In this document: in pieces, positions 1 through 64,000 of the stretch
Layout of the letters: every line of letters starts with the position of its first letter
How positions within the stretch are numbered: position 1 is the first letter of the stretch
Origin: Nitrospinales bacterium
Lineage (GTDB): Bacteria > Nitrospinota > Nitrospinia > Nitrospinales > VA-1
NCBI GenBank assembly: GCA_965205835.1
Contig: OZ242182.1
Location: forward strand, 1,935,246 to 1,999,245
Length of the DNA stretch: 64,000 bases
Direction: 5' to 3'
Notes under the pieces: generated by a model
The model's database searches: none
What the model was told of the DNA's origin: nothing
The model's input: the letters and a program-made list of their open reading frames with translations, nothing else
Position numbers and translations under genes: made by a program

Positions 1-361
1 TCGTACTAGTGAGCACCGTCACAGCCAGAACTTCCAGTCCTGAGCCTTTCACTTCCTCAGCCGTCTCAAGAATCGTCTCACCCTCTGTAGAGTGGATCGT
101 GATGAACCGCACTCCCAATTTTTCAACGGATCGTAAAACGCCCCGGACCGTAGCGGGAATATCGTGCAACTTGAGATCAAGAAAAATATTTGCCGCGGAA
201 TGATCCTGAATCATTTTAACCACGTCAGGGCCTTCACTGATAAACAGTTCCAAACCGATCTTGAAACAACCGACCACCCCTTCGAGCAATTGGACGTAAC
301 GCTTTGCCTCCTTTTTTCCGGGAACATCCAAAGCAAAGATCAACCGGTCTTGTGGATTCAT
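1..361 (-). CDS. pyrF: orotidine 5'-phosphate decarboxylase, 5' portion (gene runs off the left edge)
   Basis: Absent from the ORF track because there is no stop in the window. Manual reverse translation from the ATG at 361-359 gives MNPQDRLIFALDVPGKKEAKRYVQLLEGVVGCFKIGLELF...ANIFLDLKLHDIPATV...FITIHS. This contains the ALD and DLKxHDIP motifs of OMP decarboxylase. Confidence 0.8.
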   Translation of the reverse strand, partial: MNPQDRLIFALDVPGKKEAKRYVQLLEGVVGCFKIGLELFISEGPDVVKMIQDHSAANIFLDLKLHDIPATVRGVLRSVEKLGVRFITIHSTEGETILETAEEVKGSGLEVLAVTVLTST

Positions 362-660
362 TATATTCATAAAGTAACCACGAAAAATTTAGGAAAGTAT
401 ATCAAGACTCACAACTAGTGATGAAAAATGCCCTCGGAATATCAAGTCAGGACCAAATTGAGAATCTGAAAAAAGCGGCAACATCTTTGAGCGATCAGCT
501 TCTTTAAGGGAGGGCGAAAGCGCATCATTACCAGTGCATCAGCTCATAGGCTGCTGGAGTTTCGCGCCTTGGAGCACCTGGATCAGGGAAACCCTCCGAT
601 GCGAAGCCAGAAACAGAATTTTTAAAGTTTCCATTTAAAGATGTTCTCTTTCCTGAATTT

Positions 661-1215
661 CTAACGCATCGCCAGATGTCCTATCTGGTTGAGAATCTTT
701 GCCGACGCGCCCCAGATTCTATGATGTTGAAACCAGTACACCACCCCTTGTTCAGCAGGCTTACTCCCGACATCCCGTTCTTGCGTAGCAAGCAAGGATG
801 TAAAAGGAATTTCTAAAACTTCATCCACCTCGTCCTCCGCGAGTTCATACTCGGGCACGGAAGACAAAACGGAAACAAAAGGGGTGATTTCAAATCCCAA
901 CCGCGTACTGACCATAGGGAGCCGGCCTGGCACATCTTCAGGTTGAACTCCAATAGCAACCTCCTCCTCGGTTTCTCTTAAAGCCGTAGCCAGCAGGTCA
1001 TCATCCTCATCTTCTTCAAACACCCCGCCGGGAAAACCCACTTCCCCCGCGTGATACTTGAGGTGCATGGCTCGTTTGGTCATCAACACATGGGTCTTGT
1101 TGTGTCGAGGATAAAGCATGACCATCACCGCGGCCCGCATGGGGTGTGCGGAGGTCACCTCCCGCACTAAAGGGAAATCATGCTGAAGTTTGTGCTTGAT
1201 TAAAAACAAATCCAT
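661..1215 (-). CDS. Nudix hydrolase, CoA-pyrophosphatase-like
   Basis: 184-aa ORF. Nudix box GGVFEEDEDDDLLATALRETEEEVAIG, preceded by LMTKRAMHLKYHAGEVGFPGG, a pattern typical of CoA-pyrophosphatase-type Nudix proteins. Confidence 0.8.
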   Translation of the reverse strand: MDLFLIKHKLQHDFPLVREVTSAHPMRAAVMVMLYPRHNKTHVLMTKRAMHLKYHAGEVGFPGGVFEEDEDDDLLATALRETEEEVAIGVQPEDVPGRLPMVSTRLGFEITPFVSVLSSVPEYELAEDEVDEVLEIPFTSLLATQERDVGSKPAEQGVVYWFQHHRIWGASAKILNQIGHLAMR

Positions 1216-1221
1216 CGACCC

Positions 1222-1563
1222 CTACCAAACCTTTTTGTATTCTTCGATATTGAACCCAACGGTGATTTTATTTTTATCCACCGCGATCGGGCGTTTGACC
1301 AACCTTCCGTTAGAGGCCAGCAAGTCTATCGCCTGGCTTTCGGTCATGGTTGCCAGTTTATCCTTGATCTTCAACTCGCGATACTGAACTCCACTGGTAT
1401 TGAACAACTTTTTCATTCCCCTGGCTTTCATCGCCGCTTTAAGGATCTGCTTGGTCGGCGGCGTTTCGGTAATATCGAACAACTCAAACTTAACCTTCCT
1501 ATCCTCCAGAAACCGGATCGCCTTACGACAAGTTCCACATTTATTGTAAGAGTACAGCTTCAT
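1222..1563 (-). CDS. ArsC/Spx-family protein (YffB-like)
   Basis: 113-aa ORF with N-terminal CGTCRKA and a ...GRLVKRPI core typical of the ArsC/Spx/YffB family. The stop lies 7 nt before the Nudix start. Confidence 0.75.
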   Translation of the reverse strand: MKLYSYNKCGTCRKAIRFLEDRKVKFELFDITETPPTKQILKAAMKARGMKKLFNTSGVQYRELKIKDKLATMTESQAIDLLASNGRLVKRPIAVDKNKITVGFNIEEYKKVW

Positions 1564-1860
1564 CTAAAAAAACCTCCTCCAGCGTGACGCTGGAACTAGT
1601 TAACAATATCTTGATCCTGGTCTCAATAAGCCGCTCGGTTTAACCAAGCCAGTTTAACCTGTGGAAAACGATAAAAAACCTTGCCCATTTCCCACCGGCG
1701 AATCTCCGACCACGCCCAGTGACACAATATGTTGTGGGCTGGGTCTCAAAGTATACCAAAGATGGTATAATTTCACTTTACAATATCTCAGGATTGGGAT
1801 AATCTTCCCTCCAGAACATACGGCTCAAAAGATCCGATAATCCCTAGGGCCCCACCGAAT

Positions 1861-4800
1861 ATGTACCTGAAAAACTTAGAATTAGAAGGTTTCAAATCGT
1901 TTGTCGATTCCACCAACCTGGAGTTTGGGAACGGTTTTACGGCCATTGTCGGCCCCAACGGTTGCGGAAAGAGCAATGTCTCTGACGCGATTCGCTGGGT
2001 CATTGGCGAGCAAAGGTCAAAAACTCTGCGTAGCACCCGTATTACGGATCTCATATTCAATGGCAGCAACAGCCGAAAACCGGTAAACCGGGCAGAAATC
2101 TCCCTGACCTTATCCAATGTACCAGCGGGAATCCGGATCGCCGGGATTTCCAATACAGTCGAAGATGTCAAAGTCACCCGTTGCTACCATCGTTCTGGCG
2201 AAAGCGAATTTTATATCAACCGGATTCCGTGCCGCCTAAAGGATATCACGGATTTCCTTTTGGATGCCGGGATCAGCCCAAAAGTCTTGACCATTATTGA
2301 GCAGGGCCATATTCAGGACATCATCACTTCCAAACCGGAAGAAAGGCGTATCCTGGTTGAAGAGGCTGCGGGAATCCTGAAATTCAAGCACCGCAAAAAC
2401 GAAGCCATCCGCAAGCTCGACAGCTCACGCCAGAATTTGGAACGCGTGGCAGATATTGTTCAGGAACTGTCCCGACAGGCCGAATCGTTAAAGCGCCAAG
2501 CCGCCAAGGCGGAACGCTATAAAAAATACAAATCCGAGGTCAAGGAACTTTCCCTCAAGCTTTTCTCCATCAAAATCCGCCGTTACCAGTCGCGACTACT
2601 GACGATAGAAACGGAGTTAGAAGAGCAAACAGAAAAGAAAGCCGAGTGGAATGCCCGTTTCTCCACCTTCGAAAACCAGATTGCCCAACTCAATGTAGAA
2701 ATCGAGGAATCGTTGAGCCGGTTGAACGAAGTGCGCGAAACCATTCACCAATTGAACTCACAAATCGGAAATAGCGAACAAAGCATTGCTTTCAAAAAAG
2801 AGCAAAAATCTGAAGCAGAGGCAGACATCGAATCCGCCACAGGAGAAATATCCCGGATGAACGGGGAAACTAGCGGCCTGACAAACCAGATCGAAAAGGA
2901 AAGGCAAAACCTTTCTGCCACCTCACACGAGATCAACGAGCAAGAAATTGTGCTGAATCAACGCAACGCTGAAAACGAACAGAAAAGGGACGCGTTACAG
3001 GAAATTCAGGAGCAGGTTCTCAGCGGCGAAAAAAATGTTCACAGCTTATTCCAGCGGACAGCCCAATCGAAAAACCAGATGACCGCTCTTGATACCCGTA
3101 TCCTGGGATTGGAAGCCAGCCAGAAAAAGCTGGTGGCAGAAAAGGAAGAAATCCATTTCCAAATTCAGGAAAACCAGTCGGGTCTGGAGCAAAAAGAATC
3201 AGAACACCGGCAGAAAACCGAGGAACTTACGCATTTAAAAGAACAGCAAGAGACATTGCGGCAAGAAACCACCTTCTGCTCGCGGCAACTCCAGGCTGAA
3301 ACAGACCGTCATGGCTCCAGAAAAGAAGACTATTTTCATAAAGCCTCCCTTCTCAGCACATTGGAAAAACTGAGAAACCAGTTTGAGGGATTTCATGAGG
3401 GCGTTAAATCTCTTATGAACAAACAAAACGGCGAACGCATTCCGGGAATCCGGGAAGTGCTGGTCGATGTGTTACAAACGTCGGCGGAATACGAAGTGGC
3501 CATCGAAACAGCCCTGGGTGAAAAACTGCAAAGCGTTATTGTCAATTCCTATTCCGATTCGCTGGAGGCCATCGGCTATCTTAAGAACCATCAGTCCGGT
3601 CGAGGCCTGTTCGCTCCCCTCAATCCAAAAACAACTCCTTCCACACCTCCTTATACGAATGGCGCACGGGGAATCGTGGGCAAAGCCCTCAACTTTGTCG
3701 AATGTCAGGAAGAGTATCGACCTGTTATCGAATTGCTACTGAAAAGTGTTGTCATCGTTCAGAGTATGGATGTCGCCCTGCACCTGCATCAAGAGCCGGA
3801 ATTTCAGGGTACCGTTGTCACCTTAAACGGGGAGATGATTGATGCTAACGGATTCATCACCGGAGGCCCACTGGAAAATGATTCCTCAAGTCTGCTGGCC
3901 AGGAACCGGGAAATAGAAACTCTCACCCGTAGTGTCGGTAGCGTTAAAGAAGAGTTGAACGCATCGCAGGAAAATATCGAAAATAAAAAACAGGACCTTT
4001 CCCAACTCGAGGCCAACCTGAGGCAACTGGACCAGCAAACCCATACCGCAGAGATCGCAACGAATAACAAACTCCGCGATCTGGAGCAATCGCGTCAGGA
4101 AGCAAAGCGTCTCGGTAACAAAAGCTCCTCTATTGACGAGGAAATTTCGGCCATAAACCAGGAAAAAGAGCAACTGGTCGCGGAAAAATCTTCACTGAAC
4201 CAGCAATTGGAGTCTGCTGAGCAAAAAAGGATTGAGGAAGAATCGCTTTTAACCGGCTATCGGGAAGGACTGGAACAGAGCCGGTCTGGCCTTGAAAAAA
4301 TTTCATCCGAAATCAGCCGACTCAAAGTTCTGATCGCATCGCTGATCGGTCGGCGGGAAAACACACTCACAGAAATCAAACGACTGGAACTTCAGCAACA
4401 GAACCTGAAACAGCAAATTGAAAAGCGCGGGTCAGACCGCGTTTCCAACCAGAATAGAATTACTGAAATTGAAGGCGAAATTTCAACCCTAGAAAACGCA
4501 GTCCTCAAGCTTTCCCGAGAAAAAGATCAGCTGACCAAAACAGCCGCCCAGGAAGAAGAGTCCCTGCGGCAGAAGGAGGAGGATCAAAAGGGTATGGAGC
4601 AGGACACCCGGGAACTTTCCCGAAAAATTCAGGAAATCACCGAGACTCTTTCTCAAATAGAAATCAAGCGATCTGAAAACCGCCTGCAAATCGCCCACAT
4701 GGAAGAACGCGCTTACGAAGACTTCAACGCAACACGGGAAGAGTTACAGTCGGCCTACGACGAGACCATTGATGAGAACGAAACGGACAAGCAGGTTAAA

Positions 4801-5418
4801 GAACTCAAGGAAAAGGTGGCAAAATTAGGTGAGGTCAATCTGGCCGCGCTTTCGGATTTTGAAAAAACCAACGAGCGTTACACCTTCCTGAAAAAACAAC
4901 AGGACGATCTGGCCGAGTCCATCGAACTCCTCCATTCAACCATTGAGAAAATAAACCGCACCACCAAACAACGGTTTCTCGATACCTTCGAATTGGTGAA
5001 CGTAAATTTTAAGGAAATTTTTGCGCGTCTCTTTCAAGGAGGAAAAGCAAACCTGAGCCTGGTTGACGAGGCCAACCCTCTCGATTCGGGAATTGAAATC
5101 ACCGCCAATCCTTTGGGGAAGAGCCTGCAAAGTCTGGCTCTAATGTCTGGAGGAGAAAAAGCCATGGCCGCCATCGCCCTGATGTTTGCGGTATTTAAAG
5201 TCCGGCCCAGCCCCTTCTGCCTGCTGGATGAAGTGGATGCCCCGCTGGATGAAGCCAATGTGGTCCGTTTCCAGGAAATGCTCAAGGAAATGGCTGTTAA
5301 CACACAATTCATTATCATCACCCACAACCAAAAAACCATGTCTTTTGCCAACGCACTCTACGGCATCACCATGGAAGAACAGGGTGTCTCCAAAGCAGTC
5401 TCCGTCCACTTCAACTAA
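1861..5418 (+). CDS. smc: chromosome segregation protein SMC
   Basis: 1185-aa ORF. It has Walker A GPNGCGKSN, long E/K/Q-rich coiled-coil arms, a central hinge, a C-terminal signature-like MSGGEKAMAAIAL and Walker B FCLLDEVDAPLD. Confidence 0.95.
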   Translation: MYLKNLELEGFKSFVDSTNLEFGNGFTAIVGPNGCGKSNVSDAIRWVIGEQRSKTLRSTRITDLIFNGSNSRKPVNRAEISLTLSNVPAGIRIAGISNTVEDVKVTRCYHRSGESEFYINRIPCRLKDITDFLLDAGISPKVLTIIEQGHIQDIITSKPEERRILVEEAAGILKFKHRKNEAIRKLDSSRQNLERVADIVQELSRQAESLKRQAAKAERYKKYKSEVKELSLKLFSIKIRRYQSRLLTIETELEEQTEKKAEWNARFSTFENQIAQLNVEIEESLSRLNEVRETIHQLNSQIGNSEQSIAFKKEQKSEAEADIESATGEISRMNGETSGLTNQIEKERQNLSATSHEINEQEIVLNQRNAENEQKRDALQEIQEQVLSGEKNVHSLFQRTAQSKNQMTALDTRILGLEASQKKLVAEKEEIHFQIQENQSGLEQKESEHRQKTEELTHLKEQQETLRQETTFCSRQLQAETDRHGSRKEDYFHKASLLSTLEKLRNQFEGFHEGVKSLMNKQNGERIPGIREVLVDVLQTSAEYEVAIETALGEKLQSVIVNSYSDSLEAIGYLKNHQSGRGLFAPLNPKTTPSTPPYTNGARGIVGKALNFVECQEEYRPVIELLLKSVVIVQSMDVALHLHQEPEFQGTVVTLNGEMIDANGFITGGPLENDSSSLLARNREIETLTRSVGSVKEELNASQENIENKKQDLSQLEANLRQLDQQTHTAEIATNNKLRDLEQSRQEAKRLGNKSSSIDEEISAINQEKEQLVAEKSSLNQQLESAEQKRIEEESLLTGYREGLEQSRSGLEKISSEISRLKVLIASLIGRRENTLTEIKRLELQQQNLKQQIEKRGSDRVSNQNRITEIEGEISTLENAVLKLSREKDQLTKTAAQEEESLRQKEEDQKGMEQDTRELSRKIQEITETLSQIEIKRSENRLQIAHMEERAYEDFNATREELQSAYDETIDENETDKQVKELKEKVAKLGEVNLAALSDFEKTNERYTFLKKQQDDLAESIELLHSTIEKINRTTKQRFLDTFELVNVNFKEIFARLFQGGKANLSLVDEANPLDSGIEITANPLGKSLQSLALMSGGEKAMAAIALMFAVFKVRPSPFCLLDEVDAPLDEANVVRFQEMLKEMAVNTQFIIITHNQKTMSFANALYGITMEEQGVSKAVSVHFN

Positions 5419-5434
5419 TTCCCACTCGGCGTGA

Positions 5435-5484
5435 GGCCAATGAGCAACAGCCATTGGGCCAAGCTGGTCTGTTGCCAGCTTTTA
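5435..5484 (+). terminator. putative intrinsic terminator after smc (two tandem hairpins)
   Basis: First hairpin: GGCCAATG...CATTGGGCC (5435-5460, 8 bp with one bulge). Second hairpin: AGCTGG-N7-CCAGCT (5462-5480), followed by TTT. The T-run is short, so confidence is moderate to low. Confidence 0.4.
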
Positions 5485-5649
5485 ACACCATTTATCATTG
5501 GCCCCACAGGGGTATTACTGCCCTATTGCTACCGAGACCTTTGCATAACCCCGGATTACCCCCTTTTTTGGGCTTGCGGAAAGGTCTCATTGCTACCGGC
5601 GGCTACGCCGGGGTATAATTTGCTCCATATTAACTAATTGTATCTCGTT

Positions 5650-7002
5650 ATGGCGGAAGCGAAAGACATCGACGACAGCTTGGAGTTCCTTCGGTATTTT
5701 GAAAAAAACACCGAGAACCCCGACCTCGGTACTCTCATCCGGGAGAGGTTGAGTCTCGACAAAAAATCTCTGGATCTTCTAGGTTGCCAGCTTAAAGAAG
5801 AAGATTTCAAGATCATCGCCGGATCCAATCTTCTTAAATCTCTTTCTTCTCTGAATCTTGAACAAACAGGTTTGAATTCCAGCGGACTGCAACCGCTCAG
5901 TGCTTCCGACTGTTTTTGTAATCTGGAAAACCTTTCGCTAGCCAACAATAATCTCGACGACGAGGCCTTATTCTTCCTTTCCAAATGCCAAGCACTGACG
6001 CTTCTGAAAGACTTGAGCCTGTCCAGCAACGAGATTGGCGTGCTGGGGGGCAAGGTTCTTTCTTTGGCAGAGGGCATGAACAATCTGGAGCGGTTGAACA
6101 TTTCCTACAACCGTTTAGAACCACTTGGCATTAAATCACTCGCCGACTCAAAACTTGGTCGCCAGTTGATCCATATCAATCTTCGCGACACGGGGATTGG
6201 TGATGAGGGTTTAAGATTTTTAATGCCAGCGCCCCCTCTTGAAAAGATCCTCACGGTTGATCTTTCCGATAATGGCTTGACCCATGAAGGAATGGAGGCT
6301 CTAGCTCGGTCGCAGGTGTTTCCTAACCTCAAAGTTTTGATTCTGAACAACAACCATCTTGGAGATGATGGAGTCTATGCCATGGCCGAGTCTCCCATGT
6401 TTGCGAAACTCGAAACCCTGATCATGCGCAATAACGGATTGACCACAGATAGTGCCATCTCCCTTTCCACCTCTAAATCTATCACTCAACTTAAAACACT
6501 GGACCTGAATAACAACGATCTTCGTGCCGAGGGAGTGAAGGTGCTGGCGAAATCCGCAAATATGAAAAATATGGAAACGCTGGATCTCGGCGAGAATAAA
6601 ATCGGCCACGAGGGCGCGGAAGCCTTGGCGCAATCCTCTCATTGGGCCAGCCTGAAATCTTTGCGACTGAACAACAATAATATTGCCGATCAGGGGGCCA
6701 CGGCGTTGGCCTGTTCTACCACTCTGACTCAGTTGGAATCTTTATACCTGGAAAATGAAAACTGGATTCATGCACAAGGTACCAAGGCAATTGCCGAGTC
6801 CAGAAATTTGTCCAGCCTTCGCCGGTTGGTACTCGCCTTGAATGCCATTGGCGATGAAGGCGCGATTTATCTGGCCAATTCCCACCCACTCTCCGGCCTG
6901 AATTTTTTAAACGTAGCAGGTAGCAAACTGAGCCCCAGAGGGGAAGATGCCCTGCAAAAATCTACAGTACTGACCAATCTTCAAGTTCTCGAAATTGTTT
7001 GA
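5650..7002 (+). CDS. leucine-rich repeat protein, ribonuclease-inhibitor (RNI)-type repeats
   Basis: The ORF track gives 5638..7002 (TTG start); the ATG at 5650 is preferred. It contains many tandem ~28-aa units of the form L..L.L..N.IGDEGA..LA (e.g. LKSLRLNNNNIADQGATALA, LRRLVLALNAIGDEGAIYLA). No obvious signal peptide. Confidence 0.75.
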   Translation: MAEAKDIDDSLEFLRYFEKNTENPDLGTLIRERLSLDKKSLDLLGCQLKEEDFKIIAGSNLLKSLSSLNLEQTGLNSSGLQPLSASDCFCNLENLSLANNNLDDEALFFLSKCQALTLLKDLSLSSNEIGVLGGKVLSLAEGMNNLERLNISYNRLEPLGIKSLADSKLGRQLIHINLRDTGIGDEGLRFLMPAPPLEKILTVDLSDNGLTHEGMEALARSQVFPNLKVLILNNNHLGDDGVYAMAESPMFAKLETLIMRNNGLTTDSAISLSTSKSITQLKTLDLNNNDLRAEGVKVLAKSANMKNMETLDLGENKIGHEGAEALAQSSHWASLKSLRLNNNNIADQGATALACSTTLTQLESLYLENENWIHAQGTKAIAESRNLSSLRRLVLALNAIGDEGAIYLANSHPLSGLNFLNVAGSKLSPRGEDALQKSTVLTNLQVLEIV

Positions 7003-7151
7003 TAAACCGGTTTGATGGCTCCAGCTTTGGTGGAGAAACGCCCAGCGTACCCATATTTGAGACAATTAGACCTTCTGTCGGTTGTTTTTCCTGTCGCGGA
7101 TGCTATTATTACATTGAAATCTCTAATGTGAGTTTATGACTTGGAGCTCGT

Positions 7152-8327
7152 ATGAGCGATTTGAGACAAACAATCATAGATTCCCTAAATTCTTATTCCA
7201 CAGATGATTCTACTCTTCTGGAAACAGTGCAGGAGCTTGTAGAAAAAGAAGGAGAAAAAGTTTATCCCGCTTTACTCAATGTACTGACCCACCTGGAATT
7301 CGACGCCCACGATGCCAAAGTCAATTGGGATCGCATCCTCACCCATCGTAACCTTCTGGAAACAAAACTTGATCGACACGTCAAGTTAATCACCGCAGTG
7401 TGCGACTATTTCTGCGAGGTTTCACATATTCTGGAAACTCCAACAATGATTGAATTGGGGGTATTGGAGGAAACTAAAAAACATTCCCGCTACGATGGTT
7501 TGACCGGACTTTTTAACCGACGATTTTTTAATGAGGCTCTGAAAGGGGAAATGAACCGATCGCAAAGATATGACGGAAGTTTTTCCCTTATATTTTTCGA
7601 TCTCGATAATTTTAAAAGTTTCAATGATACCTACGGTCACCAGGCAGGAGACTTAACTTTGCAAGAAGTAGCAAAAATCTTGCTATCAGAAAAAAGGACC
7701 GAAGACCTTGCCTGCAGATATGGCGGAGAGGAACTGGTCCTCATTCTCCCTGAAACCCGGAAGGTCAACGCGCTGGTCATTGCCGAACGTATCCGAAAAA
7801 CGGTTGAAAAAATGAAACTGGAATTTGATGGACAAACATTCAGTGTTACCTTGAGTGGCGGGGTTGCTTCTTATCCCGTAGACGCGAAGGATGTCAAGTC
7901 ATTAATCCACGCAACCGATATCGCGCTTTATCAAGCGAAGGAAAACGGCAGAAACAGAATTTCCCTGCATGCCCTGGACAAACAACACTATCTCAGAGCA
8001 GATTTTTCCGGGGACGTTCAGATCAACAAAGCAGATCAGGAATCTGGACAAATTACCGTCCAAGGGAAAAAGTTCAGCAGTTCAGGTTTGCTTTTGGAAA
8101 GCTCCGTTGCCATCGAAATCGGTACGCAGGTAAGGGTAGAAATTTCAGACCGAGGCCTCGACAAACCCACCACCATAAATGCTCAGGTGGCACGGGTAGA
8201 AAAGTTTGACTCCCATTATGATATTGGGGTTTCTTTTCTGGAAACCAGTAATACGGATCGAAATGAAATAACGCAGACTCTAGCCAAAAACCCGGGAATC
8301 CCCATCACCAATCAGCAAAAAGAATAA
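7152..8327 (+). CDS. diguanylate cyclase (GGDEF) with C-terminal PilZ-like domain
   Basis: 391-aa ORF. Active site RYGGEELVLIL, I-site RTED five residues upstream, and the FFDLDNFKSFND metal site. The C-terminal ~110 aa are beta-rich, with KKFSSSGLLLES resembling the D/NxSxxG half of PilZ. No clear RxxxR. Confidence 0.85.
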   Translation: MSDLRQTIIDSLNSYSTDDSTLLETVQELVEKEGEKVYPALLNVLTHLEFDAHDAKVNWDRILTHRNLLETKLDRHVKLITAVCDYFCEVSHILETPTMIELGVLEETKKHSRYDGLTGLFNRRFFNEALKGEMNRSQRYDGSFSLIFFDLDNFKSFNDTYGHQAGDLTLQEVAKILLSEKRTEDLACRYGGEELVLILPETRKVNALVIAERIRKTVEKMKLEFDGQTFSVTLSGGVASYPVDAKDVKSLIHATDIALYQAKENGRNRISLHALDKQHYLRADFSGDVQINKADQESGQITVQGKKFSSSGLLLESSVAIEIGTQVRVEISDRGLDKPTTINAQVARVEKFDSHYDIGVSFLETSNTDRNEITQTLAKNPGIPITNQQKE

Positions 8328-8580
8328 TCCGGGAAATTAGTACCGGATAGCGAGCAAATTGAAGGTGTTTTGCGTTCCCAATATCCGGTTTGCCAGCCAT
8401 GCATGGAGCTCATAACGTCGGGCACAATCTTTTTCAATCTGTACAAATTCCAAACCTCCATAATTTCATAAACCTGGTTCGAGTCAATGCCACCAAAATG
8501 CCGCTGCTAATCCGAATGAAGGTCTCTATCAAAGAAGGGCTGGGGTGATTGACCCTCCGAGGTGTTATCTTTTCAATAAG

Positions 8581-9246
8581 CTAAGGAGTCATTTGGACCA
8601 GCTTATTGATGGTTTTTTCAATGCCTTCGGCCACTTCCGAGATGCTTCGCCCTGTCATATAGGCCGGGGTCGAGACGATTTTATTCTCCGCATCGAGCAC
8701 AAAATCAGTGGCGGCGCATTCCTTATGTTTGCTGCCCATAATTTCGATTTTGCCACTACATTCCTTGTCGTTACCAATGGTCAAGACCGGTTTGGCCGGT
8801 TCGCTTTCATAGATTTTTGCCATCATAGCCGGGGCAATGCATAAAACCGCTTGCGGTTTTTGTTTGGCGGTGAACTCTTTCACCAGACGCATCACTTCCG
8901 GGTGGACGTCGCAGTCTTCGCCTTTGACCGCGAAGTTTGATAGATTTTTGGCCGCGCCGAATCCACCAGGGAACACCAACGCGTCAATATCATCCGCTTT
9001 AACTGTGCTGATATCTTTGATCTCGCCCCGGGCGATGCGTGCCGCCTCGACGAGAACATTACGTTTTTCGCCTGCCGCTTCTTCACCCGTGAGATGGTTG
9101 ACCACATGCATCTGATCGATATTGGGAGCCATGCACACCGCTTCGGCACCGACCCGGTCAATCGCCAGAAGAGTGATGACCGACTCTTGGATTTCCGCGC
9201 CGTCATACACCCCGCAACCCGAAAGCACCACACCAATCTTTTTCAT
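8581..9246 (-). CDS. elbB: DJ-1/PfpI-family glyoxalase ElbB
   Basis: 221-aa ORF. MKKIGVVLSGCGVYDGAEIQESV...NHLTGEE...FPGGFGAAKNLSNFA...CIAPAM closely matches the pattern I recall for E. coli ElbB. Confidence 0.88.
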   Translation of the reverse strand: MKKIGVVLSGCGVYDGAEIQESVITLLAIDRVGAEAVCMAPNIDQMHVVNHLTGEEAAGEKRNVLVEAARIARGEIKDISTVKADDIDALVFPGGFGAAKNLSNFAVKGEDCDVHPEVMRLVKEFTAKQKPQAVLCIAPAMMAKIYESEPAKPVLTIGNDKECSGKIEIMGSKHKECAATDFVLDAENKIVSTPAYMTGRSISEVAEGIEKTINKLVQMTP

Positions 9247-9406
9247 GATTATTTCCCCCAGAAAAATAAAAACAGAGATTAGTTTTTGATTGAATTTTCA
9301 CCTCATTTTACCACCCTCAATGGGTGAGGTACAATTGGCAATGGCTCGTTAATTAGGGAGACTAGTTTGGCAGGAGGCAAGGAGTGGATTTAACCCTAAT
9401 TTTAGA

Positions 9407-9880
9407 TCAGATATCGGTTTCCCAACCAGTTCTAAAATTCAGGGCCCGGACAAATTCAAACGTATCACACCAAGTTACGCCAAGCCCATTGCAAACATCA
9501 GGTACATGGCGATTTGCCCTTTGAGCTTTGGGCTTTGAAACTTCAGTTGTTACGATGGGCCTTTCTTCTTTCGACACTAAAGCATATGCAATAAGAAACG
9601 GGTCACGACCAATTTTCTCAACTTCATCATCACTTAGATCGGGTGCATATTCATTGTCTATTATCCTAGAAACCAGAGGAACTTCAACCTCCTCCCTTAG
9701 TAACAATGCTACCTCGGTTTCGGGTTCTTTAGCCCACATAGCAAGAGCATCTTGTCCCTCCTTGATTTCTTCATAGACCTCAAGTGGAATTTTCACATGA
9801 CCCTTCTTCCCCATATTTAACAACCATTCCCAAAATTCGGGAACACGGCTTATTAGGATAATAATCTCGGTTTGCGTCAA
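9407..9880 (-). CDS. DUF4411 (PIN-like) family protein, putative toxin; 5' end apparently frameshifted
   Basis: 157-aa TTG-start ORF containing FWEWL...IPLEVYEEIKEG...DPFLIAYAL...VTTEV. The expected N-terminal motif (YFLDANVLIDANRDYYP) lies in a different frame at 9855-9908. Confidence 0.6.
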   Translation of the reverse strand: MTQTEIIILISRVPEFWEWLLNMGKKGHVKIPLEVYEEIKEGQDALAMWAKEPETEVALLLREEVEVPLVSRIIDNEYAPDLSDDEVEKIGRDPFLIAYALVSKEERPIVTTEVSKPKAQRANRHVPDVCNGLGVTWCDTFEFVRALNFRTGWETDI

Positions 9881-9917
9881 TTAGAACATTTGCGTCTAAA
9901 AAATATAGCGTTGCTCT

Positions 9918-10415
9918 TCACGCTCGGCTTGCGCCACTAGACGCTAAAGTATCAATGAGTGTCTGTACATTCTTGGCCTTAACACCTAATATTTGTCCGG
10001 CCTTAGTGGTTGTAAGCGCACCTCCTGACACCATGCGTTTAACAAGTGAAATCAGAGAAGCTCCAATTCTGTGACTTTTCACAACATAGTAATTTGGCCC
10101 ACCTTCCTTTTTTTTGGCTACACTCCGTTTTGCCGACTGTCCTTCAAACCACCATTTCTTAAAAGTTTCACTTAGGCGAAACCATGTATCTTGATCCATC
10201 AACCCATTACGGAAAAGTTTATAGGCAACCATAGAACTACTTAGGTTCCTAGCCTCTGCAAATTCAGTGATAGCACTTTCTGTTTCTTTAAGATTCTTCG
10301 AAATATTTATTTTAATTAATTCTTCATCGGGTAGAAGGAATTCGCCCGCTACATCCAAGCCTGGGCATCTCAAATAGCTATGCGGTTCTCCCTGCTCTTC
10401 ATTTGGGCCTTGCAT
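9918..10415 (-). CDS. C-terminal remnant of an ImmA/IrrE-type (COG2856-like) metallopeptidase/antitoxin
   Basis: 165-aa ORF beginning ...VAGEFLLPDEEL..., the segment that normally follows the HEXXH motif, then ...GGPNYYVVKSHRIGASLISLV...AGQILGVKAKNVQTLI. No HTH or HEXXH is present. A TAG lies 2 codons upstream of the Met, and the nadE stop is only 31 nt away. Confidence 0.5.
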   Translation of the reverse strand: MQGPNEEQGEPHSYLRCPGLDVAGEFLLPDEELIKINISKNLKETESAITEFAEARNLSSSMVAYKLFRNGLMDQDTWFRLSETFKKWWFEGQSAKRSVAKKKEGGPNYYVVKSHRIGASLISLVKRMVSGGALTTTKAGQILGVKAKNVQTLIDTLASSGASRA

Positions 10416-10446
10416 GCACTAAAAGCACACCAACATAGTTAAAAAT

Positions 10447-12192
10447 TTAGAGTTTGTAACGGTTAGTCACTGGCAACCGCCTGTCTTTGCCGAAGGCTTT
10501 GGGGGTGATTTTTACACCCGGAGGACCTTGCCGGCGTTTGTATTCGTTCAAATCCACAAGTTGGGCGATGCGTCGGATTTCAGATTTAGATAAACCCTTC
10601 ACCTTGATTTCCCCGACCGACAAATCTTCTTCGATATAACGCAACAAGACTGGGTCGAGCAGGTCGTAAGGCGGTAACGAGTCGGTGTCTTTTTGATCGG
10701 GTCGAAGTTCCGCCGAAGGTTCTTTGGTGAGAATATTGCTGGGGATAATTTCTGTCTCTTCGTTGAGCCAATGAGAAAGTTTATAGACGAGGATTTTCGG
10801 CACGTCTTTGATGACGGCAAACCCGCCAGCCATATCGCCGTAGAGCGTACAGTAACCGACACTGACTTCCGATTTGTTCCCGGTGGTCAGCACCATCCAG
10901 CCGAATTTGTTGGACAGTGCCATCAATATATTGCCGCGAATGCGAGCCTGCAGGTTCTCTTCCGCCAGACCGGATTCCGTATCTTTGAATAATTTTTTCA
11001 GGGTGTATTCGTAAGCCTTCATAGCCTCGACGATGGGAAAGATGTACTTTTTTATCCCCAGGTTTTTCGCCAACATTTTCGAATCGTCGATACTGCCTTG
11101 GGAGGAATGGAGAGACGGCATCAGCACACCAATTACATTTTCGGCACCCAATGCCCCTACCGCTATAGCGGCGGTCAGGGATGAGTCGATGCCGCCGCTC
11201 AAACCCAGAACCACTTTGGAAAATCTGTTTTTATGAATATAGTCGCGGGTGCCCAATGCCAGAGCTGAATAGACTTCTTCCTCTTCCGACTTCTCCTGAC
11301 AGGTATGCGCGGGAAGTGCTGGAATTTTTTTTGCTTTTTCTTTCGATGACGATGCAGGGGCCTTGACGCTTTTAATTCCCGAAACCTTCGTCTTATTTGA
11401 TTTCAGCGACAAGGTCACGTCGGCAAAAATGATTTCTTCCTCGAAGGAGTTTCCCCGCGTGATGATTTTTCCTTTAGCGTCCACCACTAGACTCTCGCCG
11501 TCGAACACCAGTTCGTCCTGCCCACCGACCAGGTTGGTATAGGCAATCGGGCATTTATAACTTTTGGCGCGTTTGATAATCATCTGCCGCCGAGCTTTGC
11601 CCTTGCCCTTATGATAAGGCGAGGATGAGATATTAAGCAGAAGGTCGATATGTTTGCTTAAAGTTTTCCCTGGTCCCGATTCTTCCCAGATGTCTTCGCA
11701 GATGGTCAGTCCAACCTGCACACCTTTTAAAGAAAAACGCAAAGGTTCGTCGCCTTCGGTGAAGTAGCGTTTCTCATCGAACACGCCGTAATTGGGCAGG
11801 AGCATTTTACGGGCGGTTGCCATATGTTTGCCATCGTGTATCAGGGCGGCAGAGTTATAAAGATATTTGCCTTGTTGTTCAGCGAATCCGATCACGGCCG
11901 TCAGACCACGTGTACAGGGAGCAATTTTGTTTAAAGTTTGTTGGCAATTCTTGATGAAACTTTTTTTCAGCAGTAAATCTTCCGGAGGGTAACCGGTGAT
12001 CATCAGTTCCGGGAACAGTACTACATCGACACCCATTTTCAGGGCTGTAGCGCAGGCCGATTCCACCTTCCTGGCATTGGCTTCGAATCCCCCGACCAGT
12101 CCGTTAACCTGGGCCAGGGCTAGGCGAAGCGAAGCTCTCCGATCGGGAACGGCCTTCCTGGGCTTCACGGTCTTTTTTGTGGCTTCAGCCAT
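10447..12192 (-). CDS. nadE: glutamine-dependent NAD+ synthetase
   Basis: 581-aa ORF. N-terminal carbon-nitrogen hydrolase domain (LTICEDIWE) and C-terminal PP-loop LGLSGGIDSS NAD synthetase domain. Confidence 0.93.
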   Translation of the reverse strand: MAEATKKTVKPRKAVPDRRASLRLALAQVNGLVGGFEANARKVESACATALKMGVDVVLFPELMITGYPPEDLLLKKSFIKNCQQTLNKIAPCTRGLTAVIGFAEQQGKYLYNSAALIHDGKHMATARKMLLPNYGVFDEKRYFTEGDEPLRFSLKGVQVGLTICEDIWEESGPGKTLSKHIDLLLNISSSPYHKGKGKARRQMIIKRAKSYKCPIAYTNLVGGQDELVFDGESLVVDAKGKIITRGNSFEEEIIFADVTLSLKSNKTKVSGIKSVKAPASSSKEKAKKIPALPAHTCQEKSEEEEVYSALALGTRDYIHKNRFSKVVLGLSGGIDSSLTAAIAVGALGAENVIGVLMPSLHSSQGSIDDSKMLAKNLGIKKYIFPIVEAMKAYEYTLKKLFKDTESGLAEENLQARIRGNILMALSNKFGWMVLTTGNKSEVSVGYCTLYGDMAGGFAVIKDVPKILVYKLSHWLNEETEIIPSNILTKEPSAELRPDQKDTDSLPPYDLLDPVLLRYIEEDLSVGEIKVKGLSKSEIRRIAQLVDLNEYKRRQGPPGVKITPKAFGKDRRLPVTNRYKL

Positions 12193-12280
12193 AATATTGA
12201 ATGGATATTTTGGATATCCATAGATTATACTATACTTGTGAACAGACCCAATTCAATCTTGAGACATCACAAGAACGATC

Positions 12281-12727
12281 ATGAGCGAAGCTGAATCTAA
12301 CCCCGCTGAAGAGAGCATCAAGCACTCCATTCGCAAGAATGGGTTTCCGGAGAAGATTGTCCGCCTGCCTTTCAAGCCGGTTTATGACGCCTGTAAAAAA
12401 CACGGGACCTCGTTGTCCGATGTTTTGGACAAGCTTCAGGAAGAACAGATTTTTGGCAAGATCACTGGCAACCATCTTGAGTTTTGCTCACGGGAGAAAA
12501 TTGATTTCAAAGTGCCGGACGATAATGCTCCGGCCTCCGACGAGTTTTCATGGCTCAAGGGTGCCGCCAATCTGAAAGGGTTTCAGGAAGCCGCCAAGAA
12601 TGCCATGGGAGAAATGACGGCGGAAAAATTAGCCGAGGTCCGCAAGATGGCCGAAAACATGAGCGATGAGGAAAAAATGAATATGCTGAAAATGTTCACC
12701 CAGCGCTTTGATCCCGGGAAAAAATAG
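12281..12727 (+). CDS. hypothetical protein
   Basis: 148-aa ORF divergent from nadE. No motif recognised. The coding call rests on length and compatibility with its neighbours only. Confidence 0.45.
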   Translation: MSEAESNPAEESIKHSIRKNGFPEKIVRLPFKPVYDACKKHGTSLSDVLDKLQEEQIFGKITGNHLEFCSREKIDFKVPDDNAPASDEFSWLKGAANLKGFQEAAKNAMGEMTAEKLAEVRKMAENMSDEEKMNMLKMFTQRFDPGKK

Positions 12728-12748
12728 CCACAGGATATAAATTACACT

Positions 12749-13618
12749 ATGTTGATCTTCGCTAAAGATATCAGTCAACGCGACCACCGGCACGCGCTGG
12801 AAGACAAGCTGCCCGAATTGAAACAGTATATGGAATACCAGCGCAAACTGTTTCCCTACACGGTGGTACGGGCAGGACTGGACCTGGCCTACAAGGAACT
12901 CGACGATATTATGAATTTTGTCGACAACGATTACCGGCCGCCGACAGACTCTTCGAGGCAGGAATACCCCGCTGATGTCAATCAATGGTATAAAAGCCGG
13001 TTCCCCTGGTCATCGGCCTTTCTGAAAATGGAGGATATGCATTTCGCCTTGGTCGTTCTCGTCAAGGCGATGGATTCGTTTCGCACTCACGAATCGGCCA
13101 ACACCTATCACTGGGCCGTGCTCTATGATTCCGTTCATAATATCGTGCAGGTTTACAACGACCTGATTCGGAACGACCCTGGTAATTCCCGCGACGTTCA
13201 TTTGAGCAACGCCGTAGAAGTTGACTTCGATGACTTCATCAACAACTACTGGCATGATCTGGATTTCATGATTTTTTCCCAGGCCGATTATCCTCACCCC
13301 CGGCATCAGAAAAGAAAAGATTCTATAGAAGAAAAAATCAAGGACATCATGTCGGAAGGTGTAGAGCCTCTGGCCGCTCTTGAGAAACTGGACACCCCGC
13401 TCGACGCGTCTACTTTAAAACTTCTCCGGCGCGACCCGGTCGAAACCCGGTTTCTGGAGTTAAAAAGCGTTCCGGATACCAGCAATGAGTTCGACAAAAT
13501 CTATAAAAAATATTTGGAAGACCCTCAATACGGCAGATTGAGCGTTATTGACGCGGAGTACATAACAAATTGCCCGCTCGCCGCGGAGGCAGATAGCAAT
13601 AGCCCGTCAAGCCGATAG
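12749..13618 (+). CDS. hypothetical protein
   Basis: 289-aa ORF starting 22 nt after the previous ORF. No motif recognised. Confidence 0.5.
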   Translation: MLIFAKDISQRDHRHALEDKLPELKQYMEYQRKLFPYTVVRAGLDLAYKELDDIMNFVDNDYRPPTDSSRQEYPADVNQWYKSRFPWSSAFLKMEDMHFALVVLVKAMDSFRTHESANTYHWAVLYDSVHNIVQVYNDLIRNDPGNSRDVHLSNAVEVDFDDFINNYWHDLDFMIFSQADYPHPRHQKRKDSIEEKIKDIMSEGVEPLAALEKLDTPLDASTLKLLRRDPVETRFLELKSVPDTSNEFDKIYKKYLEDPQYGRLSVIDAEYITNCPLAAEADSNSPSSR

Positions 13619-14044
13619 CATCCTTGCCAGCGGTAGAAGACCATTACAATCTACCTGCATCCGCCTATAGAATCAGACCCAGATAACCCGATTCATTCAC
13701 CTGAACACGGAGCGATTTTTCCAATGTAATGGTAACAGTATCATCCACCTCTGCTCTGACCCGTTTCTTTCTTTTAGCCACTCCTAGGTTAGCAATCCCC
13801 CTCCCGGAAAATCTGGCTCAGCTGAATATCTTTGGGCGAAGATCAATAAAGCAATTCTGAAATCCCTCGACAAAAACCTTTTTATTTTCAATGTGCCAGA
13901 GACCCGACACCTGCCTGATGCCATTTCGGCCAACGTAAACTCCCTTCCTTCTTCAAGGTGGCTGACCTCTATGTTACAATCATCGAGCTACAAGAAACCT
14001 CCGCATTTCAAAATATTTTTTTCCTTTCTGGCCCGCAATTTCGC

Positions 14045-16105
14045 ATGGAAACGAAAACGATTTTAAGGCAAAATCCCGCACCCGTTCGCCTGCAAGGGAC
14101 CGATGGAGTGCGCCGCGAAACCCAATCGGCAAAAGATTCCGAATGCAGAGGGCGGACTCCGCAACAAGTGTTTCTGGAAAAAGGCTGGATCACAGAAGAG
14201 TTCATGGAGCTTTACGCCTATTGCTACGTCAAAAACCAGCCCAGGAAAAAACCAGCTTCCTCTAAAAAGATCGTCATCGGCTGGGACCCCAGAGACCCTT
14301 CCGGCGTCTTTACCGAAGCCGTGGTTCGGGGCATCCGCAAAGCGGGAGGCAGAGCCTTGGTTCTGGGTGTCGTTCCGACTCCATTAATACCCTTGTTCAT
14401 GCTCCATGAAGGAGCTGATGGAGGCATTATGGTCACTGCTTCCCACAACCCCAAAGATCAGAATGGCATCAAACTTTTTCTGCCTTTTCATGGCGTGAAG
14501 CCGTTGCCCTCTGATGATGCCGAACTGACCCGACACCTGCTCAAACAAAACTTCGGCCTCATAAAAAAAACTCCCCTAAAGGAAACAAGAACTGACTGTC
14601 GGCAGAAAGCTCTGGAGCTGTTCCAGCGTTTTTCCCTGCACCCTGAAAACTCATGGCTCAAGTCCCGCAATACTTTACAAGCCCTCACTCTCGTGGTTGA
14701 TCCCGCTTGCGGAGCGTTGACAGGAATCGCCGCGAAAATTTTCCGGCTTGCCGGAATCGGCAAAGTCTATGAAGTCAACAAAAATGGAGCGGTCAATCAC
14801 TACTCCGGAGTCGCTGATCTGGAAGGATGCCCACGCATCACCGCAGACATGATCTTAAAACCCAACGGACGTTTTCATCGCCACAAAGCCATCATCAAAC
14901 TGTTTGAAATCGGTCGGGCCAACCAGAAATCGGCAAAGTCCGGGAAAAAAAGACTTGCCGCCGCTGTCTTCGACGCGGATGGAGACCGCTTCTTCCACCT
15001 CGAGTACGATCCATTTCAGGACACATTATGGGTCTTGAGCGGAGACGAGACCGCCATCCTGCAGGCACGGCATTTGGTTTCCCACGATAAATACAACGGG
15101 TCACTCTATATCAATACGGTGGAAAGCGACCTCAATGCTTCTACCTCTGCCAAGTCAATGGGGCTAAGCCCACTTCTCACCGCCGTCGGCGATAAATGGA
15201 TTCTACTTAAAATCCGCCTCGCCTTGTTAAAGCAAAAACTTCTTACGGCAGAACTTGCACCGAAAAAGCAAACAGAACTTAAAAATAAAATTAAATCGTT
15301 GCAGAAAAAAGGAGTGACGAGTGTAAACACCCTCCCGAACCTTGACACATCAATCCCCGAAAGCCTTGACGCAACAAAAAATAGTTCGGAAGTTCTGGCT
15401 GTCGGTAGCGAGGAAACAGGCCACAACATCACCACCGGTACTTTAACGTTACCCAGCAAAAAAAAGGTGTCGGTGTATTCCGGCAATGGATTAAAAAGCG
15501 CTCTCAACACCTTTGCCGCTACTGAACAGTTGGCGAGAACCTTGTCGCCGCAAAGGTATATCCAGTCTATCCGCCAACCTTTTTCGCCGGGTTTCAAGTC
15601 CACTCTTTACACGTACTATATCCGGCGGGACCTGTTCTATAGAGACTCGGAAGTATGGAAAAAAGTAAAACGGCTTTTATTGCAGACCGCAAAACAAAAC
15701 GGATACTCCGGCAAAACCCAAAATTTCCCTGACGATCCGGACATGTTATATATTTCCTTTGCGGAGGGAAAAGCCAGTATCTTTGTGAGAAACTCCGGCA
15801 CAGAAAATAAAATCAGCGTTAACCTGCGTGGCAGAAAATCGGATGCTGGCAAACTGAAAAAAATCGGGCTGGAAATTCTACGGCTTTTGTTCTCACTGCT
15901 CAAAGACCGTGACAATACTTTTTATAAAATGGAGCTGTACGCCCTCAGCCAAATCGCGTCCCAACCGGTGACCGATAACGATCTGGAAATAAAAAACCAA
16001 TACAAGTCGCGGCTGATCGATGAAATGAGAAAGCAGGACCTGATTCAATCAAGCCCCGAAGGAAACCGCCTGACCCCTCTCGGCAAGTGGTATATAATCC
16101 ATTAG
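14045..16105 (+). CDS. phosphohexomutase-family protein (PGM/PMM/GlmM superfamily), unusually long
   Basis: All four family motifs are present: catalytic Ser loop TASHNPKDQNGIK, Mg loop FDADGDRF, sugar loop GSEETGH and phosphate loop RNSGTENKI. The ATG at 14045 (METKT...LQGTDGVR) is preferred over the GTG at 13958 given in the ORF track. Confidence 0.8.
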   Translation: METKTILRQNPAPVRLQGTDGVRRETQSAKDSECRGRTPQQVFLEKGWITEEFMELYAYCYVKNQPRKKPASSKKIVIGWDPRDPSGVFTEAVVRGIRKAGGRALVLGVVPTPLIPLFMLHEGADGGIMVTASHNPKDQNGIKLFLPFHGVKPLPSDDAELTRHLLKQNFGLIKKTPLKETRTDCRQKALELFQRFSLHPENSWLKSRNTLQALTLVVDPACGALTGIAAKIFRLAGIGKVYEVNKNGAVNHYSGVADLEGCPRITADMILKPNGRFHRHKAIIKLFEIGRANQKSAKSGKKRLAAAVFDADGDRFFHLEYDPFQDTLWVLSGDETAILQARHLVSHDKYNGSLYINTVESDLNASTSAKSMGLSPLLTAVGDKWILLKIRLALLKQKLLTAELAPKKQTELKNKIKSLQKKGVTSVNTLPNLDTSIPESLDATKNSSEVLAVGSEETGHNITTGTLTLPSKKKVSVYSGNGLKSALNTFAATEQLARTLSPQRYIQSIRQPFSPGFKSTLYTYYIRRDLFYRDSEVWKKVKRLLLQTAKQNGYSGKTQNFPDDPDMLYISFAEGKASIFVRNSGTENKISVNLRGRKSDAGKLKKIGLEILRLLFSLLKDRDNTFYKMELYALSQIASQPVTDNDLEIKNQYKSRLIDEMRKQDLIQSSPEGNRLTPLGKWYIIH

Positions 16106-16178
16106 GCAGGAGGCCAAACCAGTGCTGGCTTTTATGAGTTGGTAGAAAGTTATCTCGGCTTTAGGAGCCACAAGAATT

Positions 16179-16979
16179 ATGAAAGATTTAAACCTGTTCT
16201 TTTCAAATTTGAGTGCGCCAGAGATTTTTTCCGGATGCGAACAGGTGTGGGAGCCTTTAAAAACACTAGGTTCCCGGTTGAAAACACGGATCAACAAAAA
16301 AGCTGGGAGTGTATCTTATGCCACCCATTTACAGGGCATAAAGACCACTCTCGATTCATCCGGTTATCATCGTGGCGGAAAAGGACTTTATGTCGAAAAC
16401 TGGATCCATCTGGCCGAACCGGTTTATTTGAAAGAACTGGATATCTTCATCGGCAAGGGAACACAGTTGGAACCTTCGGCCATAATAAAGGGCCCTGCCA
16501 TGATTGGTGAGTCCTGCGATATCCGGCAAGGGGCCTATATCCGTGGCAACACCCTGATTGGAGATCACAGTGTGATCGGCCATGCCACCGAAGTGAAAAA
16601 CAGCATTCTCATGGATCATACCGAAGCGGGCCATTTCAATTATATCGGTGACAGCATTATAGGGAGCCATGTCAACCTGGGAGCAGGATCGAAACTGGCC
16701 AACCTGCAACTTAGAACCATAGATGAAAAATTAAAAGACTATATCAAGCCTATCCAGATACCTCTTGACTCTGGAGTCCTGAGTACCGAAATGGAAAAAC
16801 TGGGTGCCGTGATCGGCGACAATGTTGAACTCGGTTGCAACGTCACCGTCTGCCCCGGCGCACTGATCGGAAAAGATGTTTGGGTCTATCCCTGCCTGAC
16901 TGTCCCTAAAGGCTACTACCCTGATGGAACCCTGCTCGTCCCGAAAGAACGCAAACCCGGGTTTATCCAGAAACAATGA
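16179..16979 (+). CDS. left-handed beta-helix (hexapeptide-repeat) transferase, GlmU C-terminal-like
   Basis: 266-aa ORF with consecutive hexapeptide repeats (IGESCDIRQGAYIRGNTLIGDHSVIGHATEVKNSILMDHTEAGHFNYIGDSIIGSHVNLGAGS). Confidence 0.7.
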   Translation: MKDLNLFFSNLSAPEIFSGCEQVWEPLKTLGSRLKTRINKKAGSVSYATHLQGIKTTLDSSGYHRGGKGLYVENWIHLAEPVYLKELDIFIGKGTQLEPSAIIKGPAMIGESCDIRQGAYIRGNTLIGDHSVIGHATEVKNSILMDHTEAGHFNYIGDSIIGSHVNLGAGSKLANLQLRTIDEKLKDYIKPIQIPLDSGVLSTEMEKLGAVIGDNVELGCNVTVCPGALIGKDVWVYPCLTVPKGYYPDGTLLVPKERKPGFIQKQ

Positions 16980-17025
16980 AACAAGACGAATCCGAAGATA
17001 AAGCCCGGCTCAATATTTTTTTGAT

Positions 17026-17490
17026 ATGTTCGACGCGGTCGAGGATGATATTTTCCAACTCGTTTCTGATGAAAGCAATGAGGAGATATTAGAAATCGGT
17101 GGATATGAGTGTTTGTTTATCGCCTTCAGTAATCTACGTCTTTATTGCGAAAATGCCGGGATTCGCTTGGAACAAATAGAAGAACAATATCAGGCACTCA
17201 AAGAATCTCCCACTAGCGAAGAATCCAACACCTTCGTAGTTCATGAAAACATGGATGAAACTAGTGAGGTCGTCAATTTCTGCAAACTGCTGGAGCAGAT
17301 TGAAAACAGTTTTTCCGCTTTTGAACAACGCTCAGAAAAGAGCGGAGAAGTTTTTGACGAATGTGCCGGTGTCTTCATCATGTATTCCTATCTCAGGAAT
17401 TATTGCGCGAAAGAAGAAGTCGATTTTGAAAAACTCCAGCAGGCAATCTCGCGCCTCCACGCAGAAATAAAAAAAGATGAAAATTCCTAG
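17026..17490 (+). CDS. hypothetical acidic protein with internal duplication
   Basis: 154-aa ORF with two related halves (YECLFIAFSNLRLYCENAGIRLEQIEEQ and ECAGVFIMYSYLRNYCAKEEVDFEKLQQ). Confidence 0.45.
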   Translation: MFDAVEDDIFQLVSDESNEEILEIGGYECLFIAFSNLRLYCENAGIRLEQIEEQYQALKESPTSEESNTFVVHENMDETSEVVNFCKLLEQIENSFSAFEQRSEKSGEVFDECAGVFIMYSYLRNYCAKEEVDFEKLQQAISRLHAEIKKDENS

Positions 17491-17621
17491 GAAACCCGGA
17501 TATTTGCAGAATCTACTCCTATTAAATGATATATTAGTTTGGGAGTTTTCTGTGGGCACATGTTCACGAAACAGCTTAAAAACCCAAGGTAAAAACCATA
17601 CCAGGCTATTAAATTGTAAAC

Positions 17622-17701
17622 GCGGATGTGGCGGAACTGGCAGACGCGCTGGATTTAGGATCCAGTGGGCAACCGTGGGGGTTCGACTCCCTCCATCCGC
17701 A
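17622..17701 (+). tRNA. tRNA-Leu (anticodon UAG)
   Basis: GCGGATGTGGCGGAACTGGCAGACGCGCTGGATTTAGGATCCAG...GGGGGTTCGACTCCCTCCATCCGCA. Cloverleaf features: acceptor GCGGATG/CATCCGC, anticodon stem CTGGA/TCCAG with loop TTTAGGA, a long variable arm and a TTCGA T-loop. The D-arm is near identical to E. coli tRNA-Leu. No CCA is encoded. Confidence 0.88.
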
Positions 17702-17759
17702 CTCCCTGACGGGAGTAGTAATAGGTCTGAACGGTTGAAGGCTAAAATTTTCTTTTAAG

Positions 17760-18030
17760 CTTCTAGAAATAAGTTCTGCCCCTGCGGCGAGCGGCCACTA
17801 ACCGTGGAGGGGGAGAAAAACCTCCCTGACGGAGGCTGGGCAATGTCCAGTGGTAATGAGACCTTTACATAAGTCGAAAAACCTGAAAAGCGAGGTGCTT
17901 CGACAAGCTCAGCATGACAATAAAGGGTTGTTTTGTCATTCTGAAGAGCGTACGCGATGAAGACGTGATATTTCTCCTTAGCCTTCGTGCCCCGAAGGGG
18001 TAATCTCGGGTTATGCAAAGCTCTCGGTGG
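17760..18030 (-). repeat. composite dispersed intergenic repeat array (copy A, inverted relative to copies B and C)
   Basis: 17932-18014 is the reverse complement of the ~83-nt unit ATAACCC.(.)GATTACCCCTTCGGGGCACGAAGGCTAAGGAGAAATATCACGTCTTCGTCGC...GATGACAAA found at 24.0 and 27.6-28.0 kb. 17890-17920 matches the reverse complement of 28008-28040. Confidence 0.8.
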
Positions 18031-18174
18031 TAATGCGGTGGAGAACCTCCACTATCAATAAATCCGGCTTTTTTCTGCGCTCAACGGGGTCAGATAGTTT
18101 AACAATCTACTGCCCAATGGCCCCACGCCGAGTGGGCGGAGGTGCTCTGCCAATCTTTAAATATTTGGAAAGTT

Positions 18175-19518
18175 ATGAAAATCGAAATCGAAGACGTTGA
18201 TTCCTGTAGTAAAAAGGTCAAGTTTGAAATTCCTCACCAGGAGTACGACAAAAAGCTGAAACAGTATTATCAGAAACTCGGGCAACAGGTTAAGGTTCCC
18301 GGATTCCGCAAAGGAAAAGTGCCCATCGCCCTGCTGGAAAAACAGTTTGGCCCAGATGTTAAAAAGGAAGTCCTGAGTAACCTGATTAGCGACCAACTCA
18401 ATAACGCCATTGTTGAAAAAGACCTGAGGGCGGTAGGTCAGCCCCATCTTTTGGATGTCAGTGCTGAAGAAGGAACAGATATCTCTGTTTCCGCGTCTAT
18501 CGAAGTGCTCCCCACCGTAGAACTCAAGGACTACTCCAATATTGAATTGAATATGAAAACGCCGCGCATCACGGATGACTACGTCAGTCAAACTATTGAA
18601 GTGCTACGCCAGCGTAAAGCGAAAAACGTTGATGTGGCTGACCGTCCGGCACAAGATAAGGATTTTCTCAAGATAGATTTTACCAGCAAGCTCGGCGATG
18701 AGCCCTTTGAAGGAGGGTCCGCCACAGACCAGATCATCCAGGCAGGAGGAGGGCAATTGATTGAAGGGCTGGACAAGGGCCTGATCGGCATGGAAATCGG
18801 CGAAACCCGGGACATTACTGTGCCGATTCCCGATGATTACCACAATAAGGAGATCGCCGGCAAGGACGTTGATTTCCAAGTTGTGCTGAAAAGTATTCAG
18901 GAGCAACAACTGCCGGACCTGGACGATGATTTTGCCAAAAGTGTGGAAGACAAGAATTTTTCTGGCCTGGACGACATGGAACAAAAAGTCCGCTCCGAAC
19001 TGGAAGATTTTGAACGTAAGGAAGCCCGCAAAACAATGAAGAAAAAACTGACGGAAAAAATCACCGAACAGAACCAGTTTGACATTCCAGAGGGACTGTT
19101 GAAAGAGCAGGTCAAGTTCATGGTCGAACAGGCTAGAAAAAAACAGGAGAAAGAAAGTGGGCATGATCATAGCCACCATCATGACCACGACCACGGTGTC
19201 GAGGTGACTCCTGAGTTGCTCGATCAGTATCGCGAACCGGCCACGAAAGCCTTGCAGGAAGAATTGATTCTCGACCAACTATCTCGTGATCTAGGCTCAG
19301 AAGTCAGCGAAGAAGAATTGGAACAGGAGGTTCAAAAAATGTCCCAACTGCTGGGCGGCGGTAACCCGCGACAGATAAAGCAGGAATGGGAAAAAAATGG
19401 GGTCCTGACCCGTCTCCACAGTCGCATGAAACGGGATAAAACCCTTGACGCCGCGCTCGAAAAAGTAACAATAAAAGAAGAAATAGTTGACAGAAAAGAT
19501 TTAATTGCTGATAATTGA
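18175..19518 (+). CDS. tig: trigger factor
   Basis: The ATG at 18175 (MKIEIEDVDSC...) is preferred over 18142. It has the ribosome-binding signature VPGFRKGKVP, a central PPIase-like region, and sits upstream of clpP-clpX-lon in the conserved order. Confidence 0.92.
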   Translation: MKIEIEDVDSCSKKVKFEIPHQEYDKKLKQYYQKLGQQVKVPGFRKGKVPIALLEKQFGPDVKKEVLSNLISDQLNNAIVEKDLRAVGQPHLLDVSAEEGTDISVSASIEVLPTVELKDYSNIELNMKTPRITDDYVSQTIEVLRQRKAKNVDVADRPAQDKDFLKIDFTSKLGDEPFEGGSATDQIIQAGGGQLIEGLDKGLIGMEIGETRDITVPIPDDYHNKEIAGKDVDFQVVLKSIQEQQLPDLDDDFAKSVEDKNFSGLDDMEQKVRSELEDFERKEARKTMKKKLTEKITEQNQFDIPEGLLKEQVKFMVEQARKKQEKESGHDHSHHHDHDHGVEVTPELLDQYREPATKALQEELILDQLSRDLGSEVSEEELEQEVQKMSQLLGGGNPRQIKQEWEKNGVLTRLHSRMKRDKTLDAALEKVTIKEEIVDRKDLIADN

Positions 19519-19640
19519 TACTCACCCATTCTAAAGATATCTAATTTTTTTAATGGCTTACACGCAAAAAACCCTTTCGGAATCGCGACCGGGTTCAGAA
19601 AGAAGTTTTTCCTTGCCGAATTCCTGACCCCAATAAAACA

Positions 19641-20276
19641 ATGACAGAAACTTACAACCAGTTGGTACCAATCGTGGTTGAACAAACCAGTCGGGGCGAG
19701 AGGTCTTATGACATTTATTCACGCCTTCTCAAAGACCGAATCATTTTTATAGGAAGTGCCATTGAAGATCATATGGCTAACCTGATCATCGCCCAGCTAT
19801 TGTTTCTGGAATCAGATGAGCCAGATCAGGATATCTATCTCTATATCAATAGTCCGGGCGGGCAGGTCAGCTCCGGAATGGCCATCTATGACACCATGCA
19901 ATATATCAAGCCGGATGTTCAAACCATCTGCATCGGCCAGGCAGCCAGCATGGGAGCCTTGCTCCTTACGGCTGGTGCTCCGAAAAAACGGTTTGCCCTG
20001 CCGCATGCACGTATCATGATCCACCAGCCGAGCGGCGGGTTTCAGGGGCAACACACCGATATTGAAATTCAGGCTAAAGAAATCACCAGAATCCGGACCA
20101 TCCTCGATGGCATCATGGCCAGGCACTCCGGGAAAAGTATTTCCCAAGTCAATAAGGATACCGAAAGGGACCACTATATGACGAGCGACGAGGCCAAGGC
20201 TTATGGCCTCATCGACAGCGTGATCAACGATCGGCAACAAGTCAGGAAAGACGGCAAGAGTAAAAAGAAAAGCTGA
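19641..20276 (+). CDS. clpP: ATP-dependent Clp protease proteolytic subunit
   Basis: 211-aa ORF with catalytic Ser in GQAASMGA and His in RIMIHQP. Confidence 0.95.
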
Positions 20277-20323
20277 TTAGAACCGAATAAGCTTTCTATT
20301 CCAACCCCTTTGGAGAGGGCTTT

Positions 20324-21571
20324 ATGGCAAAGAAGAGTAAGACCACCGGAAATTACCGCTGTTCTTTCTGCGGAAAAAGTCAGGAAGAAGTCAAAAAACT
20401 GATTGCCGGACCCAGCGTCTACATTTGTAACGAGTGTATTGAGCTTTGCAATGAAATCATGGTCGAAGGGTGGACCCAGGAAGAGAGCGAAGACTCCCAG
20501 CATCTTCTCAAACCTCGTGATTTATACAAGTACCTCGACCAATATATCATCGGGCAGGAGCGTTGCAAAAAAATCCTTTCGGTTGCCGTCCACAACCATT
20601 TTAAAAGAGTCGACTCCGACCTGGACATGGGCGATGTGGAACTACAAAAGAGTAATGTGCTTTTGATAGGCCCCACCGGGTCCGGGAAAACCCTCATGGC
20701 GCAGACTCTGGCGCGAATCCTCGAAGTTCCCTTCACCATTGTGGATGCGACCACCCTGACCGAAGCTGGTTATGTCGGTGAAGATGTCGAAAACATTATT
20801 TTAAAACTTCTGCAAAATGCCGACTACGATGTAGAAAAAGCCGAGCGCGGAATCATCTATATCGATGAAATCGACAAGATATCCAGGAAATCAGAAAACC
20901 CCTCAATCACCCGTGATGTTTCCGGCGAAGGGGTCCAGCAGGCACTTTTGAAAATCATTGAAGGCACAACAGCCAGCGTTCCCCCGCAGGGAGGCCGAAA
21001 GCACCCACATCAGGAATTTCTGCAGGTCAACACCACCAATATTCTTTTCATTTGTGGCGGGGCGTTTGTCGGACTGGGCTCATTGATCCGCAACCGTATT
21101 GGCAAGAAAAGCCTCGGTTTCGGGCAGGAGATCGTTTCCAAAAAAGAAATTGGCGAGGAAGATATTTTCGAAAAAACACAGCCGGAAGACCTGCTCAAAT
21201 ATGGTCTCATTCCGGAGTTTGTCGGGCGTTTTTCAGCCGTTGCTACGTTGAAGGAGTTAACTGTTGAAGCAATGATGCAAGTTTTGACCGAGCCTAAGAA
21301 CGCTCTGGTCAAACAATATAAAAAGTTATTTGAGTTTGAAGACACAAAACTCAAATTCACCGATGCCGCTATACGTGCCATCGCCGAAAAAGCAACCGAA
21401 CGCAAAACCGGGGCAAGAGGGCTCCGCGCCATTCTGGAAGAGACCATGCTGGAAATCATGTTTGACCTCCCCTCCAGGCCAGATGTGGAAGAAGTGCTCA
21501 TCAGTGACGAAGTAGTCCTCAAAGGCGAGAAACCCATGTTGGTTTACGAAAACAAAAAACAGGCAAGCTAA
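20324..21571 (+). CDS. clpX: ATP-dependent Clp protease ATP-binding subunit ClpX
   Basis: 415-aa ORF with zinc finger CSFCGK...ICNEC, Walker A GPTGSGKT and Walker [10 protein letters not shown]. Confidence 0.95.
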
Positions 21572-21575
21572 AATC

Positions 21576-23981
21576 ATGGGTTCAGAAAAAACCGCGTTGC
21601 CGCTCCTCCCTTTACGGGATATCATTGTCTTCCCCTTCATGGTGCTTCCTCTGTTTGTAGGCAGGGAAAAATCCATTCTGGCTCTGGAGAAATCCATGGC
21701 CGAGCAAAAAAGCATCTTCCTTTCCGCCCAGCGCAATCCCAACAACAACGAACCACAACCCGCGGATATCTACGAGACGGGAACGGTGGCAAATATTCTG
21801 CAGATTCTCAAGCTGACCGATGGGACCATGAAAGTTCTGGTCGAAGGCATGCAAAGAGGGCGCATTGAAAAGTTCGTCAAAAATCCTGACTATTTTGAGG
21901 TGGAAGTCAGTCGCATCCATGAAGACGACCAACTCACAGCAAATGTCAAAGCACTGATGCGCAGTGTGGGAACGGTGTTTGAACAATACGTAAAACTGAA
22001 TCAAAAAATTCCTCTGGAAGCCGTGGCCGCCAGTTCCAATATTCTTGAGCCGCACCGCTATGCCGATACCATTGCCGCCTATATGGTTTTTCAAACCCAG
22101 GAAAAACAAGAGTTGCTCGAAACTCTGAATCCGTCAGACCGGTTGAACAAGCTTCTCGGCATTCTCAAATCGGAGATGGAAGTCCTTAAAATTGAAAAAC
22201 GTGTTCATGGCAGAGTGCGAAAACAAATGGAACGCAGTCAGAAGGAGTTTTATCTCAACGAGCAGATCAAAGCTATCCAGAAAGAGCTGGGCAAACGCGA
22301 TGAGTTCAAAACCGATATAGATGAACTCAAGCAGAAAATCAAGAAAGCCAAAATGCCCAAGGATACCCATGAAAAAGCTGCCAAAGAATTAAAACGGCTG
22401 GAGCTCATGCAACCCATGTCCGCGGAAGCCACAGTTGCCAGAACTTATATCGAGTGGCTCACCGATCTGCCCTGGAAAAAAGGCACCAAAGCTGAAAAAA
22501 TTAAAATCCCCGAAGCCCAAGAAATTCTCGACAGAGACCATTACGGGCTGGAAAAAGTCAAAGAACGCATCACCGAACACCTTGCGGTGATGAAACTGGT
22601 CAAAAAAATTAGAGGCCCCATCCTCTGCCTGGTCGGTCCACCAGGTGTTGGAAAAACTTCTTTGGGGCAATCCATCGGCAAAGCTCTGGGCCGGAAATTT
22701 GTCCGCGTCTCCCTGGGCGGGATACGGGATGAAGCAGAAATTCGCGGGCACCGCAGGACTTATATTGGCGCACTGCCGGGGAAAATTATTCAAGGCATCA
22801 AAAAAGCCGGTGTCCATAACCCTGTTTTCATGCTCGATGAGGTCGACAAAATGAACGCCGATTTCAGAGGCGACCCCTCCTCCGCTTTGCTGGAGGTTCT
22901 CGACCCTGAACAAAACTCTAATTTCAACGACCATTATCTGGAAGTCGATTACGATCTTTCCAATGTCCTTTTTATCTGTACCGCCAATGTCCTGCACTCC
23001 ATTCCACAACCATTGCTGGATCGGATGGAAGTGCTCCGTTTGCCCGGTTATACCGATCAGGAAAAAATGGGCATCGCTAAAAATTTTCTCTTACCTAAAA
23101 AAATACCCGAACACGGCCTGACCAAAAAGAATATAGAAATTTCTGACAAAGCGATCAACAGGATCATCCACGACTTCACCCGCGAAGCAGGAGTGCGAAA
23201 CCTGGAACGGGAAATCGCCACACTCTGTAGAAAAGTAGTTAAAACCGTCGTGGAAAAAGGTAAGAAAACCAGCGTCAAAATCACCCAGGCTGTCTTGGAA
23301 AAGTATCTCGGCATCCCCAAATTCAAGAAAGCTGAATTCGAAGGCCCACTGGAAATAGGCAGTGCCACCGGCCTCGCATGGACAGAGTTTGGCGGCGAAA
23401 CCCTCACCATAGAAGTCACGGTGCTTCCCGGTACCGGCAAACTTGTGCCCACCGGGCAGCTCGGGAATGTGATGAAAGAATCGGCGCAGGCGGCCATGAC
23501 CTACGTGCGCTCACGCGCTGGGGATTTAGGACTGACCAAAAACTTCTACCAGAAAAACGATTTCCACATTCATATTCCGGAAGGTGCCGTTCCTAAAGAC
23601 GGCCCCTCAGCCGGAATCACCATGGCCGTAGCCCTGGTCTCGGCACTGACTAAAACTCCCCTGCGTCCAGGCCTTGCCATGACCGGAGAACTGACCCTGA
23701 CCGGGAAAGTCCTGCCCATCGGTGGGCTCAAAGAAAAAGTTCTAGCGGCCCACAGGTTCCGCGTCACCCATCTCATTATCCCTATGGAAAACGAAAAAGA
23801 TATTCCCGATATCCCCGAAAATGTCCGGAAGGGGTTACAGTTTTATCCCTCCGCCACCATGGATGACGTGATCAAACACTCGTTCGACAAAAAAATCAAG
23901 CTCAAGAAAAAACCCGCCCCGAAAAAAACCAAAACCGTTCCAAAAACGTCCAGCAAACAGTCCGGCCTCCGCCTCAACTGA
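21576..23981 (+). CDS. lon: endopeptidase La (Lon protease)
   Basis: 801-aa ORF with Walker [10 protein letters not shown] and catalytic Ser in [12 protein letters not shown]. Confidence 0.95.
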
Positions 23982-24004
23982 CCCACACGACGCTGGGCCC
24001 AGTG

Positions 24005-24445
24005 AAAAAACCTCCCCCCTGATAAGGAGACCTTTGAATAACCCATGAATACCCCTGGGGCACGAAGGCTAAGGAGAAATATCACGTCTTCGTCGCCTTC
24101 GGATCCTCAAGGATGACAAACCAGCGGTTCCTGTTATCCTGGGCAATCGTTTCTTGTCATTCTGAGCGATAGCGAAGAATCTCGCTCCGGCGGTTCCTGT
24201 TATTTGCATAACCCATGATTACCCCTTCGGGGCACGAAGGCTTAAGGAGAAATATCACGTCTTCGTCGCCTTCGGATCCTCAAGGATGACAAATCAGCGT
24301 TTCCTATCATTCCAAGCAATTGAGAATGACAAACAAGCGTTTCTTGTCATTCCAAGCAATCGTCTCTTGTCATTCTGAGCGATAGCGAAGAATCTCGCTT
24401 TTCTGTTTTTTTCGACTTACGCAAAGCTCTCCCTGATAAGAAGAG
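24005..24445 (+). repeat. composite dispersed intergenic repeat array (copy B)
   Basis: Two ~83-nt units (24038-24120 and 24208-24293) and two CTTGTCATTCTGAGCGATAGCGAAGAATCTCGC units (24153-24185 and 24366-24398). About 75 nt at 24353-24427 are near identical to 27776-27850. Confidence 0.85.
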
Positions 24446-24746
24446 GGACTTTTAGCCGCCATTGCGAACCGTTGAAGGCAACGCGACAATCCAGGCAGGT
24501 GTAGCGAGAGTGGGTTGGCTCTTTCTACCAATTATTTAAAGAGCACCGCAAAAGCTTCTTTTCCATGTTGAGTTCTAATTATCGTGGAGCTATTTGATCT
24601 TTTTAATACTAACGTAGAATACTTTGATGGCTCCGCAGGTAACGAGCAACTGACAGATTAAATACTGTTGAGGATGATTTAACTTTTTTGATGATTCATC
24701 TCAAAATAAAGGCTATTGGAATTTTTAATAAAGCCTCTACCACCCG

Positions 24747-27527
24747 TTAGAAGCGGTGCGTCAATCTGGCAAAATAGTAACCACCATTGAATCCGAAGGG
24801 AGCGGAACGCCGGGAAAATTCGAATACCCCACTGGAGCTGACAATCGTGTTGCCGTTCCCATCGATGATGGTGCCATTCCTGGATTGTCCGATTCGGTTT
24901 TTCTCAGGAACAACGTCAAACAGGTTGTTTGCGCCCAGACTGAGGATGATATTACGAGGAAAGTTGTACTGTAACAACAGATCGGTCAGCACTTTCGCGC
25001 CATAGGTCTGGCTTTTACCGCCGTCAAGCACCGTGTATTCACCAAAACGGTTGAGTGCTAAAGTCGCGCTAAAATCGCCCAAAGCATAATCGACTGATAG
25101 ATTGATACGGGATTTGGGTTGCCATGACTCAATAATAGAGCGGTCCTGGGCACTGAACACCGTGTCAAGCGCAACGCCTTGGAGACTACCAGGAAAAAAT
25201 ACCCCGGTGATTTCGGTATCGGTATAATTGGCACCCAGTGAAAGCTCAAGTTGCCCCTTCGGAGGGTGTATCTTCCATGTCGCGGCAATATCAATCCCGT
25301 TGGTTTCCGTATCAGAGGCATTGAGGAAAAACTGTGCGCTCTGAGCACCATTGGCCGTAAGCGTGGCATCCAATGCCGCGTTCGCACCGGTCGTAAGGCG
25401 TCCGCTGAGGACGATACGGTCACTGATAGTGATGCGGTAATAATCAGCCGTCAGGGTAAAGTTTTTAAAGGGATGAAAAACTACGCCAACCCCGAGGTTA
25501 TACGATGTTTCTTCCTTCAGTTCGGGAATCCCGATGGCCTTGGCCAGAGCCGAGTCATTGCGGAAGGTTTCGACCTCCATGAGAGTTCCATTGTCGCTGA
25601 ACTGGGTGCTGACATTGTTGAAGAACTGTTGTTGCATAGAAGGGGCGCGAAACCCGCTGCCACCAGAAGCTCGAAGTATCAGCCGGTCGGTGAACGCGTA
25701 GCGGGTGGCCAGTTTAAAATTAATGATGCCGCCAAAATCGCTGTAGTGATCGAAACGCAACGCGCTGTTTACCTGCCAGTCGGAGTTAACGTCATATCCG
25801 ACATCAGCGTAAAGAGAGGCGATATTGCGTGATTCATCCACTTCGTTGTTGGGTTGAAATCCGGGGAATACCTGGATGCCAGGAACAGCGTTATCGTCAC
25901 TGATATCGAAGTCGGCGAAGGAGACCTCATTTCCAGCCTTTATGGTATAAGTATCACGTCGGTATTCGGCACCACTGGTGAGCGTGAGGTCACCAAGGCG
26001 TTTGACCAGGTCAATGTTGACGGTGGTCAGCCCAATGCCCAGTTCACCAGCGTCGGCAGAGGTTGGCAGGCCAGCGCGTATATCGTCCGAAGTGAGGATG
26101 CCGTCAGTTACCGCTTTCTGCACCTGCGAGGCATTTACGGAGTCGCTCACATTAAAGGCGAAATCATTGAAACCGTGGGTGATAGAAAAATCGGCATCAA
26201 TCCCCCAGTTAAGCTTACGGCGAAACCCCGCGTTGATGGAAAAATCTTCGATATCCGTGTTGATCAACGGCAAAAAACCATCGGGGAAGAATGCTTCTCC
26301 ATCATCAAGGACCGGATTGCGATTTGTCTGGTTGGCTCTGCGAAAGAACCCGGCAGACGTATTTTCACGGCTCGACCGGGTTAAAAAACCATAAAGCTCC
26401 CCGCCACCCAGCTCAAGATCAGCGTTCAACACGCCGGAAAACTGTTCAGACTCCGCATCGCCGATGCGGAAGTTCTTCCGATTAAAATTGATTTCCCGCT
26501 GATCTGTGGTCTGATGGATTGCTCCATTTGAGTTAGTTCCCGCAGACGTACAAGTGTAGTACTGGCATTCGCCGGTCAAACCAGCACGATTAGTGCTTTT
26601 CCGGTTGCGGTATTCCAAGCTGGCGTGGATAAAACCTTTCCCACCATTAAGCTGGAACCCTTGGCCTGCATTTAACAAGATATTTTCACCATCACCTTCC
26701 AAATATTGACCGTAGGAACCGTTGGCAAAACCTTCTTGCGCGCTGTCCTTCAACACAATATTAATCACACCAGCTATAGCATCCGATCCGTACTGGGCAG
26801 CAGCACCATCGTGCAAAATCTCGACACGCTTAATGGCCGACGCAGGAACGGCGTTCATGTCGACCCCTGCCGTACCACGCCCGACCGATGTATTGGAGTG
26901 TATCAGGGCACTGTTGTGACGGCGTTTACCATTGATAAGGACCAATACCTGATCGGGGCTCAAGCCCCGCAACGTTGCGGGGCGCAGGGCATCGGTCCCA
27001 TCACTTATACTGGAACTGGAAAAATTAAAGGAGGGTATCAGGCGTTGTAACATCCGGCCCAATTCGGTCTGACCCGTATCGCGCATATCTTCGGCAGTAA
27101 CAATGTCAACAGGAACCAACCGGTCAAGAGCACTGCGCGCAGGGGCACGGCTGCCTACTACATAAACACTTTCTGACTCGACAGGACGCGAGACTTCTGT
27201 TTCATCGTTGACATTAATGATGGATCCTGAAAAATTAAAGATAGGCAATAAGGGTTGCGAAATACGGCCTTCCTCAATCTGACCATTATCGTCGTGTACC
27301 TTTTCGGTGCTGACACCATGGATAGGAGTCAGCAGGTCAAGAACGCTACGCACAGGACTGTTGTCATTTACTCCAACAGTATTCTCATCGAGACTGTAAT
27401 TCGATTCCGCAACCGCCTCATCCACAAAACCGACTACGACCATCAGACTCAAAGAAACGACCATCCCGATAATCAGAGATTCTCTACTTTTTTTGAGACA
27501 AAAGCTTTGAAGCACGGCTACCCCCAT
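24747..27527 (-). CDS. TonB-dependent receptor
   Basis: 926-aa ORF with a hydrophobic signal-like N-terminus (...VVVGFVDEAVA), a plug region (TLRGLSPDQVLVLINGKR), a long beta-barrel region and a C-terminal ...YYFARLTHRF ending in Phe. Confidence 0.9.
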   Translation of the reverse strand: MGVAVLQSFCLKKSRESLIIGMVVSLSLMVVVGFVDEAVAESNYSLDENTVGVNDNSPVRSVLDLLTPIHGVSTEKVHDDNGQIEEGRISQPLLPIFNFSGSIINVNDETEVSRPVESESVYVVGSRAPARSALDRLVPVDIVTAEDMRDTGQTELGRMLQRLIPSFNFSSSSISDGTDALRPATLRGLSPDQVLVLINGKRRHNSALIHSNTSVGRGTAGVDMNAVPASAIKRVEILHDGAAAQYGSDAIAGVINIVLKDSAQEGFANGSYGQYLEGDGENILLNAGQGFQLNGGKGFIHASLEYRNRKSTNRAGLTGECQYYTCTSAGTNSNGAIHQTTDQREINFNRKNFRIGDAESEQFSGVLNADLELGGGELYGFLTRSSRENTSAGFFRRANQTNRNPVLDDGEAFFPDGFLPLINTDIEDFSINAGFRRKLNWGIDADFSITHGFNDFAFNVSDSVNASQVQKAVTDGILTSDDIRAGLPTSADAGELGIGLTTVNIDLVKRLGDLTLTSGAEYRRDTYTIKAGNEVSFADFDISDDNAVPGIQVFPGFQPNNEVDESRNIASLYADVGYDVNSDWQVNSALRFDHYSDFGGIINFKLATRYAFTDRLILRASGGSGFRAPSMQQQFFNNVSTQFSDNGTLMEVETFRNDSALAKAIGIPELKEETSYNLGVGVVFHPFKNFTLTADYYRITISDRIVLSGRLTTGANAALDATLTANGAQSAQFFLNASDTETNGIDIAATWKIHPPKGQLELSLGANYTDTEITGVFFPGSLQGVALDTVFSAQDRSIIESWQPKSRINLSVDYALGDFSATLALNRFGEYTVLDGGKSQTYGAKVLTDLLLQYNFPRNIILSLGANNLFDVVPEKNRIGQSRNGTIIDGNGNTIVSSSGVFEFSRRSAPFGFNGGYYFARLTHRF

Positions 27528-27610
27528 AATATTGTAAATAACAGTTGCACCCTACGAAGGCACAACCCGCGTAACAAGCAAACTGACTCAGAAGCTACTT
27601 CAACCTCAAA

Positions 27611-28095
27611 GTGAAAAAAGCCTCCTCCTTGATAAGGAGACCTTTGGATAACCCATGATTACCCCTTCGGGGCACGAAGGCTAAGGAAAAATATCACGTC
27701 TTCGTCGCGAATGCTCCTCAGAATGACAAACATCGCCTCCGGCTCCTCCAGAAACAAACCAGCGGTTCCTGTCATTCCAAGCAATCGTTTCCTGTCATTC
27801 TGAGCGATAGCGAAGAATCTCGCTTTTCTGTTTTTTCAACTTACGCAAAGGTCAAATATACTAGCTCAGCATGACAACCCCTCCCAGCCTCCCCTTGTCA
27901 GGGAGAGCTTTGTATAACCCGAGATTACCCCTTCGGGGCACGAAGGCTAAGGAAAAATATCACGTCTTCGTCGCCTCCGGCTCCTCAAGGATGACAAAAT
28001 GGCCCAGTATTGTCATGCTAAGCTTGTCGAAGCATCTCGATTCTTCGATTTTTCGACTTAAGCAAAGGTCTCCTTGTCAGGGGAGTAGCATTTAC
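27611..28095 (+). repeat. composite dispersed intergenic repeat array (copy C)
   Basis: ~83-nt units at 27648-27730 and 27914-27998, and CCTGTCATTCTGAGCGATAGCGAAGAATCTCGC at 27791-27823. Same orientation and unit order as copy B. Confidence 0.85.
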
Positions 28096-28115
28096 ACCAG
28101 CCCCGCGCCGAGTGG

Positions 28116-28961
28116 TTACATTTCGCCTTTGATATCCTCGAAGGGGAGCACGTTTTCGTCCTGAAGGGCGAGCATCAATCGAGGATCCGTGCTGAAACTT
28201 TCGTTGATAACACTTAGGAGGGTAGCCCCTTCCGTGAGAAACGTTTGCAGGGTGTCGCCATCACTTACTTTTCGTTGCGAAAACTCACCGTAAAAATTGA
28301 CAAGTGGTTTGGCTTGGGCAATGGACTTGCCGATTTCGGAATAGGGGACTTTGCGGTTCTTGCTTTCAATGGCAAACTTGGCGAACTCCACCCATTTATC
28401 GACATCTCCCATGACCTCGCCTAATCCAATAAAATAGTTTCTATAGCCCTCTTCGCCCATCTTTTTGAACCTTTGCACCGTCTGCATGCCCCATGCGCTT
28501 AAACGGATTTCCTCGGCGTTCCCACAAATATGCTGGAGGGAAAACACCAACCGGTTGGTCTGGCTATCTAGCTGCATGCCATAATTGGAATAAGGTTTGG
28601 ATTTGGCATTTCTTTCGTAAGCGTGCCAGACCCCACCACGTTTTTGCACTTCGGTGCGTTGTTTATCGAGAGCATCGGCCTGTTCTAAACATTCCTTTCG
28701 CGAGTTGGCAGGAAGGGTTGCCGGTTTTTTCAGTTTGGCCGCCAGGGCAGGATCGACAGGAACTTCAGTGCTCTTTTTGCCAGCGTTGGAAAACAAATCA
28801 TCTGTGGTTTTACGCACTGTTTCCTTGCGCACCCAGGTATTTTCCTTCATTGGCATCTGGAAATTGGACTTTTCGACCACATCTTCATCATCCATCCCGC
28901 TACCACAGCCTGAAAGCAGGGACCCCGTCAACATAAAAACTACCCACCACTTGTATTGCAC
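28116..28961 (-). CDS. putative lipoprotein, unknown function
   Basis: 281-aa ORF whose N-terminus MQYKWWVVFMLTGSLLSGCGSG contains a lipobox (LSGC). Confidence 0.65.
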   Translation of the reverse strand: MQYKWWVVFMLTGSLLSGCGSGMDDEDVVEKSNFQMPMKENTWVRKETVRKTTDDLFSNAGKKSTEVPVDPALAAKLKKPATLPANSRKECLEQADALDKQRTEVQKRGGVWHAYERNAKSKPYSNYGMQLDSQTNRLVFSLQHICGNAEEIRLSAWGMQTVQRFKKMGEEGYRNYFIGLGEVMGDVDKWVEFAKFAIESKNRKVPYSEIGKSIAQAKPLVNFYGEFSQRKVSDGDTLQTFLTEGATLLSVINESFSTDPRLMLALQDENVLPFEDIKGEM

Positions 28962-29193
28962 CTTCCCGCACCTCGAATTTTATGGAGTTTTAATAAAGCC
29001 GCAATTGTACACTAACTCGCCTTTGCTTGCAGTGAATTAAGGCGATGTAGCCACCGCTGGCAAAGTACATACGGCCCGTCACCCTCATCCCCCGACCCCT
29101 GTGGTATTTAACATCGGCACTCATGCCCCATTAAAATTGACCAATGTTTGCCCCCGATGATATCTTGGTCAGTGATCGATAAGGTTTATAAAT

Positions 29194-29706
29194 ATGGCTT
29201 TGCTGGAAATTAAGAACTGCCTCGACCCTGTTTTAAGGAAAATATGCCTGCCCATCGATAATATTGATGAGGAGCTGGTCACCCTTGCAGGAAATATGGT
29301 GGAAACCACCCTCGCCGCTCCAGGGGTCGGGCTTGCCGCCAACCAGATTGGGTTGCCGCGTCGCTTGTTTGTGGTCAACATCGGCGCCGAAACCAATAAA
29401 GAAAACCTGGTGGCCGTGGTCAATCCGGAAATCACGTCTATGGAAGGCAGTGAACTCGGGGAAGAAGGTTGCCTGAGTATTCCCGATGTGATGGCAGAAA
29501 TAACCCGGGCCAGCCAAATTGAAATCAAGGGCTACGATCTCAATGGAAACCAAGTTCGCTATGAAGCCAAAGGGTACCTGGCGCGAGCCTTTCAACATGA
29601 AATGGATCATTTAAACGGCGTTCTTTTTTGGGACAGCCTGGGAAAAGTAAAACGGGACATTCTAAAACGAAAATTCAAAAAGAAAATCAAAGAGCAGGAT
29701 GCATGA
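29194..29706 (+). CDS. def: peptide deformylase
   Basis: 170-aa ORF with motifs GVGLAANQIG, EGCLSIP and QHEMDHLNG. Confidence 0.95.
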   Translation: MALLEIKNCLDPVLRKICLPIDNIDEELVTLAGNMVETTLAAPGVGLAANQIGLPRRLFVVNIGAETNKENLVAVVNPEITSMEGSELGEEGCLSIPDVMAEITRASQIEIKGYDLNGNQVRYEAKGYLARAFQHEMDHLNGVLFWDSLGKVKRDILKRKFKKKIKEQDA

Positions 29707-30650
29707 ATATTGTGTTTATGGGAACGCCGGAATTCGCGCTTCCAACCCTCAAGGCCCTGCACCATTCTTCACATTCCGTACTAACCGTCATCACCCAGCC
29801 CGATAAGCCAAAGGGCCGGGGACAGAAACTTCTTGTTTCCCCAATCAAACAGTATGCGTTGGACTCTAACCTTCCCATACTGCAACCTGAAACGGTGAAT
29901 GACCCGGAATTTATCGAGTCATTAAAGAAAAATCGACCAGATATAATTATCGTGGTCGCTTTCGGACAAATATTGAGTGAGACCTTTCTTGAAGTTCCCA
30001 GGCAGTTCTGTATTAACCTGCATTCCTCGCTTTTACCTAAATACCGAGGGGCGGCTCCCATCCATCGGTCCATTCTTAACGGCGATACCAAATCGGGAGT
30101 AACCACTATGATTATGGATAAAGGCATGGATACCGGAGACATCTTGCTCATGCGGGAAACCCCTATTCATGCGACCGATAACGCGCAAACCCTGCATGAC
30201 ACCTTGTCGGAAATGGGAGGAACCCTGGTACTGGAGACCCTCAAGAGGCTTGAAGAAAATACGCTGCTGCCTGTCCCACAAGACCACAACCAAGCTACGT
30301 ACGCAGCCAAACTGAAAAAAGAAGAAGGCCTGATCAAATGGGAGCAGTCTGCCACCACTCTTTCGAATCAGGTCCGGGGCCTGACCCCATGGCCGGGAAC
30401 CTTCACTTTGCTAAACAACAAACGATTACGAATATTAAAAGTTCAAACCGCTGAAGGAGTTCCTGATGACATACCAGGCAAGGTCGCCCGAGTTACCAAT
30501 ATGGGCATTGAGGTGGGCACCGGGCTGGGACGACTGGTCATCACTGAACTGCAACCAGAAGGCAAAAAAAGTATGTCGACTAAAAGTTTTCTAGCTGGCA
30601 ATAAAGTTGAACGAGGAACTCTGTTTGATCCGGTTCCAAGTCCATCATAA
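29703..30650 (+). CDS. fmt: methionyl-tRNA formyltransferase
   Basis: The ATG at 29703 overlaps the def stop (ATGA). The protein starts [16 protein letters not shown] and contains [14 protein letters not shown]. The ORF-track start at 29628 is an upstream extension inside def. Confidence 0.93.
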
Positions 30651-30657
30651 GGTGAGT

Positions 30658-31593
30658 ATGCCAAGAACATTAGTCACAGGCGGCGCAGGTTTTCTGGGTT
30701 CGCACTTGTGCGAATACTTGCTCAATAAAGGCCATGAAGTGGTCTGCATGGATAATCTTATCACTGGCTCCCGAGATAATATATCCGGTTTCAAAAGCGA
30801 GAAGTTTAAATTTGTGGAGCACAATGTTTCCGAATATATCAATCTGGAAGGCGAGGTGGATTATATTCTTCATTTCGCGTCCCCTGCCAGCCCTATTGAC
30901 TATTTGGAGCTTCCCATTCAAACTCTCAAAGTCGGCGCGCTGGGTACACATAATGCACTCGGTCTGGCAAAATCCAAAAATGCCACTTTTCTTCTTGCTT
31001 CCACCTCTGAAGTTTATGGAGACCCTTTGGTCCACCCGCAACCGGAAGAGTATTGGGGAAACGTGAACCCCATTGGCCCACGCGGTGTTTATGACGAAGC
31101 CAAACGGTTTGCCGAAGCCATCACCATGGCTTACCACAGGACGCACGCGGTCAACACCAAGATCGTCCGTATTTTTAATACCTATGGACCTCGCATGCGG
31201 ATCAATGACGGTCGGGCCATTCCTAATTTTATGAAACAGGCTCTCACGGGAAAAGATTTAACGGTCTACGGGGAAGGCTCACAGACACGAAGTTTCTGTT
31301 TTATATCGGATCTGGTTGAAGGCCTCTATCGCCTACTGATGTCAGACCAGAATTATCCTGTCAATATTGGCAACCCAAATGAAATGACAGTTAAAGAAAT
31401 GGCCGATAAAATTTTGCGCGCAACCCACAGCGAGAGTAAGATTATCTACGTTCCCTTACCAGAAGATGGGCCAAAAATCCGGCAACCCGATATCACCCGT
31501 GCCAGAAAACATCTAAACTGGGAACCTGTAGTCAGTTCGGACGAGGGTTTGCAATCGACTTTGAAATATTTTAAGGAACAGCTGAAAACCTGA
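30658..31593 (+). CDS. UDP-glucuronate decarboxylase (SDR family)
   Basis: The ATG at 30658 ([17 protein letters not shown]) is preferred. It has catalytic YDEAKR and is similar throughout to UXS-type decarboxylases. Confidence 0.85.
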
Positions 31594-31609
31594 AATCCGA
31601 GATGTTATC

Positions 31610-32308
31610 ATGCCGGTAAAAAACAAGTCCGCGATAAAGTACTGGCCGGAAGATGAGCGCCCACGTGAAAGATTGATCAAGTATGGAAGTAACACCTTGT
31701 CAGACGCACATCTGCTGGGAATCCTCATCGGGTCCGGGGATCGACGCGCAAAAAAAAATGCGGTGGACTTGAGCCGGGATTTGCTTGGCGTGTTTGGTGC
31801 CTTGGAAAATCTGGATCAGGCAACGGTCACCGAAATATGTCAGGTAAAAGGCATCGGTGCCGCCAAAGCGGCGCAAATCAAAGCCGCGTTGGAATTGGGA
31901 AAGCGCATGGCTTCAAAACCAACAGGCATGAAGATCAAATTAAAATCCAGCCATCATTTTGTGGAACAGTTTTCCCCTTTTTTAAAAAATCTAAAAAAGG
32001 AAATTGTAAAGATCGTACTCTTGGATCCCAAGCTGCAACTTATTAAAGACCTGACTATTTCGGAAGGAAGTTTAAATGCCAGCATTGTCCACCCCAGAGA
32101 GGTCATGATCCCGGCGATCCGGGAATCCGCGGCATCCTTCGCCTTAATCCATAATCATCCAAGCGGGGACCCCACTCCCAGCCAGAAAGACTTTGAAATC
32201 ACCCACCGGCTCAACCAAACCGCGAAAATTGTGGGAATTCATATGGTCGACCACATTATTATCGGTGGCAATGGGTTTTTTAGTTTCGCCGATGAAGGCT
32301 TGCTGTAG
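31610..32308 (+). CDS. radC: RadC-family JAB-domain protein
   Basis: 232-aa ORF with a helix-hairpin-helix region (VKGIGAAKAAQIKAALELG) and the JAMM motif HNHPSGDPTPS. Confidence 0.9.
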   Translation: MPVKNKSAIKYWPEDERPRERLIKYGSNTLSDAHLLGILIGSGDRRAKKNAVDLSRDLLGVFGALENLDQATVTEICQVKGIGAAKAAQIKAALELGKRMASKPTGMKIKLKSSHHFVEQFSPFLKNLKKEIVKIVLLDPKLQLIKDLTISEGSLNASIVHPREVMIPAIRESAASFALIHNHPSGDPTPSQKDFEITHRLNQTAKIVGIHMVDHIIIGGNGFFSFADEGLL

Positions 32309-32368
32309 AATAGCACCTGCACAATGTGAGGTGTTTTACGAATTAATTTTTTAGTGCCACGGAGACCT

Positions 32369-32929
32369 ATGCAACGCGTGAAAGATTTTCTTTATTCCAG
32401 CGCCGATTTGAAAAAAAAAGTCGCCGATACCCTTTCGCGAGATATTCTGGAAGCCACAAACCGCGTCAAATCCTGCCTTGATAAAGGAGGGAAACTGATA
32501 TTAATGGGCAACGGAGGAAGCGCGGCCGACTGCCAGCATATCGCCGCGGAATTGGTCGGGAGATTCAAAAAAGAACGCCGAGCCATGCCCGCAATCGCCC
32601 TCACGGTCGACACCTCTTCATTAACTGCCCTGGGAAATGATTATGGTTTTGACACAATTTTTGAAAGACAACTCGAAGCCATGGCTCAGGCAAACGACGC
32701 CGTGGTGGGAATCAGTACCAGCGGCAACTCGGAAAATGTTGTGAGAGGCTTGGAAAAAGCCAATGCCCTCGGTGCGGAGACCATTGGACTGGTGGGCAAC
32801 AATGGAGGTAAAATAAAAGAAGTCGCGAACTTATCTATTGTCGTTCCTTCCAACGATACGGCGAGAATTCAGGAAGTGCATATCACCATCGGGCATATCA
32901 TTTGTGAACTTATTGAAGAAGATTTGTAA
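32369..32929 (+). CDS. gmhA: D-sedoheptulose-7-phosphate isomerase
   Basis: SIS domain with GNGGSAADCQHIAAEL. The ATG at 32369 is preferred over the GTG at 32354. The stop abuts the hldE ATG (TAAATG). Confidence 0.9.
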   Translation: MQRVKDFLYSSADLKKKVADTLSRDILEATNRVKSCLDKGGKLILMGNGGSAADCQHIAAELVGRFKKERRAMPAIALTVDTSSLTALGNDYGFDTIFERQLEAMAQANDAVVGISTSGNSENVVRGLEKANALGAETIGLVGNNGGKIKEVANLSIVVPSNDTARIQEVHITIGHIICELIEEDL

Positions 32930-34405
32930 ATGAAGGAAAAGTTTAAATATTTTTTCAACAGCAGTGATCGGCCAAAAGTCCTCGTTGTCGGCGATTTGAT
33001 ACTGGATGAATACATCTGGGGAGGAGTGCATCGCGTCTCTCCCGAAGCTCCCGTTCCCATTCTGGAAACGCGCTCCGAAAACCTGGCTTTAGGCGGGGCC
33101 GCCAATGTCGCTAATAACCTTGTGGGCCTCGGATGCGAAGTCCATCTTTGCGGTGCCATTGGACGCGATGAAAAAGGCGATAAACTTTTACGAACCATCC
33201 ATGACCGCTCTATCCAAACGGAAGGAGTTTTTCGGTTCGTCCATCGCCCCACGACTTCCAAAATGAGGATCATTGCCCATAACCAGCAAGTTTTGCGGAT
33301 CGACAAGGAAGACAACCGTCCCATCACCGAAAAAACTGAAAAAAAGTTGATTCAATATATCAATCAGGCTATTCCTAGAATAGATGGGATTATCTGCTCC
33401 GACTACCATAAAGGCATTCTGACCGAAAAAGTCATAAAAGCAATTATGCGCCGCGCTCAGAAATCTAAAAAACCCGTCATCGTCGACCCTAAAAGTGCGG
33501 ATTTCGCCCTGTACAAAGGCGCCACCGTCATTACCCCTAATTTAAGTGAGGTCGCTCGCTCAGTTCCTATCAAGATCAAGGATAAGGATGAAGAAGACCT
33601 GGGCCGGGCCGCTGAATACCTTTTGAATCTGACGAAGACACAGGCCATCCTCATCACACAAGGGAAGGACGGCATGTCGCTATATCAAAGCAAGGAAAAA
33701 CTCATATCCATCCCCACCGTAGCCAAAGAAGTTTTTGACGTTACCGGTGCCGGAGACACGGTCATCAGCGTCTTTGGTATGGCAGTGTTTGTAGGTTTCA
33801 ATTTTGAGGAAGCCGCGTGGCTCTCAAATATGGCCGCCAGTGTTGTTGTCGGAAAAGTGGGGACCGCTGTCGTAACTTTGGAGGAAATTAACGAATTTCT
33901 GCACGAAGAAATGTTGCGCACCTCTCATACCGTTCTTGGGCTCGAAGAGTTGAAAAAAATCATCAGCCTTGCAAAGAGCACAGAAAAAAAGGTGGTGTTC
34001 ACCAATGGTTGTTTCGACATTATCCACGAGGGACATATCGAGTTCCTGCAAAAAGCAAAAGCCATGGGGGATATTCTCGTAGTCGGACTCAATACTGACC
34101 AGTCCGTTAAAAAGTTAAAAGGAGAGAACCGGCCCATTAAATCTGAAAAAGAACGCGCCAATATCCTTTCGGCTTTAAAATATATCGACTACATCACCTT
34201 GTTTGACGAAACCACTCCCGAAAAACTCATCCGGGAAATAAGGCCTGATATCCTGGTGAAAGGAGATGACTATAAAATCGATGACGTTGTCGGCCGGGAA
34301 ATCGTTGAAGGCTACGGGGCAAAAGTTGAGTTCATTCCCATTGTCCAGGGCCATTCCACCACACAAACCCTGAAAAGAATCCTGGAAAAATACAAAGCGA
34401 GTTGA
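32930..34405 (+). CDS. hldE: bifunctional D-beta-D-heptose 7-phosphate kinase / heptose 1-phosphate adenylyltransferase
   Basis: 491-aa ORF with an N-terminal ribokinase-like domain (DVTGAGDT) and a C-terminal cytidylyltransferase domain (FTNGCFDIIHEGH). Confidence 0.93.
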   Translation: MKEKFKYFFNSSDRPKVLVVGDLILDEYIWGGVHRVSPEAPVPILETRSENLALGGAANVANNLVGLGCEVHLCGAIGRDEKGDKLLRTIHDRSIQTEGVFRFVHRPTTSKMRIIAHNQQVLRIDKEDNRPITEKTEKKLIQYINQAIPRIDGIICSDYHKGILTEKVIKAIMRRAQKSKKPVIVDPKSADFALYKGATVITPNLSEVARSVPIKIKDKDEEDLGRAAEYLLNLTKTQAILITQGKDGMSLYQSKEKLISIPTVAKEVFDVTGAGDTVISVFGMAVFVGFNFEEAAWLSNMAASVVVGKVGTAVVTLEEINEFLHEEMLRTSHTVLGLEELKKIISLAKSTEKKVVFTNGCFDIIHEGHIEFLQKAKAMGDILVVGLNTDQSVKKLKGENRPIKSEKERANILSALKYIDYITLFDETTPEKLIREIRPDILVKGDDYKIDDVVGREIVEGYGAKVEFIPIVQGHSTTQTLKRILEKYKAS

Positions 34406-34435
34406 TACCCCACCACAGTCTCCAAAAAATTGCGT

Positions 34436-35404
34436 CTACTCAAGATGCTTGTCAGGAATCAGGTAATTTTTGACGTAATCTGAAATCCCTTCCTCTAAAG
34501 AGGTGATCGTTTCCGCGTATCCTACTGAGCGAATTTTCTCCATTTCAGCACAGGTGTGATACTGATATTGATTTCGGATGGATTCTGGCATCTCTATATA
34601 TTTAATATTCACTTTTTTATTCATCGCCTGGAAAACTGCGGAAGCCAGGTCATTCCAGTTTCTCGCCCTGCCCGACGCGACATTAAAGATTCCCCCAATT
34701 TCCTTTTGCTCCAGAAAAAACAGGGTCATCGCCACCGCGTCGCGCACATATAAAAAATCTCTTTCCTGCCCTCCATCGCCATATTGAGGCTTGCGAGATT
34801 TAAAAAGATTCAGAGCACCCACATCGCGCGCCTGTAAAAATCCCTTGCGGACCATGCTCTGCATTTCTCCTTTATGGTATTCATTCGGACCAAATACGTT
34901 AAAATATTTCAGCCCCACGATGGTCTTCAGCACTCCCACCTCTTTGGCCCACAGGTCAAACCATTGTTTGCTGGCCCCATAAAGATTGAGAGGAGCCAAC
35001 GTTTCCAGCAGGGATTCGTCATCAGAATACCCGTTTTCTCCCGCCCCATAAGTTGCGGCACTTGAAGCATAAATAAAACGCACATCCTTTTTCAGGCAGA
35101 ATTGAGCAAGGGATCGCGTGTACTCAAAATTATTTTCCCGCAGATAGGCTTCATGGGTCTCCGTCGTGGATGAGCAAGCTCCCATATGCAAAATCGCTGA
35201 ACACGCTGGAAGATTTAGCCCCACGACCTCCCGCAAAAATTCATCCTTACCCATCCATCGCGAATAGGTGAGAGCATCGAGGTTCTTCTGTTTTTCAGGG
35301 TGGTCTATATCATCCACCACCCAGATATCCTCAACCTCTTTCTGATTAAGCCCGTGCACCAGAGCACTGCCGATGAATCCTGCTCCTCCCGTAACGACGA
35401 TCAT
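34436..35404 (-). CDS. hldD: ADP-L-glycero-D-manno-heptose 6-epimerase
   Basis: 322-aa ORF starting MIVVTGGAGFIGSALV, SDR fold, convergent with gmhA-hldE. Confidence 0.9.
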   Translation of the reverse strand: MIVVTGGAGFIGSALVHGLNQKEVEDIWVVDDIDHPEKQKNLDALTYSRWMGKDEFLREVVGLNLPACSAILHMGACSSTTETHEAYLRENNFEYTRSLAQFCLKKDVRFIYASSAATYGAGENGYSDDESLLETLAPLNLYGASKQWFDLWAKEVGVLKTIVGLKYFNVFGPNEYHKGEMQSMVRKGFLQARDVGALNLFKSRKPQYGDGGQERDFLYVRDAVAMTLFFLEQKEIGGIFNVASGRARNWNDLASAVFQAMNKKVNIKYIEMPESIRNQYQYHTCAEMEKIRSVGYAETITSLEEGISDYVKNYLIPDKHLE

Positions 35405-35637
35405 TTCTTTTCCACCTCTGATTCATCAATTCGATGAACCCCTATTGTTAAATAGAGCTTTTGCATAACCCATCATTACGACCACCCAGAATAACAAAAC
35501 GAACTCCAGTTGCCATCGTGACAAACCAGAGCAATCGGAGGTGCTGGCGTTACGAATAATGAAATATTGTCAAAGTCTGGATCGCCGCTCTCCCCCGGGT
35601 CGCTCGCGATGACGCGCGGTGAGACGGCTTTTCTATT

Positions 35638-38156
35638 TTATACCTTCTCTTCCAACGACCCTGGAATTTTCCGAAAGCTGGCAACAAGTCCATCAAAAGA
35701 CTTCGGTTTATATTTCCTGAAACCCTCCTCGTCCACATATACGAAGTCGTATATTACGCCTGTCCGCACCTTATTAACGTCTTCGCACCACTGCTTAAGC
35801 CGTTCCATCTTGGGCGGCAAATTCCAACTCTAAATGACTATCACCAACAATTTTGTTAAAAATACTTTTTTGGGGAACAATGTAATCCTGTTCCTTGACG
35901 ACAAAGGGTCGGGTTTTTCTCAACTTAATGGTGTCTCGAATTTCAGCACCGCCCCTATCCTGAACCATCAAGTCGTTGATCTGCCTTTTGAAAGTTTCTA
36001 TCAAGGTTTTAGTAGCCTGCAACTCAGACAAGTTTCGCAGGGTGTTGAGATTTTCAAGATCAACCGGCTTTTCAAATAATTCATCATGGATAAACGATTT
36101 TACTTTCCCATACAAAACATCATAGCCACTGACCAGCCTCAACTCTTTCATAATACCTTGGGTGAAATACCCCACAACCGAATGGTAATCCGCAACCTCT
36201 CCAGAATCCAGCAGGGTGGTATGGCTGATTTTACCTGTAGTAATGTCCCGGAATACTATTTCACGTTGCTCTTCCGCACTGAACGTTTTGTAGCCAACCT
36301 TTTCATGACCAAAATTCCCAATATCAAGGCCATCCAGGTTTTTATAATCTCGATAAATCCTTGGGCTTAGAACAGGAATTTCAATGGCAAGTTTTTCCAT
36401 ATCCTTGCTTGTGTTTTCATTATCTACTTCAATAATAATCGGCGTTTTGGGTTTAGTTCCTCCGCCCATTGGCTCGCGCTCAAGTTCAACACCTTCAGAC
36501 TGAATGGATTCCACAAAATCCATAAACGCGTCAGTCCCCACCACGCTGACATATTCCTCTACATTGTTACCGGGATACATTTTCCTAAGACCCCGGCCCA
36601 AAGTTTGCTCCGGCAAAATATTGCTTTGAGCAACATAAGCACGCAGTCCTACAATAGTGGTAACATTCTTCACATCCCAACCTTCTTTGAGCATTAATAC
36701 TGAGACGATGGCTTTGTAAGGGTTGTCCCAGATATCAATCTCATTAGCTTGTTTGCGTAGCTTTTCCAACTCATCCTTATTTTTTCCGGTCGTCGCTTCG
36801 CTGATTTCACCGTTGTTTTTAGTGTGAATCACCAGCACGGCATCTTTTAAATCAGGACAGGTTGCCTCAAGATATTCAGCCACATCGTCACAGTTCTTTG
36901 TGTCGTCCGTCATGACAAAGAGAATAGCTTTCTTATCCAGCTTTTCATGTTCCACATAGGCTTTGCGCCATTCCTCAACACCCAAGTTCAGGTAGTCCGC
37001 ATATTTCTCCGTATATCCGGAGCTTTGCCGCTCGGAAAGCCTGGCGCGGCTAGCAGCGTCTGGCAAAACCGGATGCTTGACAACGTTCTGAGAAATGGCT
37101 TCTACCAGCGGATAATCCGAAACCGTCTGGACAAAGATCGCACCGTTGTTGTGCCTAGGTGTTGCCGTTACATCCACCTGTAAAGATAGAAACCTGTCTT
37201 TGTGTTTCAAACGATTATGAATATCCTCAATCGACTTGAACCACGCCATGCGACTGTCATGGATATGATGCGCTTCATCATTGAGTATAACCAAGCTCAT
37301 CAATATCGCGAACAATATCTCCCAGATCGACCTTGGAGTCCGTAGTCGCTCCCGTGGGACGCTTGCCCAGAAAGTAGTCCGCTGTGTCGTCATCATCGAA
37401 AGACGGCTCAACATCATTGCCGGAATAAATCCGTTGGATATTGGTCAGGAAAATATTACCGGTCTTTCGGGCAACCGCTACATCATCCTGAATATGCAGA
37501 GTCAGTTGAAAATCATCACGCCAGTTACGGCCTTCAAAACCGTTATCCGGCAATACCGGGTCGTCAAAGAAAATACGCAATCCGCCAAAATCCTTACGAA
37601 TCCGGTCCAGGACGATGATATTAGGAGCAATCACCAGGAAATTACGCGCCAGTTCAGAACCTTCCTCATAGAGCTTATGGAAATAACACCATGCCAGGAT
37701 GAGGCTCAAGACCTTGGTCTTGCCGGAGCCGGTTGCCATCTTGAGAACAAGCCGGAGCCAGTCCTCATCAAACATACCGGAAGATATGGCACCAGAGCTA
37801 TCAAAACGTATAAGGTCGTATTTATCCTTGGCCTTGGCAACATCGTAAAGATAGATGACCGTTTCCACCGCTTCACGCTGGGCGAAATAATATTGAAAGC
37901 CTGCCATCGTGCCGTCTGACTTTGGCAACAAGTGCTCCGCCTTAAACCACCACTCCAAAAGAGTAATGCTGGTAGCCGTTGCCCCTTCATAGCCACTTTC
38001 CCGCCAATCCATTACCTTTTTACGCAGTTCATTTACAAGAGGTGGTAATAACTTCTCATAGCTCGATTTCCGCAAAACCTCATCGGCAGGAAACCACCGA
38101 GTTTTCGGGTCAAGCATAACGTGGGGAGAATCAGGAAAGTCAGGATGCAGGGCCAT
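35638..38156 (-). pseudogene. res: type III restriction Res-like helicase subunit, disrupted (locus 1)
   Basis: Three consecutive ORF pieces. Piece 1 is 37278..38156 (Walker A MATGSGKT). Piece 2 is 35795..37417 (DEAH box LNDEAHHIHD). Piece 3 is 35638..35820 (C-terminal tail ...KMERLKQWCEDVN...). The pieces are joined by a 1-nt frameshift near 37291-37292 and a second frame change near 35800-35820. Confidence 0.7.
38015..38156. repeat. 142-bp direct repeat, copy A (functional 5' end of res)
   Basis: Aligns without gaps to 39046-39187 at an offset of 1031 nt, with 4 mismatches, all transitions. Confidence 0.95.
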
Positions 38157-38165
38157 TGCGAAATA

Positions 38166-38585
38166 CTATTTAGGCAGGACGGTGGCAACCAGTATGCCAG
38201 TGAATTCAATCAAGTCGTCAGCATGTTTTTTAATCACCATCTCTACTTGTTTGCAATCAATATCCCGATACTGGTGAGTGACGATATTTCTAAATCCCAC
38301 CATGCCTATTAACTTTTTTTCCAGCTCGGCGTCTATGATGTTCGCTTGCCGGAGCAGGGTAAAACTCTCGGCACTTGTGGGCGGCAATCCTAATTTTTTC
38401 AAGCGAATCACATGATTCGCCATGTCAATACACTGCTCACAGGCTCTTTGCAAATTAACGATAATCGCATCCTGCTTATAAAAATCATCGGCGAAGGTTT
38501 TTTGCGATGGCATGGTGTAATAATCCCGCGCTTGCTTTATACACCGTTCTACGCTGGCTTTTTTCTGTAAGAGAATGTCAGACAT
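38166..38585 (-). CDS. hepT: HepT (DUF86, HEPN) toxin
   Basis: 139-aa ORF with the Rx4HxY motif in FRNIVTHQY. It overlaps the upstream MNT gene by 8 nt. Confidence 0.88.
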   Translation of the reverse strand: MSDILLQKKASVERCIKQARDYYTMPSQKTFADDFYKQDAIIVNLQRACEQCIDMANHVIRLKKLGLPPTSAESFTLLRQANIIDAELEKKLIGMVGFRNIVTHQYRDIDCKQVEMVIKKHADDLIEFTGILVATVLPK

Positions 38586-39027
38586 CGTAAAATCTACCGT
38601 CTCTCAAACCGCTTTCAACGATTTCCCTGCGCTCATCGTTCAGTTTTTGATAAAAGGACAGTATCAACATTTCAAACTCATCAGCTGCGTACTTATCGGC
38701 ACAGTAAATACGCCGGTCGGCGGCGATAACTTCCTTACATAGAAGCACCGAAACCGTACGCAGTTCAATCAAATCGGCATATTCTACCTTTGCCGCCGCC
38801 GCGACCTCGTCCGAGAGGCGTGACCACGTCAGGCGGTCAAGAGAGTGCACCGTTGCGGGCGGGAGTAGTACGGCGATGTCCAGGTCGCTGTCCTGACGCT
38901 GACCTTCCGTTCCCCAAGTGCCGTAGAGATAGATGGCCTGGGTATCCGGGTAGGCAGCAAGGATGGGTTGGGCAAAATTAAGTTGAGCCGCCCCATCCAT
39001 TATCTGTCGGCTCGTTTGCTTAAGCAT
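38578..39027 (-). CDS. mntA: MNT-type nucleotidyltransferase antitoxin
   Basis: GTWGTEGQRQDSDLDIAV matches the GSx10DxD-type NTase motif. The ATG at 39027 (MLKQTS...), which has an upstream GGAAAGGGG, is preferred. The ORF-track start at 39063 lies inside the duplicated res fragment. Confidence 0.85.
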   Translation of the reverse strand: MLKQTSRQIMDGAAQLNFAQPILAAYPDTQAIYLYGTWGTEGQRQDSDLDIAVLLPPATVHSLDRLTWSRLSDEVAAAAKVEYADLIELRTVSVLLCKEVIAADRRIYCADKYAADEFEMLILSFYQKLNDERREIVESGLRDGRFYDV

Positions 39028-39045
39028 CGGACTGATTACCCCTTT

Positions 39046-39187
39046 CCTTTTTACGCAGTTCATTTACAAGAGGTGGTAATAACTTCTCATAGCTCGATTT
39101 CCGCAAAACCTCATCGGCAGGAAACCATCGAATTTTCGGGTCAAGCATAACGTGGGGAGAATCAGGAAAGTCAGAATGTAGGGCCAT
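39046..39187. repeat. 142-bp direct repeat, copy B (orphan duplicate of the res 5' end)
   Basis: About 97% identical to 38015-38156. It retains the res ATG (39187-39185) but would encode only about 53 aa before a stop. Confidence 0.95.
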
Positions 39188-39737
39188 AAGCTAACCTAAT
39201 AGTTTTTTTGTACTGAAAACTCTCACCCTTTAGCTGCGACATTCTTTCAGGGGTGTCGTTACAACTTGCATTAGCGGGTTGTTTAGGATTTTGTTTGTTT
39301 ATATTAATCCACCTTATGCTGACAAAATGTGTCTTTTTGATGGCCTTTTGCAGGAAGCGAGGGCGACTAAAAAATTGTTGGCCTATGGCAACACAGTAGT
39401 CTATCACACATCGTGCACCTCGCAGTTGTTTTTTAGCTTTATCGCCACCGCGCTTGGATTTCTTTAACTCGATAAAAATTATTTCCTTTTCATTCACAAC
39501 CACATAGTCCGCACGTTTACATATTCCCTCCTTGTTTCCGCAATTAAGAATCTTCTCAGGCGATGGGAAAAGATCCGCTTTTAATATAAGGGTATTGTCA
39601 GGCAACCCTTTTAGGTCAACAACATACGATGATCCACTTTCTTGTTCTTTGAGTTTTGCTTGTCCGTTGTGTACCGGGACCAGTGCGTCCCCATTCAATA
39701 GTTGTTTCAACAATGTAAAGTCACTTATTATCATCAT
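39171..39737 (-). CDS. small hypothetical protein with PD-(D/E)xK-like motif
   Basis: The ORF track gives 39171..39767. The ATG at 39737 or 39734 is preferred and overlaps the upstream ATPase stop. It contains CKRADYVVVNEKEIIFIELKKSK, a D...E-x-K arrangement like the restriction-endonuclease fold. This is a motif-level inference only. Confidence 0.55.
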   Translation of the reverse strand: MMIISDFTLLKQLLNGDALVPVHNGQAKLKEQESGSSYVVDLKGLPDNTLILKADLFPSPEKILNCGNKEGICKRADYVVVNEKEIIFIELKKSKRGGDKAKKQLRGARCVIDYCVAIGQQFFSRPRFLQKAIKKTHFVSIRWININKQNPKQPANASCNDTPERMSQLKGESFQYKKTIRLAYGPTF

Positions 39738-41120
39738 CACCCCACAAAATGGCATCCTGAATTTCATTCATCTCATTGATCGTCTCATCAAAGCTGCGTG
39801 CCTCAATCCCAAGCTCTGGATCAATTTCCGCAAGCACAAGCGTTTCGCATCGGCTTCTTCTTGTCTGGCCTGGCTGCTTAATTAAAGCCTTTTCTGCAAT
39901 ATAAACCCTGATTTTTTCACAATCCAACAGTTCCTCCGTCCGATAGCCTTCCTTCTCGGCGATCTGCTTCAGGTAGGGTCTGTCCTGATTCAGCATAATC
40001 AGGGTATTGAGTTCCTTAACGATGTAGTCGCTGTGGGTGGTGATAAAAATCTTGATGCCCAGATTCACACCAAGCGTGCGAAAAGCCGCGCAATGAAACG
40101 CTGATTCTTCGGGTGCAGATTCAATTCCGGTTCATCCACTATCAGCATGTCGCCGTACTCGGCGACATGGCGTAAATAAAAGCCTATGTCAAGCAAAGAC
40201 CGCACCGCGCTGGAACTTTCGTCCATCGCCAGCTTGACGTACTTCTTTGAGGGTTTGAAATAAATCGTGTCGTTGCTTCCGGCGATGTATTCACCGCCAA
40301 CAATATCGGCAAACTCATTCAGGATTTCCGGGTATTTCTTGCGAATAAAACTATCTTCCTTGGCAATGTCCTCAAGCTGACGGATAAAGTTCACGTTAGC
40401 TTTGACCGGCCAGGCATAGTCCTTATAAGATTTGAATAACAAATCTAATGGCTCTATGTTTTGGTCAGGCCGGCTCATTTCTTCCAGCAAACGGTTGCGG
40501 GAAAAATTCAGTTCTTTACGAAAAATCACCGCGCCGGTGCGTTCTGCACTGGCAATGAAGGGGTTTGGGAAAAGTCGACCGAAGATAACTTCAATAACAG
40601 CTCTTGAAACACTTTCCTTGATCACACGAGAAGGCAAGATGTTTTCTTTCCCCTTATCTACCAGCAATGAGACGACCATATCCGTTTCTTCCTTTGATTT
40701 GGTCAGTGACAGTTCAGCTTTTCCGAGTCTGATTTTATTTTCAAAAGCCAAACCTATTATCGTTTCTTCTGTCATTGTCAAATCCACTTGAAACCGGGAA
40801 CCTTTGAAACGATCAGCTTTAGAGGCAAAGACAGTATCCAGCCTTTCGCTGTATTCCTGACAACCACGCTCAAGGATGCTGCTTGCCTGCTCCACATAGT
40901 ACGCAAGATCAATCCGTATGATGCCATCTTTCAACAGGTCGCTAATCTGCTGGTCTATGTCCCTAACTTTCAGCATCCTTTTCCAAGATTGTAGGAAGCC
41001 AAACAGTGCGTAAGTCGCATAAGTTTTTCCGCTATTGTTGTCACCGCAAATGATTGTCAAGTCGCCCAGTTCAAATTCCGCCTGCTTCAGAACGCCAAGA
41101 TTTTCTACCTTTATTTTCAC
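39721..41120 (-). pseudogene. ABC-type (AAA_15/AAA_21-like) ATPase, split by a frameshift (locus 1)
   Basis: 40065..41120 carries Walker A CGDNNSGKTY, ASAERTG and Walker B MLIVDEPELNLHP. 39721..40068 continues with ...NLGIKIFITTHSDYIV (His-loop) in another frame. The junction lies in TTGGTGTGAAT at about 40062-40072. The GTG start overlaps the mod stop (GTGA). Confidence 0.65.
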
Positions 41121-43399
41121 ACCCGCACCTCCACTATCTTCATTGTATCATTTCCAAAAATATCTACCACTTTCACCGCGACCTTCCGCCGTCCTGGCAC
41201 ACACTCATGAAACACGCTTCGCGTTTCCAGTGACCGGTCTTTTTTCGTGCGGAAGGACTGCCATTCGTTTTCAAAGACATAATCACCGGTCCAGACTTCT
41301 TCGGTCTCCCCGCTTTCCTCGTTTTGGACGCGGACAATCTCCCGCTTGGATTCAAAGTCAAAATCCACCGACCAGTAATCAATCCAATCGGTCCATTCTT
41401 TCGTCAATACCTCACGCGTAACGATCCCGTTCTTATCCTTACTGATCTTGATGACCTGGCCCTTGTCCACAACCACTTTAGCTTTACTTTTCTTCAGGCT
41501 TTCATCGACCCCCTCGGCGTCCTGGGAATAAAAAACGGAGAAATCGGTCAGTTCAATGGAAATCCACGCAAGTCCCCCCGGTTGAGCCTTTTGTCGCAAA
41601 CTATAACCCCCCTTGCCCCCCTTATCAGGGGGGAATTGGGTGGAAAGTCCCCCTGACAAGGGGGATTTAGGGGGTTGGTATTGGATATGCGGCTTGATCT
41701 CAATGAACGATACATCGTGGAAGACCACTTGATTCTTCTCCACCGCCCGCTTGTCGAAAACATCACGGGGAATGTATTTCATCGCCAAGTCAATACCCTT
41801 ACTCTTCGCTTCTTCCTGAATATTGGGGAACAGACCCATCTCGAATTCAAAGCCGAGAATATCTACTTTGGTGATGTGTTTTTGGCGGCACTCCAAGATG
41901 ACCTCCTCCACAAACAAACGAGTAACCGGCAGATTGACCGGCCCCACCGCTACCAGCCGTCCGGCCTTTTTGCCCTGAAAGGTATTGAACTGGCTCACCC
42001 CTTCAGCACGGTAGGCGTGCAGAATGAGGTTTGTAAAATCTTTTTCCCTTGTTTCCAGTTGCTTTTGTTTCTCAGCTTCGCGCAGGTTGGGATTCACGCC
42101 GATATGGTGCTGACGTTCATACTTACCGAGATTAAGGATTTCAAAAGCCCGCCAGCTTTTATCCTCTTTCTTGAGTTGACGCTGTACGCCGATCATACGC
42201 TTTCGGGTTGTGTGGATAGCGAATTTCCCGAGGTCGGAGCCGATCCATTTCCGGCCCAGTTTTTCGGCTACGGCGGCAGTGGTGCCGGAACCGCAAAAGA
42301 AATCGGCGACTAGATCGTTTTCGTTAGAGGAAGCTTTGATAATACGTTCTAACAGGGCTTCGGGTTTTTAGGTGGGATAGTCTATTCGTTCTGCTGAAGT
42401 TCGACCAACCATGTCTATGGACCAAACATCACGCGCATTTACAAGCGTGTACCATCCTGTTTGATCTTCGAACTCTTCAACACCTTTGAAGCGATATGGT
42501 TTGAAGCCACGGTTATAAGATTTTTCTTTTGGTACATTGAAAATGGACGCTCCATTTTTAGAATAGAACCAAATTGTGTCATGTTTTCGACCATATCGTC
42601 CTGTAGTTGCACCACCAGATTTGTACGACCAGATTACTTCATTTATAAAATTCTTCTTCCCAAAAATTTCATCTAGTACAAGCCGCAGATAACTATTCAC
42701 CCGCCAATCACAATGAACGTAAATACTGCCGTCATCGGCGAGTAAATCCCGCATCAGGGAAAGCCGTTCATAGATCATGGCAATAAAGGAATCCGCGCCC
42801 TTGCCCCAAGTATCACGGTAGGCAATTTCTTCCAGGATGCCGGGCTTTTTGGTGAAGGTCTCAACCCCCCCCCTCAATCCCCCCTTATCAGGGGGGAGGG
42901 ATGAAGGGATCTCGATATCCATACTGAAATCCGCTCCCACATCAAACGGCGGGTCGATATAGATCAACTTGATTCCGCCCTGCGCCTCAATCTCTTCCCG
43001 CAACGGCCCGTTTTTCAGGGAAGATAAAATCAGTTTGTTATCGCCCCAGATCAGCTTGTTGTTCCAGCCCGTAATCTGCCTGCCGGTCTGCTGGTCAAAC
43101 ATCTCTGTTTGCAGTTTGACAATATCTTCCGCGCGCGGCTCATCCACCTGCTCGATCACCTGAAAAGGCAGGACCACATTATCCACTTCGCTTGTTTTGC
43201 CGTTCCATACCAACTCCACTTCCCGCTTATCCTCAAATAGCAGGAAGCGATATTTTTCCGGCAAATGTTTCCCCGCTTCCAGAAGCTTGATAATGTCGCG
43301 GATTTCATTATCAGCCAGCTTCAGCGGCCCCTCGGTTTTAGATGGCTTTTTAGTGTTTGTCATTCCCGCGCGCTTGGAGGTGTTGGAACAAAAACCCAC
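41117..43399 (-). pseudogene. mod: type III-like N6/N4 DNA methyltransferase (Mod), interrupted by an in-frame TAA (locus 1)
   Basis: 42368..43399 carries motif IV IYIDPPFDVG. After the TAA at 42370-42368 the same frame continues [43 protein letters not shown] (motif I) and runs into ORF 41117..42196, ending ...[22 protein letters not shown]. The probable start is M13 (43363). Confidence 0.75.
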
Positions 43400-43466
43400 T
43401 GTCAGATATTTAGTCGTATATTTCGACTGGTGGATGTGCCAATATAATACAGAAAATTATTTCAAT

Positions 43467-43709
43467 ACGGATTTTTTTATGGTTTGCCAATATTCACCTA
43501 TCGAACCTAATCAAAGGCCGGGTTGCTGGAGAAATACAACCAACTATTTCTGGCCCCACGCCGAGTGAGCGGAGTGCCTCCGCCAGCAAATTAAGCAAGA
43601 CTTTTTCAGCCGAGACAAGGTTTCATTTCGCCTGATAAAGCCATTGCCAGTTGGCCCCACGCCGAGTGGGCGGGGTTCAACCCAACTGACCGGCCTTGTT
43701 CCTCAATAA
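43467..43709. repeat. ~243-bp direct repeat, left copy
   Basis: Aligns to 45261-45505 with about 16 mismatches and one 2-nt indel (about 93% identity). It contains two copies of the TGGCCCCACGCCGAGTGGG motif. Confidence 0.93.
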
Positions 43710-43865
43710 AATGACGAGTTATGCAAAGCTCTCCTTTAAAAGAGGGAGTAAAGCCTCAGGCCCCCTTGCGGGAAGTTTCTCATTTGTGTTTATCTGTGTT
43801 CATCGGTGGTAAAAGACGTGTCGGCTTGATTTTGTTCCAGTCCATGTTTGAGAAAAGAGGTGCCC

Positions 43866-44387
43866 TTAATGTCGGCTTACCCTGGAGAACTCCGTGATCG
43901 CGTCGGCCACCGTGATCATTAAAGTCACAGGGTCTAAAGGAGAAACTCGAAAACCACACCGTTGATAAAAGGCTTTTGCCTCATCATCCAGGGCATGGAC
44001 CAGGATAGCTCTTATTCCGGCAATTTCCGCGGCTTGAACAATTCTTGATATAGCGTCCCTTAAAAGGCCGCGCCCTATTCCGCCTCTTTGATATTTTTGA
44101 TCGACCGCCAAACGCCCCATAATCATAACCGGGATGGGGTCGGGCATATTGCGTTTGATTTTTCCAGAGGCTTTTATTGACTCTATTGAACCAACCGCCA
44201 AAGCATAAAATCCAACAACCTGTTTTCTGACGCAGACAACATAGGTTCGGGACGCGCCTGTTTCTTCATTGCGCAAGGCGCGTTTTTGAAGCCACTCATC
44301 AAGAACCGACTTACCGGAATCAAAAGTTTTAAAGTTGTGGCGGGGTTTTAGCTTTTCAGGAGGGGTTATTTCTTTTTTTGAAACCAT
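43866..44387 (-). CDS. GNAT-family acetyltransferase toxin (TacT-like)
   Basis: 173-aa ORF with the acetyl-CoA site QRGGIGRGLLRDA, immediately downstream of a DUF1778-type gene. Confidence 0.85.
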   Translation of the reverse strand: MVSKKEITPPEKLKPRHNFKTFDSGKSVLDEWLQKRALRNEETGASRTYVVCVRKQVVGFYALAVGSIESIKASGKIKRNMPDPIPVMIMGRLAVDQKYQRGGIGRGLLRDAISRIVQAAEIAGIRAILVHALDDEAKAFYQRCGFRVSPLDPVTLMITVADAITEFSRVSRH

Positions 44388-44399
44388 TGATGAGAAGGC

Positions 44400-44696
44400 T
44401 CAACTTTTCCAGGGCGGTGGTGTGTTGAGCGCACGGTTTAAAAGAGGATTGTCTTTTGGGGATTGATCCAAGACTTTTAAAAAGCGGTCAAACTTTTTTT
44501 GATCGAGAAGAAAGTGCCGGTTATCCAATAAAATATTGTTGGCCTCTTTACAGGCGGCCTCCAGCATGAACTCGGACCGTTTTTTACTCGTTATCTTCGC
44601 GGCCCGGTCTATCAGGTCCCGTTGTTGCTGAAGAGCACGAATATTAATAGAAGCACTGCGGCGAAACGTTTTCTCCGGGTCTTTGGTTGAGGGCAT
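44400..44696 (-). CDS. DUF1778-family (TacA-like, RHH) antitoxin
   Basis: 98-aa ORF (...INIRALQQQRDLIDRAAKITSKKRSEFMLEAACKEA...) ending 12 nt upstream of the GNAT gene. Confidence 0.82.
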   Translation of the reverse strand: MPSTKDPEKTFRRSASINIRALQQQRDLIDRAAKITSKKRSEFMLEAACKEANNILLDNRHFLLDQKKFDRFLKVLDQSPKDNPLLNRALNTPPPWKS

Positions 44697-44765
44697 TTTT
44701 TAATCTCCTTTACCTGTACAACCAACATGCCATAAAGCATACACAATTGCAACACATTTTAGATT

Positions 44766-45260
44766 TTAAAGGGCCGGTTTTATTTCGTTCCAATCCAAAT
44801 TTGGAAAAAGAGGAGTCCAAGTTCTATTTTCATGAGGCTTCACCTGCTTCCTCATCTGGGCCAATCAGCTCTGGCCGGAGAGGTGGGTGGAAAAATAAGA
44901 AGAAAGTTCCATGTCGTTTTCTTTGAAAGCGGTTTTTCCCTTCGGCAAATCCTCGGGCTCCTCTTGCATCAGCTTTTCAAAAATTTGAATCATTCCATGC
45001 GGATCAATATTGACGGCAAGGATCAATTCCATGCCTTTCTGGTCGGCTTCTGCCTCCATTTCCTGGAAATCCGAGCGTTTCAAGTTCTCCCGCGAGAGCG
45101 GCCATCCCTTCCATGACAGCACTCACATCCCCAATGAAAAGACTCAACAGCATACTTTGGGCCATGTTGCGGATAATTCCCCGGGGGTAGAATGCTTGAA
45201 CAGGATACGCTGGATTTCATGGGCAATGACTCTGGCTAATTCCTCAGGAGACTCGGCCTG
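44766..45260 (-). pseudogene. M48-family zinc metallopeptidase remnant
   Basis: Pieces in three frames. Frame 1: ...ESPEELARVIAHEIQRILFKHS (HEXXH degraded to HEIQR). Frame 2: GIIRNMAQSMLLSLFIGDVSAVMEGMAAL. Frame 3: SRENLKRSDFQEMEAEADQKGMELILAVNIDPHGMIQIFEKL...STHLSGQS, then an in-frame TGA (44865-44867), then LAQMRKQ... to the TAA at 44766-44768. The N-terminus is cut off at the repeat boundary (45261). Confidence 0.65.
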
Positions 45261-45505
45261 ACGGATTTTTTTATGGTTTGCCAATATTCACGTTTCAAAC
45301 CTAATCAAAGGCCGGGTTGCTGGAGAGGTACAACCGGCTATTTCTAGCCCGACGCCGAGTGGGCGGAGTGCCTCCGCCAGCAAATTAGGCAAGACTTTTT
45401 TTCAGCCGAGACAAGTTTTTATTTTGCCTGATAAAGCCATTGCCAGCTGGCCCCACGCCGGGTGGGCGGGGTTCAACCCAACTGACCGGCCTTGTTCCTC
45501 AATAA
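45261..45505. repeat. ~243-bp direct repeat, right copy
   Basis: See 43467-43709. It ends 81 nt upstream of the apgM-like start. Confidence 0.93.
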
Positions 45506-45586
45506 GTTGGGGAAATGGCAAAAATTAAGTTATAATCATAGCTTCCTGATTAGGTTTGACATCTCAATCCCTGTATCCCTAAAGAA

Positions 45587-46774
45587 ATGAAGCACCTGGT
45601 TGTTATCGTGGCGGGCCTGACAGACAAGCCTCTCGCGGAAAAAGATAATAAAACCCCGTTGCAGTTGGCCGACACCCCTAACTTGGATGCCCTGACTAAA
45701 AACGCAACCTGCGGGCCGGTCCAAACCCTTCCTGATGATTTACATCCGGGGAACGAAATCTCCTGCATGGGACTTCTGGGCCTCGATCCAAAAAAATATT
45801 CCGCAGGTCATGCTCCACTTTCCGCGGTGGGGTTGGGAATAAGACCAGCGCAAGATGAAGTCGCACTCTGTTGCGATTTAATAACGCTACAGCCCACCCA
45901 TGACGATATGGTCATGAAAGATTATACCGCCGGGCACCTTTCCCGTAGTGATTCCGACCTTCTCATGGACGCCCTTAAGGAGCAAGTGGTCAATGCCCCG
46001 GTTACGTTCCATCCGGGTGGTGGTTATCACAACTTGATGTTTATCAAAAGTCCACCGATTGCGGAAAAGTTGTCTCCACCCAACGAACTCATCGGAGAAG
46101 GCATTCGTCAATTCATGCCCGAAGAGAGCCGCGATCTGGTTTTCGTCATGAATCAGGCGCAGATTATTTTGCATAACCATGCCTACAACAGAAAACGTGT
46201 TGCCGACAAAGAAGACCCGGTTAACAGCATCTGGCTTTGGGGCAACGGTGAACTGCCTAGCCTGCCTGCCTTCAGAGAACGGTATGATAAAAGCGCGTCT
46301 TTAATCACCGCGTCTTTGATGGTCAAGGGCATCGGCAAGCTCACCGGTATGGATATCGTAGATGTGGAAGGCGCGACCGGGTTTTCCGACACCGATTATT
46401 CCGCCAAAGTTTCCGCAACGCTCAAGGAACTGGAAAACAAAGATGTCGTTTTCCTTCACATTTCAGGGGGAGAAGAAGTTTCGCTCAAAGGCAATATTGA
46501 CGATAAGATTTTAATGATCGAAGATTTCGATACAAAGGTCATCAAGCCCCTGGCCCAGACAATAGAGACGCATGAAAATATAAAAATGATGGTGGTGGTC
46601 AACCATGTCAGCTCCTCCATATCAATGAAATACGAACGCTCTCTGGTTCCTTATCTGGTGTATCCCGCCCAATCAGGAGACACCCGCCAATATGATGAAC
46701 AACTTTTAGAAACAGGGAAATTATTCGATAACGCCCCCGATCTATTGGCAGCTTTTTTGACAAACCAATTATGA
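45587..46774 (+). CDS. ApgM-family cofactor-independent phosphoglycerate mutase-like protein (family proposed as a non-canonical homoserine kinase)
   Basis: 395-aa ORF starting MKHLVVIVAGLTDKPL...KTPLQLADTPNLDAL, with an alkaline-phosphatase-superfamily core. The stop overlaps the lysC ATG (ATGA). Confidence 0.75.
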   Translation: MKHLVVIVAGLTDKPLAEKDNKTPLQLADTPNLDALTKNATCGPVQTLPDDLHPGNEISCMGLLGLDPKKYSAGHAPLSAVGLGIRPAQDEVALCCDLITLQPTHDDMVMKDYTAGHLSRSDSDLLMDALKEQVVNAPVTFHPGGGYHNLMFIKSPPIAEKLSPPNELIGEGIRQFMPEESRDLVFVMNQAQIILHNHAYNRKRVADKEDPVNSIWLWGNGELPSLPAFRERYDKSASLITASLMVKGIGKLTGMDIVDVEGATGFSDTDYSAKVSATLKELENKDVVFLHISGGEEVSLKGNIDDKILMIEDFDTKVIKPLAQTIETHENIKMMVVVNHVSSSISMKYERSLVPYLVYPAQSGDTRQYDEQLLETGKLFDNAPDLLAAFLTNQL

Positions 46775-48048
46775 ACAAATCTTTAGTCGTACAAAAATAT
46801 GGCGGCACCTCTGTAGGAACTCTGGAGCGTATCCAATGTGTGGCCGACCGCATCGCTAAAACCCGAAAAACCGGCATCGATATCGTTGTCGTGGTTTCGG
46901 CCATGGCAGGGGAAACCGATAAATTGTTGAAAATGGCACACAACCTTTCTAAAAATCCGGCGAGACGGGAAATCGACATGCTCCTGTCATCCGGCGAACG
47001 CATCTCGTCCGCCTTGTTGACCCTCGCCCTGCAATCCAGAGGTATTCCTGCGCTTTCCATGACGGGCAGACAGATTGGCCTACAGACCGACAGCACCCAT
47101 ACCCGGGCACGCATCAAGAGTATTGATGCCCAGCGGGCTCGTAAAATGCTGAAGGAAAATCATGTGATCGTGGTCGCGGGATTCCAAGGTATCAACCCGG
47201 AAGGCGATGTGACCACTTTGGGCAGAGGCGGGTCGGACACCTCGGCGGTGGCTCTGGCGGTTGCGCTCGACGCCCGGCAATGTGAAATCTATACCGATGT
47301 CGATGGGGTTTATACCGCCGATCCTCGACTCGTGCCACAGGCCAGAAGGCTGGATGTGGTATCGTATGATGAGATGCTGGAAATGGCCAGTCTGGGAGCC
47401 AAAGTCCTGCAAATCCGTTGTGTGGAGTTTGCCCATAAATACAAGATGAACCTGCTTGTTAAATCGTCTTTCAAGGAGAGGGACAAGGGAACTTTGATCT
47501 GCGAGGAGGATCCAAAAATGGAACAACCGGTAGTTTCCGGAATCATGTGCGACAAAAACCAGGCAAAAATCACCCTGAAGGAAGTTCCCGATCAGCCGGG
47601 TATCGCCGCTAATATTTTTGAGCCTTTAGCATCCGCGTCCATTTCTGTGGACATGATCATTCAAAATGTCAGCGAACAAGGGCATACCGACCTGTCATTC
47701 ACATTGGAACGGGAAGAACTGAATGAAGCCATGGTCATTATGAAGAAAGTCGCAAAAAAAATCCATGCCACCCATGTTGGTTCCGATGCAAAAATCGCTA
47801 AGCTTTCCATTGTCGGAGCAGGCATGCGCAGTCATTCAGGGGTCGCGGCGCAAATTTTTAAAACCTTGTCTGCACATAAAATTAATATATTGATGATCAG
47901 CACCTCAGAGATCAAAGTGTCCTGCATCATTGAACAAAAAAATTCCAAGCTTGCCGTTACCGCTCTGCACGATATCTTTAAGTTGGAGAACAAACCAATC
48001 AAAAAGAACGCTAAAAAGAAAACCGCAAAAAAAGCGAGCACTGCTTAA
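46771..48048 (+). CDS. lysC: aspartate kinase
   Basis: 425-aa ORF with [10 protein letters not shown], an amino-acid kinase domain and two C-terminal ACT-like regions. Confidence 0.93.
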
Positions 48049-48050
48049 GA

Positions 48051-49628
48051 ATGCGTTCCGTAAAAATTTATGACACTACCCTGAGAGACGGATCCCAGGC
48101 CGAAGGCATCTCCTTCACCGTCGAGGACAAAATCCGCATTGCCCACAAACTCGACGAGTTGGGAGCGCATTATGTCGAAGGCGGCTGGCCGGGATCAAAT
48201 CCGAGGGACATCGATTTTTTTGAAAAGGCGAACCGCGCCAAATTTTCTCAAACCCGGATCACGGCCTTCGGCAGTACCCGTTATCCGGGAAAAAAGGTGG
48301 AAGACGATGTTGTCCTGCAAGCTCTGCTGAAGACCGAGACCCAGGCGGTGACCCTGTTCGGAAAAGCCTGGGACCTGCACGTGAAAGATGCCTTGGGCAC
48401 CAGCCTCGACGAGAACCTGCGCATGATCTTTGAGAGCGTCGCTTATATGAAAAAGCACCGCGAGGAGGTTCTGTTTGATTGTGAACATTTTTTTGATGGT
48501 TACAAAAATAACCCGGACTACGCCCTCAAGGCGGTTAAAGAAGCTGAATCTGCCGGAGCCGACTGGATCATCCTGTGCGACACCAACGGTGGCACGCTAC
48601 CCCATGAGGTGCATTCAATTTTCGAAGAAGTTAAAAAATCCGTTTCCGTTAAAATGGGAATCCATGCTCACAACGATTCAGAAGTCGCGGTCGCTAATTC
48701 TCTCACCGCCGTTCAAGCCGGGGCCGAACAGGTACAGGGGACCATCAACGGTTATGGAGAGCGATGCGGCAACGCCAACCTGGTTTCCATCATCGCTAAC
48801 CTGAAAATCAAAATGGGCATCGACTGCGTCACCGATGAGCAAACGCGATCACTGAAAGACGCTTCCGCTTTTGTGGATGAACTGGCCAACCGCGCGCACT
48901 GGAACCAGCAACCGTTTGTGGGGAAAAGCGCGTTTGCCCATAAAGGCGGCGTGCATGTCAACGCAGTGCGCAAAAATGCGCTGACCTATGAACACATCGA
49001 ACCCGAAAAAGTGGGCAACCGCCAGCGCATCCTGGTTTCCGACCTTTCGGGAAAAAGTAATGTGCTCCACAAAGCCAGGGAATATGGCATCAACATTGAC
49101 GATAAAGATCCCAAGGTGGCAAAAATCCTGAACTCCCTTAAAGAATCCGAGAACCTCGGCTTCCAGTATGAAGGGGCCGAAGCTTCCTTTGAACTGATGA
49201 TGCGCGACGCCTTGAACCAAAAAGAAGTCTTTTTCGAGTTTATCGGCTTTCGTGCCATCGTTGAAAAACGCAAAGAAGATGAAGAGCCCATCTCTGAAGC
49301 CACGGTCAAGCTACGGGTCAACGGCGTGCAAGAGGTTTCAGCTGCCGAAGGTGCGGGTCCGGTCGATGCACTGGACAAGGCCATCAAGAAGGCTTTGGTA
49401 AAATTTTATCCGGAACTCGAGGATGTCAATCTCTACGACTACAAGGTTCGCATTCTGGATGAACAAAAAGGCACCCGTGCCAAAACCCGGGTACTGGTTG
49501 AATCCGGCGACCATCAGTCCAAATGGGGAACCGTTGGGGTCTCAGAAAATATCATCGAAGCCAGTTGGCAAGCGTTGATCGACAGCATTGACTACAAACT
49601 CAATCAGGGCAGTAGCCAGTTGCCCTAA
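48051..49628 (+). CDS. cimA: (R)-citramalate synthase
   Basis: 525-aa ORF starting [53 protein letters not shown], with HAHND and a C-terminal LeuA-dimer-like regulatory domain. It starts 2 nt after the lysC stop. Confidence 0.85.
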
Positions 49629-49850
49629 TCAAGAGACCCACTAACACCTTGATTCGTCATACAAAAATTATCTCATGCCAAATATTTACAACCCACGCTA
49701 TCGGAACATCCTCGCATCCCAAGTCCTCTTAATCTATTTCGAGCAAACTGAAACAGAATAGCCTTGGGCCATGCCCAGAGAGAACAGGCTCCACGCCTTC
49801 GGCAGTCACGCCAGCGTCACCGCCACATTGCCACCGGTGGCTCGCCAAGG

Positions 49851-52800
49851 TTAATGGGCACGGAGGAGGTTGCCGATGGTTTTGCTATAATGTTTGCGGA
49901 CCTGTCGCGTATGGCGGTCATAATCAGTGAACAAGCAGTTTGCCAGGGTTTCAGCGTCCTTCTCCTCGTATCCGAGTAGCCGGGCCACAGGCGCCAATTC
50001 CTTATTATCTTTGGGAAGCGTGTTGGTGGGAGTCTGTCGAATGATTCGCAGGGCGCATTCCAGGTTTCTTAGAAAAAGATAACTGTCCTGAAGCTCTTCG
50101 GCCATGCCCTGATGGACCAGCCCAAGATCGACAAGACTTTGCAGAGCTGAAAGGGTGTTGGTTTGTCGAAGACGCTCAAACTTTTTGCCGTGCTTCAACT
50201 GGAGAATCTGCACCGCAAACTCGATATCGGCCAGACCCCCAAAACCCAGCTTCACGTTTTTTCCTTTGGTGGCTTCCTTTGCCAGTTCCTGTTCCATTCT
50301 TTCTCTAAGGCGCGATACTTCTATGAGAGAAACATATTCAAACTTATCCTGGTAGACAAAGTTATGGACGGACTCAATAAACCTTTTCCCCACCTCAGCG
50401 TTGCCAGCCACAAATCGTGCCCGCACCAGGGCCTGTTGCTCCCAGATTCTGGCTCGAGATTGAAAATATTTTTCGTAGCCTTGGACAGAAAGAACCAGTG
50501 CTCCCGCATCTCCCTCTGGCCGGAGTTCGGTATCAATCTTATAGGCATAACCGGCCGGAGTCATCTCAGAGGTCAGTGTATAAATCATCTGCGACAGGGC
50601 TGAGTAATAACTCGCAAATCCTTCAGGCGGAGGATCGCTTTCACCTTCATCGTAGACCAGTAGCACATCGAGGTCCGATCCAAAATTCAATTCATGCCCT
50701 CCCAGCTTTCCCATGCCAATGATGCAAAAATCGCGAAAGTTGCCATGTCCGGTTTTTTTTTCGAGCTCGTCACAGGCGATTTGATAAACGGTTTCCAGGA
50801 AAACATTTGCGAGACTGGAAAGGTCTTCCAGAGTGCCGGAAAGGTCAGCTTCCTTGATCAGGTAGCGCGCCCCAATACGAAGTTCCTCGGCCTGCTTGAT
50901 ACGCCGAAGCACCACAGACCTGGACTTAAAGTTTGGAGAGCTCTTTAGTGCCCGGTTTAAATCTTCCTGTATTTTTTCCCCCAGCTTGAAACGGTAAACA
51001 CTATCCATGTCGGTCAGCACATCGACCAGATCAGGCCGCCTGATCAGGATTTGCGACAACATTCCACTGCTGCCAAAAAGTATGAGCACTAACTCAAGGA
51101 ATTTTTCATTTTCCTGGAACAAGCTGAGAAAAGACTCTCTGGCTCCGGTCGCTTCCACAAATCGGCACAGGTTCTCAATAGCAGCATCGGGGTTGGGAAC
51201 CTTTTCGCACTGCTGGAATATTTTAGGAATGATACTGTAAAACTCCTGGACACTGTGCGCGGAAGGATGCAAAAACCCAGCCCCGTCACGAAAAGCTTCG
51301 AGAAACCGGTATGTTCTTTTTGGGTTGGAAAGAAAGGGTATCTCCGCCAATTTGCTTTCAATAAACTGGTTCTCCCCTGCCATGGATCGATCCCATTTAC
51401 TGGACAGGGTTTCTGCCGCGTCCCGTTTTTCTTTTTTGACGAATTGTTCAGCGAACATTGCGCCCACGAACCGGGTATGATTTTCATATTCTTTCATCAG
51501 ATTATTGGCCAGACTTTTCTGGCTGTCTCCCGGGGTCCTCATTTTTCTGGCCAGTACAGCCAGGTCGGTTTCGTTATCCGGCAAAAGGCAGGTCTGCAAA
51601 CCGAAAGTGATTTGCACGCGATTTTCCAAATTGCGTAAAAAGATGTAGGCCTGACGAAGGCGATGATGGTCTTCTTTTGTAAGGATATTCTTTTCGCAAA
51701 GTATTTTCATGGCTCCGAGTGAATCGCGAACACGCAGGCTTTTATCCCTTCCACCCAACAGCAACTGATAAGCCTGAATGATAAATTCCACTTCTCGGAT
51801 GCCGCCAAATCCAAGTTTAATATTTCCCTTCGAGTGTTTTCCCTTGAGACTTTTATTGATCTGATGCTTCATGGACTTTATTTCTTCAATGGCTTCAAAG
51901 TCCAGGCTTCTTTGGTAAATAAACGACTCGATCATTTTAAAAAATTCCTTGCCCAGGTTCTCACTGCCCGCCGAAACACGGGCCTTGATGAGGGCCTGCC
52001 TTTCCCAGGTTTTTCCCCATGACTGGTAATAAATTTCGCAACTGGCCAGAGAGTTCACAATCTCACCACTATTACCTTCCGGTCGAAGTTCAAGGTCCAC
52101 TCGGAACACATTGCCATCTGAAGTTCTTTCGTTGAGATATTTGGAGATTTTCAACGCCAGCCTGGTGAAGTACTCATGATTGCTGACACTTGAAATGGGC
52201 TGATCATTCTCATTCGTCGGGCGCGTTTCTCCCTGACTGGATGTATAAATATAGATCAGGTCAATATCGGAACTGTAATTGAGTTCGCGGCCTCCCAGTT
52301 TTCCCATGCCTATGACAGTAAATTCTGATTCTTTCCAACTACCGTCTACACTCTGGTAAACAGGGCGGCCATATTTTTTTCGCAACTCCCGTTCGGCATG
52401 CTCATAGGCGGCTTGCAGGCAAACATCAGCGAGGTTGGAAATATCCTCAACCGTTTCCTGGAAACTGACTTTCCCCAACAGGTCCCGCAATCCAATTCGT
52501 ATGTATTCCCTTTTTTTAAATTTTCTCAGAGCAGAAAAAAGGCTTTTACCTTGAGACTCTTTCCCCGCCATTTCATAAAAATCCCGCATCAGTACGTCTT
52601 TTGATTTGGATTTGGTCAGAGTCTCTGGTCGGCTTAACCAGTTTATGTGCGACGGCTCCTTGAGCAGAACATCAGTGAGTACCTGACTGCCGGAAAACAA
52701 AAATACCAAGGCCGCAAACAGGGAAGGCGATTCGGTCAGTTGCGTGTATAAATAATCCTTATCCGAAATTTTTTCCGAAAAACGCTCGAAGTTGTGCAGA

Positions 52801-53018
52801 GCCATATCCCCGTTATGCGAACTAGAAATCAGTTCCAGCAAAACTTTGAAAAAATCCGGGTATAGTTTTTCAAATTGGGCATGGCTGGCCAAGCCAACGA
52901 GGTCTTTCCATGCGGTTTCAGGATCACGAAGACCAAAACCCTGTAAAGGTTTGGACAGGGTTGCGTCCCAAGGCTGACGTTGGTGAATTCGCTGGATCAT
53001 TTCTACAGAAAAAGTCAT
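49851..53018 (-). CDS. glnE: bifunctional glutamine synthetase adenylyltransferase/adenylyl-removing enzyme
   Basis: 1055-aa ORF with two nucleotidyltransferase modules (GMGKLGGRELNYSSDIDL and GMGKLGGHELNFGSDLDV). Confidence 0.92.
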   Translation of the reverse strand: MTFSVEMIQRIHQRQPWDATLSKPLQGFGLRDPETAWKDLVGLASHAQFEKLYPDFFKVLLELISSSHNGDMALHNFERFSEKISDKDYLYTQLTESPSLFAALVFLFSGSQVLTDVLLKEPSHINWLSRPETLTKSKSKDVLMRDFYEMAGKESQGKSLFSALRKFKKREYIRIGLRDLLGKVSFQETVEDISNLADVCLQAAYEHAERELRKKYGRPVYQSVDGSWKESEFTVIGMGKLGGRELNYSSDIDLIYIYTSSQGETRPTNENDQPISSVSNHEYFTRLALKISKYLNERTSDGNVFRVDLELRPEGNSGEIVNSLASCEIYYQSWGKTWERQALIKARVSAGSENLGKEFFKMIESFIYQRSLDFEAIEEIKSMKHQINKSLKGKHSKGNIKLGFGGIREVEFIIQAYQLLLGGRDKSLRVRDSLGAMKILCEKNILTKEDHHRLRQAYIFLRNLENRVQITFGLQTCLLPDNETDLAVLARKMRTPGDSQKSLANNLMKEYENHTRFVGAMFAEQFVKKEKRDAAETLSSKWDRSMAGENQFIESKLAEIPFLSNPKRTYRFLEAFRDGAGFLHPSAHSVQEFYSIIPKIFQQCEKVPNPDAAIENLCRFVEATGARESFLSLFQENEKFLELVLILFGSSGMLSQILIRRPDLVDVLTDMDSVYRFKLGEKIQEDLNRALKSSPNFKSRSVVLRRIKQAEELRIGARYLIKEADLSGTLEDLSSLANVFLETVYQIACDELEKKTGHGNFRDFCIIGMGKLGGHELNFGSDLDVLLVYDEGESDPPPEGFASYYSALSQMIYTLTSEMTPAGYAYKIDTELRPEGDAGALVLSVQGYEKYFQSRARIWEQQALVRARFVAGNAEVGKRFIESVHNFVYQDKFEYVSLIEVSRLRERMEQELAKEATKGKNVKLGFGGLADIEFAVQILQLKHGKKFERLRQTNTLSALQSLVDLGLVHQGMAEELQDSYLFLRNLECALRIIRQTPTNTLPKDNKELAPVARLLGYEEKDAETLANCLFTDYDRHTRQVRKHYSKTIGNLLRAH

Positions 53019-53076
53019 GTGAGCTTTCTCATAGCAATCGGGATTTTAACCTCAATATCGGCGTAATTTAGTATAT

Positions 53077-53111
53077 AAAAAAACCCCATGGGTTTTCTCC
53101 CATGGGGTTTT
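53077..53111 (-). terminator. intrinsic terminator downstream of glnA
   Basis: Perfect 12-bp stem AAACCCCATGGG / CCCATGGGGTTT (53081-53092 and 53099-53110) with loop TTTTCT. It is flanked by an A-run on the plus strand, which is a U-run on the glnA transcript. Confidence 0.85.
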
Positions 53112-53133
53112 CAAGTTCAAGGTTTTCTCTGGA

Positions 53134-54546
53134 TCAGCAATCGTAATACATCTGAAACTCCAGAGGGTGTGGTCGTAAACGCAAAGGATCAACTTCATTT
53201 TCACGTTTATATTCGATCCAGGTTTCCACCAAATCCTGAGTGAACACATCGCCCTTAAGGAGGAATTCATGATCATTCTCCAGAGCTTGAAGTGCCTGAT
53301 CCAGAGAGTGCGGCAAGGTAGGAATACTCGCCAACTCTTCCGGCCCCAGGGAGTAAATGTTTTTATCCAGCGGCTCACCGGGGTCAATTTTATTTTCAAT
53401 GCCATCCAGGCCTGCCATGAGCATGGCCGCGAAAGCCAGATACCCATTACAGGAAGGGTCGGGATAGCGGATTTCCAATCGCTTGGCTTTCGGACTCGGT
53501 GAGTACATGGGGATACGGATGGCTGCACTCCGGTTCCGGCTGGAATAAGCCAGGTTGACTGGAGCCTCAAAACCAGGAACCAACCGTTTGTAGGAGTTGG
53601 TGGTTGGTGCGGCAAAAGCACAAATTGTACGGGAATGTTTCAAAATACCGCCGATATAGTGCATGCCCAATTCGCTGAAACCCGCATAACTGTTTCCGGC
53701 CATCAAAGATTTGCCATCCTTCCAGATACTCTGATGAACATGCATTCCAGTTCCGTTATCGCCATACATGGGTTTGGGCATGAAGGTTGCGGTCTTACCA
53801 TGCGCTCGGGCAACGTTTTTAACAATGTATTTATACCACATCAGGTTATCAGCACAATTAACCAGCGGAGCAAAACGCATATCGATTTCACACTGACCAC
53901 CCGTTGCCACTTCGTGATGGTGACACTCCATATTGATGCCGACCTTCTCCATGAGCAACATCATTTCAGAGCGGATATCCTGAAGCGTGTCGCTAGGAGC
54001 AACCGGGAAATAGCCTTCCTTATGTCTTGGCTTGTGACCCAGGTTAGGCTCTTCATCCCTACCCGTATTCCAGGCTGCTTCGGAAGAATCAATCGAATAA
54101 AACGACTCATTATTGTTGGAGTCGTATTGAATATTATCAAAAATAAAAAATTCCGCTTCCGGTCCAAAGTAGGCAGTATCACCAATTCCGGTGGACTTAA
54201 GATAGGTTTCTGCTTTCTGAGCGATATTCCGAGGATCACGGCTGTATTTTTCTTTGGTGATCGGGTCTACAATATTACAAATAATACTGGCCGTCGCGTC
54301 TTTCATAAACGGATCCATGACCGTAGTAGCTGGATCGGGAATGACCAACATATCGCTATTATTAATAGCCTGCCATCCGCGGATGCTCGAGCCATCGAAC
54401 CCCAGGCCTTCTTCAAACAAGGCTTCTTCCAATTCACTCACAGGCACAGAAAAATGCTGCCAGGACCCGAGCAGATCCATAAACTTCATATCTATAATTC
54501 GAGCATCATTCTTTTTTGCGAAATCTACCGCCTCTTTGGGGGTCAT
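53134..54546 (-). CDS. glnA: glutamine synthetase, type I
   Basis: 470-aa ORF with FDGSSIRGW and [18 protein letters not shown], and NLYSLP-like [10 protein letters not shown] around the adenylylation Tyr. Confidence 0.95.
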
Positions 54547-54717
54547 TAAAGTATCTCCTGCAAAAAATAGTTAAAGATTATAAACATTAAAAAAACGCAA
54601 AAAAACGGGTACCGTCCATCCGGTGTCCGTTTTATATATAAATTCCAACAATCCCCGACAGGGAAATTTATGATAATTCTATTTAGAAAAAAGACGGTTA
54701 TTCAAAGAATCCACAGA

Positions 54718-55074
<357 letters not shown>

Positions 55075-55573
55075 TCAAAAAAGATCCGGGCTGGTGAACG
55101 ATTCTCTTCATGGCCAGAACCCTTGCCAAGCCACAACGACTTTTTTCGTACCCCTCCAACCGGTTACTTGAACTTAGTTCAATATTCATGCCAATAAGGA
55201 TTGCTAAATCCCTATGACAAACCCTGCTAAAAATCCATAAATTTAAAGGGGTTTACGGTATCGGCGAACTATACCACAATCAATGGGCAAATTCAAACGC
55301 GGATAGATGCCCCAATTTCAGGCAATTGTGGGTCGGAAATGTCTAATTTTAAAGCGTTTTTTAGCTCTCTTGTAGTGTCCCCTCCCTTTTCCAAATAACC
55401 CGATAGATGCAGGTTGTTCGGCCAACACATTTAGCCTTTGACTGTATCAGGCGAATATAGTCTAATTCTTCCCATTATAAATAATGTCATTAGAGAGAGG
55501 GGGATACGCATGCTTTGTCTCTGTGTTCATCGGTGTCTGTGGTTAAAATTTTCGATTCCTAGCGGAGGAAGAA

Positions 55574-57982
55574 GTGGCAAAGGCTAAAAAACCGATTGAA
55601 CAATACGAACACAAAGGTAAGAAGCGCAGGAACAACCCGCCTGTAGGTCTTGTCACTCCCACCAGCGACAAGGAATCCAAAAAGAAGAAATATGCCTACG
55701 ACCCGCACATTGAACCCAGTTTGCAGTGGGCAGGGAAATCTGAGCATACCAGCTTTGAAGTTCCCACTGTCTCCCTGCATGTCCATGAACGTATTGACCC
55801 GAAGACGATCATGGAGGCGGTTAAAAAACGCAATGGTAACGACCATAAGCAGGTAGGGCTTTTTGCATCGCCAGAAGAAAACCCGCCGTTGAGGGAGGCA
55901 GTGGATTTTTACTCGCACACTCACGGCTGGAGCAATCGGCTGGTAGCAGGCGATAGCCTGCTGGTCATGAACTCCCTGCTGGAAAAAGAAAGCATGGCGG
56001 GAAAGGTGCAAATGGTTTATATAGACCCACCCTACGGCATCAAATACGGCTCCAATTTCCAGCCTTTCGTCAACAAACGCGATGTCAAGGATGGCAAAGA
56101 TGAGGATTTAACCGCCGAGCCGGAAACGATCAAAGCCTTTCGCGACACCTGGGAGCTGGGCATTCACTCTTACCTGACCTATATGCGCGACCGCTTGCTA
56201 CTGGCACGAGAATTGTTGAGCGAGAGCGGTAGTGTGTTTGTGCAGATTTCGGATGAGAATGTGCATCATATTCGGGAGATTATGGATGAGGTTTTTGGGA
56301 CGGAAAATTTTATCAGAGCAATCTCATTTGTCAAAACAGGAAGCATGGTTTCAAACGTATTGGGGAGGACAAGCGATTATTTAATCTGGTACACAAGAGA
56401 TAAAAATAATACTCGATATAGACAACTATTCTTGGAAAAATTTCCCGATGATTTTTATAGCAATGTTGAACTATCTAATGGCACTATTCGAAAAATAACA
56501 AAGGCAGAGAAATTAGATATGTCTCTCCTACCCAGAGGGGCAAAGGTCTTTCAGCTTGTTAGCCTTGAAAGTGCTGGGCCTGCTAATCAAGATACGCCGT
56601 TAGAGTTTGAGGGTGAAATTTTTCGCCCAAATAGAAATAGGCACTGGTCCTTGGCTTTTCCGGACGGTATGGAGACACTGAAGCGAACAGGGAGAATGGT
56701 AAAAGATGGTGATAAACTACGCTGGAAATACTATATCGACGATTATCCGATCAAGGTACTATCGGAAATTTGGAATGACACAGCAGGCTTTAGCCCAGAT
56801 CAAAAATATGTTGTAGAAACACGCACAAAAGTCATCCAACGCTGTATGCTGATGACCACCGACCCTGGCGACCTGGTGTTTGACCCGACCTGCGGTAGCG
56901 GCACCACCGCCTTTGCCGCCGAGCAATGGGGGCGAAGGTGGATCACCTGTGATACCTCTCGGGTAGCATTAACCCTGGCCAAACAGCGGCTGACGACCGC
57001 AACCTTTGACTACTACAAACTCGCCCATCCTGATGAAGGTGTCGGCAGTGGTTTTGAATATAAAACCGTGCCCCACATTACCTTGAAATCTATTGCCAAC
57101 AAAGAACCGCTCGCTACTGAAACCCTTTACGATCAACCCTTCAGAGACAGCAAAAAGAAACGGGTGAGCGGTCCCTTCACCGTGGAAGCGGTACCCGCCC
57201 CGGCAGTGAAATCGCTGGATGATATGCTGCCAGATACCCCACCGCCTGCTGATGTCTCCATCGTCCGCTCGGGCGAAACTCTGCGCCAAAGTGAATGGCG
57301 CGATGAACTATTACAGGCCGGCGTGCGTGGCAAAAATGGCCAGATGATTTTGTTTTCTCGTGTTGAACCGCTTTCCGCAACCCGTTGGCTCCATGCCGAT
57401 GCCGAAACCGGACCCAACGATAAAGGTGGGGACACAGTTAAGGAAGAAGATGTGATTTATGGGAATCCTGAGCGGGTAGTCATTTCATTTGGCCCTGAAC
57501 ACGCCCCTCTGGAACAAAAACAGGTCGAACTGGCATGGCAGGAAGCACGGACTTTAATTCCCAAACCAGGTATCATCATCTTCGCGTCCTTCCAGTTTGA
57601 TCCGGAGGCGGCGAAAGATATTGATAAATTGACCATGGATAAAACTGGAATGACATTCCTTAAGGCGCAAATGAACACTGACCTTTTGACAGACGATTTA
57701 AAGAAGAAACGGGCAAGTAATCAATCCTTTTGGTTGATCGGGCAACCTGATATAGAACTCCGTGCCATAGACAAGGGAGAGCATAAAGGAAAACTAGAGG
57801 TGGAAGTGCATGGGTTTGATTATTACAACACCAGGACCGGAGCCATCGAGTCCGGCAACACCGCAAAGATCGCCCTTTGGATGCTGGATACCGATTATGA
57901 CGGGCGGAGCCTATATCCACGGCAGGTGTTTCTCCCGATGTCGGGGGGGGGGGCGGCTGGTCCCGATTGGCGAAAAACCTGA
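55574..57982 (+). CDS. mod: type III-like N6/N4 DNA methyltransferase (Mod), C-terminally truncated at a poly-G tract (locus 2)
   Basis: GTG start, with GGAGG whose 3' end lies 6 nt upstream of the GTG. Motif IV VYIDPPYGIKYG precedes motif I VFDPTCGSGTTAFAAEQWGRRWI (beta-class order). The ORF ends 26 nt after the G11 tract. The conserved tail ...GWSRLAKNLKAEIDEELIEAYRGTVSLPFETGKHKQVAVKIVDDRGIESLRILEVGE is encoded out of frame at 57955-58128. Confidence 0.85.
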   Translation: MAKAKKPIEQYEHKGKKRRNNPPVGLVTPTSDKESKKKKYAYDPHIEPSLQWAGKSEHTSFEVPTVSLHVHERIDPKTIMEAVKKRNGNDHKQVGLFASPEENPPLREAVDFYSHTHGWSNRLVAGDSLLVMNSLLEKESMAGKVQMVYIDPPYGIKYGSNFQPFVNKRDVKDGKDEDLTAEPETIKAFRDTWELGIHSYLTYMRDRLLLARELLSESGSVFVQISDENVHHIREIMDEVFGTENFIRAISFVKTGSMVSNVLGRTSDYLIWYTRDKNNTRYRQLFLEKFPDDFYSNVELSNGTIRKITKAEKLDMSLLPRGAKVFQLVSLESAGPANQDTPLEFEGEIFRPNRNRHWSLAFPDGMETLKRTGRMVKDGDKLRWKYYIDDYPIKVLSEIWNDTAGFSPDQKYVVETRTKVIQRCMLMTTDPGDLVFDPTCGSGTTAFAAEQWGRRWITCDTSRVALTLAKQRLTTATFDYYKLAHPDEGVGSGFEYKTVPHITLKSIANKEPLATETLYDQPFRDSKKKRVSGPFTVEAVPAPAVKSLDDMLPDTPPPADVSIVRSGETLRQSEWRDELLQAGVRGKNGQMILFSRVEPLSATRWLHADAETGPNDKGGDTVKEEDVIYGNPERVVISFGPEHAPLEQKQVELAWQEARTLIPKPGIIIFASFQFDPEAAKDIDKLTMDKTGMTFLKAQMNTDLLTDDLKKKRASNQSFWLIGQPDIELRAIDKGEHKGKLEVEVHGFDYYNTRTGAIESGNTAKIALWMLDTDYDGRSLYPRQVFLPMSGGGAAGPDWRKT
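57943..57953 (+). repeat. G11 homopolymer (candidate contingency/phase-variation tract) inside mod
   Basis: Counted directly: tc-GGGGGGGGGGG-cggctgg. G12 (or G9) joins the upstream frame to the 58-codon downstream frame ending at 58128. Confidence 0.9.
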
Positions 57983-58124
57983 AAGCCGAGATCGACGAGG
58001 AGTTGATAGAAGCCTATCGGGGAACTGTATCCTTGCCTTTTGAAACCGGCAAACACAAACAGGTAGCAGTTAAAATAGTGGACGACCGTGGAATTGAAAG
58101 TTTGCGGATTTTGGAGGTGGGTGA

Positions 58125-60821
58125 ATGAGCAGTCAAAATTCATACAAGGGCGCACGATTTTATAAGTGCGCTTTACAGGTTAACTCGTATCGCTATGCGG
58201 AATATCGAGGTAAGACACCACAGGATGAGAGCACTTACAATAACCAAATTCTGGAGCAGTGCAAAACAAATAATATCAAGGTGGTTGGGTTAGCTGATCA
58301 CGGTAAAGTAGAAGATTCGGAATCGTTGCGGAGTTTGTTGCGGGGAAGGGATATCACCGTATTTCCCGGATTTGAAATCGCAAGCTCTGAAAAGATTCAC
58401 ATGGTTTGTCTTTATCCTGAAGAAACAATAATATCAAAGCTCAATCAGTATCTTGGGCAGTTGATGGGAACTAACACCTCTGAGCTTAAGGAAGCATCCA
58501 CATATCCATCATCGCTAAGCTGCGAAGAAATTGCAAGTGCTGTTCTAAATAATCAAATAGGGTTTTGGTATGCAGCACATATGACAGGAACAAATGGTTT
58601 GCTCAGCTTAAGTCGCACGGGTGGTAATTATATTCACCTTTGGAGAAAAAAAGATTTAGTGGTTGCCGGACAAATCCCCGGGAAAACAGACGATTTAGAT
58701 GTCGAGCAAACCAAATTAAAGAGCTATAAAGATATTATTGAAAACAAAAACCCTGACTACAAGCGAGACAAACCCATTGCCATCATCAACGCTAAGGATA
58801 TAGAGCAACCTGAAACACTGGCGCATCCTTCCGCTTCTTGTTTGATTAAGATGACCGAACCCAACTTCGATGCATTCAAGCAGGCATTCATGGATTCGGA
58901 ATCTCGCATTCGCTTAAATCACCAAGCACCGGAACGTCAGTATTCATCTATCAAATCCATAAAGTGGCAAGGTGCTGGATTTTTTGAAGATAGTGATATC
59001 ATATTTTCTAAACATCTCAATACTATTATTGGTGGTCGTGGCACAGGTAAATCGACCATAATAGAAAGCATACGCTACGCTTTGGACTTGCCAACTCGCA
59101 AGGATAATAATGGTAATAAGTCGTTGGAGGTTTTTCGTAAAAACATACTCAATAATTCACAGGTTATTTTAGAAGTTTATTCAAAAACGCAGCAAGGGAA
59201 CTGCTATACAATCAGCAGGCGTTATGGCGAAGCACCGATAGTTAAAAATAATCAGGGAGAAGTTTCTCATTTAATACCAAGGGATATTCTGCCAGATATT
59301 GAATTGCTGGGACAAAACGAGATTTTAGAAATTGAAAAGGATGAAGATGCCAAACTGTCTCTTATTGACAACTTTCTGCCAAATAGCGATAGATTTAATA
59401 CTGACATGGCTGAAATTAAACGTAGGTTGGCAGATAACAGAAATAAGTTGATAAAAGCGAATGAGGAGCTTGAACGACTGGACGAGGCCATCAGCAAAGA
59501 AGACAAACTGAAGGAAAAAGTAACGCAATTTAAAAAGCTAGGCGTAGAGGATAAGTTAAAGAATGCTAAATTGATCGAAAAAGAAAAGATCATTCAAGCA
59601 AAAATTAAAGAACAGTTTGATGCGGTTGAAAAATGGACAAAGAGCTATCAATCAATATTTGACTTGACGTTTTTGCGAGAAACTGATCTTGCGGAGCTTC
59701 CCAATGAATCAAGCATGGTCGCAACGCGGAAAATTTTTGAGGATTTACAAAAAACACTCAGTGACCTCATTGAACAAGCTAATAAAGAATTACAAAACGC
59801 TAAGGAAAAGTATCAAGAAGCACAATCACCATGGCAAGAGAAAGCGGAAAAAATTCGTACTGATCTGAATGAAGCGATTACCCAACTGCCCGGGCAGGCA
59901 GGAAAATCTGGCAAAGAATTAGGAACGGAATATACAGACATCATTCAACAATTGACGCTAATAGAAAAACAAGGGCAGACACACAAGAATCAGAAGAAAA
60001 TAGTTGAAGCGATTGAACTTGAGCGAACAACTCTGCTGGAAGAATATCGAAATACTGCTTTCAATTATTTTAAAACTATGGATAAAAAGGTTAAAAAACT
60101 AAACGAAAGCGACCTAAAAGACAAAGTAAAAATTGAAGTGAATCGCTGTGGAAACGTGGATTCTCTAAAAGATTTTCTGCTTGATATTGAGGGCATTGGC
60201 GAGTCTAAAATACAATGGTTAAATGAGGAGAAAATAGAATTGGATTTGGTGGAATGGTCACAATGGATAAAAGAGAAAAATTCTGTTGCTTTTATGGAAA
60301 AATACCAAGCATACGGATTAACCAGAGGCGTTGCAGACAGGCTGATTAGCGTGAACATATCTAAACGGTTGGAATTGGAAGAGATTGAGCTGAAAGATCA
60401 AGTTGGTATTAAACTGAACACGGCTCACGAGAATAGTGCCCCCTACTATATACCGCTTGATAAGTTATCAACAGGTCAAAAATGTACGGCTATCTTAAAT
60501 TTGCTGCTACTGAACCCTAATGATCCTTTGATTATTGACCAGCCAGAAGATAACTTAGATAACGCTTTTATCGCCGAACGTATTGTGCGGGATTTAAGAA
60601 AGCTCAAAATCAATCGGCAATTTTTGTTTGCCTCCCACAACGCCAACATACCGGTATTTGGCGATGCCGAGTTAATTGCAGTGTTAGATAGCAAAGAGGG
60701 AAAAGGGCAGATTAAAAATATCGGCTCTATTGATAAATTAGAAGTGAGCAAGGATGCAGCGGAAATACTGGAAGGCGGAGAAGCGGCTTTTAATATGCGA
60801 AAAAACAAGTATGGTTTTTAA
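58125..60821 (+). CDS. PHP-like N-terminal domain fused to an SMC/Rad50/RecN-type ABC ATPase
   Basis: 898-aa ORF. N-terminus GARFYKCALQVNSYRY...GLADHG...FPGFEIASSEKIHMVCLY (PHP-like). Walker A IIGGRGTGKSTII. A long K/E-rich coiled-coil-like middle region. LSTGQKCTAILNLLL, Walker B PLIIDQPEDNLD and FASHNANI. Confidence 0.8.
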   Translation: MSSQNSYKGARFYKCALQVNSYRYAEYRGKTPQDESTYNNQILEQCKTNNIKVVGLADHGKVEDSESLRSLLRGRDITVFPGFEIASSEKIHMVCLYPEETIISKLNQYLGQLMGTNTSELKEASTYPSSLSCEEIASAVLNNQIGFWYAAHMTGTNGLLSLSRTGGNYIHLWRKKDLVVAGQIPGKTDDLDVEQTKLKSYKDIIENKNPDYKRDKPIAIINAKDIEQPETLAHPSASCLIKMTEPNFDAFKQAFMDSESRIRLNHQAPERQYSSIKSIKWQGAGFFEDSDIIFSKHLNTIIGGRGTGKSTIIESIRYALDLPTRKDNNGNKSLEVFRKNILNNSQVILEVYSKTQQGNCYTISRRYGEAPIVKNNQGEVSHLIPRDILPDIELLGQNEILEIEKDEDAKLSLIDNFLPNSDRFNTDMAEIKRRLADNRNKLIKANEELERLDEAISKEDKLKEKVTQFKKLGVEDKLKNAKLIEKEKIIQAKIKEQFDAVEKWTKSYQSIFDLTFLRETDLAELPNESSMVATRKIFEDLQKTLSDLIEQANKELQNAKEKYQEAQSPWQEKAEKIRTDLNEAITQLPGQAGKSGKELGTEYTDIIQQLTLIEKQGQTHKNQKKIVEAIELERTTLLEEYRNTAFNYFKTMDKKVKKLNESDLKDKVKIEVNRCGNVDSLKDFLLDIEGIGESKIQWLNEEKIELDLVEWSQWIKEKNSVAFMEKYQAYGLTRGVADRLISVNISKRLELEEIELKDQVGIKLNTAHENSAPYYIPLDKLSTGQKCTAILNLLLLNPNDPLIIDQPEDNLDNAFIAERIVRDLRKLKINRQFLFASHNANIPVFGDAELIAVLDSKEGKGQIKNIGSIDKLEVSKDAAEILEGGEAAFNMRKNKYGF

Positions 60822-60836
60822 GGATGTTAGTACGAG

Positions 60837-62036
60837 ATGCTAAAAAGTAAACTGTTAGAACTCCTTAACCAAGGGGAAGGACCTAAACTTGAATATAAGC
60901 AGGATAGTATCCGCCCCGAGTCGCTGGCGAAACAAATAGTCGGTCTTGCTAATATGAATGGCGGTCAAATTCTAATGGGTGTTGAAGACGATGGTCGTGT
61001 TAGCGGCATTCAAAGAGAGAATTTTCAAGAATGGTTGATGGATACGGTTGTCGCAAAATATGTTCACCCTTTTATCTTGCCAGACTATGAAGAAGTCACC
61101 TTTGAAGACAAAAAAATAGCAGTTGTGGAAATCCCACCGGGCAACAACAAGCCATACATGGTTAAACACAACGACCGTGAGGACATCTATGTTCGCTACG
61201 GTAATACCTGCCAATTGGCAACACGAGAACAGCAAGCTAGATTATTCGCTACTGGCGGGCTTTTGTCGGCAGAAAAATTTCCTGTACTTGGTTCCACAAT
61301 TGCAGATTTGGATGAACGACGCTACAAAGAATATTTCCACGATATCCTAGAACATCCGCGAGCAGATGATTTGCAAAAATTGCTTATTGACCATAGCTTT
61401 CTGGTGGGTGAGTCTCAAAATTTAAGCTGTAGCTATTTTGCCTATGCCTTGTTTGCGAAAACACCCCAAGTAAAGTTGCCACAGGCTGGACTAAGACTCA
61501 CCGTTTATGATGGAGATGACAAGGATTACAACACTCTGTTTGATAAAGATTTTAACATCCCTATGGTGGCGTATCGTGGCTCCTCAATATCTGACCCCAT
61601 TGAAAACTCGTTGCATGAAAATAGAGATTTTCTGGAATACATTAGCCACGAGAAGCTGGAACAGATGACCCGTAAGAGAGTATGGAATTACCCCAAAGAA
61701 GTAATAAGAGAATTAGTGATCAACGCACTCATTCATCGAGACTGGACAAAGCAGGGTTCTGTGCGCGTTGTTATTTATGCCAACCGCTTTGAAATAACCA
61801 GCCCCGGCGCATTACCAAACGGTATGACAGTGGAGAAAATAAAAAATGGCGTGTCTGAACAACGCAATCCATTGGCAGCTAGAGTTTTCCGAGATTACGG
61901 TTATCTGGAACAGCAAGGAATGGGCATTCGGCTCAAAGTCATTCCGTTGATGTTGGAGCACAACAGCAGGGAGCCCGATTTTGAATCCACTGAAGACCAT
62001 TTCAAAGTAACACTATGGAGAAGACAAACAAACTAA
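60837..62036 (+). CDS. AlbA_2 (Schlafen-type 'divergent AAA') plus HATPase_c_4-like protein, putative nucleic-acid-binding regulator/sensor
   Basis: 399-aa ORF. N-terminus LLELLNQGEGPKLEYKQDSIRPESLAKQIVGLANMNGGQILMGVEDDGRVSGI. C-terminus ELVINALIHRDWTKQGSVRVVIYANRFEITSPGALPNGMT...RNPLAARVFRDYGYLEQQGMGI. Confidence 0.75.
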   Translation: MLKSKLLELLNQGEGPKLEYKQDSIRPESLAKQIVGLANMNGGQILMGVEDDGRVSGIQRENFQEWLMDTVVAKYVHPFILPDYEEVTFEDKKIAVVEIPPGNNKPYMVKHNDREDIYVRYGNTCQLATREQQARLFATGGLLSAEKFPVLGSTIADLDERRYKEYFHDILEHPRADDLQKLLIDHSFLVGESQNLSCSYFAYALFAKTPQVKLPQAGLRLTVYDGDDKDYNTLFDKDFNIPMVAYRGSSISDPIENSLHENRDFLEYISHEKLEQMTRKRVWNYPKEVIRELVINALIHRDWTKQGSVRVVIYANRFEITSPGALPNGMTVEKIKNGVSEQRNPLAARVFRDYGYLEQQGMGIRLKVIPLMLEHNSREPDFESTEDHFKVTLWRRQTN

Positions 62037-64000
62037 CCATCAACTCTCCTTATGAAGAGCCCTCTCATTATTTGAAATATGACCGGGAGAAGCGCCTGTT
62101 CTCTAAAGAAGAGGGTCGGCGGCGTGCTGGATATGTAGTTGCCACCTCAGGTTCCAAATCTTTTGATGACCCCGGACAATTTGTTCCACTTCTACTGGTC
62201 AATAAAATTCGCCCTCGCGTCAAAGCATGGCGGGAAGCCGGGTATCCTGGGGTTACTGGAATAACCAAACGTTTGCTTGAACATTGGAAAAACGAAGAGG
62301 AACGGGCTCACCGTCAATTCTTCTTCTGCCAGATGGAAGCAATTGAAACAATAGTCTGGTTGAATGAGGCTTCTTCTGCCAAAAAACAGGGAATCGACGT
62401 ACCTAGTGACGGCGGTCCTTTCACTCGCCTCTGTTCCAAGATGGCTACCGGCTCAGGAAAAACGATTGTTATGGCAATGCTGATTGCTTGGCAAGTCATT
62501 AACAAAATTACTTACCCGCAGGATAGACGATTCTCAAAAAATGTGTTTATCATCGCTCCCGGCTTGACGGTTAAAAATCGGTTGCGGGTTTTAAATCATT
62601 CCTGTGACGATAATTATTACGATGAATTCAACATTGTTCCTTTAGCCCTAAGAGGAAAACTGCGGCAAGGGAAAATATTGATCCATAATTGGCACAAGCT
62701 GAATTGGGAAAATGAGGAAAAAATTAAAAGTAAAAAAGGTGTGGATAAGCGGGGAGCCAAAAGTGATTGCGCTTATGCTCGGGAAGTTTTGGGAAATATG
62801 GCCAACGCAAAAAATATTCTGGTCATTAACGATGAGGCGCATCACGCCTGGCGGGTCCCCGCAGAATCTAAAATAGCAGGGATCAAAAAGGAAGACATTG
62901 AGGAGGCTACTAAATGGGTAGGAGGCCTGGACCGCATTCATAACGCCTGTGGTATCATGACCTGTTACGATCTTTCGGCCACCCCTTTTGCTCCTTCTGG
63001 GAAAAAAGCGCAAGAAGAAGCCCTGTTTCCCTGGGTGATTAGCGATTTCGGATTGAACGATGCGATAGAATCTGGATTGGTCAAGACACCCAGGGTGGTT
63101 GTGCGTGATGATGCCCTGCCCGACACCAAAACTTTTAAATCAAAACTATATCATCTTTATATAGCATCCGAAGTTAAAGATGATTTGAACAGAAAAGCCG
63201 AGGAATATGAGCCACTACCCGACCTAGTATTGAACGCGTATTATTTATTGGGGCTGGACTGGAGAGAAACCGCACGGGATTGGAAAAAGAATGGGTTTAA
63301 AGTTCCGCCGGTAATGATAACCGTAGCCAACCGAACTGAAACAGCTGCACGAGTAAAATACGCGTTCGATAAATCAAAAATTAATATCGAAGAATTATCA
63401 AATCCTGATTTAACCCTTCATATTGATTCAAATGTATTGAAGAAGGCGGAAGAGGTTGAGGAGCCCGTTACGGTTAATGGCCGTGATCAGAATTCTAAAG
63501 GGGATAGGGCTAAACCAAAACTTACCAGGCAGGAAATGGCGGAAAATCTTCGTCTGCAAGTTAACACGATTGGAAACATCGGGAAACCCGGCGAAAAGAT
63601 CCAAAATGTAATTTCCGTTGGCATGCTTTCAGAGGGATGGGACACCAAAACCGTTACCCATATCATGGGCCTGCGGGCATTTTCCAGCCAGTTATTATGC
63701 GAGCAAGTCGTAGGGCGTGGTTTAAGAAGAACTTCTTATGAAGTAGACCTGGAGACAGGATTATTTCAGGCGGAGTACGTCAATATTTTTGGCATCCCAT
63801 TCACTTTCCTTCCTCATGAAGAAGGAGACGGTCCTCCCCCTCCTCCCCCGTCGCCCAAGACCAAAATTGAACCAGTGCCGGAGAAACAATGTTATGAAAT
63901 TTCCTGGCCCAATATAATCCGGACCAACCGCGTGTACAAACCTGTTCTAGAGCTTGACCTGGATAAGGCACAACCCTTTAAGATGGATGCCACGGAAAAC
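62015..64000 (+). CDS. res: type III restriction Res-like helicase subunit (locus 2), 3' end beyond the window
   Basis: Absent from the ORF track because there is no stop in the window. Manual translation from the ATG at 62015 gives MEKTNKLTINSPYEEPSHYLKYD...SKMATGSGKTIVMAM (Walker A)...LVINDEAHHAW (DEAH)...SEGWDTKTVTHIMGLRAF...QVVGRGLRR. The frame is open for 662 codons to the window edge. It overlaps the previous gene by 22 nt. Confidence 0.85.
   Translation, partial: MEKTNKLTINSPYEEPSHYLKYDREKRLFSKEEGRRRAGYVVATSGSKSFDDPGQFVPLLLVNKIRPRVKAWREAGYPGVTGITKRLLEHWKNEEERAHRQFFFCQMEAIETIVWLNEASSAKKQGIDVPSDGGPFTRLCSKMATGSGKTIVMAMLIAWQVINKITYPQDRRFSKNVFIIAPGLTVKNRLRVLNHSCDDNYYDEFNIVPLALRGKLRQGKILIHNWHKLNWENEEKIKSKKGVDKRGAKSDCAYAREVLGNMANAKNILVINDEAHHAWRVPAESKIAGIKKEDIEEATKWVGGLDRIHNACGIMTCYDLSATPFAPSGKKAQEEALFPWVISDFGLNDAIESGLVKTPRVVVRDDALPDTKTFKSKLYHLYIASEVKDDLNRKAEEYEPLPDLVLNAYYLLGLDWRETARDWKKNGFKVPPVMITVANRTETAARVKYAFDKSKINIEELSNPDLTLHIDSNVLKKAEEVEEPVTVNGRDQNSKGDRAKPKLTRQEMAENLRLQVNTIGNIGKPGEKIQNVISVGMLSEGWDTKTVTHIMGLRAFSSQLLCEQVVGRGLRRTSYEVDLETGLFQAEYVNIFGIPFTFLPHEEGDGPPPPPPSPKTKIEPVPEKQCYEISWPNIIRTNRVYKPVLELDLDKAQPFKMDATEN

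Follow-up and report, generated by a model that had tools for sequence, protein, structure and literature searches.

A decayed type III restriction-modification operon carrying a PDC-M47 defense module between mod and res

The locus described here most probably (we estimate about 0.85) derives from an ordinary type III restriction-modification (RM) operon, with mod preceding res, whose mod-res junction serves as a docking site for unrelated, co-transcribed defense modules, and most of whose genes degenerated into pseudogenes after import of a PDC-M47 module. It lies on the minus strand of the window, by which we mean the entire 64,000-nucleotide stretch of DNA, from a Nitrospina-like bacterium, that was analyzed. 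This reading draws on what is observed directly: the identities of the genes, their lesions, synteny with a sister genome, mosaic patterns of sequence identity, and the diversity of cargo in relatives. The gene chain is as follows.

41117..43363, minus strand: mod pseudogene, type III N6-adenine methyltransferase (Pfam, PADLOC, homologue alignments)
39721..41120, minus strand: ABC ATPase pseudogene, PDC-M47A / PD-T4-4_A-like (PADLOC, Pfam, comparison with locus L001)
39171..39737, minus strand: PDC-M47B, small PD-(D/E)xK-motif, nuclease-like protein (PADLOC, homologue alignment)
39020..39187, minus strand: orphan res 5′ fragment, a 55-codon ORF made of res nt 1-148 plus 8 unrelated codons
38578..39027, minus strand: MNT nucleotidyltransferase antitoxin, intact (Pfam Polbeta, 1.9e-11)
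38166..38585, minus strand: HepT RNase toxin, intact (Pfam HepT-like, 5.9e-29)
35638..38156, minus strand: res pseudogene, SF2 helicase-nuclease (Pfam ResIII, PADLOC REase_III)

Genes and lesions of the operon

The first-pass annotation described one co-oriented operon with genes linked by overlaps, and all of the junctions it described were found. The mod stop and the ATPase GTG share the sequence GTGA at 41120-41117, and the small gene, starting from an ATG at 39737, encloses the ATPase stop (39723-39721). The 17-nt overlap between the small-gene stop (39173-39171) and the ATG at 39187 exists today, but its presumed ancestry does not hold. One A too many in the A7 run at 39209-39203 (seen by comparison with L001) puts the final codons of the small gene out of frame, changing its C-terminus from KKLLG* to KKTIRLAYGPTF* and thereby extending its ORF 17 nt into the res fragment, whereas in six intact relatives the small-gene stop lies 0-3 nt ahead of the res ATG. 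The small gene is therefore slightly damaged as well, near its end. The ATG at 39187 had been assigned to an orphan res fragment, and indeed a 148-nt direct repeat (39040-39187 and 38009-38156, 96% identical) identifies it as a copy of the real res start. Overlooked earlier was an MNT-HepT toxin-antitoxin pair (39027-38166) between this fragment and the real res. PADLOC and Pfam recognize the type III mod and res genes as well as the PDC-M47 pair, and a second locus of the window at 55.6 kb, already noted as parallel in layout, has the same mod-cargo-res arrangement.

The mod product matches Pfam N6_N4_Mtase (4e-18) and PADLOC MTase_III (8e-55 and 3e-21), and it has the features of a type III Mod: motif IV (IDPPF) and motif I (FFCGSGTT, of the form FxGxG) are evident in the alignment, together with a central, although short, target-recognition domain. 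Alignment with six homologues (L001, L002, L043, L053, L070, and L164) reveals an in-frame nonsense change, CAA to TAA, at 42370-42368, by which the Q of YPTQKP is lost. A repeat element that also occurs elsewhere in the genome is inserted twice in frame, at 42907-42869 (13 aa) and at about 41665-41564 (about 30-36 aa), and the target-recognition region (about 42622-42419) lacks about 60-70 aa relative to five intact homologues. We considered a phase-variable mod (a phasevarion, in which a simple-sequence repeat switches the frame) and rejected it, given that the mod lesions are a base substitution and insertions. The sole mod homopolymer, G9 at 42865-42873, lies within an inserted element and is in frame.

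The next gene encodes an AAA_15/21-like ABC ATPase, as the first reading of the sequence had suggested, with matches to both Pfam families. Its two ORF halves together cover the full-length PADLOC PDC-M47A profile (2.6e-155 over positions 1-350 and 1.1e-54 over 350-460, one match per half), and PD-T4-4_A is matched at 3.9e-116 (PADLOC). A 2-nt insertion (TG) near 40066, visible as two gap columns against L001, breaks the frame between Walker B and the H-loop, such that RLFARLV is followed by NLGIKIFITTHS, whereas the family consensus reads RLFARLVNLGI.

The helicase part of res is present (ResIII match, GSGKT, DEAHH), whereas the C-terminal PD-(D/E)xK endonuclease core characteristic of a type III Res is deleted. 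A 1-nt insertion (C) near 37295 immediately precedes the DEAH motif, and a 185-nt deletion (junction about 35816/35815, with 5-nt microhomology) has removed the YYPDF...VETKG segment that is kept in res of L164, L001, and L002. In intact homologues, the counterparts of the surviving pieces are residues 1-288, 288-781, and 843-893. Thus, the frames needed for a working type III enzyme are broken by the TAA codon in mod and by the insertion and 185-nt deletion in res.

MNT and HepT are the sole part of the operon that appears intact. MNT is 88% identical over 129 aa to its counterpart in the sister genome (locus L164) and includes DSDLD, as expected from the GSx(n)DxD motif of such nucleotidyltransferases, in its translation; its first ~8 codons (L164 numbering) have been replaced. 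HepT is 91% identical to the L164 protein, and its RNIVTHQY sequence represents the Rx4HxY motif. The MNT ATG is overlapped by the stop of the res fragment (ATGCTTAA), and the HepT start overlaps the MNT stop by 8 nt (ATGTCTGA). The Rx4HxY HepT, the MNT nucleotidyltransferase, and the overlap of their genes identify a type VII toxin-antitoxin pair, which is the second cargo of the gap besides PDC-M47.

All three large genes, mod, the ATPase, and res, are thus broken, as the first-pass annotation had reported. One might argue that the locus is functional and that these apparent lesions are sequencing or assembly errors of a long-read metagenome assembly. The sequence apparently comes from a large metagenome-assembled contig (2.43 Mb), three lesions are indels of just 1-2 nt, including that in the A7 run, and the truncated ATPase product has no record elsewhere that would provide independent confirmation. 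Indeed, the single-base indels could be assembly errors, above all the one in the small gene. However, the CAA to TAA substitution, the 185-nt deletion with microhomology, the two insertions of a genomic repeat element, and the shortened target-recognition domain are all atypical of consensus errors, and the TG and C insertions lie outside homopolymers. Moreover, alignment of 5.4 kb of the housekeeping flanks to the sister genome shows only 3 gaps, and the ORFs there are intact, as the first-pass annotation had also judged. We therefore regard an assembly artifact as very improbable. Decay is real and lineage-specific, given that neither the sister genome nor five other homologues carry the lesions.

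The PDC-M47 pair and the mod-res gap in relatives

Profile matches and genomic distribution indicate that the ATPase and the small gene form an autonomous two-gene module, the PADLOC candidate PDC-M47, which is a relative of PD-T4-4. The small gene lies directly downstream of the ATPase with its start overlapping the ATPase stop, as expected for a cognate partner, and its product matches PADLOC PDC-M47B (3.6e-42) and is 91% identical to P0001. Because it matches PD-T4-4_B only weakly (2e-5), the small protein belongs to a different nuclease subfamily, and we assign the pair to PDC-M47 rather than to PD-T4-4 proper. The proposal of a ~190-aa PD-(D/E)xK-like protein is supported by both alignment and predicted structure: D77 and E90 do not vary among 90 homologues, K92 is found in at least 90% of them, and in a model with pLDDT 88.3 the D...ExK motif falls on consecutive strands (78-81 and 86-91) that are followed by a long helix, in keeping with the alpha-beta-beta-beta-alpha-beta core of this superfamily. 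A Foldseek search yielded no significant match (best E 0.026 in PDB and 0.028 in BFVD, TM at most 0.28); the nonsignificant lists contain mostly Bax1, PfoI, Hjc, VRR-NUC, Can2/Card1, McrC, and R2 endonuclease. A sequence-profile search of PDB returned no match, and our literature search found neither a mention nor an experimental test of any PDC-M47 member. WonAB and PD-T4-4 each combine an ABC ATPase with a PD-(D/E)xK nuclease, and WonAB acts by abortive infection (PMC12137116); anti-phage activity is described in the literature for both. By analogy, we infer that PDC-M47 probably pairs an ABC-ATPase sensor with a PD-(D/E)xK nuclease effector licensed by it, with abortive infection as the outcome.

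In a sample of 80 species-representative PDC-M47 loci, the pair is kept together in 77, and about 70 have no mod or res nearby. Frequent neighbors instead include Mfd, CNNM/CorC, and phycobilisome genes. Only four of the 80 carry same-lineage mod and res on both sides of the pair, and about six more retain remnants of them.

The opposite view, taken from the RM genes, was obtained from 65 metagenome loci that had been retrieved with the N-terminus of res. In 27 of these, mod and res are directly adjacent, with stop and start typically overlapping as TAATG; the other 38 carry 0.14-5.7 kb of co-oriented cargo in the gap. The cargos include PDC-S22, PDC-S13, IetA/IetS, SIR2/HerA, MNT/HepT, ImmA with DUF4411, GIY-YIG, and AlbA_2, and backbones that are 88-95% identical can hold different cargo or none. 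MNT-HepT lies directly upstream of res also in L164, L102, and L110, and in L086 nothing more of res than an orphan 5′ fragment follows it. Loci L113, L011, and L086 contain other orphan fragments, and L002 (two cases) and L020 have independent in-frame mini-ORFs, res 5′ sequence joined to mod 3′ sequence, that separate their stacked cargos. This distribution indicates that the mod-res gap is a regular docking site at which defense modules are gained, swapped, and stacked.

A sister Nitrospinaceae genome carries an intact operon, mod-Ppl-AlbA_2-MNT-HepT-res, at the same chromosomal site (L164; mod 764 aa, res 900 aa). Its flanks are 93-95% identical to those of the window, and mod, MNT, HepT, and res are 85-92% identical, yet the position of PDC-M47 in the window is occupied there by Ppl (1.3e-139) and AlbA_2. 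In contrast, the tract from 41150 to 39230 that carries PDC-M47 is 96-100% identical to L001, a locus of an unrelated high-GC genome, whereas mod and res of the window are only ~75% identical to those of L001. The left joint of this tract lies within the last ~30 nt of mod. Because the sister genome has Ppl-AlbA_2 at the same locus, PDC-M47 appears to have replaced these genes in the window lineage; the one sister genome and the res scar both point to this polarity.

Proposed history and alternative readings

We infer the following recombination pathway and order of lesions. The locus would earlier have contained mod-Ppl-AlbA_2-MNT-HepT-res, as in the sister genome. In the window lineage, a segment that carried PDC-M47 plus the beginning of a foreign res gene may then have recombined in, its left joint at the very end of mod, displacing Ppl-AlbA_2 and leaving the 148-nt res 5′ duplicate upstream of MNT. 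The orphan fragment is, on this evidence, the scar of a cassette import, and it would have persisted as an ORF, its stop overlapping the start of MNT. It shares its mosaic structure with the real res: both copies are of resident type over nt 1-88 and of L001 type from nt 88 onward, and in the real res the L001-type tract continues beyond the duplicate to nt 287, with nt 88-287 differing from L001 by one base. Such a mosaic requires more than one recombination or conversion step, and no unique path is reconstructed. Pseudogenization would have come later, through loss of the nuclease core and reading frame of res, a stop codon and two repeat elements in mod, and a frameshift in the ATPase, leaving only the addictive MNT-HepT pair intact. 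Probably res was disabled before or together with mod, because loss of methylation under active restriction would be lethal.

The first-pass annotation had instead proposed a single ancestral, translationally coupled four-gene system, in which case mod, the ATPase, the small nuclease, and res would form one integrated type III-like machine, with the ATPase and the nuclease as obligate subunits, and the window would hold a decaying copy. The genes are indeed all co-oriented, and the predicted order exists intact in relatives (L001, L043, L053, and L070) with tight or overlapping junctions, so the outcome that the annotation had named as refuting a single system, its complete absence from intact relatives, did not occur. 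That order, however, is one of many alternatives: in the surveys above most ATPase-small gene pairs stand alone beside housekeeping genes, 27 of the 65 RM pairs lack any insert, and the RM pairs with filled gaps carry roughly 20 other cargo types. Extra genes can even precede the ATPase within the gap (a DUF4325 gene in L053 and L070, two genes in L011). Given also that the slot holds Ppl-AlbA_2 in the sister genome and that identity to L001 is discordant between cargo and backbone, we find an integrated machine hardly credible.

A different proposal accepts PDC-M47 as a separate module but holds that its embedding was selected, with the pair acting as a PrrC-like guard that is restrained by Mod and Res and fires once a phage anti-restriction protein disables them. 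PrrC in EcoprrI is a precedent (10.1101/2024.01.29.577857), several ABC-ATPase systems are triggered by anti-restriction proteins (10.1101/2024.01.29.577857; PMC12707154), and the cargo here is co-transcribed, with stop/start overlaps kept even across scar ORFs. Against it, most PDC-M47 pairs occur solo, and four remnant-flanked loci (L018, L055, L057, and L072) keep PDC-M47 after losing mod and res. We consider a guard function unlikely and favor docking of an autonomous module at the mod-res junction.

More speculatively, the conserved mod end and res start of this widespread lineage may constitute a recombination-based cassette platform that resembles an integron without an integrase. Cargos would enter exactly at TAATG, be swapped between diverged operons, and be stacked in tandem with in-frame res 5′-mod 3′ mini-ORFs as linkers that preserve translational coupling, and the window would represent one such import. 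We consider this possible but less than even odds. No integrase is among the annotated genes of the window locus, L164, or L002, and no attC-like site was identified. The res 5′ sequences are no more conserved than the remaining res N-terminal region, and the one conspicuous stretch is the final ~60 nt of mod; a special recombination handle at the res 5′ end is therefore not demonstrated.

Significance and comparison with known systems

Embedding of defense genes is known for type I RM, BREX, DISARM, and Hma. Our literature search found no description of such embedding in type III RM, nor of res 5′/mod 3′ linker scars. On its own, the window locus is an ordinary dead RM operon. Its interest is comparative: type III RM joins the systems in which defense modules are embedded, with cargo at one precise site in over half of the operons sampled from this lineage, and the window and its sister genome together provide a dated cargo replacement (same locus, flanks 93-95% identical, different cargo). 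The recurrent linker scars suggest how cargos get stacked. The locus offers a tractable model for defense-island assembly and is relevant to the question of whether ABC-ATPase/nuclease pairs act as guards of the RM system in which they are embedded. New defense genes might be sought in the mod-res gaps of this lineage, and annotators should not take a mod-X-Y-res cluster for a new multigene RM type.

The closest parallel is the “guilt by embedding” described by Payne et al. (10.1101/2024.01.29.577857), exemplified by PrrC in the type IC system EcoprrI, where unrelated co-oriented defense genes are likewise nested within a host system. In their sense PDC-M47 is an embedded cargo, since same-strand host genes flank it on both sides and copies exist outside the host. 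Several of their cargo families recur here (PDC-M47, PDC-S22, PDC-S13, PDC-M19, PDC-M24, and HEC-03/NsnB-like ATPases). Unlike in their cases, cargo enters a type III host, the mod/res pair, at one precise position where mod stops and res starts; moreover, comparison of sister genomes directly documents a cargo exchange, and res 5′/mod 3′ linker scars are seen separating stacked cargos.

PDC-M47 (a PADLOC-DB v2 candidate) shares with PD-T4-4 (Vassallo et al. 2022, PMC9519451) and WonAB (PMC12137116) a two-gene operon in which a ~465-aa AAA_15/AAA_21 ABC ATPase precedes a ~185-aa PD-(D/E)xK-motif protein; it differs from PD-T4-4 in the subfamily of its nuclease partner, and in the window its ATPase is frameshifted. 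With classical type III RM (EcoP15I / EcoP1I, Mod2Res), the operon shares mod upstream of res, the DPPF and FxGxG motifs and central variable region of Mod, and the SF2 helicase motifs of Res, with a C-terminal PD-ExK nuclease in intact relatives. It departs from those systems in the ~3 kb of cargo between mod and res, in that both are pseudogenes, and in the deletion of the Res nuclease core. The MNT-HepT pair has the overlapping nucleotidyltransferase antitoxin and Rx4HxY toxin genes of type VII systems, both intact; unlike a typical pair, it is embedded in an RM operon, immediately ahead of res, and its MNT N-terminus was remodeled by the import junction. Finally, the stacked arrangements resemble integron gene-cassette arrays in having promoterless, co-oriented cargos behind one promoter with short recurrent linkers. 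Unlike in integrons, these linkers derive from the host genes themselves, with res 5′ sequence fused to mod 3′ sequence, and exchange apparently proceeds through homologous or illegitimate recombination.

The operon and its counterpart in a sister genome

Between 43363 and 35638, the minus strand carries a co-oriented chain of reading frames in which mod and res, the genes of a type III restriction-modification (RM) system, enclose a match to the PADLOC candidate pair PDC-M47, an orphan fragment of res, and an MNT-HepT pair.

Reading frames of the minus-strand chain
43363-42371 and 42367-41117, minus: mod, in two pieces (N6_N4_Mtase / MTase_III, 8e-55; Pfam, PADLOC)
41120-40065 and 40068-39721, minus: ABC ATPase, in two pieces (AAA_15/AAA_21; PDC-M47A, 2.6e-155 and 1.1e-54)
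39737-39171, minus: small gene, 188 aa (PDC-M47B, 3.6e-42)
39187-39020, minus: orphan res 5′ ORF, 55 codons, whose first 148 nt duplicate the res start
39027-38578, minus: MNT nucleotidyltransferase gene (Polbeta match)
38585-38166, minus: HepT gene (HepT-like, 5.9e-29)
38156-35638, minus: res, spread over three frames (ResIII / REase_III)

The first-pass annotation interpreted this locus as one translationally coupled four-gene system in decay, and the junctions it described are present. The mod stop overlaps the ATPase start in a GTGA at 41120-41117, the small-gene ATG (39737) lies upstream of the ATPase stop (39723-39721), and the small-gene stop overlaps the ATG at 39187 by 17 nt in today's sequence. 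The ATPase also matches the PD-T4-4_A profile (3.9e-116, PADLOC), and the two copies of the 148-nt direct repeat (39040-39187 and 38009-38156) are 96% identical. An Rfam scan of 35000-45500 yielded no match at E values up to 0.1, and a promoter and terminator scan of 35300-44900 was uninformative, giving the same counts as shuffled sequence.

Housekeeping proteins encoded in the window group into clusters labelled Nitrospinaceae / Nitrospinota. A sister Nitrospinaceae genome carries a related operon (L164) in the same chromosomal neighbourhood, with TacA-GNAT upstream, rfaD and hldE downstream, and flanks of 93-95% nucleotide identity. All of its genes are intact, in the order mod (764 aa), Ppl (882 aa; PADLOC 1.3e-139), AlbA_2/HATPase_c_4 (420 aa), MNT, HepT, and res (900 aa). 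The mod, MNT, HepT, and res genes of the window are orthologous to these at 85-92% nucleotide identity, and MNT-HepT-res aligns over 3153 nt with one gap only. Nothing at the L164 locus corresponds to the window ATPase and small gene.

Directly upstream of mod is a TacA (DUF1778) antitoxin and GNAT acetyltransferase toxin pair (43866-44696, minus) that occupies the same place in L164. Relative to L164, an insertion of ~270 nt (about 43550-43822) separates the GNAT toxin gene from the region upstream of mod and includes a pair of 25-nt hairpin-like repeats (43551-43575 and 43652-43676). A stretch of 177 nt from this insertion is repeated at 45329-45505 with 92.7% identity, its core occurs again at 18118-18152, and the whole resembles a repeat family of the MITE/REP type. 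Immediately upstream of mod, ~170 nt are conserved with L164.

Lesions were scored against L164 and five further intact homologues. In mod, TAA replaces CAA at the conserved YPTQKP motif (42370-42368), and two in-frame insertions (42907-42869 and about 41665-41564) are missing from L164 and the five other homologues. Both insertions contain the palindromic element TCCCCCCTGATAAGGGGGG flanked by G/C-rich hairpins, and an additional partial copy is intergenic at 24013-24031. The recognition domain falls short of its homologues by ~60-70 aa, and at the nucleotide level no alignment with L164 is possible. A G9 run (42865-42873) lies within the first mod insert. The ATPase carries an inserted TG at about 40066, a point across which the family consensus RLFARLVNLGI is uninterrupted. 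In res, one additional base at about 37295 immediately precedes LVILNDEAHH, and a 185-nt deletion with 5-nt microhomology takes out residues about 782-842, including YYPDF...VETKG, the PD-ExK catalytic core. MNT and HepT are both intact.

The small gene carries one A too many within an A7 run (39209-39203) that lies six codons ahead of the usual stop, and its C-terminus changes from KKLLG* to KKTIRLAYGPTF*. The 17-nt overlap in the window is due to this frameshift alone; in five other loci (L001, L011, L043, L053, and L070) the stop falls 0-3 nt ahead of the res ATG.

Assembly errors do not typically take the form of a substitution, a 185-nt deletion, or repeat-element insertions, and the adjoining genes are clean. 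Phase variation as a source of the lesions was ruled out, given that no simple repeats occur at the mod or res lesion sites. The truncated 351-aa ATPase product was looked up by exact match for independent assemblies sharing the lesion, and none was on record. Comparison with the intact L164 locus bears out the claim of decay, with the single-base indels as provisional calls in the assembled sequence.

PDC-M47 as an autonomous pair

The ATPase belongs to a very large family (>4,700 matches among 8,000 candidates scored). We sampled 80 PDC-M47 neighbourhoods from species-representative genomes, including Cyanobacteria, Latescibacterota, Caldilineaceae, Gemmatimonadota, Thiomargarita, and cable bacteria. 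The small gene follows the ATPase in 77 of these loci, and mod and res of the same lineage stand on both sides of the pair in only four (L011, L043, L053, and L070), with mod or res remnants beside it in about six more. The most frequent neighbours are housekeeping genes, namely those for Mfd (16 loci), CNNM/CorC transporters, phycobilisome and HEAT-repeat proteins, and pentapeptide-repeat proteins, and the pair persists between mod or res remnants in L018, L055, L057, and L072. The ATPase and small gene are an autonomous module. Thus, the proposal of a single ancestral four-gene system is not supported, because PDC-M47 mostly occurs without mod and res, the L164 slot holds Ppl-AlbA_2, and the genes found in the mod-res gap vary. 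A DUF4325 (STAS-like) gene lies between mod and the PDC-M47 ATPase in L053 (9649-10017) and at the equivalent position in L070, and might serve the pair in an accessory or regulatory role.

The small protein has an invariant KRAD...IE-x-K motif. An AlphaFold model built on 5 sequences (pLDDT 46.8) was discarded in favour of one built on 90 (pLDDT 88.3), in which D77 and E90/K92 occupy successive strands, with a long helix after them. Foldseek returned no significant match in PDB and BFVD, and its non-significant lists are full of PD-(D/E)xK nucleases (Bax1, PfoI, Hjc, VRR-NUC, Can2/Card1, McrC, and the R2 endonuclease). A sequence-profile search of PDB gave chance matches to lactate dehydrogenase only, and a literature search on PDC-M47 found nothing specific. 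PD-T4-4 and WonAB each combine an ABC-ATPase sensor with a PD-(D/E)xK nuclease, and WonAB acts by abortive infection (PMC12137116). By analogy, we predict that PDC-M47 pairs an ATPase sensor with a nuclease that causes abortive infection.

Probable import of the pair into a resident operon

A donor-like operon (L001), with mod-ATPase-small-res intact, occurs in a different genome. Identity between the window and L001 is 70-85% in mod, rises to 96-100% across the ATPase and small gene (41150-39230), and in res is about 77% over the first ~90 nt, 99-100% over nt 88-287, and about 65-80% over the remainder. The entire L001 operon (6344-13246) itself looks recently acquired, because its GC content is 40-51% within flanks of 62-64%; on GC content alone, the L001 genome is distinct from the window organism. 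The window mod is of the resident type, as defined by L164, to about the last 30 nt ahead of its stop. The orphan res fragment and the real res share one mosaic, being resident-type over nt 1-88 and L001-type from nt 88.

The simplest reading of these sequence comparisons is an import of L001-like DNA, for which several recombination paths are possible. L001-like DNA carrying the mod end, PDC-M47, and the res start would have recombined into a resident mod-Ppl-AlbA_2-MNT-HepT-res operon. The incoming segment would have displaced Ppl-AlbA_2 and left a piece of its res 5′ end upstream of MNT, whose ~8 leading codons (L164 numbering) are substituted at the import junction. The mosaic shared by the two res 5′ copies could then reflect gene conversion between them or a second patch. 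A single double crossover was rejected, since MNT-HepT would have been lost. Campbell-type insertion of an MNT-HepT circle was considered as the main source of the 148-nt duplication, and was rejected because MNT-HepT lies directly upstream of res in L164 too, with no duplicate present. Because L164 lacks this res duplicate, we infer that the 148-nt copy arrived with PDC-M47. What the locus holds is a pseudogenised type III RM operon with two embedded, exchangeable modules.

The mod-res gap as a cargo site

Metagenome contigs were searched with the conserved Res N-terminus (MALHPDFP...), yielding 80 loci, 65 of which have both the mod end and the res start. The two genes are adjacent in 27 of the 65, typically with the mod stop overlapping the res start (…GGGAAGAAATAATGGC…), and are separated by 142 nt to 5.7 kb in the other 38, where the credible ORFs lie on the operon strand. 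Cargo genes in these gaps were identified by Pfam and PADLOC.

Cargo found between mod and res
PDC-S22 (KilA-N), 11 loci
PDC-S13 (Bro-N), 5 loci
MNT + HepT, 2 loci
IetA + IetS (2e-145 and 2e-301)
SIR2 + HerA (1.6e-112 and 1.9e-155)
ImmA/IrrE (RmrA-like) + DUF4411
HATPase + PIN
AAA_15 + DUF3800
NsnB/HEC-03-like ATPase + PDC-M24B-like protein (L002)
GIY-YIG
Schlafen/AlbA_2
PDC-M19A (DUF488)
PDDEXK_3

Many cargo genes start at the exact position of the res ATG and end in a fresh ...AAATAATGGC junction. Cargo differs, or is absent, between backbones of 88-95% identity (L103/L106, L110/L129, L129/L157, L117/L129, L110/L144, and L144/L149). An exceptionally conserved res 5′ handle was ruled out: conservation per 30 nt is 0.61-0.79 there, like the remaining N-terminal region, and the one distinctive stretch is the final ~60 nt of mod (0.72-0.82).

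Some gaps retain small linker ORFs. The order in L002 is mod, M47A, M47B, a 51-aa ORF, an ABC ATPase, a 140-aa gene, a 53-aa ORF, a 164-aa gene, DUF1828, and res. Both small ORFs fuse res nt 1-77 in frame to the final 48-75 nt of mod, and each stop overlaps the following gene's start codon (GTGA, ATGA). An independent joint follows M47B in a Leptospira MAG (L020), where 51 nt of res and 66 nt of mod precede a HATPase cargo, and in L113 a res fragment of 22 codons separates two cargo genes. The 55-codon ORF of the window, whose stop overlaps the MNT ATG, is a member of this class. In a Caldilineaceae locus (L011:1-8184), a mod remnant consisting of the 5′ and 3′ ends only, ImmA/IrrE, DUF4411, a second mod 3′ fragment, and a Ppl-like 884-aa gene lie upstream of the intact mod, which suggests that cargos with mod 3′ tails accumulate on the upstream side as well. 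In L086 (9330-10349), an orphan res 5′ ORF of 66 codons comes after MNT and HepT genes very similar to those of the window. This stretch lies ~2 kb downstream of a complete res belonging to the same locus, and could represent what is left of a second operon or a mobile MNT-HepT-res5′ unit.

The window contains a second such operon.

Second type III operon
55574-64000, plus: type III operon with embedded cargo (mod - Ppl-like - AlbA_2 - res, with res running off the window)
58125-60821, plus: Ppl-like PHP/ABC ATPase, 898 aa (Ppl, 1.4e-38)
60837-62036, plus: AlbA_2 protein, 399 aa

Its mod changes frame where a G11 run occurs (57943-57953), and this run is a candidate tract for phase variation. 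Its cargo is of the same kind as that in the L164 slot, yet the proteins share 23-29% identity and the mod and res genes are of a different lineage. The first-pass annotation saw two copies of one architecture; what stands is two type III operons with embedded cargo, which are not copies of one four-gene machine.

The window locus is one case of a cargo hotspot that is seemingly undescribed for type III systems. In literature searches of limited coverage, and hence weak as evidence, neither a cargo site at the type III mod-res junction nor res5′/mod3′ linker ORFs turned up. Extra genes beside type III mod and res, including UvrD-Cas4 and Schlafen-like ATPases, have been mentioned in passing (PMC5704561). 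The embedding survey from which the PDC candidate families derive reported that 96.7% of embedded cargo is co-oriented (10.1101/2024.01.29.577857). The classical case of such an embedded defence is PrrC in EcoprrI.

Follow-up and report, generated by a model that had tools for sequence, protein, structure and literature searches.

At the 3' end of the stretch of DNA analysed here (64,000 nucleotides, hereafter the window), a type III-like restriction-modification (R-M) operon probably carries a self-contained, horizontally mobile two-gene module that was captured at the junction between mod and res. The module encodes a TrlF-family protein and a prokaryotic Schlafen protein. The locus is a new example of the known embedded-effector theme rather than a new kind of system, and we infer the activities of all four proteins from homology and context.

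Organization of the locus

Positions 55574-64000 hold four tightly packed genes in the order mod, trlF, Schlafen gene and res, and a second, decayed locus lies elsewhere in the window:

55574..58128, forward strand: mod, encoding the beta-class N6/N4 DNA methyltransferase of the type III-like R-M operon; 851 aa with 12 G (G12) in the tract listed next
57943..57953, forward strand: homopolymer of 11 G (G11) in the 3' end of mod, a -1 frameshift
58125..60821, forward strand: trlF-family gene, 898 aa, PHP domain plus SMC/Rad50-like ABC ATPase
60837..62036, forward strand: prokaryotic Schlafen gene, 399 aa, Schlafen/AlbA_2 plus HATPase_c_4
62015..64000, forward strand: res, first 662 aa, a BPTD_3080-family SF2 helicase-type restriction subunit, 3' end beyond the window
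35795..43399, reverse strand: second, decayed mod...res locus with Mod, an AAA_15/AAA_21 ATPase, a 198-aa ORF, MntA, HepT and Res

The two middle genes (3.9 kb) that separate mod from res are physically embedded, as a first-pass annotation of the sequence had reported, and the junctions overlap or nearly so: in the restored G12 frame the mod stop (TGA, 58126-58128) overlaps the trlF start (ATG, 58125-58127), the Schlafen gene begins 15 nt past the trlF stop, and the first 22 nt of res, which starts at 62015 and runs out of the window, overlap the end of the Schlafen gene. In the closest relative, L001, the island between glnB and DUF374/lpxB contains these four genes and no others. The first-pass annotation could assign the locus to no named system; its proteins do fall in named families, namely TrlF (NF045780), BPTD_3080 (NF046055) and the pSlfn-HisKinase class.

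The four proteins

The Mod reading frame starts with GTG at 55574, and its DPPYG (aa 151-155, 56024-56038) precedes FDPTCGSGTT (aa 436-445, 56879-56908), which is the beta-class order, motif IV before motif I, that had been read from the sequence at first. Mod matches Pfam N6_N4_Mtase (103.6 bits) and the PADLOC model MTase_III PDLC03632 (486 bits), and the best 25 of its 58 PADLOC matches are all R-M or orphan methyltransferases. Res matches Pfam ResIII and, truncated as it is, exceeds the 800-bit cut-off of NCBIfam NF046055 with 823 bits over model positions 2-704 of 970. Its frame is open through all 662 visible codons, with MATGSGKT (motif I, 62441-62464), NDEAHH (62828-62845) and QVVGRGLRR (motif VI, 63704-63730) present as previously noted. 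The orthologue in L001 is 89% identical and 928 aa long. A PD-ExK motif, PDF...LxLE[TV]KG, stands at the C-terminus of all seven full-length Res relatives, L001 included; the corresponding part of the window's Res lies outside the window. Against Res, no PADLOC REase_III model exceeds 26 bits, and for TrlF, the Schlafen protein and Res alike no PADLOC model of the signature components of BREX (PglZ/BrxC), DISARM (DrmA/DrmB) or other multi-gene methylation-based defence systems gave a match at E<=0.01.

The 898-aa protein is assigned to TrlF by NCBIfam NF045780 (505 bits, cut-off 350; aa 8-897 on model positions 1-944), the name that RefSeq also gives to its homologues in E. coli and on plasmids. 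It comprises a PHP domain (aa ~1-265) and an ABC ATPase head that is split by a helical coiled-coil region of ~240 aa (aa ~421-661), with a small inserted domain at aa ~668-752. Walker A (GGRGTGKST, 59031-59057), the signature motif (LSTGQK, 60465-60482) and Walker B (IIDQPEDNLD, 60531-60560), all recognized in the first-pass annotation, are invariant across 18 homologues. The PHP-like domain proposed there agrees with a structure model in which the N-terminal 265 aa adopt the PHP fold: Foldseek ranks 1-23 for the AF2 model of aa 1-285 (pLDDT 85) are all PHP domains or PHP-containing proteins (probability 0.91-1.00), among them RNase AM, PHP phosphoesterases, Pol III alpha and PolC. By sequence the domain is faint: Pfam PHP stays short of E<=0.01, and a profile search reaches a PHP protein in the PDB at no better than E=0.55. 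The metal-site residues D58-H59, E84, H92, H152 and N222/D225 are conserved; the canonical first HxH is missing, with invariant C15, Q18 and N20 there instead, and nuclease activity of the domain is therefore not assured. The full-length model (pLDDT 83) best matches the heads of MukB, Smc, condensin, JetC, Rad50, RecN and RecF, with no OLD-family entry in its top 50 structural matches, and places helices 421-661 between the two halves of the ATPase head; as modelled, this is an SMC/Rad50-type ABC ATPase with a coiled-coil insertion. Membership of the Ppl family was considered and rejected, since the score against Ppl NF042955 (167 bits, homology over aa 69-893) is far under the cut-off of 1000; the PADLOC Ppl model gives 131 bits with its best-scoring stretch covering only aa 74-370, and TrlF is a homologue of Ppl only.

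[quoted passage not shown] The family profile matches the structures of SLFN13, SLFN14, SLFN12, SLFN5 and SLFN11; EGPKLEYK (60876-60899) aligns with ESxxxEFK of SLFN13/SLFN14, and GVEDDG with GVDD. The RNase motif Ex4ExK, an instance of Ex4(E/D)xK as defined in bioRxiv 10.1101/2025.07.24.666596, is intact (E14-x4-E19-x-K21), and among 17 members of the Schlafen family E14, K21 and D51 are invariant and E19 occurs in at least 90%. By its sequence the protein belongs to the class published there as 'pSlfn-HisKinase'. Prokaryotic Schlafens are anti-phage tRNases, of which the HisKinase fusion is the commonest form (bioRxiv 10.1101/2025.07.24.666596).

The mod-res junction as a probable site of cargo exchange

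Mod is visible in 70 of 80 Res-anchored loci, and these 70 define the junction statistics. The family norm is a mod and a res less than 100 nt apart (43/70); 23 of the 70 have a gap of at least 300 nt, 18 of these with clear same-strand ORFs in it. The cargo found there includes AAA_21+DUF4276 and AAA_15 ATPases, with OLD-like ATPase pairs among them, as well as ImmA+DUF4411/PIN, HNH, YhcG, PIN, DUF4258, KilA-N, Bro-N and another Schlafen-HATPase_c_4 protein. With varied cargo at this junction in 18-23 of 70 related loci, the earlier suggestion of a modular architecture, not a one-off accident, stands.

In the Res tree L002 groups with loci lacking TrlF and L009 groups with L012 and L013 (100% bootstrap each), whereas in the TrlF tree L002, L008 and L009 fall together, again with 100% bootstrap, and a clade that unites every TrlF-bearing Res receives 0% support; the conflict between the two trees indicates cargo exchange. 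L012 carries two stacked cargoes with a 185-aa ORF between them that is a Res::Mod fusion, consisting of Res residues 11-95 (87% identical) and Mod residues 1027-1123 (93% identical). This fusion of a Res N-terminus to a Mod C-terminus reads as a recombination scar.

The window itself holds a further mod...res locus, as the first-pass annotation had noted, with some corrections to its description: an in-frame stop interrupts Mod, both the AAA_15 ATPase and Res (a distant BPTD_3080 relative) are frameshifted, and an intact MntA/HepT pair also lies inside. It is a decayed copy of the same theme.

The TrlF-Schlafen pair as a probably independent unit

Neighbourhood counts, here and above, refer to the 80 top-ranking hits of pattern-based scans, a selection that is neither exhaustive nor unbiased. 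Of 77 informative loci, which represent many phyla, 73 have the Schlafen gene directly 3' of trlF, and the identities of the two proteins co-vary between loci. At every embedded locus, irrespective of host GC, the GC3 of TrlF and Schlafen (0.33-0.44) lies below that of Mod (0.50-0.59). The pair is found alone between housekeeping genes (L094-L097), and solo trlF occurs on plasmids. R-M or BREX genes are its direct neighbours in roughly 30 of the 80 loci: in L035 it sits between PglX and PglZ of BREX, PglZ follows it directly in 5 loci, Eco57I/PglX-type methylases directly precede it in 7, and it also adjoins HsdR of type I systems and Res of classical type III systems. In E. coli it borders BREX-1 and, elsewhere, a type III R-M system. 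On this sequence evidence the middle two genes seem to be a mobile module, not specific parts of a type III system.

A more specific relation to such hosts may be imagined, in which TrlF would team up with the Schlafen-HisK protein as a two-component 'restriction-failure sentinel' whose recruitment is specific to methylation-based immunity (type I, type III and BPTD_3080-type R-M as well as BREX). TrlF would sense DNA ends or stalled restriction and switch on the Schlafen tRNase, and the mod-res junction would be a dedicated cassette-exchange site with the conserved Mod tail and the Res N-terminus as recombination arms. We regard this proposal as tentative and rather unlikely.

It is quite unlikely, too, that the four genes form one integrated system, a new R-M-derived type of defence in which TrlF and Schlafen are functional subunits or obligate partners of Mod and Res (Res, for example, would hand DNA ends to TrlF, and Schlafen would be activated only through the R-M complex). 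The stop/start overlaps of the window (ATGA between mod and trlF, and the start of res within the Schlafen gene) would fit obligate integration equally well, and tight or overlapping junctions recur in L001, L002, L009 and L045. The same would hold for the four-gene order, which is kept down to ~53% TrlF identity and is found in MAGs labelled Nitrospinales, Gammaproteobacteria, Dehalococcoidia, Leptonemataceae and Bacteroidetes. Moreover, one TrlF clade is joined with at least three Res lineages, which suggests a preference for this partner. Against integration, however, the pair occurs without this Mod/Res in 63 of its 80 loci and is flanked by them in only ~9, none of the 80 Res-anchored loci contains it, the same mod-res junction accepts unrelated cargo, BREX and type I loci host the pair just as well, and in L008 and L011 it has outlived its hosts, trlF and the Schlafen gene being intact and Mod and Res mere remnants. 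In other genomes, of several phyla, the middle genes do recur between mod and res, though in only that small minority of the pair's loci; the view of the first-pass annotation that they are integral to a type III-like R-M system is not supported, and the pair fits instead what that annotation had named as its own refutation, a stand-alone system inserted here.

The frameshift in mod

As assembled, mod stops at 57982 after 802 aa owing to the 11 G at 57943-57953, which costs the last ~58 codons and leaves 142 nt from the mod stop to the trlF start. One added G (G12) restores an 851-aa Mod that aligns with its relatives without gaps. The tract is absent from the relatives, which have GGGCGAAAAGGAC at the corresponding position, and full-length, in-frame orthologues are present in L002, L009 and L045. 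An out-of-frame homopolymer inside mod recalls phase-variable type III mod genes (phasevarions), in which changes in the length of a simple-sequence repeat switch Mod on and off; the G tract may be of that kind, although it affects no more than the last ~58 codons and relatives lack it. In the sister genome L001, 2 nt are missing ~30 nt further downstream, an independent event, and mod is likewise truncated, at 815 aa.

The frameshifted mod may mean that the R-M part is not fully functional. The further step, that the island is decaying, with the R-M part a pseudogene in the making and only the TrlF-Schlafen pair, or nothing, still functional, has in its favour the two independent truncations, the disrupted Mod, ATPase and Res of the second locus, and L008 and L011 as examples of the same route; we nevertheless consider it very unlikely. 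Only ~58 of 851 codons are gone and the methyltransferase motifs all lie upstream of the tract, Res is open as far as it can be seen, and neither trlF nor the Schlafen gene is disrupted. Read in the restored frame, the 58-codon tail differs from L001 by 14 synonymous and 5 non-synonymous codons, against 2 synonymous and 16-18 non-synonymous in the other two frames; this excess indicates that the tail was coding until recently, so that any inactivation of mod would have happened only very recently, could be undone by slippage, or would be an artefact of assembling a long homopolymer. Under the sentinel proposal, the G tract might also tune translational coupling into the cargo.

Comparison with known systems

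Classical type III R-M systems (EcoP15I/EcoP1I) share with the window a beta-class Mod upstream of a Res with SF2 helicase motifs and, going by its full-length relatives, probably a C-terminal PD-ExK motif, and, in most BPTD_3080-family loci, the adjacency of mod and res in one operon. They differ in that the window's Res belongs to the distinct family NF046055, its Mod is longer (851 aa) with a conserved C-terminal tail, and two genes part mod from res.

Backup effectors embedded in type I R-M operons, such as PrrC in EcoprrI and the Rlo genes, resemble the present case in placing an abortive-infection-type nuclease module between methylase and effector gene. This is true also of BREX loci, inside which Schlafen-HisK, OLD-ABC, HEPN and PIN modules are reported to serve as backup effectors (NAR 2026, PMC12839542), and the kinds of cargo correspond too (OLD-type ABC ATPase pairs, MNT/HEPN, PIN and Schlafen-HisK). 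Unlike in BREX, the host here is a type III-like Mod-Res pair whose junction is an exchange site with the L012 scar, and the Schlafen protein is accompanied by TrlF, a PHP domain being unmentioned in PMC12839542.

Ppl, a single-gene anti-phage protein described as a PHP 3'-5' ssDNA exonuclease under the control of NTPs and 3'-OH ends (PMC12904381), has the same order of N-terminal PHP and ABC-type ATPase as TrlF, and both occur in defence islands. TrlF, however, is a separate NCBIfam equivalog (NF045780) with a non-canonical first PHP metal-binding motif, and comes with a Schlafen gene as partner in nearly all cases; Ppl acts alone (PMC12904381). The Schlafen protein agrees with the pSlfn-HisKinase class, a class of putative RNases, in its motif, its HATPase_c_4 domain and its association with defence islands, but the prokaryotic Schlafens characterized so far (DUF262-Slfn and the Ig-like RorSlfn5) each consist of one gene and carry different sensor domains, and the same preprint (bioRxiv 10.1101/2025.07.24.666596) does not mention a conserved TrlF/PHP-ATPase partner gene.

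With Mre11-Rad50/SbcCD, Wadjet JetC and Lamassu, finally, TrlF shares an SMC/Rad50-like head with a coiled coil and the combination of a phosphoesterase nuclease, putative in TrlF, with an ATPase. Unlike in Mre11-Rad50/SbcCD, nuclease and ATPase lie in one polypeptide and the nuclease has the PHP rather than the Mre11 calcineurin-like fold; its helical region is short (~240 aa), with no zinc hook or hinge identified. That TrlF is a housekeeping repair nuclease of the SbcCD/Mre11-Rad50 kind, with the AlbA_2/HATPase_c_4 protein as its DNA-binding regulator and a merely coincidental position in an R-M operon, is most improbable: the structural matches to Rad50, SMC, RecN and RecF heads and the loci between housekeeping genes would suit it, but it is unevenly distributed (among 5426 complete E. 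coli genomes, 58 have trlF, in integrase or BREX islands and with some copies split by IS5), plasmid copies and R-M or BREX neighbours occur as described, TrlF is homologous to the defence protein Ppl, and the Schlafen catalytic motif is conserved.

Proposed working

If the locus is, as we favour, an R-M operon with a captured mobile pair, the mod promoter would drive all four genes with translational coupling between them, co-transcription being assumed from gene spacing only. Mod would methylate host DNA and Res, as the partner of this beta-class Mod, an SF2 helicase with a predicted C-terminal PD-ExK nuclease, would cut unmodified invading DNA. TrlF, like Ppl and Mre11-Rad50/SbcCD, may use its ATPase head to engage DNA ends or aberrant DNA, which the PHP domain would degrade, and the Schlafen partner would be either a second, abortive-infection effector (cleaving tRNA or rRNA) or the regulated output of TrlF sensing. 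The two would thus provide a backup layer needing neither Mod nor Res, and would gain co-expression, co-transfer, and protection when phages escape restriction. The mod-res junction would act as a recombination hotspot at which cargo is swapped and stacked by way of the conserved 3' tail of Mod and the 5' end of Res.

Implications

Although none of these points overturns current concepts, embedded backup effectors, recently catalogued for BREX and anecdotal for type I systems, extend to a type III-like R-M family, in about a quarter to a third of whose loci the cargo lies exactly at the mod-res junction. Swapping and stacking of cargo are evidenced directly by the tree conflict and the Res::Mod fusion scar. 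For annotation, PADLOC sees Mod strongly, Res at no more than 26 bits, TrlF as a partial Ppl, and the Schlafen protein partially and only through Argonaute-associated models, so that HMM-based defence finders relying on models of this kind could miss or mislabel such loci. TrlF is possibly a sensor or co-effector of the still-uncharacterized HisKinase-type Schlafens, which are very often encoded directly after it; were the sentinel proposal true, TrlF would be an activator for the commonest class of prokaryotic Schlafens, for which bioRxiv 10.1101/2025.07.24.666596 names none.

Gene layout and families of the flanking genes

The operon comprises four genes in series, all on the plus strand (55574 to 64000), and the motifs cited for their products in the first-pass annotation were all found in the sequence, as was the start of res inside the 399-aa gene (62015 against a gene end at 62036).

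Genes of the operon in the window
55574 (GTG start) to 57982 (assembled stop), plus strand: mod, in which DPPYG precedes FDPTCGSGTT, the beta-class motif order
58125 to 60821, plus strand: trlF-family gene, 898 aa
60837 to 62036, plus strand: Schlafen gene, 399 aa, beginning 15 nt past the trlF gene
62015 to beyond the window end, plus strand: res, starting 22 nt within the Schlafen gene

Mod matches Pfam N6_N4_Mtase and scores 486 bits with the PADLOC model for type III methyltransferases. Res belongs to NCBIfam NF046055, 'BPTD_3080 family restriction endonuclease': its 823 bits exceed the cut-off (800) with just 662 residues in the window, and PADLOC type III Res models reach 26 bits at best. 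The 3' end of res and the genes downstream lie outside the window and were deduced from the syntenic relative (L001/L083): in L001, the closest such relative (OZ252246.1, a Nitrospinales MAG), the Res orthologue has 928 aa and is 89% identical, and the same island sits between glnB and DUF374/lpxB. A PD-ExK nuclease motif, PDF...LxLE[TV]KG, lies at the C-terminal end of all seven full-length Res relatives (7/7). Promoter and terminator scans of the locus gave matches at or under the shuffled expectation and were uninformative on internal promoters. Assignment of the operon to DISARM, BREX or an Hma-like system was rejected, as the signature components are absent (PADLOC) and the island holds only four genes.

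TrlF and its Schlafen partner

The 898-aa protein scores 505 bits, above the cut-off of 350, in NCBIfam NF045780 ('TrlF family AAA-like ATPase') and is homologous to the anti-phage protein Ppl at a sub-threshold score (167 bits versus a cut-off of 1000). Searches for PHP by sequence alone gave no match in Pfam, none by phmmer against the PDB and a marginal one in a profile search (E=0.55); a fold search was required to settle the identity of this domain. When residues 1-285 are modelled with AlphaFold (pLDDT 85), the top PDB fold matches are all PHP domains, including those of RNase AM, PHP phosphoesterases and Pol III alpha. Of the PHP motifs, DH, E, H and H are retained, but invariant C15, Q18 and N20 occupy the place of the usual N-terminal HxH, so PHP catalysis is plausible, not assured. 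In the full-length model (pLDDT 83) an ABC head is interrupted by helices 421-661 and best matches the heads of MukB, Smc, condensin, JetC and Rad50, structure matches on which an OLD-family reading of the ATPase was rejected; the ATPase motifs show no variation across 18 homologues.

The 399-aa protein carries Pfam SLFN_AlbA_2 and HATPase_c_4 domains, and in the family profile its EGPKLEYK and GVEDDG align to ESxxxEFK and GVDD of mammalian SLFN13 and SLFN14. Among 17 relatives, residues E14, K21 and D51 do not vary and E19 hardly does; Ex4(E/D)xK is the signature of catalysis in Schlafen RNases and in those prokaryotic Schlafens for which anti-phage tRNase activity was recently shown, and the 'HisKinase' fusion is the commonest prokaryotic Schlafen architecture, at 34% (bioRxiv 10.1101/2025.07.24.666596).

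Our literature searches found no relevant publication on TrlF or BPTD_3080. Work by Krishnan and colleagues in 2020 on ABC ATPases in conflict systems reportedly may already cover PHP-ABC/Schlafen operons.

Genomic contexts of the TrlF-Schlafen pair

The trlF and Schlafen genes form a conserved pair: in the TrlF-anchored survey (80 genomes, the best 80 matches), the Schlafen gene lies immediately 3' of trlF in 73 of 77 informative loci, mostly 7-20 nt away. Mod and Res of the BPTD_3080 type flank the pair in only about nine of these best 80 loci (the window, L001, L002, L009, L012, L013, L014, L020 and L045, the last cut by a contig end). L008 and L011 keep a whole pair but no more of the R-M genes than remnants of Mod (both loci) and of Res (L011). 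The first-pass annotation had regarded the two middle genes as integral members of the operon; their placement between mod and res does recur in those few loci, but most pair loci lie elsewhere, and the genes are instead a stand-alone, mobile pair from named families.

The pair also occurs alone amid housekeeping genes (CstA/YajQ; Ham1/YicC). A small RHH gene overlaps the start of trlF by 4 nt in some contexts, and some plasmids carry trlF solo. Directly upstream of it stand Eco57I/PglX-type methylases (7), ResIII proteins (5) and N6_N4_Mtase proteins (4), as well as type I HsdR and HsdS; directly downstream stand ResIII proteins (9), PglZ (5) and HsdR (3). One locus (L035) has the order PglX - TrlF - Schlafen - PglZ, which places the pair within a BREX operon. 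In E. coli the pair adjoins BREX-1 in one strain and in another follows a classical type III R-M system in an ssrA island. With an R-M or BREX gene as direct neighbour in roughly 30 of the 80 loci, a count taken without a background rate, adjacency to such systems shows itself as a strong habit of the pair. Distribution is patchy and accessory, any trlF match being present in 58 of 5426 complete E. coli genomes; on several E. coli chromosomes (matches H11-H15) the match is in two pieces, with an IS5 family transposase annotated beneath.

Four loci (L038, L050, L055 and L056) have a conserved protein of ~780-800 aa directly after the pair, with no Pfam match at E<=1e-5. Upstream of this arrangement stands a full-length PglX-type methylase in L038 and a 109-aa PglX-like remnant in L050, and the ~780-aa protein may be an unrecognised BREX-associated component.

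The mod/res junction as a site of varied cargo

In the Res-anchored survey (the best 80 metagenome loci, with the upstream Mod visible in 70), the mod-res gap is below 100 nt, typically 18 nt, in 43 of 70, and an ordinary two-gene mod-res operon is thus the norm for the BPTD_3080 family. The gap is at least 300 nt in 23 of the 70, and 18 of these 23 hold clear same-strand ORFs; TrlF is among the cargo of none of the 18.

Cargo found at mod/res junctions
AAA_21 ATPase and DUF4276
AAA_15 ATPase and a partner of ~190 aa
ImmA/IrrE and DUF4411 PIN
HNH protein
YhcG/DUF1016 nuclease
PIN and DUF4258
KilA-N and Bro-N
DUF6978 and DUF1828
771-aa protein without Pfam match and a second Schlafen-HATPase_c_4 protein (L102)

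In TrlF-bearing relatives cargo is stacked: L012 reads Mod - AAA_21 - DUF4276 - 185-aa ORF - TrlF - Schlafen - Res, L013 has an extra DUF5131 gene and L014 an extra AAA_15 ATPase. The modular, recurrent architecture put forward in the first-pass annotation is therefore borne out by the varied cargo at the junction, but not as a new R-M type of which the middle genes are an integral part. In L102 the cargo (5946-9996) consists of the 771-aa protein, a 73-aa ORF and a 486-aa Schlafen/AlbA_2-HATPase_c_4 protein with only 27% identity to that of the window; the large partners of Schlafen-HisK proteins may thus be of more than one type.

The second mod...res locus of the window (35795-43399, minus strand) repeats the theme of cargo in the junction in a decaying state: Mod has an in-frame stop, Res is frameshifted, and between them lie an ATPase, a 198-aa ORF and MntA/HepT. 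The MntA/HepT type VII toxin-antitoxin pair (38166-39063, minus strand) is intact within this otherwise decayed locus. Just past the second locus (43866-44696, minus strand), 173-aa and 98-aa ORFs look, by eye from their translations, like a GNAT-toxin/DUF1778-type antitoxin pair. A G/C-rich palindrome, CCCCCCTGATAAGGGGGG, has two exact and one or two degenerate copies in the window (41616-41633, 41648-41665, 42879-42896 and a weak copy at 24014-24031), with 0.01 matches expected by chance; the decayed second mod contains every copy but the weak one, each read through in frame as 'PPDKGG', and the palindrome could be a REP/MITE-like insertion.

Separate histories of cargo and R-M backbone

Neighbour-joining trees with bootstrap were built for TrlF and Res. 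The TrlF tree unites L002, L008 and L009 at 100%, joined by the window and L001 at 100%, whereas the Res tree places L002 at 100% with TrlF-less loci (L177, with adjacent mod-res; L157 and L161, with other cargo) and L009 with L012 and L013 at 100%, and gives 0% support for monophyly of all Res from TrlF-bearing loci. Pairwise identities agree with these conflicting trees: L009 and L012 share 75% in Res and 54% in TrlF, and L002 and L009 share 55% in Res and 68% in TrlF. A distant TrlF (44% identical) beside a close Res (61%) marks L020 as a second embedding. A single ancestral insertion behind all embedded loci was rejected on this mismatch and on the tree conflict at 100% bootstrap.

In all embedded loci, at any host GC (38-49%), GC3 is 0.33-0.44 in TrlF/Schlafen and 0.50-0.59 in Mod, so the offset travels with the pair; its low GC as a sign of recent arrival in the window genome was rejected on the same ground. 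Between the two stacked modules of L012 (9447-10001), the 185-aa ORF is chimeric, joining Res residues 11-95 (87% identical to its own Res) to Mod residues 1027-1123 (93%, own Mod) at a TKT common to both segments. It is a recombination scar, the product expected of two cargo-bearing operons recombining via the conserved Mod tail and Res N-terminus. Together, the conflicting trees, L020, the GC3 offset and the scar show that cargo and R-M backbone have separate histories and that the mod/res junction behaves as an exchange site.

The mod reading frame

In the assembly the G tract (57943-57953) counts 11 G, which makes the mod ORF end at 57982. Reading 12 G yields an 851-aa Mod, aligned without gaps to relatives, whose sequence there is GGGCGAAAAGGAC; in this frame the mod TGA shares ATGA (58125-58128) with the ATG of the next gene, the overlap that the first-pass annotation had described. 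Past the tract, the restored frame gives 14 synonymous codon differences between window and L001 and 5 that are non-synonymous but conservative, against 2 versus 16-18 in the other two frames, and by this synonymous-rich pattern the tail has been translated until recently. In L001 a separate 2-nt deletion ~30 nt farther downstream (L001 ~9850-9871) shortens Mod to 815 aa; the two distinct tail lesions in these related genomes lie within ~60 nt of one another.

The count of 11 G could stem from misassembly of a long homopolymer, from a lesion of recent date or from slippage that acts as a switch. G/C homopolymers of 8 nt or more occur only twice in the 64 kb, as this tract and as a C9 at 42865-42873 that is G9 on the coding strand; each lies in one of the two mod genes, on its sense strand, a pairing suggestive of slipped-strand switches.

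Proposed working of the operon and implications

We propose that the R-M pair would provide first-line, sequence-specific restriction. Ppl is described as a PHP 3'-5' ssDNA exonuclease, inhibited by NTPs and set off by 3'-OH ends (review, PMC12904381). By homology to Ppl and by analogy with Mre11-Rad50, TrlF would use its ATPase head to capture abnormal DNA or DNA ends, which it would then degrade. The Schlafen partner would cleave tRNA or rRNA and so abort infection, either in parallel to TrlF or as the output of TrlF sensing. The idea of a 'backup effector embedded in the core locus' has been published for BREX, whose embedded modules comprise Schlafen-HisK-wHTH, OLD-ABC/TOPRIM, HEPN-MNT and PIN in thousands of taxa (PMC12839542); the window operon shares the embedded-effector idea, but the PHP domain is absent from that account.

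This analysis establishes the domain identities, the conserved pairing of trlF with the Schlafen gene, the contexts of that pair and cargo exchange. Its most useful leads lie in the TrlF-Schlafen pairing and in the mod/res junction as a site of cargo.

What the first reader, a model, noticed from the sequence alone, without database searches (positions are those of the whole stretch)
57943..57953. G11 homopolymer in mod truncates a conserved C-terminal domain; G12 restores it and restores coupling to the next gene
As assembled, mod reads ...PMSGGGAAGPDWRKT* and stops 26 nt after an 11-G run.

The adjacent frame is open from 57955 to 58128. It encodes GWSRLAKNLKAEIDEELIEAYRGTVSLPFETGKHKQVAVKIVDDRGIESLRILEVGE. 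This is clearly homologous to the C-terminus of the other Mod in this window (...[24 protein letters not shown]). It also ends in an ATGA overlap with the downstream ATPase gene.

One extra G (G12), or G9, fuses the two frames. Slipped-strand switching at simple repeats is an established on/off mechanism for type III mod genes in host-adapted bacteria (phasevarions). Here the switch would remove only the last ~57 residues and would probably uncouple translation of the downstream genes. A homopolymer sequencing error is the trivial alternative.
Basis: partly seen in the sequence, partly recalled or inferred. Interest (0 to 1): 0.7.

Follow-up and report, generated by a model that had tools for sequence, protein, structure and literature searches.

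The report
Poly-G frameshift in type III methylase gene
A real run of 11 G's, found in no relative, cuts the conserved last 57 residues off a restriction-system DNA methylase in a Nitrospina-like bacterium; it looks like a known kind of slippage on/off switch, but no change in run length has been seen, so simple gene decay is not excluded.

Summary
G11 lies at 57943-57953. The mod ORF (55574-57982) stops 26 nt later. The adjacent frame (57955-58128) encodes the family's conserved C-terminus and ends in an ATGA overlap with the next gene.

It is not a one-off assembly error. Re-assembled contigs of three public runs (two samples, depth 76-880x) read G11 exactly.

The gene is a true type III Mod: its Res gene lies downstream, after an inserted TrlF ATPase gene and a Schlafen/AlbA_2 gene.

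About 390 homologues have exactly three residues at this site. Among the 153 orthologous loci read as DNA, the longest G run there is 5.

The two closest relatives read GG(C/T)GAAAAGGAC. The tract therefore arose in this lineage by six changes to G. G12 is collinear with the family; the window is one G short.

Phase variation is plausible (the published criterion is a run of 9 or more) but unproven. Only one length was seen, and raw reads were not available.

Decay is a serious rival. The syntenic sister genome carries an independent frameshift 30 nt downstream, and a second type III-like locus in the window is broken three times.

Verdict: new member of a known kind, moderate interest.

The parts
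55574..57982 (+). Type III mod gene as assembled (802 aa; GTG start). It is truncated by a -1 frameshift relative to the family.
   Evidence: ORF and translation. Pfam N6_N4_Mtase E = 2e-29. PADLOC MTase_III E = 3.4e-140. A profile of homologues matches EcoP15I Mod 4zcf and H. pylori Mod 6k0w. The model of homologue P0010 has 4zcf as its top fold match.
57943..57953 (+). G11 homopolymer. It lies in the codons for the variable 3-residue linker between the conserved PMSG and GW motifs. G12 would be collinear with the family.
   Evidence: G11 is confirmed in contigs of runs X1, X2 and X3. The relatives read GG(C/T)GAAAAGGAC at this site.
57955..58128 (+). Out-of-frame remnant that encodes the near-invariant C-terminal 57 residues of Mod. 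In the model of homologue P0010 this stretch forms two helices and a beta-hairpin.
   Evidence: Translation. 37 of about 55 positions are at least 90% conserved in 94 homologues. pLDDT is 81-88 in the model. dN/dS against the sister genome is 0.115.
58113..58117 (+). GGAGG Shine-Dalgarno-like sequence 7 nt upstream of the trlF ATG.
   Evidence: Read directly from the sequence.
58125..60821 (+). trlF: a TrlF-family AAA-like ATPase with similarity to the anti-phage protein Ppl. Its ATG overlaps the stop codon of the restored mod frame (ATGA).
   Evidence: NCBIfam NF045780, 505 bits against a cut-off of 350. PADLOC Ppl E = 1.4e-38.
60837..62036 (+). Gene for a Schlafen AlbA_2 / HATPase_c_4 protein (399 aa).
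   Evidence: Pfam PF04326 E = 8.5e-24 and PF13749 E = 3.8e-22.
62015..64000 (+). Type III res gene (ResIII helicase). It is open to the end of the window (at least 661 codons).
   Evidence: Open frame. Pfam ResIII E = 2.1e-9. It aligns with the sister genome's 928-aa Res, relatives of which lie downstream of mod in about 70 of 80 genome loci.

Best explanation
The G11 run is a real, lineage-specific, slippage-prone repeat inside a genuine type III restriction-modification mod gene of a Nitrospina-like bacterium.

Shown: It replaced the ancestral linker codons GG(C/T) GAA AAG GAC (G-E-K-D) through six changes to G. A 12-G version encodes a protein collinear with the whole family. The sequenced populations carry the -1 length (G11). 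This length ends Mod 49 residues short of the restored 851-aa protein: the last 57 family residues are lost and a 9-residue out-of-frame tail is added. It also moves the mod stop codon 143 nt upstream of the trlF start.

Inferred: A run of 11 G's gains and loses single G's during replication at a high rate. The locus should therefore flip between a full-length form (G12, G9) and truncated forms (G11, G10). This would be a reversible on/off, or altered-function, switch of the Mod C-terminal module and hence of this restriction-modification system. Reduced translation of trlF, the Schlafen-like gene and res in the off state is possible but not shown.
For: - The tract and frames are as described.
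- G11 is identical in contigs of three runs from two samples at depth 830, 76 and 880.
- Runs of 9 or more in a type III mod meet the published criterion for potential phase variation (PMC5909438).
- The linker is exactly 3 residues in 118 + 117 homologous proteins and in 153 loci; none is GGG. G12 is therefore the family-collinear length.
- The tract sits in the only variable spot of an otherwise near-invariant C-terminus.
- The two closest relatives have no tract. Six of 13 bases differ from the sister, all changed to G, where about 1.2 differences are expected (binomial P = 7e-4).
- GGG makes up only 20% of Gly codons here.
- The rest of the operon is intact, and the remnant shows purifying selection: 10 synonymous and 5 non-synonymous changes, omega 0.115, P = 3e-4 against neutrality.
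- The ATGA overlap of mod and trlF is conserved in all loci that have trlF.
- The only other G/C run of 7 or more in the window (C9, 42865-42873) is also in a mod gene.
Against: - Only one length (G11) was seen. No alternative contig was laid in any run, although contigs cannot show minor variants.
- No tract and no allelic series exist in any orthologue, including the syntenic sister.
- The sister genome has an independent, non-repeat frameshift 30 nt downstream.
- A second type III-like locus in the window is decayed by a nonsense codon and two frameshifts, none of them at a repeat. Restriction-system decay is therefore under way in this lineage.
- The tract lies 94% of the way through the gene. 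Classical phase-variable mod genes are switched off as a whole (my knowledge).
- Neither methylation nor protein data exist.
Confidence: 0.5

Rival explanations
1. Plain decay. The system is being lost, and the G run is merely the most mutable site, where the gene happened to break. The G11 state is fixed, unselected and not used as a switch.
For: - One length only in three runs.
- The sister genome's mod is broken independently 30 nt away by a non-repeat 2-nt gap.
- The second type III-like locus (35.8-43.4 kb) has three inactivating lesions. The res2 frameshift is confirmed in the contigs of all three runs.
- Other family members also carry lesions in the tail: L025, L082 and L126.
- No orthologue has a tract.
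Against: - trlF, the Schlafen-like gene and res are intact, and the 790 codons of mod before the tract are uninterrupted.
- The remnant still looks selected (omega 0.115), so any loss is recent.
- Decay does not explain how six changes to G built a frame-preserving tract in the one tolerant loop.
Confidence: 0.35
2. Recoding without a DNA change. RNA polymerase slippage on the G run, or a -1 ribosomal slip on G GGG GGG, makes some full-length Mod from the G11 allele. The gene would then be leaky rather than off.
For: - A -1 ribosomal slip, or one extra G in the mRNA, gives exactly the conserved frame (frame arithmetic).
- The run is longer than the roughly 9-bp RNA-DNA hybrid, which is the condition for transcriptional slippage (my knowledge).
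- The remnant, the ATGA overlap and the Shine-Dalgarno-like sequence are all preserved.
Against: - There is no stimulatory RNA structure downstream: -24.2 kcal/mol, z = -0.63.
- The site is conserved in no relative, unlike programmed frameshift sites.
- No RNA runs were available to test it.
Confidence: 0.08
3. Sequencing or assembly artefact. The true length is G12 and the gene is intact.
For: Homopolymers are error-prone on some platforms. It is not known whether runs X1-X3 are independent of the deposited assembly.
Against: - Independent k-mer re-assemblies of three runs from two samples give G11 with 0 mismatches and 0 gaps at 76-880x.
- The C9 run (42865-42873) lies in contigs that match with 0 differences in X1 and X3.
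- The other runs of 8 or 9 checked in the window lie inside uninterrupted ORFs.
Confidence: 0.04

Closest known systems
Phase-variable type III mod genes with G[n] tracts (H. pylori modH/modJ/modL, C. upsaliensis modU; survey by Atack et al. 2018, PMC5909438)
   Same: A mononucleotide G run of 9 or more lies inside a type III mod ORF, and gain or loss of one G shifts the frame. [quoted passage not shown]
   Different: Tract-length variation is not demonstrated here. The tract is in the last 6% of the gene, so it removes only a 57-residue C-terminal module. The Mod belongs to a long (~850 aa) subfamily whose C-terminal ~390 residues match no solved structure by sequence. The operon carries trlF and a Schlafen-like gene between mod and res.
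EcoP15I-type type III R-M systems (Mod2Res1; PDB 4zcf)
   Same: A beta-class N6-adenine methylase with the DPPY motif before FxGxG, a central target-recognition domain, and a ResIII helicase-nuclease partner in the same operon.
   Different: There is an extra conserved C-terminal extension. Two accessory genes lie between mod and res. The target-recognition domain differs entirely between the window and its sister genome.
Poly-G-controlled C-terminal truncation of the type I specificity subunit (NgoAV hsdS, Neisseria gonorrhoeae). Recalled from my own knowledge, not checked here.
   Same: A G run near the 3' part of a restriction-modification gene produces a truncated rather than an absent protein.
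   Different: In NgoAV the truncated subunit is active with altered specificity. No activity of the truncated Mod is known here, and it is a different enzyme type.
Poly(A)-tract frameshifts rescued by transcriptional slippage in insect endosymbionts (Tamas et al. 2008). Recalled from my own knowledge, not checked here.
   Same: An out-of-frame long homopolymer sits in an otherwise conserved gene whose downstream frame stays under selection.
   Different: Those tracts are A/T runs in AT-rich reduced genomes. Here it is a single G run in a 47% G+C genome, and no RNA data exist.

Membership tests
Type III restriction-modification Mod subunit | Beta-class N6-adenine methylase domain (PF01555) with the catalytic DPPY motif upstream of the FxGxG SAM-binding motif | tested here: met
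   IDPPYG lies near residue 160 and DPTCGSGTT near residue 448. Pfam E = 2e-29. PADLOC MTase_III E = 3.4e-140.
Type III restriction-modification Mod subunit | Sequence and fold similarity to solved type III Mod subunits | tested here: met
   The family profile matches 6k0w (E = 1.8e-23) and 4zcf (E = 1.3e-21) over positions 125-460. The model of homologue P0010 has 4zcf as its top Foldseek hit, E = 2.6e-17. This was tested on a 74%-identical homologue, not on the window protein itself.
Type III restriction-modification Mod subunit | A cognate Res (ResIII helicase) gene in the same operon | tested here: met
   The window frame 62015-64000 carries ResIII. Relatives of the sister genome's Res lie downstream of mod in about 70 of 80 genome loci.
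Phase-variable (simple-repeat-switched) type III mod / phasevarion | A simple repeat inside the ORF of a length known to slip (mononucleotide run of 9 or more) | tested here: met
   G11 at 57943-57953. Criterion taken from PMC5909438.
Phase-variable (simple-repeat-switched) type III mod / phasevarion | A change of repeat length moves the ORF in and out of frame | tested here: met
   G12 and G9 read through to 851 and 850 aa; G11 stops at 802 aa. By my hand translation of the sequence, G10 gives a third frame that stops after about 30 codons.
Phase-variable (simple-repeat-switched) type III mod / phasevarion | Observed tract-length variation within a population or between strains | tested here: inconclusive
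   X1, X2 and X3 all read G11 with a single contig each. X4, X5 and X6 contigs stop short of the tract. Only contigs were available, no raw reads.
Phase-variable (simple-repeat-switched) type III mod / phasevarion | The repeat is shared by alleles or orthologues of the gene | tested here: not met
   The longest G run at the site is 5 in 153 loci. The sister genome L001 and the Tara scaffold L162 read GG(C/T)GAAAAGGAC. No GGG linker occurs among 235 homologous proteins.
Phase-variable (simple-repeat-switched) type III mod / phasevarion | Switching changes genome methylation and gene expression | not testable with these tools
   This needs SMRT or Nanopore methylomes and transcriptomes of G11 and G12 variants.
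Programmed -1 ribosomal frameshift site | A slippery heptamer plus a downstream stimulatory structure, conserved among relatives | tested here: not met
   G GGG GGG formally fits the X XXY YYZ pattern. The downstream fold is not better than shuffles, z = -0.63. The site is absent from all relatives.

The most novel reading that the evidence does not exclude
The tract is an evolved 3'-end switch. It does not turn the methylase off. Instead it toggles the conserved C-terminal module of Mod and, through loss of the ATGA stop-start overlap, the expression of the downstream defence genes (trlF, the Schlafen-like gene, res). One slip would then convert a restricting system into a methylation-only or silent state. 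The independent frameshift at almost the same place in the sister genome, and the apparent ~4-fold excess of lesions per codon in the tail across the family (3 of 151 loci; weak), would then reflect recurrent selection for exactly this truncation.
Probability: 0.12. Interest if true: 0.6.

Novelty: new member of a known kind. Interest (0 to 1): 0.35.

Why it matters
If the run really flips, this would be a poly-G switch that arose newly in one lineage, in a type III restriction system of a nitrite-oxidising (Nitrospina-like) bacterium. That is outside the host-adapted pathogens where such switches have been characterised. Its origin is unusually traceable: six changes to G in a tolerant loop, with the ancestral state preserved in two relatives. 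It would also show that a 3'-terminal switch can act on a conserved C-terminal module of unknown function in a widespread ~850-aa Mod subfamily, and would offer a handle on that function.

If it does not flip, it is one more recently broken restriction gene. That is ordinary.

Tried and rejected
- Raw-read inspection was not possible. All runs found are held only as contigs, and no RNA run was found.
- Runs X4 and X5 (near-identical strains at low depth) and X6 (2013, low depth) have contigs that end before the tract, so they give no length.
- An exact-product look-up of the window's own Mod found nothing. TrlF, the Schlafen-like protein and Lon are single-member clusters, so no other assembly of this strain is on record.
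- The genome and metagenome scans returned no relative above 76% identity, so no sister alleles with a tract were found. A second protein search with the C-terminal half gave 84% at best, again with an EKD linker.
- A literature search for 'TrlF' returned only spectroscopy papers.
- The fold and sequence searches gave no solved-structure match that could be assigned to the C-terminal extension.
- Origin of the tract from the palindromic mini-element seen in mod2 was rejected. G12 is collinear with the family, so nothing was inserted, and the flanking CCGATGTC is conserved coding sequence.
- A separate small gene for the remnant (TTG at 57967) was considered. No relative shares such a start, and the sister's frameshift lies downstream of it. 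It was not pursued.
- A hot spot of lesions in the tail was tested. About 4-fold more lesions per codon than upstream, but only 3 events (Poisson P about 0.03, calculated by hand); too weak to claim.

Full report
**Observation.** The window reads ...CCGATGTC-G11-CGGCTGG..., with the G run at exactly 57943-57953.
- The ORF 55574-57982 (802 aa) ends ...PMSGGGAAGPDWRKT*, 26 nt after the run.
- The adjacent frame 57955-58128 is open. It encodes GWSRLAKNLKAEIDEELIEAYRGTVSLPFETGKHKQVAVKIVDDRGIESLRILEVGE, and its TGA overlaps the ATG of the next gene as ATGA.
- One more G (G12), or two fewer (G9), fuses the frames into 851 or 850 aa.
- The run is an outlier. The window has 13 G5 runs, 3 G6 runs, none of 7-10, and this one G11. 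Only one other G/C run of 9 or more exists in 64 kb.

**Not an assembly error.** Public runs X1, X2 and X3 come from two samples of one study. Each yields a single contig across 57700-58200 with no mismatch and no gap, at k-mer depth 830, 76 and 880. G11 is therefore the majority allele. Contigs cannot show minor variants, and no raw reads or RNA runs were on hand. Three other runs with near-identical sequence are too shallow, and their contigs stop short of the run.

**What the gene is.**
- The protein has the DPPY and FxGxG motifs, the Pfam N6_N4_Mtase domain and a strong PADLOC type III methylase match.
- A profile of 94 homologues matches EcoP15I Mod (4zcf) and an H. pylori Mod (6k0w) over positions 125-460. 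A model of the 74%-identical homologue P0010 has 4zcf as its best fold match.
- Downstream lie a TrlF-family ATPase gene (58125-60821; NCBIfam 505 bits against a cut-off of 350; Ppl-like), a Schlafen AlbA_2/HATPase_c_4 gene (60837-62036) and a ResIII gene that is open to the window's end.
- In about 70 of 80 genome loci of this family a related Res follows mod, often directly. trlF plus the Schlafen-like gene lie in between in only a few loci: L001, L033, L036, L040 and, in part, L010.
- This is therefore a genuine type III system with an accessory insert.
- The 90%-identity clusters of GlnA and ClpX are named Nitrospina or Nitrospinaceae, so the host is a Nitrospina-like bacterium. The source contig is 2.43 Mb.

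**The C-terminus and the tract site.**
- Hundreds of ~850-aa homologues cover 99-100% of the fused protein.
- In an alignment of 94 of them, 37 of the last ~55 positions are at least 90% conserved. In the model these residues form two helices and a beta-hairpin with pLDDT 81-88.
- Between the conserved PM(A/S)G and GW motifs there are always exactly three variable, mostly charged residues. This holds in 118 and 117 proteins from two searches and in 153 loci read as DNA. None has GGG, and the longest G run at the site is 5.
- G12 is thus the family-collinear length, and the window is one G short.

**Origin of the tract.**
- L001 is a 2.86-Mb contig with the same glnE-glnA-glnB | mod-trlF-slfn-res order as the window.
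- L001 and the next-closest sequence, a Tara Oceans scaffold (L162), read GGC/GGT GAA AAG GAC (G-E-K-D) at the site.
- The window differs from L001 at 6 of 13 bases, all changed to G. The surrounding 690 nt are 90.5% identical, so about 1.2 differences are expected (P = 7e-4).
- GGG makes up only 20% of Gly codons in the window's genes.
- The tract was therefore built in this lineage, in the one loop that tolerates it. That fits selection for a repeat. A local mutational event cannot be excluded.

**Signs of decay.**
- L001's mod is also truncated (815 aa), by an independent 2-nt gap 30 nt downstream of the tract site and not at a repeat.
- The window's other type III-like locus (35.8-43.4 kb, minus strand) is dead. 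It has an in-frame TAA in mod2, a frameshift in its ATPase gene and a frameshift in res2, none at a homopolymer. The res2 lesion is confirmed in the run contigs.
- Three further family members carry lesions in the tail. Per codon that is about 4 times the upstream rate, but it rests on only 3 events.

**Signs against long-standing decay.**
- trlF, the Schlafen-like gene and res are intact, and mod is uninterrupted for 790 codons.
- The out-of-frame remnant differs from L001 by 10 synonymous and 5 non-synonymous changes. This gives omega 0.115, like the in-frame part (0.10), and P = 3e-4 against neutrality.
- The frameshifts are therefore recent relative to the split of the two genomes, or the remnant is still translated some of the time.

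**Mechanism.** By the published criterion (a mononucleotide run of 9 or more in a type III mod), the gene counts as potentially phase-variable. Such genes are also known from environmental species (PMC5909438).
- My best reading (0.5) is a slippage-prone tract currently in the -1 state, which can revert and so toggles the Mod C-terminal module.
- Plain, unselected decay is the main rival (0.35).
- Recoding at the RNA or ribosome level is possible on frame arithmetic. It has no downstream structure (z = -0.63) and no conservation (0.08).
- Artefact is unlikely (0.04).

**Coupling.** The ATGA overlap of mod and trlF is present in every locus that has trlF, so coupling is a family feature. In the G11 state mod terminates 143 nt upstream. 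However, trlF has its own GGAGG 7 nt before its ATG. Reduced expression downstream is therefore an inference, not a finding.

**Verdict.** The phase-variation reading is plausible but unproven, with one of its expected features (a shared tract in relatives) tested and not met. This is a new member of a known kind. Its interest lies in the clear new origin of the tract, its 3' position and the independent break in the sister genome. Interest 0.35.

Noticed in passing
window 35795-43399 (minus strand): A second type III-like locus: mod2, an AAA_15/AAA_21 ATPase gene, small genes, then res2. It is decayed by an in-frame TAA in mod2 (about 42368-42370, YPT*KPE), a frameshift in the ATPase gene near 40065 and a frameshift in res2 near 37280-37417. 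None of these lies at a homopolymer.
   Followed up: partly
window 41616-41633, 42879-42896 (degenerate copies at 41648-41665 and 24014-24031); C9 run at 42865-42873: A palindromic mini-element, CCCCCCTTATCAGGGGGG, sits twice inside mod2 and is read in frame as PPDKGG. Six matches were found against 0.08 expected. Next to one copy is a C9 run, the only other G/C run of 7 or more in the window.
   Followed up: partly
window 39100-41100 and 42225-42750: In runs X1-X3 these stretches also occur as roughly 97%-similar variant contigs. Their depth is about 4x (X1, X3) to more than 100x (X2) the chromosomal depth. Further copies must exist elsewhere in the genome, on another replicon or in another abundant organism of the sample.
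   Followed up: no
L001 6001-14448; L033, L036, L040, L010: The four-gene cassette mod - trlF - Schlafen/AlbA_2 - res recurs in distant lineages (a Gammaproteobacteria MAG, Candidatus Oxydemutator, Leptonemataceae), always with an ATGA overlap of mod and trlF. Most other family loci have res directly after mod, or other inserts.
   Followed up: partly
window Mod residues ~240-420 vs L001: The central target-recognition region is unrelated between the window and the syntenic sister (48% nucleotide identity), while the flanks are 79-91% identical. This is a specificity-domain swap within one locus.
   Followed up: no
L001 about 8440-8450; L025, L082, L126: Independent lesions in the last ~55 codons of mod occur in other genomes: a 2-nt gap, two frameshifts and a TAA. 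Per codon this is about 4 times the rate in the upstream 790 codons, but it rests on 3 unselected events.
   Followed up: partly
window 38166-39063 (minus strand): Two overlapping small genes sit between the ATPase gene and res2 of the decayed locus. Their translations look like a nucleotidyltransferase/HEPN-type toxin-antitoxin pair. This is judged by eye only; no family search was run.
   Followed up: no
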